A stretch of DNA of 34,692 nucleotides from positions 1 through 34,692 of the forward strand of contig JAVWLC010000001.1 of the NCBI GenBank assembly GCA_036638175.1. The letters are read 5' to 3'. Source of the DNA: Raoultibacter sp. Its GTDB lineage: Bacteria > Actinomycetota > Coriobacteriia > Coriobacteriales > Eggerthellaceae. Position 1 is the first letter of the stretch. The number at the start of each line of letters is the position of its first letter. The notes under the pieces were generated by a model, which saw only the letters and a list, made by a program, of their open reading frames with translations, made no database searches and had not been told where the DNA came from. Below, one piece after another: positions 1 through 34,692 of the stretch. The position numbers and the translations under genes are program-made.

Positions 1-1
1 T

Positions 2-7
2 TAATTT
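2..7 (+). promoter_or_regulatory. Candidate late promoter core TAATTT
   Basis: Same hexamer lies 29-48 nt before four other operon-leading start codons; context truncated at window edge. Confidence 0.4.
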
Positions 8-49
8 TAACCTGTCGATTCAACGACTCAATTCTACGAGGGTTTTACC

Positions 50-2107
50 ATGCCAAAGATTTCCCGTCTCGCGGGCATTCTGTGTGTCGGTCAAAACCAT
101 AATCAGGCAGTAGAGAACTTTCGTCGCACGGCCACTGGCCAGGGCACTATGTTTTACGCATCTCAGGATGGCGTAGCGTATGCTTCACAAAGCGGCACTG
201 ACCTCTACAATCCGAACGGCGGCACCGAGCTGCTGGAAGAGCATCCTGATTTGGTTGAGAAAGCCGAGTTCCAGTCCGAATCAAGTACTGGTGACGTGAA
301 AGCATACTACACCATCTGTCTGGATGGCTGCGGCAGTCACGTAATCAGTGACAGCGCGGCGAACATTCAAGGTTGCTGCCCGTCATGCTCTGCTGACCTG
401 TCCGAAATCACTGACGAACGCGTGTCCCAACACCTGTCCGAATCTGCTGCGGCAGACGAGCAAGTGGAACACGAAGGTCTGGTTGCTACTGGCGCTACTG
501 CCGAAGAAGCTCAACGCAACTTCGCTACTGCCCTGAGCAACGCAACGGCGTTCACCGCGCTGTCTGGTGTATGTAGCTTTAACGCTGCTAACACTGCTAA
601 CTTTGACCCGTACACCGGCGCCGAAGTTATTAGCAACGAACCTCAGGAAGCACCTGAATCTGTTGCTGCGCTGTCCAGCAATGCTGTTGACGGCGAAATC
701 GAAGCACACATGTTTAGCTGCTCCGCTAACTGCGAACAGCCTTTCACTGTCAGCTCCGATGAAGAACCAGTATTCTGCGCTCATTGCTCTGGTGTGCTGG
801 TCGATGCAGTTGACTCGGAAAGCGGCGACGACGATTCCGATATCGACATTATCGATGAAGACGATCTGGACCTCGATGAGGACGAAGACGATTCAGAAGA
901 TGATGAAGACTTCGACTCAGAATCTTCTGCCGATGAAGATGAGATCGACGACGAAGACGATCTGGACGACGAAGACCTCGAGGAAGATGACCTCGATGAC
1001 GAAGACGACCTGGACCTCGAAGACGACGACGAAGATATGGATGATGAAGATTTTGATTCTGAATCCTCCTCTGACGAAGACGACTTCGATGACGAAGATC
1101 TGGACGAAGACGATCTGGACCTGGATGACGAAGATTTGGAAGAAGACGACGAAGACTTCGATTCTGAATCCTCATCCGACGATGAAGACGACCTCGACGA
1201 CGAAGATGATCTGGAAGAAGATGATCTGGATATCGACGACGAAGACGAAGACTTCGATTCTGAATCCAACGTCATTAGCCACACCTTCGATAGCCTGTCT
1301 GCTGCGCAAGCTCAACACGGTACGCTGGATCCATCACTGGTCAGCCTGTCTCGTGCAACAGGCGGCAAGGTAGATTCTGTCTATCTGAACTACGACGGTA
1401 TGCCGATTGCTCGCGCTACCTTCGCATCTGTCTCCGGCGCTGTGAGTGAAGAAGTTGCCGCGAAAACGTTCGCAACTGATAATTTCATTCGTGCAGTAAG
1501 CGTGTCGTTGAACAGCAACGGTGTTGCAGAAACTTGCAGTTCGTTCGGCTTCATGCCGTTCACTATCGAAATGCCGGTAGACAAACTGCTTGTCGCTCAG
1601 TCCGATGCACGTATCAACGAAGCAACGGAAACCGTGACGTCTACTATTTCCGAAGCTGTAGAGGCGAATAAAGAGCGCATGATTGCTGCGCTGTCCGCAT
1701 CCCAGCTGGGCGTTACTAAAAACTACTGGGGCGATGTGCGCAACCCAATCGTTGAATCCCTGTGCAGCACTTTGACTTCCGCTGGTATCAAAGAGCCGCG
1801 CGCTATGATTGAACGCGCATTCATTGCTCACGGTAAGGACTTCCTGTCTGTATCGCTTGCGAAAGCGTTAGAGCTTATGTCCAAATCCGAAGTAGCTCAG
1901 AACGAAATTTCTGAATCCATCGACGCAGCCGCTGGCACCGTCACTAAAGGTGAGACTCAGAACGTAGTTCAACAGCAAGCCGTAGTTGCACCTAAGGTGA
2001 ACACGACTGCCACCGAGCTGCTGCACCAGGAACCAGAGGTTCAATCCCAGAGTTCAGCTTCCACTGACTCATCGTTCGAAGATAAACTGGGCCGCCTCCG
2101 CTTTTAA
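50..2107 (+). CDS. Prohead scaffold/core-like protein with two Cys Zn-ribbon motifs and a long Asp/Glu tract
   Basis: 685-aa ORF; GAGG RBS at 38-41; CxxxC...CxxC twice (CLDGC...CPSC, CSANC...CAHC); ~145-aa D/E tract; lies two genes upstream of the major capsid gene; codon usage typical of highly expressed genes. Confidence 0.65.
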   Translation: MPKISRLAGILCVGQNHNQAVENFRRTATGQGTMFYASQDGVAYASQSGTDLYNPNGGTELLEEHPDLVEKAEFQSESSTGDVKAYYTICLDGCGSHVISDSAANIQGCCPSCSADLSEITDERVSQHLSESAAADEQVEHEGLVATGATAEEAQRNFATALSNATAFTALSGVCSFNAANTANFDPYTGAEVISNEPQEAPESVAALSSNAVDGEIEAHMFSCSANCEQPFTVSSDEEPVFCAHCSGVLVDAVDSESGDDDSDIDIIDEDDLDLDEDEDDSEDDEDFDSESSADEDEIDDEDDLDDEDLEEDDLDDEDDLDLEDDDEDMDDEDFDSESSSDEDDFDDEDLDEDDLDLDDEDLEEDDEDFDSESSSDDEDDLDDEDDLEEDDLDIDDEDEDFDSESNVISHTFDSLSAAQAQHGTLDPSLVSLSRATGGKVDSVYLNYDGMPIARATFASVSGAVSEEVAAKTFATDNFIRAVSVSLNSNGVAETCSSFGFMPFTIEMPVDKLLVAQSDARINEATETVTSTISEAVEANKERMIAALSASQLGVTKNYWGDVRNPIVESLCSTLTSAGIKEPRAMIERAFIAHGKDFLSVSLAKALELMSKSEVAQNEISESIDAAAGTVTKGETQNVVQQQAVVAPKVNTTATELLHQEPEVQSQSSASTDSSFEDKLGRLRF
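826..1270 (+). repeat. Low-complexity Asp/Glu-coding imperfect tandem repeat punctuated by four FDSES units
   Basis: GAY/GAR-rich tract with TTYGAYTCNGAATC at ~911, 1052, 1157, 1253. Confidence 0.85.
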
Positions 2108-2160
2108 GTAAGCGGGGCAGTATCAGTTAAACTTTCATCTCTCATCTGGAGAAATTGATT

Positions 2161-2868
2161 ATGTTGTTTCAAAACGCTACCGATATCGTACAGACCCAGG
2201 AAGCTGATCTGCTGCCGGGCGAAGTGATTCATGAAGAAGGTGTTGCGCTGGTTTGGATTCGTGAAAACGGTAAATCCTTCCTGCGTCTGTCCACCGGTGT
2301 TGCTGGTGAAGTATTTGCTGGCTTTGCGCTGGCTCGTAACATGCCGCCAGCTACTATGGCTCGCGTGGAAGAGTTCGCTATCGACGCTACCAAAAAGTAC
2401 ACCGCAACTCGCGTACCTACTGCTGGCGCTCTGCTGGTTAAAATCGACGGCGTTAAAGCTGAACAGGAAGCTGCTGCTTCTGCATCTGCTGCCGGTAAAG
2501 TTGGTGTTCAGGGTGCTGACCTGTACTTCCACGCCGACGACATTGGTAAGAAAGTATTCATTCAGTACGCTTACGAGCTGACTGTTACCGAAGCGCGTTC
2601 TTACACTGCTGATGCTCCTATCGGTGGTCTGCCGTCAAACATCGAAGGTCGTTGTGGTTACATCAAGCTGGGTAACATCGCTACTTCCGTATTCGATGCT
2701 TCCGCTGACTGGTCTGCTGACAACGTACTGCATCCGAAGCTGGGCCCGAACGGTACCCTGACTCTGGGTGGCAACGGCACCGAGCTGAAAGGCTGCATCA
2801 TCAAGCAGGCACCGACCTCTGAACGCGGTTACCTGATCGTCGAAATGTCTTCCTCTTACGGCGCCTAA
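2161..2868 (+). CDS. Head decoration / minor capsid protein
   Basis: ATG 2161 with GGAGA RBS at 2148-2152 (preferred over TTG 2155); Ala/Gly-rich 235 aa directly before the MCP; strongly optimised codons. Confidence 0.6.
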   Translation: MLFQNATDIVQTQEADLLPGEVIHEEGVALVWIRENGKSFLRLSTGVAGEVFAGFALARNMPPATMARVEEFAIDATKKYTATRVPTAGALLVKIDGVKAEQEAAASASAAGKVGVQGADLYFHADDIGKKVFIQYAYELTVTEARSYTADAPIGGLPSNIEGRCGYIKLGNIATSVFDASADWSADNVLHPKLGPNGTLTLGGNGTELKGCIIKQAPTSERGYLIVEMSSSYGA

Positions 2869-2926
2869 TCGTCGCGCACCGTAACTGTTTGAACTAAACC
2901 ACGAGATTATTCTCAGGAGCAAAGCA

Positions 2927-4027
2927 ATGACTAATTCCTTAATGCGCGGCGCTAAAGTTACCCTGCGTAATGGCGACCCGATTGAACAACTGCGTTTCGG
3001 TGGTAAAGGTGATTTGGCACTGAGCCAATCCACTGGTGAGATTAACGCATACAGCCAGAAAGACCTGCTGGGTCAAATCAGCAAGCTGCTGGGCGCGTTC
3101 AACAACGGCGAAGTGATGCACTCACAATCTTCTGCCGCTCACGGTCTGACCGATGAAGAAAAAATCGAACTGGTAGCAGAAGCTGCTGCTGATCCGACTG
3201 GCGCTAAGTGGGCTTCTCTGGGTGCATCTATCGTTGCATCTATCGAAGACCGTGCTGAACGTGCTGGCCTGCTGCGTAAAGTTTGTAAAGGCGCTACCGT
3301 TCGTCAGGGCGACGTTCCGCGTATCGAACTGAAAATCCACCAGGCAGAAGCAATCATCGCAACCGGTCCTACCGACTTCGGTTACCGTCAGTTCCGCGGC
3401 CGTGTGTTCACGCCTGCTGAATTTGAACTGAAATCCAACATCCGCGTTAGCAAAATGGATCTGGACCAGATCAACGGCGACCTGCTGGACCGCGCACAGC
3501 AAGACGGCCTGTCTTCTATCATGGTTCAAGAAGACCGTCTGTGGAAACGTGCTTGTGACTCTGCTGTTGGTATCGCTAACCCGGTAACCTACGTGCATGG
3601 TGACCTGACTCCGCGTCTGCTGTCCACTCTGAAAAATTCTGTATCTTCCTGGCCGCTGCCGGTTTCTACCGCTGTGATGGCTTACGACTACTGGAACGAT
3701 ATCGTTGGTAACGATCAGTTCTCCAGCGCTCTGGACCCGGTAAGCAAGTATGACTTGCTGATTACTGGTCGTCTGGGTACCCTGCTGGGTATGGAACTGG
3801 TTACTGACGGCTTCCGCGCTCCGGAACACCGTGTGCTGCACGACGGCGAACTGTACGTTCTGGCTGATCAGGACTACCACGCTGTCTATACGACTCGTGG
3901 TGGTACTCAGTCTACTCCGACCTCCGGCGCAAACCAAGGCAACACCGACCGCGGTTGGTTGCTGTCTAGCACCTTCTCCTTCACTCTGGCGAACGTGCGC
4001 TCGGTCGCAAAAGCGGTCCGTGGATAA
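2927..4027 (+). CDS. Major capsid protein (HK97-like fold inferred)
   Basis: 366 aa; AGGAG RBS; MCP-like segments (SSIMVQEDRLW, GRLGTLLGMELVTD); very strong codon bias; position in head module. Confidence 0.85.
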   Translation: MTNSLMRGAKVTLRNGDPIEQLRFGGKGDLALSQSTGEINAYSQKDLLGQISKLLGAFNNGEVMHSQSSAAHGLTDEEKIELVAEAAADPTGAKWASLGASIVASIEDRAERAGLLRKVCKGATVRQGDVPRIELKIHQAEAIIATGPTDFGYRQFRGRVFTPAEFELKSNIRVSKMDLDQINGDLLDRAQQDGLSSIMVQEDRLWKRACDSAVGIANPVTYVHGDLTPRLLSTLKNSVSSWPLPVSTAVMAYDYWNDIVGNDQFSSALDPVSKYDLLITGRLGTLLGMELVTDGFRAPEHRVLHDGELYVLADQDYHAVYTTRGGTQSTPTSGANQGNTDRGWLLSSTFSFTLANVRSVAKAVRG

Positions 4028-4041
4028 AATTGTCATGCACT

Positions 4042-4066
4042 GAGGGTAGCGTAGTGTTACCCTCTT
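4042..4066 (+). terminator. Stem-loop after MCP (weak terminator or mRNA-stabilising hairpin)
   Basis: GAGGGTAGC-gtagt-GTTACCCTC followed by only TT. Confidence 0.45.
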
Positions 4067-4081
4067 AACTGAGGACCAACC

Positions 4082-4462
4082 ATGAAGACTTTATCTGGTT
4101 CCTTAGCTGCACTGGCAATTGTCGCTGCGCGTGATGGACAGTGGACTGACGTAGCTCGCTTGATTGCTCAAGCTGCTTGCGCTCCGGACACGGAAGAGTT
4201 CCTAGAATGCCAGTTACAGGATAACTTCGAAGCTAACTGCTTAGTTAATTCTGTTAGTGGCGTTGAGAACATCTCTGAATCCGTCAGTGCGTTATCTGCT
4301 GCCTTAGCGCTTAATGCCGAGGAAGAAAAAGTTGCTGCGTTGTATGACGGCGATGAGGTAATTAGCCTGAACTCTACTGAGGAAGATGATTCCGAAGAAG
4401 AACAGGAAGATGCCTTCATTGAGTCAAGCTCTAGCTGTCTGCTGCGCTTACGACTTGATTAA
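4082..4462 (+). CDS. Small acidic head-associated protein (hypothetical)
   Basis: 126 aa, GAGGA RBS, acidic C-terminal part, several SxS motifs. Confidence 0.75.
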   Translation: MKTLSGSLAALAIVAARDGQWTDVARLIAQAACAPDTEEFLECQLQDNFEANCLVNSVSGVENISESVSALSAALALNAEEEKVAALYDGDEVISLNSTEEDDSEEEQEDAFIESSSSCLLRLRLD

Positions 4463-4485
4463 CACCCGATTACGGGTAACCAAAA

Positions 4486-4508
4486 GGGTGGCTTCGGCTG
4501 CCCTTTTT
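4486..4508 (+). terminator. Rho-independent terminator
   Basis: GGGTGGC-TTCG-GCTGCCC then TTTTT; UUCG tetraloop. Confidence 0.85.
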
Positions 4509-4528
4509 CGTATCTGGAGCACCGAAAA

Positions 4529-5209
4529 ATGAGTGCAAACCTATCAGGTATGCTGCGCAACAGCACTGCGTTACGCGCAACTATCTTTGGCTTTCAACGC
4601 CAGTTCAGACAGGGCTTTGGATTAAAGCGTTTTGTGTGGTCAGTGCATAATAACCCCAAGCAGGGTATTCGTGCTACTAACAACCAAAGCACTGACTATC
4701 CATACGGCTGGTTCAAGATACCTACAATGGCATTCGACCGTGAGCTACTGTCTAATCCAAAGAGCGTATCACGCTTCGGGTCAGGGTGGTCTATTGGTCA
4801 GCAAGATGGTACCAACGCCATTGTCGTTACTAACTACTACTTCCCTGTGACGCTGCAAGGGTCGTTGTATGTTAAGTTCATGAATATCGATCAGGCGTTG
4901 CTGTTTGTTCAACAACTCTTGATTGCATCCATCTCCGAGCTGCTTAGTTTCAAGATTCAAATGCCTACGTCTGAATGGACTGTTCGTGTTCTGGTTGATG
5001 GCGACAGTGTGCCTCTGCCTAACATTGAAGACCTTGATGATGGCAGCACACCAGGTAGCTTTGAACTTGAAATCCCTGTGACCATTAAGACCAAGATTGG
5101 CTTTAACTTGGAGCAGGCTAAGATTAACAACTACGGTGAAATCACCGAAGACGTCCAGATTGATATGGATGATATTGTTGATCGTTCTACACTGAAAGGA
5201 GCTAAGTAA
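4529..5209 (+). CDS. Putative neck / tail-completion protein
   Basis: 226 aa between head genes and sheath; GGAG RBS; function from position only. Confidence 0.5.
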   Translation: MSANLSGMLRNSTALRATIFGFQRQFRQGFGLKRFVWSVHNNPKQGIRATNNQSTDYPYGWFKIPTMAFDRELLSNPKSVSRFGSGWSIGQQDGTNAIVVTNYYFPVTLQGSLYVKFMNIDQALLFVQQLLIASISELLSFKIQMPTSEWTVRVLVDGDSVPLPNIEDLDDGSTPGSFELEIPVTIKTKIGFNLEQAKINNYGEITEDVQIDMDDIVDRSTLKGAK

Positions 5210-5556
5210 TGTACACACGCGAGAAGTATCGTAAACTCGACCGTACTCTGGTCATTGATAGCCGTGTGCGCTCTGTCGGTTCTAACCAGAATGCTATTCT
5301 TAAACGTCAATCACACTCGGTTGGCGTACCTGTGGATGATGCGTCGTTCCAACAGATTAGTGTTATTGTTGGTCCTAAAGGATATGCTTTGCCTGAGATT
5401 AAAGGTCTGCTGTACATCGATACTGCTGAGCCTATTATCTTGCAGTATGCTGGTGGCCAGATGATTATCGAAGGCCAGTTCACACTCACGGGCAAGATGG
5501 CACAATCCGTTCTGGTAAGTGACGTTGATCAGCGTGTTAATGTGGTTTGTTACTGA
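5209..5556 (+). CDS. Hypothetical structural protein
   Basis: 115 aa; TAATG overlap with upstream gene; AAGGAG RBS. Confidence 0.7.
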   Translation: MYTREKYRKLDRTLVIDSRVRSVGSNQNAILKRQSHSVGVPVDDASFQQISVIVGPKGYALPEIKGLLYIDTAEPIILQYAGGQMIIEGQFTLTGKMAQSVLVSDVDQRVNVVCY

Positions 5557-5561
5557 TTGAC

Positions 5562-5569
5562 GCTAATTT
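5562..5569 (+). promoter_or_regulatory. Candidate late promoter GCTAATTT
   Basis: Identical octamer at 18514 and 23869; precedes tail sheath gene. Confidence 0.55.
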
Positions 5570-5611
5570 GATATAGTCGTTTCACGATGCCCATTCTCAT
5601 GGAGATTCACG

Positions 5612-7297
5612 ATGCAACAACCTAATCACCCCTCTCCGGGGGTATACTCGCAGGAGAACGACCGCTCGAATCAGGCGTCACTTGTCCAGTATGGCATGTG
5701 TACTCTGGTGCTGCCGTTCCCGCGTGGTCCTGTTGGTGTGAATACAACTGTTACCTCTAAAGATGAGATTGATGCGGTTTTTGGTCCAGCAACGGGACGT
5801 TACGCTAACAGTGTTCAGATCGCTAAGATTCTGATTACCAAAGCAACCCGCCTGAACATTACCCGTGTCGCGCTCTCTGTTAAGTACGCAGGTGTGTATC
5901 TCACAACGTATAATAACTTTGCCACCTGCCGCCCTCTCGGTGACGCTGGCTTGGTAGACCCTGAGCAGATTGCTTTCACTGATCGTGATATCTGCCTGAT
6001 CTACGCCCTGTCACAGTACGCCGACGCGAACAACATGTATATCACGTTCGAGCCTGACGTAACTGATGCTCTCGGTATCAAGTCCATCATCAAGGTGTAT
6101 CGCGTTGGCTACCTGACTCCGCTTGAAACCCACGTAGTGACTACTCGTTACTACAAAGACGAAAGCGGTAACCAGTTCTTCATTGAAGACGTTATCAACG
6201 TTAACTCGAAGTACATTCGTGTTAAGCTGAACGAGAACCACTATAAGCTGCTGGAAGACCCTAACTTCGTGGTCATCAACTCCATCGGTGGTGGTCCTGC
6301 TGACCCAACCAATCCACAGTCTGTTAACGGCCAGTTCACTGGTGGTAGCGATGGTGATTTGATTGATATCGATCACTCTGACCCAATCATCGCAAACAGA
6401 AGTCTGAGCGCTGTATTAACTGCGTGGGACAACTACCGAGACTGGGAAGACATTCAGGCTGGCATTCTGTGTTCTGGTGGCCTGGAACATCCTGTCATTG
6501 CGAACAAGATTGATTCGTTAGCTGAATCACGTATGGACTGTATTGCGACTCACGGTATTCCTGTTCCGTTGCAGGCGCGTGATGCTGCTGTGGCTTATCG
6601 CCGTGGCAATAAAGAATACCAGAACGCTGAGTTCTCTCTGACTGGCTCTTGGTCTTCTCTGTCCAACTCTGATGTTAAATCCCGCGACAACGACAACGCC
6701 CGTGACTTCTATGTGCCTGCGTCTGTGTGTCAAGCATACTGTATGCTGACTGCCGACCAAGTTGCATCGTGGTTGGCGCCTGGTGGTATGCAGCGCGGTA
6801 AACTGGACTTCGCTATCGATGTGCGTCATCGCTTTAAACAAGGCGACCGTGACATTCTGGTAGAGAACCAGATTAACCCGATTGCTATCTTCGAAGGCGA
6901 AGGTATTTTCATGTGGGGTGCTGATACCACTTACACTACGAAAAGCCCGCTGCAGGATATCGGTGTTCGTCGTCTGCTGGCTATGCTTCATGCTTCTGCT
7001 CGCGCCAACAACCTGAGTGCCGTGTTCGAACCGAACGATGACATTCTGAAAGAGCGCCAGAAGTCTGCTATGGAAGCAATCCTCGAACCGATTAAGACCG
7101 GCCGTGGTTTGCGTTGGTATGCAGTCCAGTGTGACTACAAGAACAACACCGCAGAAGACGAAGCGCGTGGCGATCTGATCATTGACGTGTTTCTTGACCC
7201 GACTCGCTACACTAAACGCATTCACGTAACGGCTATCGTACCGCCTGTCGGTGATATCCAGTACGCACTGCAACTCATCAACTCTGGTGCTATCTAA
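5612..7297 (+). CDS. Tail sheath protein
   Basis: 561 aa; sheath motifs SPGVYSQEND, RGPVG, WLAPGG..RG, QINPI, WG..T, IGVRRL, FEPND. Confidence 0.95.
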   Translation: MQQPNHPSPGVYSQENDRSNQASLVQYGMCTLVLPFPRGPVGVNTTVTSKDEIDAVFGPATGRYANSVQIAKILITKATRLNITRVALSVKYAGVYLTTYNNFATCRPLGDAGLVDPEQIAFTDRDICLIYALSQYADANNMYITFEPDVTDALGIKSIIKVYRVGYLTPLETHVVTTRYYKDESGNQFFIEDVINVNSKYIRVKLNENHYKLLEDPNFVVINSIGGGPADPTNPQSVNGQFTGGSDGDLIDIDHSDPIIANRSLSAVLTAWDNYRDWEDIQAGILCSGGLEHPVIANKIDSLAESRMDCIATHGIPVPLQARDAAVAYRRGNKEYQNAEFSLTGSWSSLSNSDVKSRDNDNARDFYVPASVCQAYCMLTADQVASWLAPGGMQRGKLDFAIDVRHRFKQGDRDILVENQINPIAIFEGEGIFMWGADTTYTTKSPLQDIGVRRLLAMLHASARANNLSAVFEPNDDILKERQKSAMEAILEPIKTGRGLRWYAVQCDYKNNTAEDEARGDLIIDVFLDPTRYTKRIHVTAIVPPVGDIQYALQLINSGAI

Positions 7298-7308
7298 GGA
7301 GCTTTTAG

Positions 7309-7818
7309 ATGCCAAAGGTAACTCTTGACGAATTTTCGTCTACCAAAGATCCGTTACTCGATGACAACTTCGAGTTCCTGATTCCTAACCCGCCTGTCGG
7401 TGGTACTGAATATGCGCGTACTCTGCGTATCTTCTGTAAGACTGGTGTGAAGCCAGGTTCGACTGTGGAAGAAGTGCTGAAAGAAGCATTCGGCCACCAG
7501 CTCAACTACGCGGGTCGTAAGATCTTCTCTCACGCTCTCTCGACTGAGTATAACGAAAACGCCGAGATGGCCGTGTACAAAGATCTGGAAGCGTGGCACA
7601 ACCTGATTCGTGCAACCCAGACGCAGACCGGTGCTGTTAAAGCTGAGTACGCCGTTAAAGCTATCTTCCGTATCTTCAATATGGATGGTAGCGTTGTGAA
7701 AGAATACAACATCTACGGTGTGTGGCCGAAACAGGTACCAGACCTGCAATTCTCTGGTGCTGCCCAGGCTGTTCCGGTATCAATCGAATGGTCCTTCGAC
7801 TACGCCGAAGAAGCATAA
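7309..7818 (+). CDS. Tail tube protein (T4 gp19-like)
   Basis: 169 aa directly after sheath; AAGGAG RBS; YNIYGVWP and terminal WSFDY tube motifs. Confidence 0.9.
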   Translation: MPKVTLDEFSSTKDPLLDDNFEFLIPNPPVGGTEYARTLRIFCKTGVKPGSTVEEVLKEAFGHQLNYAGRKIFSHALSTEYNENAEMAVYKDLEAWHNLIRATQTQTGAVKAEYAVKAIFRIFNMDGSVVKEYNIYGVWPKQVPDLQFSGAAQAVPVSIEWSFDYAEEA

Positions 7819-7826
7819 GAACTCAA

Positions 7827-7851
7827 GGGCCAAGATGTTTTGGCCCTTTTT
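7827..7851 (+). terminator. Rho-independent terminator
   Basis: GGGCCAA...TTGGCCC stem followed by TTTTT. Confidence 0.85.
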
Positions 7852-7867
7852 CGTTTCTGGAGAGACT

Positions 7868-8545
7868 ATGCTTATTTTCCTAAGCGAAAGCGCTCGCAAG
7901 CAACCGCCACAAGTCTCTATTCAGGATTGTGATTGGTATCGCTTCGAGGGTAAACGAAGTGTCAGTATCGAGAACAAAGAGTTTGAGGCTGACATTGATA
8001 ATAAAGACGTATACGGCATTAAGGTAGAGAAGCGCAATAAGTTTTATGTGCTTCACCGTGATGACCCGTCTGTAGTGTTTGAGATTGATGCGGTAACAGC
8101 ACGTTCGTTGCTTGGTCGCAGTCGTCCATTCACTGGCACTGTCTCTGGTATTCGTGTTAAGAAAGCCAGCGATAAGAATACGCCTGCACGTGAGAAACTC
8201 CCTGCTGCACCGAAAGAGCCGCAGCCAAAGAAACCATTTAAAGCTGTTCCTGGCTCTAAAGCCGAGAACACTAAGCTGACGCAAGAACTACGCAAGACCA
8301 AGTTTAAGAACGCCGGTCGTATACAGTTCCTTGCACGTATCCCGATGCCGACTGGTGAGATGTATAACTACTATGACGCTACGGAAACGTTTGAGCACTA
8401 CAAAGCTAATCAGCGTGATAAGTGGGAGACCGACCTGGAGAAAGCAGTAGTCAAACAAATTGAGAACTGGGGCTATCTCGTTGGCGCTACGTTCCTCAAG
8501 ATGGATGATGCTGTGCGTCCTGTGCTTGTTATCGTAGAGGACTAA
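7868..8545 (+). CDS. Basic protein, probable internal head protein; shares a domain with 21048..22805
   Basis: Start reassigned to ATG 7868 (GGAGAG RBS, downstream of terminator); 225 aa beginning MLIFLSESA. Confidence 0.7.
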   Translation: MLIFLSESARKQPPQVSIQDCDWYRFEGKRSVSIENKEFEADIDNKDVYGIKVEKRNKFYVLHRDDPSVVFEIDAVTARSLLGRSRPFTGTVSGIRVKKASDKNTPAREKLPAAPKEPQPKKPFKAVPGSKAENTKLTQELRKTKFKNAGRIQFLARIPMPTGEMYNYYDATETFEHYKANQRDKWETDLEKAVVKQIENWGYLVGATFLKMDDAVRPVLVIVED

Positions 8546-8549
8546 TTCT

Positions 8550-9062
8550 ATGCCGCTGCCTACACTTGATGATCTGCAAGATTCTTCTGCACCTGGCCTT
8601 GATGATCCATTCATGCAAGACAAATGGCGTGTGCGCTCATTCCCCATCATCGGTGGGATTGCGTTGAGTGCATTCGCATGTGAAGAAGTCGACCTGCCAT
8701 TCTCTGTCTATCAACAAAAAACAAAAGAGGTTGCGACCGTTGCTATTAATACGCCGCAGTCTTCTAGTGTTGATGGCTTTGCGTTCATATTCGGCATGGA
8801 CCAAAAGCTGGCGGCGTTGAAGTATTTCACTGCATGGCAAAGCCTTGTTCAGAATCCATATACAGGTGGCTTCCGTCTGCCGTCTGCATATAAGAAAAAC
8901 ATTATCGTTGAGCTATACGACAACCAAGGCCAGATGATTGCTACGCAAGAACTGCGTAACTGCTGGCCTCTTGGGGGTCAGAACTTACAACTTAATGGCA
9001 CAGGTGGTCGTGCTGTTTGGTCTGTTCAAATGGCTCTCGATGTTTCACGTACACAATTCTGA
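8550..9062 (+). CDS. Tail-tube-like paralog (tube initiator, gp54/gp48-like)
   Basis: 170 aa; CEEVDLPF, YFTAWQ, YKKNIIVELYD, ELRNCWP resemble tube-fold motifs of 7309..7818. Confidence 0.7.
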   Translation: MPLPTLDDLQDSSAPGLDDPFMQDKWRVRSFPIIGGIALSAFACEEVDLPFSVYQQKTKEVATVAINTPQSSSVDGFAFIFGMDQKLAALKYFTAWQSLVQNPYTGGFRLPSAYKKNIIVELYDNQGQMIATQELRNCWPLGGQNLQLNGTGGRAVWSVQMALDVSRTQF

Positions 9063-9072
9063 GAATAAAACT

Positions 9073-9756
9073 ATGGAAATTCAAACAGCGAGTTTACCGT
9101 CGCGTGGTTACAAGTCTGGTCTGCCTGAGTCCTTTGAGATGAAACCATTCGCTGGTCCTCAATTGCGCTCTATCTCAAAGGCAGTTGAGACTAAAGATAT
9201 GCGACACATTCTGATCGATGCGCTTGAGCCTTGTCTGAACGTACCACTGGTAGACATAACGATTCCTGATGCTCACGCATTAGTCTACCAGCAGCGTATG
9301 TTTATGAATAAGGTCGCTCCTGTGCGTACATACTGGCGCTGCAATAAACCGCTGTTTGAATATTCCGATGGTATTGTTAACGAACTGCGCAAAGAAGGTG
9401 GCGTTATCAATACATTCCCGTGTGCAACGAACAACGTTGGTGTTGTTGATGAGTCGTCGATGACTATCGCCATGCTTACTGCCGAGCATGATCGTTTTGA
9501 CTTGCCTCGTATGCGACACTACGAACGCGCCTCAGAAGATATGCTTTCATGGCACGTAGCGCACATGGGCCCAGCGTTTGACAGAAACATGGCGCTGTTG
9601 GAAGAACAACAAGACCTTAAGCTCTGGCACGAACTGTCCGAGTGGGTGCTTGCTGCCCGTCATGGTCTGCTGACCGAGATTGAACTGACCTGTCCTGCGT
9701 GTGGTCGTAAGTCTACGCGTGAATGGCAGATGACGCCTGTGATTTTTGTTAGCTGA
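9073..9756 (+). CDS. Tail/baseplate-hub assembly chaperone (T4 gp26-like) with C-terminal CxxC
   Basis: Start reassigned to ATG 9073; N-terminal LPSRG motif; CPACG near C-terminus; 227 aa. Confidence 0.6.
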   Translation: MEIQTASLPSRGYKSGLPESFEMKPFAGPQLRSISKAVETKDMRHILIDALEPCLNVPLVDITIPDAHALVYQQRMFMNKVAPVRTYWRCNKPLFEYSDGIVNELRKEGGVINTFPCATNNVGVVDESSMTIAMLTAEHDRFDLPRMRHYERASEDMLSWHVAHMGPAFDRNMALLEEQQDLKLWHELSEWVLAARHGLLTEIELTCPACGRKSTREWQMTPVIFVS

Positions 9757-10604
9757 TGTTAGAGATCTATGTACCATCAGGCAGATCTGATGTGCGTATC
9801 AAACGAATCACGGCAGACGCCATGCCTAGTCTGTATAACGCCCAGAAGTATAAACTGCCTGACCTATTTGTCGATACGTTAGCGCGATTCACCAACGTGA
9901 ACGTCCGTGAGATGTACCTCGAAGACTTCCGTTATATGATTGCGATGTTCGACAAAGATAGTTGGCCTCAGTCGCACCGTATGTATGAATGGCGTTGTAA
10001 CGAACCATTCTATGTTGATATGCACGGTGAGCGACACTATGAGCGACCAACAGGACGCAAGTATGTGAAAGTACCGTGCGGCGTTCTGAACACCGAAGAG
10101 GTCATGCGTCATCGCGTTATCTCTCATGAATGGTGCAAGCTGCCTGACGGTCTGCGCCATCCAACTGTACAGCGCTGGATTGAAGCCGAACTCCTTGCCG
10201 AAACATTCGACAGGACTATGGCAATGAATGCGATGTATATCGATAGTGACTTGCCTCTTGAGCAAACGCTGTTATACGTGAACCCAATGGAAATCATTAA
10301 CGCTGGGCATTACGCATTTACTAGCTGCGAACTGGAGACCAAGCACGTATGCAACCGTTGTTTCCGCACGTACACGTACACAACGCCGATTGACCTACTG
10401 GGTTATTTCCGTGTGTACTCTGATACATCTATGATGAATATGACGCTCGACCTTGCGTCTGCTAAGAGTATCTATGTGCCTGACGATGTGTCGATTAAGA
10501 AACTCCTGTACTGGCATAGCTCGTATGTTCAAGATAAGAACAAGGCCGAAGAGGCTAGAGCCATTGCTAGGTCTGCTGGTAGAGGTGGTCGTGGAGGTCG
10601 TTAA
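9756..10604 (+). CDS. Second tail/hub assembly chaperone, paralog of upstream gene
   Basis: 282 aa; VPSGR, WRCNEP (vs WRCNKP), CNRC; TGATG overlap; precedes tape-measure-like gene. Confidence 0.6.
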   Translation: MLEIYVPSGRSDVRIKRITADAMPSLYNAQKYKLPDLFVDTLARFTNVNVREMYLEDFRYMIAMFDKDSWPQSHRMYEWRCNEPFYVDMHGERHYERPTGRKYVKVPCGVLNTEEVMRHRVISHEWCKLPDGLRHPTVQRWIEAELLAETFDRTMAMNAMYIDSDLPLEQTLLYVNPMEIINAGHYAFTSCELETKHVCNRCFRTYTYTTPIDLLGYFRVYSDTSMMNMTLDLASAKSIYVPDDVSIKKLLYWHSSYVQDKNKAEEARAIARSAGRGGRGGR

Positions 10605-13276
10605 TGGCTAAACCAAAAGAGAAGGAACTCTCGGCACTCGAACTAATGATCGAACATGCCGAGAACATGAGCAGTTCCGTTGTTGGTATGCCTCGTTCGC
10701 GTAAAGCATCCAATCAACCTGACTTCTCTTTCAATCTTAACGCTCAAGATTTAGAAGATAGTGAGGAAGAGTATTACGTTGGCCCTGGCTCCAGAGCGAA
10801 GAATCGTGCAGCCAGAGAACGTCGTGAAGCTGCTAAGGCACGTCAGATTGATGTTAACGTCAAGACAACGCAGCCAACAGCAATCGCATCTCAACCCAAT
10901 CCACGCCAAGTCGAATCAGCGCTTGAAGACCTATTCATTGCTGGTGAGAGGTCTGGTGATGATATCGTTACTGCAATTCGTGACGGTAATGCAGTCAGTC
11001 AGAAGACGCAAGAGGCTCTCGAGGATTGGTTGAAGTGGGAGAAGTCCGAAGCGTTTAAGCAGAAGAACAAAGCGAAGTCAGACCCACACGGACAGCAACC
11101 TGGTGCAGGTGGGGAAGGCACTGGTCCCAATACTGGTCCTGCTAATGACGACGGTGGTGGCGATAACTTCAATGACGACGGTAGTGGCGATGAACGTCGA
11201 AGACGCCGCACTGGTGAGTCTCGTCGTCGTGGTCGTAGGTATGGTCGCAATAGCGGCAACCGTCGTGGTCCTGGTCGCAATCTTCCTCGTCCTAAACGCT
11301 TTCGTGGTAAGCTTGGCGCGATTCTTGGGATAGCTGCTGCTGGCGCTGCTGCCATAGGTGGTGGTCTGTGGTTGAAGAATCGTGCGAACGAAGAATTTGA
11401 AGAAGACAACGCAGCAAACGAAGGTGCTGGTGCTCCTGAACAACCGAAGCAAGTAGAACAGCAACAACCTGTCCGTACTGCTGACGTTACTAAAGCTGCG
11501 GAGACACTGCCAAGCGAAGCGCCTAAAGCACCATCTGCCGCACAGGATGCTGCTGTTGCTGGCACAAGTATGCTGCTCATGGGAGCGTCTAAGCGAATCC
11601 CTATCATCGGTCCTGCGTTAGGCAATGGCTTGATGTATGCCAATGATACGCAGCATATTGATGCAGATGAAACACTCACCGAAGATGAAAAAGCGCGAGA
11701 GAAGAAGAAAGCTGCTGGTTCGGCAATTGGAGGCACTGCTGCTGGTACTGGTGGTGCTGTCGCTGGAGCTTGGATTGGCGGAGCACTTGGCTCTGTGGTG
11801 CCTGTTGTTGGTACTGCTGCTGGTGCTGCACTTGGTGGTCTTCTTGGCGGTATCTTGGGTGATTACTTCGGTAGCTCTATAGGCGAGTACGTTGCTGATA
11901 AGATCACGGATGAGTCAGATAACATGCTGGCAGAAGGTGAGAAAGATCGCAAAGAGAAGATGGAAGAATACAACGAAGCGGCTGACGAGAACAAAGATAA
12001 GTCCAAGTTCCCGCAGCCGCTTATCATGCCTTTCAACATAGGTGGCATGGGTGGCGGTCTTCCAGGTTCTGGTGCTGGTACCTATCAAGGTCCAATGCGA
12101 GCACAGCCTTCTCGGCGTATGGACAGCAAACAAGTAACTGATATCGCCCAGAAAGCAATTGCTGAGGGAGGTCTTGGTTCTGTTAGTGAGCAGTTCGAGT
12201 CTGGTGGCCGTGGTGTTGGTACCGTATCTACAGGACAGGGTGATGCTGGTGGTGTGTCTTACGGTAAGCACCAGCTCGCTACGAACAACGGCAGTATGAT
12301 GAACTTCCTGAACAGCCCTGAAGGTAAGCCATTCTTGCAGCGCTTTGGTGGCCTTGCTCCTGGTACAGCGCAGTTCAACTCCGTGTATAAAGACGTTGCT
12401 AACACTCAAGGTGCTGACTTCGATAAAGCGCAGTCTGACTATATCACTCGTACACACTACGCACCAATGGTAGCGAAACTCCAGAACGATGTTGGCGTTG
12501 ACCTGTCTTCTCGCGGTTCTGGCGTGAAAGAGATGATCTACTCCACTGCTGTGCAATATGGTGCAGGTAGTTCTGTAGTTGCTAACGCTCTCAAAGGTAA
12601 AGACGTGAACGCCATGACAGACCCTGAGCTTATTCAAGCAGTACAGGACTACAAGGCAGCAACAACCGATCGTTACTTCAAATCGAGTTCAGCGCAGACC
12701 CAGCAATCAGTTGCTATGCGAGCGCAGAATGAGAAGGACGTGTTACTCAAGGTCCATGAAGCGGAACAGAAGAAGAAAGCTGTAAATACTCCTAAGCCTG
12801 TAGATGCAGAAGCGGAACACGATGCTCGTATCGCTGAGAAGTTTCCTGGTCTAAAGAAAGGGACAGGTCCGCAGCATGATGGTCCTGTTGATGAGAACTT
12901 GAAGAATCTACCAGACCTTACAGGTAGAGGTCCAGTACGACCCAAGTCATCTCCTGAGGAATATGAGAAGCAACTGCAAGAACGTGTTGCTCTCGCGGCT
13001 CCTGATGTTAATCGCATTCAACCTGTTGCTCAACCAGAAGCGCCTATCGAACGTCAACCTCTCGTAACAGAAGGTGATGTTGCTCGACAGGAAGCACCGC
13101 CAGTAACACCTGTTGTTGCTCCTGCTGCCCAAGCTCCTTCTGGTGGTGCTGTATCACGCCCTGCTGCTAGTGGTGGCAATAATAGCGCTAACCCAAGTGC
13201 TGGACATTCACTCGATAACATCCCTGTGTTCTTGGATGACCCGATGCTGAATGCTATCACTACTGGTTATATGTGA
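10604..13276 (+). CDS. Tape-measure-like protein with VgrG3-type peptidoglycan hydrolase domain
   Basis: 890 aa; Gly-zipper hydrophobic segments; LGSVSEQFESGG...GDAGGVSYGKHQL...YSTAVQYG lysozyme-like motif set. Confidence 0.75.
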   Translation: MAKPKEKELSALELMIEHAENMSSSVVGMPRSRKASNQPDFSFNLNAQDLEDSEEEYYVGPGSRAKNRAARERREAAKARQIDVNVKTTQPTAIASQPNPRQVESALEDLFIAGERSGDDIVTAIRDGNAVSQKTQEALEDWLKWEKSEAFKQKNKAKSDPHGQQPGAGGEGTGPNTGPANDDGGGDNFNDDGSGDERRRRRTGESRRRGRRYGRNSGNRRGPGRNLPRPKRFRGKLGAILGIAAAGAAAIGGGLWLKNRANEEFEEDNAANEGAGAPEQPKQVEQQQPVRTADVTKAAETLPSEAPKAPSAAQDAAVAGTSMLLMGASKRIPIIGPALGNGLMYANDTQHIDADETLTEDEKAREKKKAAGSAIGGTAAGTGGAVAGAWIGGALGSVVPVVGTAAGAALGGLLGGILGDYFGSSIGEYVADKITDESDNMLAEGEKDRKEKMEEYNEAADENKDKSKFPQPLIMPFNIGGMGGGLPGSGAGTYQGPMRAQPSRRMDSKQVTDIAQKAIAEGGLGSVSEQFESGGRGVGTVSTGQGDAGGVSYGKHQLATNNGSMMNFLNSPEGKPFLQRFGGLAPGTAQFNSVYKDVANTQGADFDKAQSDYITRTHYAPMVAKLQNDVGVDLSSRGSGVKEMIYSTAVQYGAGSSVVANALKGKDVNAMTDPELIQAVQDYKAATTDRYFKSSSAQTQQSVAMRAQNEKDVLLKVHEAEQKKKAVNTPKPVDAEAEHDARIAEKFPGLKKGTGPQHDGPVDENLKNLPDLTGRGPVRPKSSPEEYEKQLQERVALAAPDVNRIQPVAQPEAPIERQPLVTEGDVARQEAPPVTPVVAPAAQAPSGGAVSRPAASGGNNSANPSAGHSLDNIPVFLDDPMLNAITTGYM

Positions 13277-13289
13277 TTAAGGAGAATGT

Positions 13290-14105
13290 GTGGCTAACTA
13301 TTTAATGCCTGCCGATGGTGGGCAAGCCACTGCTGTTGGCACGATGCGTTCGCGTGAAGATATCATGACCGTGGACAATATGTATCGTGTGAAGATCTAC
13401 AACAAAAGTGGTACGATTCAGTTCACAGGCTTCATCCCACCAGACTTCAACTTCTCATTGTCTAGCTCATGGGACGCACCGTTCGCTAACACCTCGTTAG
13501 CTGACCTTGCCGGCTCTGCGGGTAATGCAATGGGAGGTATGCCTGGTAAGCTAGGTACGGCAGCACAGGCAATCGGTAATGGTGCAAGCGCATTCGACAA
13601 GGCTTTGAAGTTTGCTGGTGCAAGCTCAATGCACAAACTTGCGAGTGCTCGCGTATGGGGAGGTCCAAGCTATCTGCAAATCGACCTACCGATATTCGTT
13701 GACGCCTATTCAGATACACGCACCGAAGTTGTAGAGACTACTGTTAACCTGCTGTCTCTTTGTGCGCCTTCTGATAACGGCGGCTTGCTCGTACCTCCGG
13801 GCCCAAGCCCATTGAAGGCTGTTAGTATGGAAGCCATGACGTTAGCTGCTGGTGGTGGCGGAGCCGATGCTGCCAACGCTGCGATGAATAACGTGCTTGA
13901 GGATAGTGAAGCGTTCTTTGTTGATATTGGTAATTTCTTCTCAATGAGTCCGTGTGTTGTTGATAGCGTTAGCGCTAACTTCGACAACGTGTGGGAAGAC
14001 GGTACTGGTAATCCAATCAGCATTGACTTCATTCTCCAAGTCAGTAGCTACTTCGCTGTAACTCGTGAGGACCTCAAGAAATGGCTGAAACTATCGCAAC
14101 GATAG
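13290..14105 (+). CDS. Baseplate/tube-junction protein (putative)
   Basis: 271 aa, GTG start with AAGGAG RBS; C-terminal VDSVSANFD...GNPISIDFILQV pattern of tube-initiator-like proteins; follows tape measure. Confidence 0.55.
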   Translation: MANYLMPADGGQATAVGTMRSREDIMTVDNMYRVKIYNKSGTIQFTGFIPPDFNFSLSSSWDAPFANTSLADLAGSAGNAMGGMPGKLGTAAQAIGNGASAFDKALKFAGASSMHKLASARVWGGPSYLQIDLPIFVDAYSDTRTEVVETTVNLLSLCAPSDNGGLLVPPGPSPLKAVSMEAMTLAAGGGGADAANAAMNNVLEDSEAFFVDIGNFFSMSPCVVDSVSANFDNVWEDGTGNPISIDFILQVSSYFAVTREDLKKWLKLSQR

Positions 14106-14374
14106 ACAAGTGGGGGATTGACCCTCTGTCCATGAAAATATTCGACGATGTGGATAACGCTGTGTATGGTAATCCTGTTCGTATCGATGCTTCTATGGAG
14201 GGTAACCCTCAATTGTTGTCGCATGTTAAATACGGCTCGAACGCCAACTGGACGTTGCTGCTTATAGCTAACGGCTTGCTTCATCCATCTGAGATGACTG
14301 CTGGTATGCTGGTAGCAGTGCCAATGAAGCGTCCGAGCGCACCCAACAAGAAGTTAAAGAGGACGCAAATATAA
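14081..14374 (+). CDS. Small baseplate protein (T4 gp53 / P2 gpX LysM-like)
   Basis: 97 aa; PQLLSHVKYGSNANWTLLLIANGL..P..M.AG..V.VP motif. Confidence 0.75.
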   Translation: MAETIATIDKWGIDPLSMKIFDDVDNAVYGNPVRIDASMEGNPQLLSHVKYGSNANWTLLLIANGLLHPSEMTAGMLVAVPMKRPSAPNKKLKRTQI

Positions 14375-14802
14375 TGGCAATGGTCAACGGTAAGATTGTA
14401 GGCACTAAGGCTAAGAAGATTAAGAAAGCTCTCAAGCTCGATAAACCTAAGGAAGAGGCTGAGCCGAAGAAGAAAGCCAAAGTATCTAAGAAAGAAAAGA
14501 ATCATATCAAGGAAGATAAGACTGCCAAGACAAAGAAAACGAAGAAGACACGCAAAGAAACTTCTGAGCCTGAAATCTTTCGTATTCAAATTGGTCCGAA
14601 TACTTTCCTTTCCGTTGACCTTGATGAAAGCGATAAGGGTGAGCAGATAGTAGCTGTTCGCAAATGGTATAACACCCAAAAAGACCCTGAGATCAAACAG
14701 GCACGTGGTGGCTTCAATATGCAGCCTAAGTCATCTGAATTGAAACTGCTGGCTACTCGTCTGCGTGATATTGCACGGGTCATTGATGAGTCTAAGGATT
14801 AA
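14374..14802 (+). CDS. Lys-rich protein with PC4/Sub1-like ssDNA-binding domain
   Basis: 142 aa; K-rich N-terminal ~65 aa; IQIGPNTFLSV...VAVRKWYNT...EIKQARGGFNM resembles PC4 core. Confidence 0.6.
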   Translation: MAMVNGKIVGTKAKKIKKALKLDKPKEEAEPKKKAKVSKKEKNHIKEDKTAKTKKTKKTRKETSEPEIFRIQIGPNTFLSVDLDESDKGEQIVAVRKWYNTQKDPEIKQARGGFNMQPKSSELKLLATRLRDIARVIDESKD

Positions 14803-14804
14803 TC

Positions 14805-16700
14805 ATGGCTGACCAGGCATCATCTGGTGGCGTAAAAGACCAAGGCTTCTTTGGTCTTTTGTTGGACGGCAAAGCACCGCCGTCTATGCCCAATCTTATT
14901 CGTTCCGTCCATGTGTACGAAAACACATTTGCAGTCCCTTGCGCTCTGATTGTATTCGCTGATCAGACGAACACCTTACGCTCCACACACGCAATTGTGG
15001 ACGGCACGAAGATTACATTGGTATTAGGCCCGTCGCCTGACGCAGCATCGACGCTAACATTCTCTGTGTTTGCAGTGCGTGAGTACGGTGAAGGTGGCGT
15101 CCAAATGCTTAACGTGCTGTGCGCTCTTGACGCGCCCGCCTTCCTGTTCGATACGCGTAGCTTTAGCATTCGCGGAACATCTCTCGACGCTCTCAAACAA
15201 GTAGCATCATTCGGTGGCTTAACTCCTGACTTCGGTGACCTGCAAGCACAAGATATAATGACCTGGACGTCTGCTGCTTGTTCTCCTAAGAAGTTTGCGC
15301 ATGAGATTGAACAACATATCTGGGTGTCGGAAGAAGCGCTGCCTAAGATGTTCATCACTGCCGATAAGCGCATGGTAGTGCGTGATATCAATAGCCTGTT
15401 TGAGAAAGATCCTGTTGCGTACTGGATATTCAACCACACACCCTCAGGCAAGACACCATCGTATAACCTGCATGAGTTTAGACCAAAGTCGCTTAGTGGT
15501 ATCTTCAACGGTATGTCCAACTATGGTGATAAACTGCTGTGGGCTGACTCTAAGGGTAAGACGAACGAACTGTCCTCTGTTACTGTCAAAGGCCGCGACC
15601 CGCTGAACATTAACAGCGATACTCGTGGCGATATCGTTGCAGCACGTAAAGCGTATGCCCGACCGACCAACGATATCAATATCCATGACAAGTACATGCA
15701 GGCGTACTACAGCAACAAACGCCAGTCGATGACTTATACCGAGACTGCTCGCGCTCTTATCTTAGGCGGCTGTCCAGAAGTTGATATATTCGATATCGTT
15801 AGCGTGGACGCGGGTGTGTTATCCACATCGCGTGAAGTGAAGACTGACGATAAGCTATCTGGTAAGTGGCTGGTGATTGGTCGTACTCGCGTGTTCGTTG
15901 GTGGTATGTATAGCGAAGCCTTCCTGCTTGCGCGTAACTTTACTCCTGTTGAAGGTACGTCGAATATAGGCGGTGGCTCTAACATTATCCAGACACCTCT
16001 GGCTACAGTTGCGAACGTGCTACGTCCGTTTCAGATTAACGCCAACATCAAACAAGCGCTCGATGGTTCGAATCCATTAGACTGGGTTGCACAACAACAT
16101 AACCTCCAGCTCGATGTGATGTTAGGTCAGTTCCAGACTGAGAGTGAGATGTTTAAATTCCCAGAGCTGGCTGCCAAGTACGGTGATGGTGTCGATTACC
16201 TGAATGCGTTGATGCAAGAGTTCAACATGGCTAAGTATCTGACAGGTATCTGTAGTGCGTTGAATAGTCTGGAGAAGCTGAGTGTTAACCTTGCAATCAA
16301 CTACAAGGGTGGCATACTCGACGCGCTTGCTGGACGTATTGATAGTATGGAAGGTATGATGGGTGGATTCACGAATGATATCAACGGTCTGATATCTAAC
16401 GGTGATATCCCTGCTGAGTATCTTGACGGTCCGCAGATCAACCAGCGTTGTGTTAGTAACAAGCTGGAAGATATGAACCGCATGCTGTCCGATGCACTGC
16501 CTGACAAATGTCTCGATGCGTTCTCTATCAGCAAGCTACTTGGGCCAAGCACTAACCTTGCGCAATTGATTCGCCAACAGGAAGAGAATCTGCGTAACTT
16601 CTTGTGCTCTCTTGGTGATGGCACTGTCGATGGTTCGAATAAGACAGGCACGCCAGATGGCGAGAAACTTGAAATGTACCTGCCGCGAGTGAACAAATGA
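14805..16700 (+). CDS. Baseplate hub protein (gp27/VgrG-N-like) with C-terminal helical extension
   Basis: 631 aa directly before spike gene; KLSGKWLVIG hub-type motif. Confidence 0.65.
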   Translation: MADQASSGGVKDQGFFGLLLDGKAPPSMPNLIRSVHVYENTFAVPCALIVFADQTNTLRSTHAIVDGTKITLVLGPSPDAASTLTFSVFAVREYGEGGVQMLNVLCALDAPAFLFDTRSFSIRGTSLDALKQVASFGGLTPDFGDLQAQDIMTWTSAACSPKKFAHEIEQHIWVSEEALPKMFITADKRMVVRDINSLFEKDPVAYWIFNHTPSGKTPSYNLHEFRPKSLSGIFNGMSNYGDKLLWADSKGKTNELSSVTVKGRDPLNINSDTRGDIVAARKAYARPTNDINIHDKYMQAYYSNKRQSMTYTETARALILGGCPEVDIFDIVSVDAGVLSTSREVKTDDKLSGKWLVIGRTRVFVGGMYSEAFLLARNFTPVEGTSNIGGGSNIIQTPLATVANVLRPFQINANIKQALDGSNPLDWVAQQHNLQLDVMLGQFQTESEMFKFPELAAKYGDGVDYLNALMQEFNMAKYLTGICSALNSLEKLSVNLAINYKGGILDALAGRIDSMEGMMGGFTNDINGLISNGDIPAEYLDGPQINQRCVSNKLEDMNRMLSDALPDKCLDAFSISKLLGPSTNLAQLIRQQEENLRNFLCSLGDGTVDGSNKTGTPDGEKLEMYLPRVNK

Positions 16701-17485
16701 TCCCGTTAAATACAATTCAATCGAAGAAAGGGATTGACCCTCAAATGGAATATGAGGCTATCGTCATCGACAACAATGACCCTATGCGTATCGGCCAGAT
16801 TCGTGCGCGTATCATGGGGCTGACTGATGATATCTCTGACGAAAACATTCCGTGGATTCGCCCTGCTGTTGGCCATCTCGAAGGACTCAAAGGTGGCTCG
16901 CAGGGAGTTGTCTTTGGTGCGCAGTTCATTCCAACGCGTGGCGGTAAGGTAAGCGTTAAGTTTCCTACTGGCCAGTTGCATGAGGGGATGTACAGCACTA
17001 ACGTGCGCATGACGCAACAAGATATGTTGCCTGAGTTTCAGGTGAACTATCCGCATCGCGTGGGTGTACGTCTATCTACTGGTACCCAGCTCATCATTGA
17101 CCGCATGACTAACGAGCACTTCTTAGTTACCTCAGGCGACTTCAATATGACGATCATGGGCGATGTTAATCAGACTATTGTTGGTAACCAGCAACTGATT
17201 ATTACAGGCAGCAAGGGAGACATTCCAGACTACATTCTGAATGACCCAACGATGACGCCTAAGAATCTCAAGCCCGACCCGAAGAAGCGTATCAAGTTTA
17301 AAGGTACTCCCAAGGGTGACGCTGGTAATCAGTATACGAAGATCACTGGCAATCAGACTGTTGAGATTGGTGGTAATCGTGTGACCAAGATCAAAGGCAG
17401 TGATACGCTGGACGTTAAGGGAGGCGTTAAGATCGAATCTGGTCAGGAAGTAACTGTAAATGGACAGACAATCAACCTAAACTAA
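16697..17485 (+). CDS. Baseplate central spike (gp5/gpV-like OB-fold plus beta-helix)
   Basis: 262 aa; VIDNNDPMRIGQIRARI, IPW, P..GG.V.V.F motifs; C-terminal beta-helix repeats; no lysozyme insert. Confidence 0.9.
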   Translation: MIPLNTIQSKKGIDPQMEYEAIVIDNNDPMRIGQIRARIMGLTDDISDENIPWIRPAVGHLEGLKGGSQGVVFGAQFIPTRGGKVSVKFPTGQLHEGMYSTNVRMTQQDMLPEFQVNYPHRVGVRLSTGTQLIIDRMTNEHFLVTSGDFNMTIMGDVNQTIVGNQQLIITGSKGDIPDYILNDPTMTPKNLKPDPKKRIKFKGTPKGDAGNQYTKITGNQTVEIGGNRVTKIKGSDTLDVKGGVKIESGQEVTVNGQTINLN

Positions 17486-17495
17486 GGAATAAGTG

Positions 17496-18218
17496 ATGCT
17501 GCGTACATTAATGCACCGTACAATGAACTTCGCGTATATCGAACAAGGCGTCCCTCGTGTGTTGACTGCTCGTGTCATGATGGAATTTCCCATAGGCATG
17601 CAGACTCACGCCCAGCACATCCTGAGCAACATCGCAATGCAACGCAATAACCTCTTTGTTATTAACGACGAAGATGTGGAATATCAATCTGGAGCACTAG
17701 TAACGGATCATGTCACATGGAACTTATCTGATCGTACCGTCACAGCAATCCCACGCGCCGAGAAAGATCCTGCAAACCGTAGCTGCATCTGTTGTGCTAT
17801 GGCTGACCACTTTACGCGACAAATGGGACACTGGCTGCGGAGCCGTAAGCAAGACGCTGATAAGATTACGCTTGACGTTGTTCTTGCTGACCATGAAGAC
17901 TCTCAATTCATCGACGATAACGCCACTGACCTCGAAGCCCTATTTTTCCAGGCATCTGTCTATGTGCTGGAGAAGGGCTCCAGTACGTGGTCTAGCTATG
18001 GTGTGTTCTTTACTGATCAACGTAAGTTTGATGGCCATACCATCTTCCTTAAGGAAAAGGGGACAGCTCCAGTCAGTTCACCACATCTGCAAGTCAACAT
18101 CTCAGATTATAATCCTTACGGTAGCCCTTCTGATGGTGATAGTCTCCATGGCATCCTCAGTGGTTTCACTGATCGCTTCGGTATGTACAATGGTATCCTT
18201 ATGATCAAGGAAGAATAA
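17496..18218 (+). CDS. Hypothetical protein
   Basis: ~240 aa; AAGGAA RBS; ATG 17496 or GTG 17493. Confidence 0.7.
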   Translation: MLRTLMHRTMNFAYIEQGVPRVLTARVMMEFPIGMQTHAQHILSNIAMQRNNLFVINDEDVEYQSGALVTDHVTWNLSDRTVTAIPRAEKDPANRSCICCAMADHFTRQMGHWLRSRKQDADKITLDVVLADHEDSQFIDDNATDLEALFFQASVYVLEKGSSTWSSYGVFFTDQRKFDGHTIFLKEKGTAPVSSPHLQVNISDYNPYGSPSDGDSLHGILSGFTDRFGMYNGILMIKEE

Positions 18219-18508
18219 TGAATTTCGATATCTGGTGTGGAGATGTACCGACTGATGCCCAAGCTGCTCGCATGTACGGGCTTATGAGTAAAACGATGAA
18301 GAAGGTTGGTAAGCCTTTCTTCGCGCATACTCTCGTTCTATCTGGACCTGCTGCTGACGACGCATTCGATGTGTTGTCTCACGCTGGCTGCAACGTATCG
18401 AAGAAAGCGACCAAGCACCGTGTTAAACACGCTGTCGTTATCTCCGGTCCAGCGCCAAGCGACTTCATGCAGAAGCGCAAACAAGTGCTTATCTGCCCAG
18501 ACGTCTAG
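18218..18508 (+). CDS. Hypothetical protein
   Basis: 96 aa; TAATG overlap; AAGGAAG RBS. Confidence 0.65.
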   Translation: MNFDIWCGDVPTDAQAARMYGLMSKTMKKVGKPFFAHTLVLSGPAADDAFDVLSHAGCNVSKKATKHRVKHAVVISGPAPSDFMQKRKQVLICPDV

Positions 18509-18513
18509 TCCAT

Positions 18514-18521
18514 GCTAATTT
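18514..18521 (+). promoter_or_regulatory. Candidate late promoter GCTAATTT
   Basis: Intergenic; identical to 5562 and 23869. Confidence 0.55.
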
Positions 18522-18550
18522 AGAGTAGACTATCACAACAGGAGACGTCC

Positions 18551-19051
18551 ATGCTTTCTTTATCACAAGCGTGGGGCACAAAGTTTTTCCCCACAGCCGT
18601 TGAGCCAAGTGCTCTGACAACTATGATTTTCGCATCGGCCATGAACTTGACTGGTGCTCGTTCGCTATCTGAATCCGCAGTAGAACAGAACTGTCCACGT
18701 GCGGCACAGATTGCTCGTCCGTTTGCTGATGCTGCTCAATTCGTACAGCGTGTCTACAACAAACATCCTGAGTACCAAATCGTTGTATTAGGTACCAGTG
18801 GCATGGCGTCACATGCAATCGTTGTCGATGGTGACGGTGAGATTGTGTTTGACTCATACGCCAATTGCCGTGCGCAGTATTTCCCTAATACTCTGTATAG
18901 CTATTCGATGACAGGCTTCACGCAGGACCTCAAACCTCTTGCGTCAATCTCTCTGCACGGTGCTTACTGTACGCTGCAAGAAGAAGGCCTGTGGAAAGAT
19001 AATTCCTGGTCGTGGGACGTTGATATGCCCCGCGGGACTGACTATCTATGA
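18551..19051 (+). CDS. Hypothetical protein, possible papain/transglutaminase-like Cys-His-Asp enzyme
   Basis: 166 aa; AGGAG RBS; QNC..AA, SHAIVV, VFDS motifs in catalytic-triad order. Confidence 0.5.
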   Translation: MLSLSQAWGTKFFPTAVEPSALTTMIFASAMNLTGARSLSESAVEQNCPRAAQIARPFADAAQFVQRVYNKHPEYQIVVLGTSGMASHAIVVDGDGEIVFDSYANCRAQYFPNTLYSYSMTGFTQDLKPLASISLHGAYCTLQEEGLWKDNSWSWDVDMPRGTDYL

Positions 19052-19506
19052 TGATCAAAGTTCCCATATCCGGCAAGCTGCCTCACGAGAAAAAACCTCG
19101 TAAGCAGTCTGGGGTCATACCCTATCGCAAGCGCTCCGACGGCACGATTGAACTTCTATTAATTCGCACTACACACGCTGGTAATTGGGGTCTCCCAAAA
19201 GGCGGCGTTGAAAAAGGCATGACGCCACTGACAAGTGCGCTGAAAGAAGCTATGGAAGAAGCTGGTGTTCTCGGTAAGCCTAAAGACTTCGTGGATATCA
19301 TGAAGTATGTTAAGGGCAAGACCGGCCGTAAGCAACACGTCGAATGGTACATCATGAAGGTCAAGACTATGCTGACCGATTATGATGAAGCCCTGACGCG
19401 TGAGCGCAAATGGTTTAAAGCTGATAAGGCTCTGCGTAAACTGGATAAGAAACTTCGTCCAATCGTAGAGCAGGCACTGGACATTATCGACTCGTATGGC
19501 TTATAA
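19048..19506 (+). CDS. NUDIX hydrolase
   Basis: Nudix box GGVEKGMTPLTSALKEAMEEAGV preceded by WGLPK; SGVIPYR N-terminal motif. Confidence 0.92.
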   Translation: MMIKVPISGKLPHEKKPRKQSGVIPYRKRSDGTIELLLIRTTHAGNWGLPKGGVEKGMTPLTSALKEAMEEAGVLGKPKDFVDIMKYVKGKTGRKQHVEWYIMKVKTMLTDYDEALTRERKWFKADKALRKLDKKLRPIVEQALDIIDSYGL

Positions 19507-19984
19507 CCGGCGCAAGGCTGAACGTCAAACAGTTGTGTTTAAGTCAATGAGCCGTCCAGATAAGACGGCTTATCTTACTGAGGCTGTACAGCAATACTGG
19601 AATGGCAAACGCTACTCCTGTCATGTTGAACTTGGCCTGATAAAGCACGGTAACTTAAGGGCTGATGTGTTCTGCCTGAATACCAAATGTGATATGATTA
19701 TCACTGAGGTTAAGAGTTGCTGGGCGGACTTCAATACAGATAAGAAATGGCATAAGTACCTACCGTTCTGTATGCGTATGTATTTTGTCGTGGACGAAAC
19801 ACTGTTTGAGTCACGCGGTGATGAGATAATCGCTCGCATTAAGAAACGCGGGTGTGGTCTTATCGTCGTGAATAAGTTCGGCTCTGCATTTGTCAAAAGC
19901 AACGCCAAGCGAAAGACAATGAAGAACGAAATCGTGGCAAAGATGCTCATAAAAGCTGCATGGCGCGGCGGGCGTTTTGCCTAA
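19496..19984 (+). CDS. mmcB: MmcB-like PD-(D/E)XK nuclease
   Basis: E...RADV...EVKS..ADF..DKKW.KYLPFC..MYF, the MmcB family pattern. Confidence 0.75.
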   Translation: MAYNRRKAERQTVVFKSMSRPDKTAYLTEAVQQYWNGKRYSCHVELGLIKHGNLRADVFCLNTKCDMIITEVKSCWADFNTDKKWHKYLPFCMRMYFVVDETLFESRGDEIIARIKKRGCGLIVVNKFGSAFVKSNAKRKTMKNEIVAKMLIKAAWRGGRFA

Positions 19985-19993
19985 GGACTCATT

Positions 19994-20608
19994 ATGAAAC
20001 CAACCTATATTTTAGTTGAAGGCGGAGAGGGCGGCGGTAAATCAACTGTATGTACTGCTCTTTCTGAAATCTTAAATCAACGCGGCATGAACGTACTTCG
20101 TTTGCGAGAGCCTGGCGGTACACCTCTTGCTGAACATCTTCGGGATATCTTGTTGTCCAAGACCAACACGCTTAACGAAGATATGGATTCACGCACGGAG
20201 ATGCTGTTGTTCCTTGCTGCTCGTTCTTCCACGATGAATGCGTATGATCGTATTCTGGCTAATGAGCCTAACACGGTTATCATCTCTGACCGAGGCTTCC
20301 CGTCTACCTACGTATATCAGGCAGGTGAGTCAGATGTGAATGCGCAGATCTACCAGCATACTTGGGAAGCACTCGCGCCCGAGAATCGCCTGACTGTGCT
20401 GCTGACGTGTAGCTATGAAACGTCTGTAGAACGTCGTAAGCTGCGTGTTGGTGGTGAGGACAGAATCGAACAGCGCCAGACCAAAGAAGTGTTTGACCGT
20501 TACAACGAACGCTTCCGTAATGTTCCCGGCGGCTTTGACCTCGTTATTGATACCGAAGTTAACTCGGTATCTGACGTGGTGCGCCAAATTCTCGCAAAAC
20601 TGGTATGA
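19994..20608 (+). CDS. tmk: Thymidylate (dTMP) kinase
   Basis: P-loop VEGGEGGGKST, REPGGT, LLFLAAR, SDR..S..YQ, DRIE. Confidence 0.92.
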   Translation: MKPTYILVEGGEGGGKSTVCTALSEILNQRGMNVLRLREPGGTPLAEHLRDILLSKTNTLNEDMDSRTEMLLFLAARSSTMNAYDRILANEPNTVIISDRGFPSTYVYQAGESDVNAQIYQHTWEALAPENRLTVLLTCSYETSVERRKLRVGGEDRIEQRQTKEVFDRYNERFRNVPGGFDLVIDTEVNSVSDVVRQILAKLV

Positions 20609-21039
20609 ATCTCGCACTCTTTCCATCGCTTCCGCGAGCAAGGCAAGAGGCTGTACTGAAACGTATCTGCGAAGATAACGCATTCATTCCACAGTTCGAA
20701 CAACGCTTTCTAACAATGGCGATGTTCTCTGTCAGGAAGTCATTGAATCGCAACACGGATATTTTCTCGTACAGCCCGCCTACCGGCCAGCACATCGCTG
20801 TTGGTTATAGGGTTCAGTATCTGAAAGGTAAGTATGTTGCTGAACCGTGGTGCTTCGTTGTCCCTGATGCAATGAAGTCTGTTGGTGTTGAGATTAACTC
20901 TCGACCCGACAAAGCTATCTACTTTGGGTCCATCGTTCCACAGGACCTGATTGACCAGCATGGCACTCTGGCGTATAGCTTAATGCTCGGCAATCTTAAT
21001 TTGCTGAAACAGAACGCCTTCCGCATCGTTTCGTATTAG
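20605..21039 (+). CDS. Hypothetical protein
   Basis: 144 aa; ATGA overlap with tmk stop. Confidence 0.7.
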   Translation: MNLALFPSLPRARQEAVLKRICEDNAFIPQFEQRFLTMAMFSVRKSLNRNTDIFSYSPPTGQHIAVGYRVQYLKGKYVAEPWCFVVPDAMKSVGVEINSRPDKAIYFGSIVPQDLIDQHGTLAYSLMLGNLNLLKQNAFRIVSY

Positions 21040-21047
21040 GGATTTAT

Positions 21048-22805
21048 ATGAACATCATTCAAAAGCAGAATCAGGTCATTCGTGATCTAAGCATTATTCC
21101 GACTACAGTCCAGCGAGTCGGCGACGCCTTCATTGGCTTGAGTTCGAATAACGTTGGCTATGCGTGGCGTCAGGGTGAAATCTTTGACTTCGCTGCTGGT
21201 ATGTCCATCAGTATGCCTCACGTTAATGCCAACACTATTCAGCGTATCAGCGGTATGAATTACGCTGGCGTTAACCCTGAAGGTAACACCGTATTCATGT
21301 CCAGCACCAGTGCTGTGCATGTTGCTCTTGGTGAGCGTCAGGAACAACGTTACATTGCTACCGATAAAGACGTCCAACAAGTTACTGCTGACTTTGCTGC
21401 TGCTCTTTCAAACAGCGGTCAGTCTCTGGCTATTGCGTCTTTATCTGCGGCACGTACTTACGGCACGTATCAAGGTAAGAAAGTTGTTATCGATGATGCT
21501 AACGACGAGTACGATCTGGAACTAGAGAAGGGTGATAAGCTGAGCCTTGTCTACCTGAACCGCGACCGCTATGAGCTGCACCTGAAAGATGAACCGAAGA
21601 TTGTGTTCATCGTTCGTGGTCACTTACGTGCTGCTAACATCATCGGCCAGACAGTGTTTGATAAGCCGTTCGGCGTTGTCGGTTCTGATAAGAACAACAC
21701 GTTCATGCCAGTCGGTGTTGCTGGGCGTAACATTGCGACACCGATGCAGATCAAGAAAGATACTGTTATCTATACGTTCCGTAAGAAACACTATCTGCCG
21801 CAGAACCTCGTTGTTCCTCTTGAGAAGATGCTGGACGGCGCCGAGCTTAACAAGCTACTGACAGCACTCAAGCCAGTTAAAGAGAACAAGGCTATCACTA
21901 AAGGTAAGCTGGTGGGAGTTAAGCTGCCACCACTTCCAGGCGGACAGAAGATTAAGTCTGAAAGCCCAATCAAACGTGATAGCAAAGTTGTGTACGGCGC
22001 ATTCTTCCCTGTGTCTGCTGCCCAGCCTAATCGTAGCCGCATTATCTTTGGCGATAACATCAAAGACGTACAGAAGAAAGCTGTTGAAGCTATCGGACGT
22101 ATGGCAGTGCCTACCGATTACTATCTGTTTAGCACGTTCTCCACTGACGAGCTTTACGATCTGGCTAAAGGTGGCTCTGTTGTTATTCGTGCGACCGGTG
22201 TGTTGCAACACCAGTACCCTAAAGCCAAGCATATCAGCATGGGCTACATGGATAATCAAGTCGAGTACCGCGACCCTGTTAAAGTCGATGTGCCTGAACT
22301 GAAAATCCCAGCTATTAGCAGTAACAACGCTAAGATCGTGAAAGAGGTGCTGCGTCTTCTTGCTGAGGGCTACTTCAATACTGGTCTACATCTGTCAGGA
22401 CAACAACCTACAGGCGCTCTGAGTTTTGATGGTCTTATGGACCCTCGTGCTCGTGACCAGTTGACTGGTATCGCTCGCCGCATCGCAATGTATCTGAAAC
22501 AGAATGGTGCTGTCCTTCCTAAGGGTAGTATCAAACTGGCGTTCGGCAAACAACGCGCTGAAATCAGATTCAACCTGCCTAAGCTGTCGGGTGCTGCTCT
22601 GCAATCTGTAAATAAGATTCAGACAGACGAGCCAACATTGAACGCTCCTATTTATGCGACCATCAAGCCTAAACAGCCGACAGTCGAAATCACAGCATTC
22701 AACCGTCACACTGGTTACGTTACCGTTCGTGCCCAGCGTGGTCCTGAGCTATATTCTGAGCCATACGAAACGTACTACAATAATGTGGAACGAAAAGTAT
22801 TTTAA
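21048..22805 (+). CDS. Large basic protein, probable processed internal head protein
   Basis: 585 aa; N-terminal ~135 aa carries several SxS motifs, followed by a domain shared with 7868..8545. Confidence 0.6.
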   Translation: MNIIQKQNQVIRDLSIIPTTVQRVGDAFIGLSSNNVGYAWRQGEIFDFAAGMSISMPHVNANTIQRISGMNYAGVNPEGNTVFMSSTSAVHVALGERQEQRYIATDKDVQQVTADFAAALSNSGQSLAIASLSAARTYGTYQGKKVVIDDANDEYDLELEKGDKLSLVYLNRDRYELHLKDEPKIVFIVRGHLRAANIIGQTVFDKPFGVVGSDKNNTFMPVGVAGRNIATPMQIKKDTVIYTFRKKHYLPQNLVVPLEKMLDGAELNKLLTALKPVKENKAITKGKLVGVKLPPLPGGQKIKSESPIKRDSKVVYGAFFPVSAAQPNRSRIIFGDNIKDVQKKAVEAIGRMAVPTDYYLFSTFSTDELYDLAKGGSVVIRATGVLQHQYPKAKHISMGYMDNQVEYRDPVKVDVPELKIPAISSNNAKIVKEVLRLLAEGYFNTGLHLSGQQPTGALSFDGLMDPRARDQLTGIARRIAMYLKQNGAVLPKGSIKLAFGKQRAEIRFNLPKLSGAALQSVNKIQTDEPTLNAPIYATIKPKQPTVEITAFNRHTGYVTVRAQRGPELYSEPYETYYNNVERKVF

Positions 22806-22839
22806 GTCAGAAAAATCTGTAAATAAAAATTGCAGATAG

Positions 22840-23585
22840 TAATATCAGAAAGCGCGGAGGGTTTGTCCATTGCTCGCCGTGTTCCATGATAGTTTTCCTG
22901 TGCCGAGTATTTCCTGCTGACACAGGCCTCTAGCTGGTTTGAGTTCGCTCTGTAATCGTGAGGCATAACTCCAGCACCCACGCGATAGAATGGTATTCTG
23001 CCGCTGACGCTCACAAGGCCCAGCATTGATATAGCGTAATGCGTATTCTGATACAGACATACGAGCACGATACCATCCTCTTAGGCGCGTAGAACATTGG
23101 AACGTAATCTCAACGTTGTGGGTGTTCTTTTAGGGACCGTAGCGAACGTGCTACCTGACGCACATTGGTCTGGCAGAAACAGTGTGCGTTGGGGAGTCGC
23201 TTCCTGCATGCCGCTGCTCGCAGCCTGTTGAACATTGCCCTTAACAGTGTTCAATGGAGTGTGTCCTGCGTTCCATGCTGCTGACGTACTGCCATAGCTC
23301 ATTCACATTCTGAGTCGTGAAATATCATAATGGAAATTGTTAGCGGGCAATCGCATTCCATTATGATTTAATGCACACCAAGAGCGATTGTTAAAACGTG
23401 TATTAACTCCCGCAGATCACCGATGCGTCCACCTCCTTCGCTTCACTCATGTTGTTAGAGCATTCGGAACTTCCCTTTTCCGCCGAGTGTTCTTGATATG
23501 TGAGTGTCGTGCGCGGTTTTCCGCAACGCAGGCGGTAACGAGAGAAACAATGATTGAAACCCTAGTGGAGTCGGGCGAAGGGCAA
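22840..23585 (+). ncRNA. Candidate large structured non-coding RNA (family not recognised)
   Basis: ORF-poor gap in an otherwise tightly packed region; more than 10 hairpins plus long-range closing helices (22843-55/23041-53; 23062-67/23215-20; 23435-43/23573-81); many G-U pairs that work only on the + strand; ends approximate. Confidence 0.6.
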
Positions 23586-23602
23586 TCTAAAGTATCTTGA
23601 TC

Positions 23603-23618
23603 AACATTTGCAAATGTT
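23603..23618. promoter_or_regulatory. Perfect 16-bp palindrome AACATTTGCAAATGTT (possible operator) within a possible sigma70 spacer
   Basis: Self-complementary 16-mer; TTGATC (23597-602), 17-nt spacer, TACCTT (23620-25). Confidence 0.4.
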
Positions 23619-23649
23619 TTACCTTACAGTACAGACACAAGGAGCAAAT

Positions 23650-23793
23650 ATGCTTTTGTTCTTAGTGTCGCTGTTGGCATTGTTCATGCTTGGTGCAATG
23701 CTGACAATTCCCGAGAGTTCTCTGGCAAGTAAGCTCTCGGCGATTCATCCCGGCTTCGTGTCGTCAGGCACGCGGCACTCGCTTCGGGTGTGA
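23650..23793 (+). CDS. 47-aa small membrane peptide
   Basis: AAGGAG RBS at 23639-44; MLLFLVSLLALFMLGAMLTI hydrophobic N-terminus; followed by a terminator. Confidence 0.55.
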   Translation: MLLFLVSLLALFMLGAMLTIPESSLASKLSAIHPGFVSSGTRHSLRV

Positions 23794-23824
23794 GGGGATA
23801 GCGACAAATCCAAGCACAAACAAT

Positions 23825-23849
23825 GGGTGGCCTATGGCTGCCCGTTTTT
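23825..23849 (+). terminator. Rho-independent terminator
   Basis: GGGTGGCC-tat-GGCTGCCC then GTTTTT; same stem arms as the 4486 terminator. Confidence 0.75.
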
Positions 23850-23868
23850 GTTTCTGCTACAGTTCCAA

Positions 23869-23876
23869 GCTAATTT
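23869..23876 (+). promoter_or_regulatory. Candidate late promoter GCTAATTT
   Basis: Between terminator and PAAR gene; identical to 5562 and 18514. Confidence 0.55.
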
Positions 23877-23899
23877 ACGTCTAACAGAAGGAGATAATC

Positions 23900-24190
23900 A
23901 TGGGACAGAAAGCTATTCGTCTAGGTACTGATTTGTCTACTGGCCATAGCGGCTACTTCCCTGTTGTACCTGCACAAGCATCAGGCAATGTGTTCGTCAA
24001 CGGTAAAGGGAGCGTTAGACAAGGCGATGCGTATCAACCTCACTGGAAGCCCAAGAAGCCACCTCATGTAGGTAAAGCTACGTCAGGCTCAAGTGTGCGT
24101 GTTAATGGCAAGCCTGCTCAACGTGCTGGTGACGGTAATACTTGTGGCGACACTGCATCTAACGGTAGTTCTAATGTGAGATTTGGCTAA
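23900..24190 (+). CDS. PAAR-domain spike tip protein
   Basis: 96 aa; AIRLG, VFVNGKGSVRQGD, VRVNGKPAQRAGD..TCG, GSSNVRFG; His/Cys metal ligands. Confidence 0.92.
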   Translation: MGQKAIRLGTDLSTGHSGYFPVVPAQASGNVFVNGKGSVRQGDAYQPHWKPKKPPHVGKATSGSSVRVNGKPAQRAGDGNTCGDTASNGSSNVRFG

Positions 24191-24615
24191 TGGCAGGAAT
24201 CGGAGTTCGACTCATAGACGTGCCGATTAATGAGCGTGTCTATTGTGATATAAACGCGTGGATTCAACTCGAACCGCGTGATAACGTTCAGAACATGGAC
24301 AGTATCGTCCAGAAGATATTGATGGTGATTGGTACTCGTAAGAAGTCGCGCAAGTGGCGTGAGAACTTCGGGGCCGACGTCTATAAATACCTGTTCGAGC
24401 CGTTCGATCAGACAACGGCAGAATGGATAGCAACCTATATGCGTCTTGCACTTGAAGACCCAATGAACGGTCTGACGCAAGATGTTACCGATGTACAAAC
24501 AGCCTGTACGCCAAGCACACAGTACGAACAAACCTACGTGTGTGTCATCTCATGGCGTTGTCCTAAACTTGAGGACAAGCAGTCTGTAACGTTCGCCATG
24601 AGGGCCCAGAAATGA
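24190..24615 (+). CDS. Baseplate wedge protein, gp25/GpW-like
   Basis: 141 aa; SIVQKILMVIGTRK.SR..RENFGADVYKYLFEP gp25 motif. Confidence 0.85.
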   Translation: MAGIGVRLIDVPINERVYCDINAWIQLEPRDNVQNMDSIVQKILMVIGTRKKSRKWRENFGADVYKYLFEPFDQTTAEWIATYMRLALEDPMNGLTQDVTDVQTACTPSTQYEQTYVCVISWRCPKLEDKQSVTFAMRAQK

Positions 24616-26081
24616 GCACCAGCATTCTCAACACGTATCTGACTCACGAACAATTTGCGCGTGATTTCCTACAGCGTATCAACTCGTCCTCATACTGGAC
24701 TGATGCCCAAGTTAGTTCCTTAACGTCATTGCTTGCTGATGCACTTGGCGATATCGGTGTGACTAACAGCTACGCTTCATTGATTGCTGCGCGTGAAGCA
24801 TTCAGCCGCTTGGCCAGACGTAACAGTTCGTTGCTGGCTAACGCTCGTTATCTTGGTGTGGATATCGGCCGCAAGTCGGTAAGCACCGTGACTGCATCTG
24901 TTGCTAACTTGACAGCAAACAAGGTGACGCTCGATAAGCATACACCATTCACTATCGGCAGTGTTAGTGGCTTACTCGCAGAAGTGACGCAGTGGGAACC
25001 AGGCGAAGTCAAAGAAGCTGACTTCATCATCGGTGAGTTGTTCTCCTACAGCCAGTTGATCGTCAATCCTTTTGACTATGCTGTGTATCGCTTAGGTACT
25101 GAGAACTTCCAGCTTACATCTGACCTGCGTGTTTGGTTCGAACATCCTAACGGCACCAAGATTGAGTTCCAGCGCTTCGACAAGTGTTTGTTTGAAGCAT
25201 ACGCTGGTCAGCAAATCTTCCTCGATGTGACAACAGATGAGGGTGATGTTGAGATTCAATTCGGTGGCGAGCAGTGGGGCGTTCAACCACCAGCTGGCTA
25301 TACGATGCGTGTACAGGGCATTAAAGCTCTCGGCTCTGCTGGTAACTCTGACGCTATTGGTCTGAAAATCCAGTGCTTGACTAACCCGCAGATTCAAGGT
25401 AAGACTGTTGGTGCTATCATTGGTGGCTCTGATGAAACGCCTGTCGATTACTATCGTCATTACAGTCCTATCGTCGGGCGTAGTCGTAAGAAGTTGATTC
25501 GCCGTGATGAATGGAAAGCGGCTATCGCTCTCTATCCAGATGTTGCCGACGTTGTTGTCCAGGGTCAAGCTGAAATAGCACCTAATGATAAAGAGTGGCA
25601 AGGAGTCGTGCGTGTCTGCGTGTTACCGCGTAATACAAGTACGTGGGGAGGCGTTAACCCTAACCCTACTTCTGCCCAGTGGACTAAGTTCCTTAACTGG
25701 CTTGCACAGTACCATAGCCCACTTGATGTGCAGACGTGGAACCCAGATAAGCTGCAAATCGATTGCACGATTAATGTGGCTCTCTTTGCTGATGCGCCTG
25801 GTACTCGAAGCTCGAACGAAGCAACGCTACAGGCCGCCGTACTCAAACTGTTTGAACGTAAGCCGGGAATGTTAGGTAAACGTCTTGCACTGTCGGACAT
25901 AACAGACCGTGTGCTGTATGACTTTGCTGATCCAGACAAGCCTGTGCGTAGACCAGAAGTAGATTACTGTAACATCGAAAGCCCTATTCAGGATATCATT
26001 CCTAATACGGTTCTGGAGTATGTTGCGCTGCGTAACTTGCGTATCAATATAACCTACAGTGAAAGGAAGATGACGCGGTGA
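24612..26081 (+). CDS. Baseplate wedge protein (gp6/baseplate J-like)
   Basis: 489 aa; AREAF..LARRNSSLLANARYLG, EIQFGG, G.AGN, GGSDET motifs. Confidence 0.85.
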   Translation: MSTSILNTYLTHEQFARDFLQRINSSSYWTDAQVSSLTSLLADALGDIGVTNSYASLIAAREAFSRLARRNSSLLANARYLGVDIGRKSVSTVTASVANLTANKVTLDKHTPFTIGSVSGLLAEVTQWEPGEVKEADFIIGELFSYSQLIVNPFDYAVYRLGTENFQLTSDLRVWFEHPNGTKIEFQRFDKCLFEAYAGQQIFLDVTTDEGDVEIQFGGEQWGVQPPAGYTMRVQGIKALGSAGNSDAIGLKIQCLTNPQIQGKTVGAIIGGSDETPVDYYRHYSPIVGRSRKKLIRRDEWKAAIALYPDVADVVVQGQAEIAPNDKEWQGVVRVCVLPRNTSTWGGVNPNPTSAQWTKFLNWLAQYHSPLDVQTWNPDKLQIDCTINVALFADAPGTRSSNEATLQAAVLKLFERKPGMLGKRLALSDITDRVLYDFADPDKPVRRPEVDYCNIESPIQDIIPNTVLEYVALRNLRINITYSERKMTR

Positions 26082-29000
26082 AATCAAACACTCTAGCCTT
26101 TAACATTGACTTCGTAGAAGCCAATCCAGCATGGGCTGAGTTGTTCGAGATGATGGACGCGCATAACGACGAACATAACCTTGCAGTGATTAAACAACTG
26201 CTGGATATCCGTCGTATCAACGAAGACACGAATGACGTGCTGGCCGAAGAAGCTATTCGCCAGCTCGGCATCAACATCGCCCGTGATGTGATGGCGTATC
26301 GTCTGCCTTCGTTGAAGCGCGTCATAGATTGCTTGCCTGACTGGCAGCAAGTCTCTGGAACAACGCAGTGGAATAAGTTCGTGGGCATGTTGCTTGGTGG
26401 CCAGTTTGATACAAATCGTTTGTATACTGCTGACTATCAGACTTTCATCCCTACTCCTCTAGGTACGCTGATTCAAGATGGCGGCCAGTGGTATAAGACG
26501 AACAAGGTTAACCTTGAAGTAGATGCCTACCTGATTGATTCTGGCCTTGACCTGACGATCACTAAAGACGCAGAAAAGGATGTTGTTAATGCGCTGCAAG
26601 AAGTAGGCATGACACAGCAAGAAGCAGAAGACTGGTTCAATAACCACATCGGCTTCGACCCTGTGAATAACGACATTGAGCAACGCACGGCGCGGAGCGC
26701 GATGTTCCAACGACGCATCTCCGAACTGTTTTATCAATGGGCTCCAATCGAAGAAGTGTTAGAAGGTGTTTATGCTACTATCAACCTTGGTGCTAAACTC
26801 TTTCTCGGTGCTCATGTTGTTGTTGAGCACGTCCGTCGTTTTAACGTTGGTGCTCCATTGCAATCGTCTATTACGTTCCTCCAGCCCGAGTTTCTACGTG
26901 GTGGGGAATGGACTACATTCGGGGCTATCGTTAAGTACAGCGATAACACAGAAGAAACCGTAGAAGTGTATGTTGAGGACAACGTGTGGATTGAGGAGCG
27001 TGACAGCAATCGCGTTCGCTTCAAAGAGCCGCTTGCGATCAGTGTGCTGACTCTTACGTTGAACTACAACGGCACGAAACAACAGATGGAACTGCGCATC
27101 TTCCCAATAGGGATTGAGCCTGACCCCGATGAGCTAATGATTGAATGCCCTACGCTCTACGGTAACTCAAGTTCCAAGATTCGTGTCTATGGTAAATATT
27201 CCTCAGGCCTGACGAAAGAACTGACCGATAGCGGTATGTTGCGCTTCGATACATCACTCGGTGTGATTGATGGTACGACACTCATTCTGCCTAGCGTCGA
27301 GGCAGACACAACGCTTGATATCAGTGTGCTGTATCAGGGCCAGTTCTATATGAACAAAACCCAAGAGTTTAAAGTCAATCGCAGTGTGCATGACTTAGTT
27401 CCTATCTCATTGCGTATCATCCTTGAGGATGAATTACCTCAAGGCGTCGATACACCAATCAAGTATGCTGTCCAGTACAACGATGGCACATCTAAGTTGG
27501 GTATTGCACAGGCGCGTACAACTTCGGAACACACTGAGATTGTAGAGAACGTCTTGAAGTCTGGTATTATGCGTCAAGACTACATGACCTCAGTCTATGC
27601 CGAGTTTGGTGAAGTCACTCCCATTCAGGCAGTGAAGCAGGTAACGATGAAGGCGCCTGAGATTAATCTGGCTACTATCGATATCGTTCTGCCTGACCCA
27701 GTTGTCGAACGAACTACTGTTAGGCCTAAGGCTATGGCGCTGTTCGTGCTTGCCTCTGCTACACCACAACAGATTGCTGATCGTGATCCAGCAATCGTAG
27801 TCGCATACACAGAAGTATTCGGCAACTGGTTCAGTAGTCAGGACGGCCAGAATGGGATTGCAGCGCTGCCTAAAGTCGATCCAAAGTCCGGTGAGTTCCA
27901 AGCACCGCTTATCGATGGAGATGCCGTTAACTACTCGCTGCATTTCAACTACATTGACGGCAGCAACGCTGTAACGTTCAACCGTATCTTCCCTATTCAT
28001 GACACGATCATGATTCCGCGTTCGATTGACCTGCGTTCTTCACCTACTATCAATAGCGCATCGACTCTTATGTTGCCTACAGTGTGTTTGTGGAATAACG
28101 GTCAAACGTATGCGGCAGCGGCTACGGTTAAAGTGGAATACATGCCGTCTGCGTCTGCTGTAGAAGAAGCTCGCCAGCGTACAATTCGATTGCAGCAACA
28201 AGCGATTGAACAGGGGCAGGACCCGACGCAGTTCGATCCCAATAAGCCTGACTATGCTCGTTGGGTAACGCTGAACGTAAGTCAATCGCCAAATGACGTA
28301 TACGACCCAATCATGGGACGTAAGTTCAAAGAATACGTGCTGTACTTCCAGGGTGACCTGCATGGCTCTGCGCGTATCACGATGGACTATGAGTTCGATG
28401 GCACTAAGTTGACCAACTATCGTGACCTACAACTTATCCCTGCACGTTCGCTGGTGGACAGTATTACTATCGAATGTCCAGACCATATGTATGATCGTTC
28501 GCGCACGTTCGTTCGACTGCTTGCAACATACGTTGATGGCACTCAAGAATATGTGACGGCTGCTGAGTGGAAGGGCAACTGGCCAGACAAAGACACGGAT
28601 GACTATCAAGTTCTCCAGTTTTCACCTGGTCGCTACAACGGTACGTCTATTGTTGAGATTATCGAAGGCCGCCCTCCTACAAGCTATAAAGACTTCCGTG
28701 ATATGGCTATATCTAAACTGCCGATGTTCAATCAGATTGGTAGCTTAGTAGATCTGGAGAAGGCGTATTATGATGGCGCTATTCTGCAAACAGGCAAATG
28801 CAACACCGTGACGTATACTCAGGTGCTTGCATCGTTCTTCCGTGTGAGTAACAAGATCGATATGGTCATTACACCACAGCCTAAGCAAAGCGTTAACAAC
28901 ATCATTAACAGTCGTATCGAAGGCGCTACGCAGATTTCTGCTGGTGTGCTATCCGAGTCCTACACTCTGGTCAACACGTACAAGATGGGAGGCGTTGCTC

Positions 29001-30604
29001 GTACACTGGATGGTTCTTACATTCAGGAAGAAGGCAGAACGTTTGAGCTTGAGGTTGATTCTGAATGGGCAGTAGTCCAGAACTACTACACTGAGGAAGG
29101 CCCTAACAATACGCAGATGCTTGTGCCTACGTCTGATATTGTTGCTGAGATAGATGCTGATGGTACGCTGACTCCTGCCCAAAACGTTAACGGTGCTGTC
29201 CAGATTCGTGCGCGTTATACGTGTGACCAGTATCAGATCGAGAAGACGCTGATTGTGTTCCTGACACAGGCAAATACTTATCTGCGTTCAATCGGTATCA
29301 CTGGCCCAGATGTTGTGTGGGATGTGTCTGACAGAAACCCAACTATCGGTTATGAGAACGGTCGTTGGTATGTGCCTTATGAGTTGCGTGTTATTATCGA
29401 CCCTGACTCTGAGCTTGTTACTACCGATGCTCTGTGGTCAATAGGAGATGAAACAAACGTTGATGGAGTTTCCATTGACCCTCTGAATGGTCATCTATTC
29501 ATTGGTCAGTCTCAATTGTCTGACGGGCATATTGGTCTTCGTGCTGTATTTACCAAGCAGAACCCAGCAAGCCTTGCAGATGAGACTATCGTAGGCACAC
29601 GCACTATTGAACTCCAGACGCAGAACACGATTCTTAATGGCTATATCGAAAACCCTAAAGGCAATATTTCGCCTAATACTGACTACAGATTCGTTGCTTA
29701 CTATGAACGGCGTAGCGGTCAGTCTGGTTCGAGTATTCTGCCTGATGCTAACTCGGTTAAGTTCAAATGGAACGTGATCAAGTCTGTTAGTGGCTTTGCC
29801 TTGTCGCAAGATGGTACCTTCCGCTTCCCGGCATCGAAAGACCCGCAGACGGTTCAAGTGGAATGTATTATCACTGAGCAGCGCACGGAGATTAGTCTTG
29901 TTCAAGAGATTACTTGTCCAGGCATTGGATTCCCGCAAGACCTAACAGTCGGCGGTTACACCAACGTCCGTGATGATAGCTCTATGCAGATGAACGCGCT
30001 TCTTGGTCGTACAGGTACATTCGCTAAGGAAGACGTGAGTGCAAAATGTTTGTGGCAGATTACAAACAGTAAAGGTGACGTTGTTGATGTGCAGGGCATT
30101 AGCATTAACGCGCAGACAGGTAGACTAACACTCGGCAACTTGCTGAATGATACCGAGTTTGGTGTTAAGGCGCTCTACATTGAAGGGCAGCAACGCCTTG
30201 AACAAACGCACTTCATGAAAGCCTTCTCGTCTTACCCTCGCTTCGGCGTTGCACCATTCGGTCTGACTACTATCAGCATCGCTATGGCTCAACTACCTAC
30301 GCGTCTTCGTTCGAACAACGGTGGTACGTTCGTGCTATCTACCAAGAACGATGAGTACGGTTATTTTGTTGTGCGTCAGTCGTATGGGCAAGCTGTATTT
30401 AGTGCGGCTGCTGATGGACAGGGTAACGTCAACAAAGGCTGGCTTGGCTTCGATGGCGCTCAATGGCCTGTTACAGGAGACAACGGTAAGAGAGGTCCGA
30501 TTGTAGGTAAGATGGTGTATGATAACCTGACAGAAAACGTCTTGATTTATCGCACTAACGCTCGTGCATTTGGCTCCGCTGTGCTTACGGTTCGATACCA
30601 ATAA
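26078..30604 (+). CDS. Large baseplate wedge protein (gp7/P2 gpI-like N-terminus) with Ig-like repeats
   Basis: 1508 aa, GTG start overlapping upstream stop; repeated I.GP..V...W....G.SI....G.L Ig-like units. Confidence 0.65.
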   Translation: MKSNTLAFNIDFVEANPAWAELFEMMDAHNDEHNLAVIKQLLDIRRINEDTNDVLAEEAIRQLGINIARDVMAYRLPSLKRVIDCLPDWQQVSGTTQWNKFVGMLLGGQFDTNRLYTADYQTFIPTPLGTLIQDGGQWYKTNKVNLEVDAYLIDSGLDLTITKDAEKDVVNALQEVGMTQQEAEDWFNNHIGFDPVNNDIEQRTARSAMFQRRISELFYQWAPIEEVLEGVYATINLGAKLFLGAHVVVEHVRRFNVGAPLQSSITFLQPEFLRGGEWTTFGAIVKYSDNTEETVEVYVEDNVWIEERDSNRVRFKEPLAISVLTLTLNYNGTKQQMELRIFPIGIEPDPDELMIECPTLYGNSSSKIRVYGKYSSGLTKELTDSGMLRFDTSLGVIDGTTLILPSVEADTTLDISVLYQGQFYMNKTQEFKVNRSVHDLVPISLRIILEDELPQGVDTPIKYAVQYNDGTSKLGIAQARTTSEHTEIVENVLKSGIMRQDYMTSVYAEFGEVTPIQAVKQVTMKAPEINLATIDIVLPDPVVERTTVRPKAMALFVLASATPQQIADRDPAIVVAYTEVFGNWFSSQDGQNGIAALPKVDPKSGEFQAPLIDGDAVNYSLHFNYIDGSNAVTFNRIFPIHDTIMIPRSIDLRSSPTINSASTLMLPTVCLWNNGQTYAAAATVKVEYMPSASAVEEARQRTIRLQQQAIEQGQDPTQFDPNKPDYARWVTLNVSQSPNDVYDPIMGRKFKEYVLYFQGDLHGSARITMDYEFDGTKLTNYRDLQLIPARSLVDSITIECPDHMYDRSRTFVRLLATYVDGTQEYVTAAEWKGNWPDKDTDDYQVLQFSPGRYNGTSIVEIIEGRPPTSYKDFRDMAISKLPMFNQIGSLVDLEKAYYDGAILQTGKCNTVTYTQVLASFFRVSNKIDMVITPQPKQSVNNIINSRIEGATQISAGVLSESYTLVNTYKMGGVARTLDGSYIQEEGRTFELEVDSEWAVVQNYYTEEGPNNTQMLVPTSDIVAEIDADGTLTPAQNVNGAVQIRARYTCDQYQIEKTLIVFLTQANTYLRSIGITGPDVVWDVSDRNPTIGYENGRWYVPYELRVIIDPDSELVTTDALWSIGDETNVDGVSIDPLNGHLFIGQSQLSDGHIGLRAVFTKQNPASLADETIVGTRTIELQTQNTILNGYIENPKGNISPNTDYRFVAYYERRSGQSGSSILPDANSVKFKWNVIKSVSGFALSQDGTFRFPASKDPQTVQVECIITEQRTEISLVQEITCPGIGFPQDLTVGGYTNVRDDSSMQMNALLGRTGTFAKEDVSAKCLWQITNSKGDVVDVQGISINAQTGRLTLGNLLNDTEFGVKALYIEGQQRLEQTHFMKAFSSYPRFGVAPFGLTTISIAMAQLPTRLRSNNGGTFVLSTKNDEYGYFVVRQSYGQAVFSAAADGQGNVNKGWLGFDGAQWPVTGDNGKRGPIVGKMVYDNLTENVLIYRTNARAFGSAVLTVRYQ

Positions 30605-30610
30605 AATAAA

Positions 30611-30646
30611 GGGAGTCTGGGGCGCTATGTTCCTGGCTCCCTTTTT
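30611..30646 (+). terminator. Rho-independent terminator
   Basis: GGGAGTC...GGCTCCC stem then TTTTT. Confidence 0.75.
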
Positions 30647-30653
30647 CATTTAT

Positions 30654-30661
30654 CGTAATTT
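30654..30661 (+). promoter_or_regulatory. Candidate late promoter variant CGTAATTT
   Basis: After terminator; TAATTT begins 35 nt before ATG 30691. Confidence 0.45.
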
Positions 30662-30690
30662 AGTACAGTTAAATCCCAAGGAGTTCTTTG

Positions 30691-33018
30691 ATGGCCACTG
30701 AATCTATCTACGTTAACGCACTGCGTTTAACGCCTCAGGGAGAACAGGCCGTTGCGAACGCGAACGCTGGTGGGTTGGCTATTCAACCTGTAGCGTTCAA
30801 AGCAGGTGACTTCATTGGCTCTAACCCGTCTGAGGTTCCAGAGCAGTTACTTGGCAACGAGCTTGCGTCGGGCGCATTGTCATATGTTCAGGTACTTACC
30901 GAGAACAGTGCCCGCTTCATCTTTGATATTCAAGTCAAATACGTCGCAGGCGAAGCGCTGAAACGTGTTGGTGAAATACTGATTATGCTCTCTGACAATA
31001 GGCCGTTTGGTCATGTTGTTCTGCAAGAGCCAATCATTGCCGTACCCAACTCTATCAGTCGCGTGAGTTTGCTCGTACATATCCAGCAGGACATCCAAAA
31101 GATTCTTGCTGTTAAGATGGCGGACTACACATCAATCCCGAGTGTTGCTACTCTGGAAAATCTGCCTAGTCTTAAAGACAACGTGTTCAATGCTGTGTCA
31201 GTTCTCGACCTGCATGTTAACTCTGATGGTTCTCGCTCACCTGGTGCTGCGTATCGTTATGGGGCTGGCTCATACTATTGGGCGTTCAGCGAACATGACC
31301 GTATCTATAGCGGCACTATTGGTAGTGGCTTCATCAACGCGAACACGTTTAAAATCAATTCTCTCACTGGTATGAAAGAAGGTGAGATTGTCCTTGTACA
31401 AACAGTAGCTGGGCCTGGTGCTGGCGCGTGTCGTCATTTCAAATACACCGGCGGACAGTTCGTTAACATGGACAGTCCAATCGCATTTATCAGTGCGCAG
31501 ACAAACATCGCTATCTGGCGTCGTATCACTAACCCGACTACACCGAGCGTTGGTCTGCCGTGGCCTGTTGATAACGATGTGCCTGATACGTGGGCGTTAA
31601 TGCGCGGCAAAGACAATAAACCTTATTGGGGCCCTGTCAATAGCCAGCGTCAAACGACTGCGAGCCTGTTCGTTCCACCGGGCAAGATGCTTTTCAGTTC
31701 TGTTGTGACTACTGCAACTCCTGATAAGCTACGCTATCAACTGACCGAGATTTTGGATAGCTCTACCGACTTGTTCGTTGGTACGTCGAGCGTTCTCCAG
31801 CCTCGTACAGCGTATTCAGTTCAGGAAGATCAGCTCCTGCTTTCATCTTATCCTGAACAGCAGATGACGCTTGACCTGAGACAGTTCCGTATCGAGCCAT
31901 CTCAAGGCCACGTTGTTCTGTTTGAAACGTATGACGGTGTTGGTGACGGACAGACTACTCAATACACTTTGGGTAATCGTCCTGTAGAAAGCGCCGACAT
32001 GGTATTCTGTGTCGTAGGAAACACTTGGCAGCCTAGTACGGTCTATAAGATCAGTAACGGCAACAAGTTGCAGATGACGCAGCCCATTCCGTCTGGTCAG
32101 AAATACACTTTCTATGTTGCTCGCTATGAAGAACGTGCTGGGTGGTCTACTCGTCTGCGTGTTAGTCAGTATCGAATGCCTTATGATGCTGATACATTTA
32201 TTCTGCCGACTAGCCCACTGAATAAAGCGCACTGCGTTGTCGCTGTTGGTGGCTTGGCAGTCCACACGTCAGACTTCACGGTTGCTGGTAACTCGTTAAA
32301 AACAACATCGCCTATTCCGCACGATACGCTTGTCGAAGTAACAGTATTTGAGAATATCAAAGCTGTAGGTTCGAAAGACAGTTCTGTTGACGGTGTTATC
32401 ATCGACGTTATTCCTACGCCGAAGGGTTACATGTTCAAGCGTCAAGGGCTTGCTCCGATTGAAGTACCTATCGCCACACCTGAGATTGTTAGTGGTGAAG
32501 GTATTGTGATTGAAGGGCAGTGGCCTGAGATTAAGATCAGCAATACTCAGGCACTAGCCGAAGAAGCTGACCCGAAGAACATGTTCAACATCCAGCAGAC
32601 TCAAGTTGACTCGGAAGAAGTTGTTATCCAGCAGCGTATTGAGTTCAGCAAGGCTGTTATGCTTACGTGTACAGCAGACTTTCAGTGCCAGCTTGGTCCT
32701 GGATTTGCGTCCACCAGCGGTAAAGAACATATCGAATATGTTCTGTCGTTTAAAGGCCCTGGTGTAAGCGAAGCTGAATATGGACGTGGGCTTAAAGGCA
32801 CAGGCGCAGCGGGTTTCAACGTGGTACAATCGGACAACGCTCCAGAGATTATCGCGTACTCGAACGTTAGCCTGACGCAGATGTTTGTTGTGCTGAAAGA
32901 GAACCAGCCTCAGGGATATATCGATATCGTTGCTAAGGTGCGTATCACCGATGCGCAGATCACTAGCTACGGATCGAAGCTGATTGGTAACTTGTGCATT
33001 AAGGTCGAACCGAAATGA
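30691..33018 (+). CDS. Tail collar / fibre-attachment protein with internal beta repeats
   Basis: 775 aa; N-terminal LTPQG...FKAGD collar-type motif; three GDGQTTQYTL...LQP..Y-type repeats; AAGGAG RBS. Confidence 0.65.
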   Translation: MATESIYVNALRLTPQGEQAVANANAGGLAIQPVAFKAGDFIGSNPSEVPEQLLGNELASGALSYVQVLTENSARFIFDIQVKYVAGEALKRVGEILIMLSDNRPFGHVVLQEPIIAVPNSISRVSLLVHIQQDIQKILAVKMADYTSIPSVATLENLPSLKDNVFNAVSVLDLHVNSDGSRSPGAAYRYGAGSYYWAFSEHDRIYSGTIGSGFINANTFKINSLTGMKEGEIVLVQTVAGPGAGACRHFKYTGGQFVNMDSPIAFISAQTNIAIWRRITNPTTPSVGLPWPVDNDVPDTWALMRGKDNKPYWGPVNSQRQTTASLFVPPGKMLFSSVVTTATPDKLRYQLTEILDSSTDLFVGTSSVLQPRTAYSVQEDQLLLSSYPEQQMTLDLRQFRIEPSQGHVVLFETYDGVGDGQTTQYTLGNRPVESADMVFCVVGNTWQPSTVYKISNGNKLQMTQPIPSGQKYTFYVARYEERAGWSTRLRVSQYRMPYDADTFILPTSPLNKAHCVVAVGGLAVHTSDFTVAGNSLKTTSPIPHDTLVEVTVFENIKAVGSKDSSVDGVIIDVIPTPKGYMFKRQGLAPIEVPIATPEIVSGEGIVIEGQWPEIKISNTQALAEEADPKNMFNIQQTQVDSEEVVIQQRIEFSKAVMLTCTADFQCQLGPGFASTSGKEHIEYVLSFKGPGVSEAEYGRGLKGTGAAGFNVVQSDNAPEIIAYSNVSLTQMFVVLKENQPQGYIDIVAKVRITDAQITSYGSKLIGNLCIKVEPK

Positions 33019-34451
33019 CTCAGCTAAGACTCTCGCAAATCGAAACAACGCCTAACGATGAAGGTAAATCCGCGATAGGCGTTGACGGTGCTTTGGTATT
33101 TGAAAACACCGATGTGTTGACAACAACACAAATCGCAAGCGTGAAGTTTGACAGCAAAAACGGTGTACTGGTATTCGTTAAGCAGAATGGGAAAGTAGTT
33201 AACGTTCCCGGACTGCCGACTATCTCAATGTTTGGTGAAGGAAGACCTGGGCGTCGAGGCGCTCCAGGTGCTCCTGGTAGACCTGGACGTGATGGTCGTG
33301 ATGGTGAGACAGGTAAGCAAGGGTGTGAAGGACTTCCCGGTGCTAAGGGTCAGACTGGTAAAGCAGGTGACCCTGGGCGCGATGGTGATACTGGTCCTCA
33401 AGGTGATACCGGCCCAATCGGTCCAGTAGGTCCTACGGGTCCAATCGGTCCTGATGGTCCTCAAGGTATCATCGGCCCACGCGGTAATGACGGCCCAAGT
33501 TGCGTTGCTGGTGCTACAGGCCCAACAGGCCCAGCGCCTATTCCAACTGCTGTATTGTCGTCTACACAGCCCACTGCCAGCAACGTGTTCGTCTGGTTAT
33601 TTCCGACAAATAACGTGACTCCTGCTCCACCTCTGCCTGTGCTTACACCTCTCGCTGCATCTGTATCTAACTTGTACATGGTTGGTACTCGTGCAGTTCA
33701 GGGTTCTGACGTGTTCACATCGCTTGCTTATCTGCCTGTGAATGCTCGTGGTGGTGTCGGTCCGTATAAGTACAAATGGACTATCACTACCACAGAAGGC
33801 GTAACCCTTGATGCTGTCGAAACTTCGACGTGTATCGTTAACTTCTACTTACGTTTAGGCTTAGGTGCTGACCGTATCATCAAAGGCACCATTAGCTGCG
33901 TAGTCACTGATATGGGACAGACGTCGCGTCCGACTGTCACTGTCAAATCGCAGTTGACTGTTGTAGCACGTAACCCAACCAACAAACAAACGTCAGGCTG
34001 TATTGTTTACGGCTCTACCGTTGATACTCTCATGGGACCTGTTGCTGTCGAGAAACTTCAAGAGTGTGACTGCATTCTTGGCTACTCGAATCAGCCTAAA
34101 GACTTCCGTAAATGGTCAAGCCCTTCTATTAAAGGCAAGCCTGTATATGCTACAGTTCGTGCAGTACGTCATGGACAGGAAGATCATTACTATGTGATCA
34201 ACGGACAGAAGCTGACGCATGAGCATCCTGTGCTCATCTACGATACGGACTGGCGATACGTACCAGCGCGTGACGTGCAATCAGGACAAACAGTTCTTGG
34301 GCGAAAAGGCCCGATTGTCGTTTCTGAGTGCTATCGAGTCGATGCGCAGGTGAATACCGTTGATATTGATGTTGAACCGTATGACACTTACTTCGTGGGT
34401 GACGTGCTGGTGCATAACACTGATATCGTTGCACGTGCGGAGAAGAACTAA
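33015..34451 (+). CDS. Collagen-like fibre protein with C-terminal Hint (intein-like) domain
   Basis: 478 aa; 29 contiguous Gly-X-Y triplets; C329 ... T401xxH404 ... H467-N468-T469. Confidence 0.85.
   Translation: MTQLRLSQIETTPNDEGKSAIGVDGALVFENTDVLTTTQIASVKFDSKNGVLVFVKQNGKVVNVPGLPTISMFGEGRPGRRGAPGAPGRPGRDGRDGETGKQGCEGLPGAKGQTGKAGDPGRDGDTGPQGDTGPIGPVGPTGPIGPDGPQGIIGPRGNDGPSCVAGATGPTGPAPIPTAVLSSTQPTASNVFVWLFPTNNVTPAPPLPVLTPLAASVSNLYMVGTRAVQGSDVFTSLAYLPVNARGGVGPYKYKWTITTTEGVTLDAVETSTCIVNFYLRLGLGADRIIKGTISCVVTDMGQTSRPTVTVKSQLTVVARNPTNKQTSGCIVYGSTVDTLMGPVAVEKLQECDCILGYSNQPKDFRKWSSPSIKGKPVYATVRAVRHGQEDHYYVINGQKLTHEHPVLIYDTDWRYVPARDVQSGQTVLGRKGPIVVSECYRVDAQVNTVDIDVEPYDTYFVGDVLVHNTDIVARAEKN
33240..33536 (+). 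repeat. Collagen Gly-X-Y repeat coding region
   Basis: GGN at every third codon: 29 triplets, one CVA interruption, then 3 more. Confidence 0.9.
33999..34418 (+). other. Hint/mini-intein-like domain (140 aa, no endonuclease)
   Basis: Block A CIVYGSTVDT, block B LTHEHPV, block F VDIDVEPYDTYFVG, block G VLVHN followed by T. Confidence 0.85.
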
Positions 34452-34692
34452 TGCCATTAATCAAAGTTAGTACAGGTATGATTAAGGCGGGTACTACCTC
34501 GACGCCAACTCCTGTGCGAGCATCTGGCGGTACGCTGGTAACTAATCCTGCTGAGGAGAACGTACCGTCAGAACTCACTTCTGATACATCGTTTGACGCT
34601 ACTGCCGGTGTGCTTACACTTCGCTTTGCTAACGGTCAGTCAGTACAAGTAAGGGGCTTCCCTACTGCGTCTGATATACCTGAGGGCAGACA
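34451..34692 (+). CDS. Partial second fibre protein, N-terminus paralogous to 33015..34451 (truncated by window end)
   Basis: Not in ORF track; TAATG overlap; open to window end: MPLIKVSTGMI...FDATAGVLTLRFANGQSVQVRGFPTASDIPEGR vs FDSKNGVLVFVKQNGKVVNVPGLPTISMFGEGR. Confidence 0.8.
   Translation, partial: MPLIKVSTGMIKAGTTSTPTPVRASGGTLVTNPAEENVPSELTSDTSFDATAGVLTLRFANGQSVQVRGFPTASDIPEGR

Follow-up and report, generated by a model that had tools for sequence, protein, structure and literature searches.

Covariation supports a modular, pseudoknotted RNA in the structural gene cluster of a jumbo myophage

A conserved, base-paired element of about 1.0 kb occupies positions 22838-23853 on the + strand of the window, by which we mean the whole stretch of 34,692 nucleotides analysed, and we assign it to a structured RNA with a probability of roughly 0.93. 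The window (34.7 kb) is a cluster of head, tail and baseplate genes from a jumbo myophage, in which those for the major head protein, tail sheath, two tail tubes, hub, Nudix and dTMP kinase are followed by that of a 585-aa KMPT-N protein, a gap, and then the PAAR, gp25-like and wedge genes. The gap spans 22806-23899 (1094 nt) and no other gap between the 32 main + strand ORFs exceeds 83 nt, so that the first-pass annotation had rightly called it the only long gap in the window. That annotation had also proposed a large phage non-coding RNA, possibly of an undescribed family, a proposal supported in part, by a structured + strand RNA that lies outside Rfam and covaries in 16-18 homologues. Its traits are those of the large ornate phage RNAs: a length over 500 nt, many covarying stems and pseudoknots, a phage-encoded locus and a mostly non-coding sequence.

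To evaluate the structure, three alignments of the window with its close homologues were used (A2, 18 rows; A3, 16 rows; A4, 17 rows), in which the aligned homologues are 57-75% identical to the window and rows L014 and L074 of A2 are nearly identical to each other; near or exact duplicates (L008, L009, L012, L015, L016, L019, L021, L022, L030, L031) and the distant genera were left out. For A2, 94.6% of the cells in the proposed pairs could pair and 36 of 65 pairs changed on both sides, and the respective values for A3 were 92.9% and 36 of 85; none of 500 shuffles equalled either result, and slid controls left only 30-42% of cells paired. The double changes extend to the pseudoknots in homologues from the Alexandravirus group of jumbo phages. 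Because the A2 and A3 structures were drawn by eye from the same sequences, the paired-cell controls are biased toward them, and therefore all column pairs were also ranked by APC-corrected mutual information. The 60 top-ranked pairs contained 9 of the 65 proposed pairs (among ~61,000 column pairs) and 10 of 88 (among ~78,000), against an expectation of 0.06-0.07, in a ranking that shares the phylogeny of the homologues. In A4, folded by RNAalifold, 28 of 57 pairs changed on both sides, the terminator included. The covariation check in syntenic homologues that had been suggested thus gave a strong signal across 16-18 homologues.

For the whole unit, 22838-23853, the minimum free energy had a z-score of -6.2 on the + strand and -0.65 on the - strand (25 shuffles); the 3′ domain supplies much of this, 23640-23839 alone reaching -4.2. 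The shorter interval proposed initially, 22840-23585, gave a weak -1.69 on the + strand (20 shuffles) against 0.00 on the - strand, while the 200-nt windows inside it ranged from +0.14 to -1.46 and flanking coding windows reached -2.96. Because the windows inside this interval score no better than the flanking coding windows, hand-folding alone does not rise above chance, and covariation, not folding energy, is the real evidence for structure. The claim of a ~750-nt RNA at 22840-23585 holds as to a structured + strand feature but not as to its ends, which were set too short: the unit reaches ~23853 and includes a small ORF. Among the non-Watson-Crick cells of the proposed pairs across homologues, G-U outnumbered A-C by 266 to 49, as expected from the earlier remark that such positions are mostly G-U on the + strand, and this excess therefore favours the + strand. 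Between 22840 and 23640, no reading frame is conserved in 19 sequences, whose lengths vary modulo 3 and whose stop-free stretches differ; protein coding in this part was rejected, since no frame is kept and the three ORFs, which we attribute to chance, have no PHROG match. The first-pass annotation had named a conserved coding frame as counter-evidence, and 5′ of 23640 these sequences hold none.

The eight helices named in that annotation are all literally in the sequence where it had placed them, and their fates in up to 18 homologues differed. Four of them hold, at 22897/22921 (94 of 106 cells pair), 23157/23180 (184 of 185), 23227/23245 (187 of 194) and 23457/23483 (166 of 172). The "perfect 12-bp" helix at 23324/23356, with 146 of 195 cells paired, survives as two shorter stems and is perfect only in this strain; three other runs have two changes inside it. 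Three helices are likely wrong and were set aside for poor pairing in homologues: the closing helix 22843-55/23041-53, in which 65 of 122 cells pair as aligned; 23062/23215, where 56 of 73 cells pair and competing helices do better (54/54 and 71/72); and 23435/23573, where 131 of 162 cells pair without covariation and a competing local helix covaries (66/70). By eye, some homologues have an equivalent closing helix that is unlike the first of these in sequence. The pseudoknots and the internal repeat had both been missed.

The 5′ 750 nt is built from one repeated pseudoknotted module. Its core begins with strands f and a (AGCNGG) and stem e and, after a linker rich in U and A, continues with GUG and the partner of f, AAC and the partner of a; after the core come helix g with AU and AGG flanks and a variable inserted domain, and most copies close with a terminal hairpin that has a 3-nt A-N-A bulge and whose loop finishes in GG. 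On the + strand of the window, the array opens with a variable 5′ domain (22843-22926), in whose hairpin (22897-22926) 5 of 6 pairs change on both sides. Module copy A follows at 22927-23128, with f at 22927-30/22960-63, a at 22933-37/22971-75, e at 22941-43/22948-50, g with its AU and AGG flanks at 22980-84/23086-90, inserted helices at 22987-23079 and a hairpin at 23091-23128; a, e, g and the inserted helices covary, and f is kept with one-sided change only. Tail domain 1, a short helix and a long hairpin, occupies 23139-23192, and in several relatives, though not in the window phage, its 7-nt loop is that of the E. coli tRNA-Glu anticodon. Tail domain 2 (23213-23257) comprises a 4-bp hairpin and a 13-bp hairpin with a kept 7-nt loop, CCCUUAA (23238-23244). 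Module copy C extends over 23324-23587, where a helix H1 (23324-23367) encloses strands of a and e; its core has a at 23343-47/23409-13, e at 23348-53/23385-90, f at 23371-76/23398-403 and g at 23419-22/23533-36, followed by the inserted domain (23425-23529) and the terminal hairpin (23552-23587; A-N-A bulge at 23557-59, loop ending in GG). Over 28 copies, two of them poorly aligned, 97% of the cells of helix a pair; the terminal hairpin covaries over 24 copies, its bulge adenines and a C-G pair being invariant; and helix g with its flanks was found in 27 of 37 cores (43 anchors minus 6 judged false) as against 6.4% in shuffles. For the conserved 7-nt loops, a search by eye gave no consistent cis partner.

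Module number varies by the gain or loss of whole copies, with two in the window and two to four in relatives. According to the alignments, a third copy, B (~250 nt), is absent here from the junction 23212/23213 and inserted there in Alexandravirus, SNUABM_7/13, Y3 and two metagenomic loci. Counts by eye are two copies for Yoloswag and the Rivsvirus-type loci, at least two for JA11, three for JA29, at least three for fHe-Yen9-02, three or four for L070 and four for L071. The two-module form is genuine: an assembly artefact was rejected, because single contigs bridge the B-less junction in runs of three studies, and one RNA-run contig bridges it too. Covariance models recovered the modules in sequences on which they had not been built. 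The terminal-hairpin model found a held-out Yersinia copy (E 2e-8) and, in the whole Y3 genome, gave two matches, both at the array locus. The core model, trained on Alexandravirus, Y3 and close metagenomic cores only, found held-out cores in L070, L071 and L027, which are Salmondvirus-like and Yersinia phage loci, at E 1e-6 to 0.04 (best matches 1e-6 to 1e-3); JA11 and JA29 matched more weakly, and the Yoloswag and Rivsvirus (SNUABM_5) cores were missed. Salmondvirus-type loci have an extra hairpin between modules (L028:5080-5115, L029:5085-5120, L070:5050-5085, L071:4875-4915), with an 8-9-bp stem changed on both sides, as judged by eye, and a promoter-like word in its loop.

Two overlapping copies of a phage-type promoter motif lie on the + strand at 22817-22831 and 22830-22844. 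The motif regex matches this single site in the window, and of 12 homologous loci tested, 11 have it where the array begins; the 5′ end of the RNA is predicted near 22838-22851. The Lu11 record annotates on its reverse strand a "putative middle/late promoter" sharing the first nine letters of the array motif, a site that the regex itself does not match, and PaBG is described, in an excerpt of PMC7412058, as encoding its own sigma factor. Downstream of copy C, a 16-nt palindrome (23603-23618), possibly a self-dimerisation site, is present in 10 of 16 rows of A3 and absent in 6, with symmetric changes in two of the 10. A Shine-Dalgarno sequence (23639-44) then precedes a 47-aa ORF (23650-23793) with a hydrophobic N-terminus, which stays open over 47-53 aa in all 17 rows, has its TGA or TAA stop at a common place in 16 of them and a TAG further on in the remaining one, and matches no Pfam or PHROG family. 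Overlapping this ORF is a structured 3′ domain (23666-23815) with a long-range helix at 23666-72/23800-06, a pseudoknot at 23688-93/23810-15 and a multi-stem junction; both strands of the pseudoknot change together in Yoloswag and the Salmondvirus-type loci. The predicted 3′ end is an intrinsic-terminator-like hairpin with a U tract (23822-23853), kept in A4; the terminator scan is weak alone, with one found against 1.5 expected by chance. In Yoloswag, SNUABM_5 and the Salmondvirus-type loci, the 3′ domain stands by itself, mostly with a second promoter-like motif upstream, and several small genes separate it from the array; the window RNA is thus likely a fusion of two conserved elements.

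Beyond the terminator, + strand positions 23869-23876 hold a probable separate late promoter element that may serve the PAAR-baseplate operon. Its motif, GCTAATTT, occurs on the + strand in three intergenic gaps (5562, 18514 and 23869), preceding the tail sheath gene at the first and the gene at 18551 at the second, and is likely a late promoter element. An optional ORF of ~36-41 codons is found between terminator and PAAR in L003, L005, L017, L073, L024 and L025.

A blastn search gave 52 phage records, all of Erwinia or Dickeya phages, 32 of them with at least 80% coverage at ~72-77% identity. The upstream protein has relatives in 57 records, with Yoloswag, SNUABM_5, fHe-Yen9-02 and the JA phages at 43-52%. 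The family appears confined so far to one clade of 250-270-kb myophages that infect enterobacteria. The terminal-hairpin model found no module in PaBG, Lu11, NCTB or Afa-NA1, with Y3 as a control that matched twice; PaBG, Lu11 and NCTB show no comparable gap before PAAR, and the Afa-NA1 stretch has no PAAR gene. GTDB genomes gave no match by protein or exact pattern. The window itself is contig C1 of an assembly with 2.8 Mb in 519 contigs, probably a phage contig binned with a cellular genome, and no second copy of the element was found elsewhere in this assembly. Contig C85 of G000 has six tblastn matches to proteins from the PaBG, Lu11, NCTB or Afa-NA1 loci and may be a second phage contig or carry shared metabolic genes. 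The fHe-Yen9-02 record (OR620964.1; L026, L027) both starts and ends inside the RNA locus and has several short ORFs annotated across the modules. Indeed, several records call short non-conserved ORFs inside the RNA and miss the conserved 47-53-aa peptide, an annotation that the present results correct.

The gene right behind the RNA differs between genera while the RNA is kept. In distant genera, a small helical protein lies just behind the array (L024:5888-6088, L025:5949-6161, L028:5513-5824, L029:5780-6091, L071:5584-5841); it has at least 7,168 homologues, belongs to PHROG 1761/5120, and in Alexandravirus and Y3 is found at 17-20 kb, in longer frames. It is a candidate anti-defence sponge family, with Acb2/Tad1-like hints from a Pfam match below the cut-off (E 0.019) and an Atlas cluster with 18% PF24729; no PDB sequence match and no clear fold match were found for it. 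A KMPT-N domain occurs in two window genes, 7718-8545 and 21048-22805, the latter directly upstream of the RNA. The KTSC domain is described as RNA-binding in an excerpt of Iyer et al. (PMC7824862), and the KMPT-N protein next to the RNA is a possible protein partner. Elsewhere in the window, 33015-34451 encodes a collagen-repeat tail protein with a weak C-terminal HINT-domain match (E 9e-5, below the cut-off), at a place where NCTB is annotated with an intein-containing tail protein, and 10604-13276 encodes a tail protein of 890 aa whose C-terminal domain is VgrG3-like (E 1e-63) and which has lysin-like PHROG matches.

Six RNA runs contain part of the stretch. Of four runs inspected over 17400-29399, three have contigs covering 27-30 of 30 bins at similar low depth; the fourth, X18, reached a depth of 14.6 on 23060-23208 and is too thin to use, with cover in 7 of 30 bins. 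As the flanks are covered at similar depth, phage DNA or general mRNA explains these contigs, which place the phage in RNA libraries but do not demonstrate a discrete RNA.

As to function, we tentatively favour, at less than even odds, a trans-acting multivalent decoy, each module of which would bind a host factor that recognises RNA. The RNA is probably transcribed from its own phage promoter and would, in middle or late infection, build up as an abundant, discrete transcript; each module may fold as an autonomous tertiary unit, as the conservation of unpaired junction bases suggests, module copy number would set the dose, and the likeliest targets would be tRNA-directed or RNA-sensing anti-phage proteins. 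Module gain and loss, the conserved junction bases, the promoter-like motif of its own and the changing downstream gene together suggest that the RNA itself is selected and works by valency, and its being kept while the next gene differs between genera argues for action in trans. A hint at the target is suggested by tRNA-like traits. The tRNA-Glu anticodon loop, together with a CUC variant one base away, was counted 14 times in 23.9 kb of these RNAs, counts that are not independent because the homologues are related, and 4 times in the 33.6 kb of coding DNA from the window; such loops mostly close hairpins, at several non-equivalent places, and the Glu-type loop varies within Alexandravirus and is missing from the window phage. 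The GG-ending terminal loops resemble tRNA D-loops, and the whole phage records of five relatives contain no tRNA gene (the control found 14 of 14). A match of the g strands of copy C to the tRNA-Glu anticodon stem was put down to chance, as the identity is not kept in other modules. Counting against the decoy, no terminator was found between the array and the first downstream gene, so that the array always sits as an mRNA leader, and the possible anti-defence neighbour gene is weakly supported and lies elsewhere in the Alexandravirus genomes.

A rival reading is a tandem riboswitch-like leader, in which each module would bind a ligand or protein and control translation of the small gene that comes first after the array, which in the window encodes the membrane peptide. 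A start site follows within tens of bases of the array in every genus, with no terminator between, and the SD at 23639-44 has a potential pairing partner within module C, an anti-SD-like pyrimidine run at ~23432-23438. This run, however, is unchanged where the SD is altered (L003, L007), single modules are not followed by a terminator, the downstream gene differs between genera, and the peptide gene of Yoloswag and the Salmondvirus-type loci is separated from the array and preceded by a similar promoter-like motif, which together leave the leader decidedly unlikely. Not quite so unlikely is an RNA-only oligomer or cage in the manner of GOLLD and ROOL, self-assembled through display loops and the palindrome. 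The size of ~1.0-1.3 kb, several pseudoknots, a palindrome with symmetric changes and conserved unpaired loops with no covarying cis partner speak for it, while two to four modules would fit a fixed symmetric cage poorly, the palindrome is missing in 6 of 16 rows, and neither a tRNA island nor a GOLLD or ROOL model match was found.

A compact pseudoknot core with invariant unpaired bases, in tandem copies that are cleanly gained and lost without internal terminators, could also mark a catalytic or processing array, either a new self-cleaving ribozyme class or monomers released by an RNase, that would divide the primary transcript into ~250-nt units. In its favour, the helix order f-a-e may be likened to the P2-P4-P5 core of RNase P and to that of glmS. 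We consider this improbable, more so than the leader: the modules exceed the 50-80 nt expected of self-cleaving ribozymes according to an excerpt of PMC10085705, helix a lacks a bulged U, and no Rfam ribozyme matched even at E up to 10. A DNA-level element (an origin, a packaging site or protein-binding repeats) or a chance spacer might be suspected from the fHe-Yen9-02 record, which begins and ends in the locus, and from the weak z-score of the earlier interval, but the G-U excess, the strand asymmetry, the covarying pseudoknots and the sense-strand covariance-model matches make it very improbable.

Taken as a whole, a bolder synthesis is doubtful, though less so than the cage: a new phage RNA class of autonomous, tRNA-flavoured tertiary modules in tandem, forming an all-RNA anti-defence sponge of tRNA-less jumbo phages (or a new catalytic RNA), tuned by module number and here fused to a dual-function peptide-coding domain. 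If the decoy reading is true, the RNA would be a counterpart of the protein anti-defence sponges, and if the modules are catalytic, they would represent a new ribozyme fold. Few phage RNAs of such size are known. The carriers include cultured and sequenced phages (Y3, Alexandra, AD1, JA11, JA29, Yoloswag and fHe-Yen9-02); as these naturally have two, three or more modules, a single 250-nt unit could be assayed alone and the effect of dose compared.

Compared with known RNA families, the element is apparently an undescribed family of modular structured phage RNA. Rfam gave no match at the gathering score in the window, at E≤10 in the region, or in 13 homologous loci, its best sub-threshold matches being miRNA, lncRNA or sRNA fragments at chance level; the covariance-model scan that had been proposed thus matched no family, and none of the models for known self-cleaving ribozymes and riboswitches matched either. 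ARAGORN found no tRNA or tmRNA in the window or the 13 loci, only isolated loops resembling tRNA, which together with the empty Rfam search agrees with the initial impression that tRNA, tmRNA and RNase P hallmarks are missing. RNase P RNA has a P4 helix with a bulged U, whereas all 28 counted copies of helix a have 5 bp without interruption, and no Rfam match to RNase P RNA was obtained. Resemblances to Pistol, glmS, glycine, cobalamin and sarcin-ricin RNAs were rejected, since helix order or conservation did not fit. No description of the RNA was found in the literature searched, including the excerpts of Eckert et al. (PMC10085705) and Iyer et al. (PMC7824862); Day et al. 2018, as excerpted in PMC6143709, mention non-coding insertions in JA phages without an RNA, and short pieces of the RNA may figure among the candidates of Fremin et al. 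2023 (PMC10690425).

The 3′ domain shares one trait with type I toxin mRNAs of the hok type, in which a short hydrophobic ORF is locked in long-range pairing: its own ORF is short, hydrophobic and held in long-range structure, without a Pfam or PHROG match. ToxI and the phage pseudo-ToxI RNAs are tandem pseudoknot repeats of variable copy number that act as protein decoys, with near-identical units of ~36 nt; unlike these type III toxin-antitoxin RNAs, the window RNA has no Rfam match, and the window contains no toxin gene. The first-pass annotation had placed the RNA in the size class of ROOL and GOLLD, which is apt for size and ornateness but not for kinship, as there is no model match and no tRNA island, and the array has tandem modules and a coding 3′ domain. 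GOLLD, in an excerpt of PMC12286853, is a large ornate phage RNA with pseudoknots, often >800 nt and of unassigned function; GOLLD often lies near tRNA islands. The window RNA is likewise large, ornate, pseudoknotted and phage-borne. GOLLD, however, joins one conserved 3′ domain to one variable 5′ domain, and the window RNA, tandem modules with a coding 3′ domain, lies within the structural gene cluster, with neither Rfam match nor tRNA island. ROOL is described in the same paper as a phage or prophage RNA with multiple pseudoknots, and kissing-loop and A-minor bridges are reported there for cages of the GOLLD/ROOL type; the solved ROOL example is ~660 nt as against 1.0-1.3 kb here, where the RNA is repeat-built and has no model match or tRNA island. 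The ncRNA arrays of UG27 reverse transcriptases, according to an excerpt of bioRxiv 10.64898/2026.09.22.753630, consist of pseudoknotted units that are diverse in sequence and conserved in structure. No RT was found among the window ORFs and no PF00078 match in the records of five relatives, searches that a very divergent RT could escape, and the units here measure ~250 nt rather than 135-167 nt and belong to a lytic jumbo myophage; yet, as in the UG27 arrays, variable pseudoknotted units are strung together and gained or lost as wholes.

What the first reader, a model, noticed from the sequence alone, without database searches (positions are those of the whole stretch)
33015..34451. Collagen-like virion fibre ending in a complete Hint/intein-like autoprocessing domain
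Seen: N-terminal anchor, 29 Gly-X-Y triplets, a Pro-rich linker, a beta/Ig-like domain, then a 140-aa domain (33999-34418). It starts G|CIVYGSTV, has TxxH (THEH) and ends VLVHN|T, with only a 10-aa tail TDIVARAEKN. Established: C1, block-B TxxH and terminal HN plus a +1 S/T/C nucleophile are the catalytic set of inteins and A-type bacterial intein-like (BIL) domains; classical inteins mostly sit inside nucleotide/DNA enzymes. Inference: this is a domesticated Hint used in virion maturation. It could act as a self-removing folding/trimerisation chaperone, splice on the short tail, or use the thioester to ligate the fibre to another protein or small molecule (Hedgehog-like), e.g. to build whisker-like fibres.
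Basis: partly seen in the sequence, partly recalled or inferred. Interest (0 to 1): 0.85.

Follow-up and report, generated by a model that had tools for sequence, protein, structure and literature searches.

The report
Lysine-tailed Hint on phage collagen fibre
A collagen-like tail-fibre gene of an Erwinia-type giant phage ends in an intein-like (Hint) domain plus a ten-residue tail whose lysine is kept in all close relatives and almost all distant ones, so the domain likely cuts itself out and joins the tail to the fibre through that lysine, while related phages make the same fibre without it.

Summary
Observation confirmed. ORF 33015-34451 encodes an anchor, a collagen rod, an Ig-like domain, a 140-aa Hint (fold Z 18 to Hedgehog Hint and a bacterial BIL) and a 10-aa tail. 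C1, TxxH and HN are invariant in 38 of 38 Hint-bearing orthologues. GenBank already notes the intein domain (Y3 gp110, NCTB gp136); I found no paper on its function.

(1) The Hint is optional: orthologues in cultured, hairy Salmondvirus phages stop at the junction, and PaBG and Lu11 lack it. It is therefore not an essential chaperone or whisker builder. (2) The +1 Thr is not the family constant; a tail lysine is. It is present in 38 of 38 orthologues and in 90 of 94 short tails of distant relatives (shuffle mean 57.5, max 69), and 7 tails are a single Lys.

Best reading (about 45%): type-A-BIL-like self-excision with lysine-side-chain (isopeptide) ligation, as in Tetrahymena BIL2. Rivals: plain cleavage, or Thr/alpha-amine splicing. 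No chemistry was shown. The scan noted this family and the lysine idea before on other DNA; the idea came from there and was re-tested here.

The parts
33015..33239 (+). N-terminal anchor (aa 1-75); its last part is shared with the three other collagen chains of the cluster
   Evidence: beta strands at low confidence in the model
33240..33536 (+). Collagen-like rod: 29 Gly-X-Y triplets (aa 76-162), one Cys-for-Gly triplet, then three more; a Cys at rod position 29, as in the paralogues
   Evidence: Pfam Collagen E 6.3e-15
33537..33644 (+). Post-collagen motif (also at the ends of Hint-less paralogues; candidate trimer nucleus, inferred) and Pro-rich linker, aa 175-210
33645..33977 (+). Ig/PKD-like beta-sandwich, aa 211-321; Hint-less Salmondvirus-type orthologues stop one residue after it, on a Lys
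   Evidence: (Z 8-9)
33999..34418 (+). Hint domain, aa 329-468, 140 aa, no room for an endonuclease: C329, T401, H404, D450/D452, H467, N468
34419..34448 (+). 10-aa C-terminal tail, T469 to N478, with its single lysine K477 (34443-34445)
34439..34442 (+). GGAG Shine-Dalgarno-like site of the next gene, inside tail codons A475-E476; it explains the conservation of those two residues
   Evidence: codons GCG GAG identical in 16 of 16 Y3-group sequences printed
34451..34690 (+). Start of the next collagen chain (Y3 gp109 orthologue, Hint-less, 34-triplet rod), cut by the window end; possible partner chain

Best explanation
The fibre protein carries a C-terminal Hint domain with intact catalytic residues that likely excises itself and likely joins the short tail to the fibre through the side-chain amine of the tail lysine (K477). 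Inferred steps: (1) C329 forms a thioester with G328, helped by T401/H404; (2) the K477 amine, tethered near the active site because the two ends of a Hint fold lie together, attacks it and makes an irreversible isopeptide bond; (3) H467/N468 cyclise and release the 15.8-kDa Hint, leaving a 34.5-kDa fibre capped with the decapeptide. The lysine would replace the Cys/Ser/Thr of inteins and drive clean removal. The module is an accessory, gained or lost at fibre C-termini, not needed to build the fibre. What the cap or the transient domain gives the phage is not resolved; a folding or timing aid that must be removed cleanly is my guess. Shown here: sequence, fold match, conservation, optional presence, lysine statistics. 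Not shown: any reaction.
For: Catalytic set invariant in 39 of 39 collagen-Hint proteins (38 orthologues plus P0172). Hint identity to 20 relatives is 66%, like the rest of the protein (63-74%). Tail Lys in 38 of 38 orthologues; K at +9 in 36 of 36 tails of the Y3-group register. Among the best 150 of 13,012 profile hits, 94 end in HN plus a 1-20 aa tail: 90 hold a Lys, 83 exactly one, 7 are a lone Lys; none starts with Cys or Thr, 7 with Ser; the next commonest residue (Glu) is in 40. Controls: within-tail shuffle mean 57.5, max 69 of 20,000; exactly-one-Lys shuffle mean 32, max 51; 66 real phage gene ends predict 26.6; equally long stretch before C1, 17 of 89. Where no stop or ribosome site can act (more than 20 aa follow), Lys sits exactly at +1 in 47 of 71 proteins against a 4.2% background. 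Tails differ in sequence and Lys position across deep branches. Precedent: Tetrahymena BIL2 forms a Lys isopeptide (PMC8616854 section 2.4) and is a top fold match.
Against: No activity measured. The model gives the tail pLDDT below 50, so reach of K477 to C329 was not tested. This subgroup has Thr at +1 (33 of 38), which allows ordinary splicing. K477 is at +9, while first-Lys positions in the family cluster at +1 to +6 (81 of 90). Inside the Y3 group D470 and E476 are as invariant as K477, and the tail overlaps a ribosome-binding site. All 9 Hint-less rows end in a Lys, which this reading does not predict. Type A BILs mostly give cleavage products (PMC4031507; PMC7664689). The 150 hits are related, not independent; 12 lacked a terminal HN, 3 had no tail and 41 had long tails, and were left out of the 94. 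Four of 94 tails have no Lys.
Confidence: 0.45

Rival explanations
1. Plain self-cleavage: the thioester hydrolyses and Asn cyclises, freeing the fibre with a G328 end; the tail is discarded and its lysine only helps catalysis or is incidental.
For: Cleavage dominates in type A BILs. Hint-less orthologues stop within five residues of the junction, so they resemble the cleaved product. Tails share no sequence besides Lys.
Against: Does not explain 90 of 94 tails with Lys, lone-Lys tails, or Lys at +1 in 47 of 71 internal cases. A catalytic base would be expected at a fixed position, not at +1 to +15.
Confidence: 0.2
2. Backbone splicing: the tail is joined linearly, through T469 (class 1 route) or through the freed alpha-amine (BIL route), and what matters is a free lysine near the mature fibre's end.
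For: This protein has every class 1 residue, Thr +1 included (33 of 38 orthologues). All 9 Hint-less rows (7 clusters at 90% identity, down to 57% over the searched region) end in NPK, the same kind of end; only 6 of 66 control genes end in Lys and 9 of 16 Lys-majority columns are invariant in that clade. The BIL aminolysis route is described.
Against: +1 is A, V or M in 4 of 38 orthologues, and C/T in 0 of 94 distant tails. It gives no reason for Lys to sit exactly at +1 ahead of long C-flanks. The Hint-less clade may be one event. Hint-less PaBG gp241 and Lu11 gp238 do not end in Lys, though their C-terminal parts differ.
Confidence: 0.18
3. Ligation in trans: the thioester is captured by a lysine of another fibre chain, another virion protein or a host surface protein, cross-linking fibre tips or anchoring the virion.
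For: BIL2 conjugates to other substrates such as Ras. With Thr +1 and a Lys, one tail offers two attachment points. NCTB has three Hints in one fibre cluster, one stand-alone with a Lys in its 3-aa tail.
Against: A tethered own lysine should out-compete outside acceptors. Completed reactions leave no cross-link unless both amines are used. JA29 keeps a terminal Lys with no Hint of this family in its genome.
Confidence: 0.1
4. Essential intramolecular folding or trimerisation chaperone (S74-like), or a domain retained uncut, or the builder of the tail whiskers.
For: C-terminal self-removing chaperones (S74) are known on phage fibres (PMC7824862). Long retention of the domain suggests a benefit.
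Against: Cultured hairy JA phages, PaBG and Lu11 make the orthologous chain with no Hint. The three paralogous collagen chains lack it. Hairy CBB has no Hint. Invariant catalytic residues argue against an uncut domain.
Confidence: 0.07

Closest known systems
Type A bacterial intein-like (BIL) domains, e.g. C. thermocellum BIL, PDB 2LWY
   Same: Hint fold (Z 18.1, rmsd 1.7, 129 aligned), about 140 aa, Cys1, block-B TxxH, terminal His-Asn, no endonuclease, variable +1 residue.
   Different: Sits at the very end of a phage collagen fibre with only a 10-aa C-flank; the C-flank carries a near-obligate lysine, which the review passages I read do not mention for BILs; this subgroup mostly has Thr +1.
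Tetrahymena BUBL1 BIL2 (PDB 6Y75/6TMM; PMC8616854)
   Same: Hint fold (Z 17.2, rmsd 2.2, 139 aligned); splicing by a C-flank lysine to give an isopeptide is the chemistry proposed here.
   Different: BIL2 lies between ubiquitin-like domains in a ciliate, is Zn-activated and has biochemical support; here the flanks are a fibre and a decapeptide, and the chemistry is only inferred; 16-17% identity.
Class 1 mini-inteins (e.g. Mtu RecA, Ssp DnaB)
   Same: Fold (2IMZ Z 18.0); this very sequence has C1, TxxH, block-F Asp, HN and Thr +1.
   Different: Not inside a conserved enzyme motif; the +1 nucleophile is not conserved; alleles without the domain simply stop rather than carrying joined flanks.
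Hedgehog autoprocessing domain (PDB 1AT0)
   Same: Top fold match (Z 18.4, tied with 2LWY); Gly-Cys junction; C-terminal position.
   Different: Ends in His-Asn with a 10-aa tail; no room for the sterol-recognition region (recalled, about 60 aa).
Erwinia phage Y3 gp110 (YP_009794284) and phage NCTB gp136 (SBV38305)
   Same: Direct orthologues (77% for Y3), annotated 'putative phage tail protein, contains intein domain'.
   Different: Annotation only; no function or lysine feature noted in the records. The Y3 paper (Buttimer 2018) and the NCTB paper were seen only as citations.
Peptidase S74 intramolecular chaperones of phage fibres
   Same: C-terminal, self-detaching module on a fibre (works alike at that level).
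   Different: Different fold; Ser-Lys chemistry and an oligomeric folding role; the Hint here is optional.

Membership tests
Type A BIL | Hint fold | tested here: met
   Z 18.1, rmsd 1.7, 129 aligned to 2LWY; E 6.4e-5
Type A BIL | Cys1, block-B Thr/His and C-terminal His-Asn | tested here: met
   39 of 39 collagen-Hint proteins
Type A BIL | Short domain with no homing endonuclease | tested here: met
   140 aa, aligned end to end with minimal Hints
Type A BIL | +1 nucleophile absent or not conserved | tested here: inconclusive
   Not conserved in the family (C/T 0, S 7 of 94), but this protein and 33 of 38 orthologues have Thr
Type A BIL | Cleavage and some splicing activity | not testable with these tools
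   needs expression and MS
Class 1 intein | Conserved Cys/Ser/Thr at +1 | tested here: not met
   A, V or M in 4 of 38 orthologues with intact catalytic residues; 87 of 94 distant tails lack it
Class 1 intein | Insertion in a conserved host protein, with empty alleles that join both flanks | tested here: not met
   Hint-less alleles end at NPK, without the 10-aa tail
Hedgehog Hog domain | Sterol-recognition region after the Hint (recalled feature) | tested here: not met
   only 10 residues follow N468
PT-HINT of polymorphic toxins (PF07591) | Score at the gathering cut-off and a toxin domain C-terminal to the Hint | tested here: not met
   25.9 bits against 27.7; no domain follows
BUBL-type BIL2 | Flanking ubiquitin-like domains | tested here: not met
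   flanks are an Ig-like domain and a decapeptide
BUBL-type BIL2 | Isopeptide bond through a C-flank lysine | not testable with these tools
   a conserved lysine is present; bond not shown
S74 chaperone | S74 fold with a Ser-Lys dyad | tested here: not met
   the domain is positively assigned to the Hint fold and starts with Cys

The most novel reading that the evidence does not exclude
A large, mostly uncharacterised branch of Hint domains on phage fibres and Ig/FN3/PKD-type proteins uses a lysine in place of the intein +1 nucleophile, giving ATP-free isopeptide ligation during virion maturation. In this Erwinia/Dickeya jumbo-phage group it caps, and might cross-link, the tip of a collagen fibre, and cultured phages with and without the module allow a direct test.
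Probability: 0.45. Interest if true: 0.8.

Novelty: new variant of a known kind. Interest (0 to 1): 0.58.

Why it matters
If the lysine is the nucleophile, this is a splicing chemistry that I found described only for a ciliate domain, here on phage structural proteins and in a wide family (13,012 representatives match the profile at E 0.001, a count that includes other Hint types). It would add a fibre-maturation route beside S74 chaperones and offer a small, ATP-free isopeptide-ligation tool. This member is unusually testable: close relatives are cultured phages, the tail has one lysine, the diagnostic peptides are simple, and natural Hint-less orthologues are the control. The domain's presence is already annotated, which limits the surprise.

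Tried and rejected
NCBIfam gave no Hint/intein match for the domain alone. A viral-contig scan with the NCTB Hint found nothing. The complex predictor was not available, so trimer formation of aa 175-478 is untested; this is no evidence either way. Trees did not settle gain against loss of the Hint: the fibre tree without its rod needs 2 label changes, with long outgroup branches; the 1,500-aa tail-protein tree (8 rows) puts the JA phages between NCTB and the rest; Hints of orthologous fibres fall in three weakly supported places. I therefore do not claim a direction. My first control for C-terminal Lys (237 ORF ends) included non-genes and was replaced by 66 gene ends. The ribosome-site explanation of the lysine was tested: it accounts for A475-E476 in the Y3 group, but the signal stays in tails without SD-like dipeptides (57 of 61) and in internal Hints. 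No second Hint of this family in the window's assembly, which is fragmented. Literature: 10 searches listed no paper on Hint/BIL processing of phage fibres or on lysine-tailed phage Hints; subscription papers (Y3, NCTB, Amitai 2003, Dassa 2004, Aranko 2013, the primary BIL2 paper) were not seen, and no supplements were read, so a mention there cannot be excluded. Rejected: whisker building, Hedgehog-type sterol transfer, polymorphic-toxin Hint, mobile classical intein.
Full report
Observation. The ORF at 33015-34451 gives a 478-aa protein. The last 150 aa match Pfam PT-HINT at E 1.3e-5, just under its cut-off, and the C. thermocellum BIL structure 2LWY at E 6.4e-5. An AlphaFold model from a 22-row alignment is mostly confident over aa 211-320 and 331-470 and unsure over the rod and the tail. 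It aligns to Hedgehog Hint 1AT0 (Z 18.4, rmsd 1.8, 127 aligned), 2LWY (18.1, 1.7, 129), Mtu RecA intein (18.0, 1.4, 123) and Tetrahymena BIL2 (17.2, 2.2, 139); these top rows are close to tied. Aa 211-321 give Ig/PKD-like matches at Z 8-9.

Context. The window is the tail module of a Y3-like jumbo myophage: sheath, baseplate wedge and tail genes lie upstream. Of 60 phage records matching the protein, 48 are Erwinia and 8 Dickeya phages, with the best at 76-80% identity. The orthologues Y3 gp110 and NCTB gp136 are already annotated as containing an intein domain. The gene opens a cluster of four collagen chains with rods of 29(+), 34, 23 and 24-25 triplets and a Cys at rod position 29; only this chain has a Hint in the Y3 group. 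The window's assembly holds no second Hint of this family, but it is fragmented. That the protein is in the virion is inferred from position and database labels.

Conservation. C329, T401, H404, H467 and N468 are present in 39 of 39 collagen-plus-Hint proteins (38 orthologues and the unrelated P0172); D450 in 37 and D452 in 38. The Hint is as conserved as the rest of the protein: 66% mean identity to 20 relatives, against 63% for the anchor and 74% for the Ig domain. The +1 residue is T in 33, A in 2, and S, V and M in one each of 38.

The Hint is optional. Six Dickeya records (JA11, JA13, JA29, JA33) match the N-terminal part but not the Hint. The JA29 and JA11 genes encode 324 aa and stop at NPK, right after the Ig domain; seven database clusters share this form. 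A six-frame search of five genomes found no Hint of this family in JA29 and only a 31-position weak match elsewhere in JA11. PaBG gp241 (29 triplets) and Lu11 gp238 occupy the same slot with other C-terminal parts and no Hint. Conversely, NCTB has a Hint on its gp132, whose Y3 counterpart has none, and a stand-alone degenerate Hint. The JA phages are described as hairy Myoviridae (PMC6143709, passages), and hairy CBB has no Hint (PMC5259590, passages). So the domain is not needed for fibre assembly or for whiskers. Whether JA lost it or others gained it is unresolved.

The tail lysine. Earlier scan notes on other genomes proposed a conserved tail lysine; I tested it here. A profile of 18 Hints found 13,012 representatives at E 0.001; I examined the best 150. 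In 94 the last Hint ends in HN with a tail of 1-20 aa; 41 have longer tails, 12 lack the terminal HN and 3 have none. Of the 94, 90 hold a Lys, 83 exactly one, and 7 are a lone Lys. None starts with Cys or Thr, 7 with Ser. Shuffling residues among tails gives 57.5 (max 69 in 20,000), and 32 (max 51) for exactly one; 66 real phage gene ends predict 26.6; stretches of equal length before C1 hold Lys in 17 of 89. Among single-Hint proteins it is 77 of 78. Where more than 20 residues follow, Lys is exactly at +1 in 47 of 71 proteins, against 4.2% background. A tree of 94 Hints shows unrelated tails with Lys on many deep branches, though rows are not independent. N-flanks with a Pfam match (50 scanned, most without one) are FN3, PKD, Ig, PASTA, Calx-beta, LCCL and collagen types. 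In the window's group all 38 tails hold a Lys and K477 is invariant in 36 of 36 tails of that register. Caveat: the tail overlaps the next gene's ribosome site. Codons GCG GAG are identical in 16 of 16 sequences printed, which explains A475-E476; the Lys codon varies (AAA 14, AAG 2) and the residue after it is free.

Mechanism. From established Hint chemistry (PMC4031507, passages), C329 forms a thioester with G328 and N468 cyclises to cut the C-terminal bond. Type A BILs mostly cleave and can ligate through the freed amine. Tetrahymena BIL2 instead makes an isopeptide through a lysine of its C-flank (PMC8616854, section 2.4 read in full). A lysine that is nearly obligatory, single, and most often placed where inteins keep their nucleophile fits that chemistry best. 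I therefore propose self-excision with K477 resolving the thioester, leaving a 34.5-kDa capped fibre and a free 15.8-kDa Hint from a 50.4-kDa precursor, at about 45%. Against it: nothing was measured; K477 is farther out than most; Thr +1 permits ordinary splicing in this subgroup; and all 9 Hint-less rows end in Lys, where 6 of 66 control genes do and about half of the columns are invariant in that clade. That last point favours, modestly, a need for a free terminal lysine (18%). Plain cleavage gets 20%, ligation in trans 10%, an essential chaperone or uncut domain 7%. The benefit to the phage is open; long retention despite viable Hint-less forms suggests there is one.

Comparison and novelty. 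It works like a type A BIL and meets the sequence and fold criteria, with the +1 criterion mixed. It fails membership of class 1 inteins, Hedgehog, PT-HINT toxins and S74 chaperones on tested features. Ten paper searches listed nothing on Hint processing of phage fibres; of other papers opened I saw passages only (PMC3556154, PMC7412058, PMC7824862), and their intein passages concern terminase and ribonucleotide reductase. The Y3 and NCTB papers and the primary BIL papers were seen only as citations, and no supplements were read. The scan found the same family (e1-4038776) and the lysine idea (e1-5673612, e1-10003085) before on other DNA; those notes are leads, not support. Verdict: a real feature, a new variant of a known kind, with a sharp, cheap test; interest 0.58.

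Noticed in passing
window 33240-33536 and 34451-34690; L001, L002, L003, L004, L006, L008, L069: Four collagen chains keep fixed rod lengths (29 plus an interrupted extension that brings it to about 34; 34; 23; 24-25) and mostly a Cys at rod position 29 from Y3 to NCTB, with the same lengths in PaBG; the matched lengths suggest mixed trimers. The JA29 Hint-less chain lacks that Cys.
   Followed up: partly
L006 8989-9963, L007 8989-9963; P0023, P0173-P0178: All Hint-less orthologues of the Salmondvirus type end in NPK, while that position varies in Hint-bearing ones; unexplained.
   Followed up: partly
L002 12387-12848 (NCTB gp135): Stand-alone, degenerate Hint with a poor N-terminal motif but intact HN and a 3-aa tail starting with Lys, directly behind the fibre gene.
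   Followed up: no
P0024, P0032, P0040, P0045, P0145: Proteins with 3-6 tandem Hints joined by 1-5-residue linkers that mostly start with Lys; lysine splicing would leave a short isopeptide-linked chain.
   Followed up: partly
L037-L048, L054, L056-L061: A viral/metagenomic family with an internal Hint followed by KGG and a roughly 95-aa FN3-like domain: a natural long-C-flank test case for Lys +1 splicing.
   Followed up: partly
window 10604-13276: 890-aa protein with a VgrG3-like C-terminal domain (Pfam PF21277, E 1e-63) and a glycine-zipper-like region; likely a tail-associated cell-wall enzyme (inferred).
   Followed up: no
window 21048-22805: 585-aa protein with a KMPT-N domain (PF20294, E 2.7e-17), followed by about 1.1 kb with no + strand ORF of 80 aa or more before the PAAR-type gene at 23900.
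   Followed up: no
L008 12505-14526 and 17451-17657; L003 11619-12845: Genes annotated 'large intein domain protein' or 'contains intein domain' in Yoloswag and Afa-NA1 gave no Hint match with my profile; the labels look transferred from NCTB.
   Followed up: partly
G000 contigs C1, C123, C67: The jumbo phage lies in pieces inside a 519-contig, 2.8-Mb assembly, so it is probably co-assembled rather than integrated (inferred).
   Followed up: no
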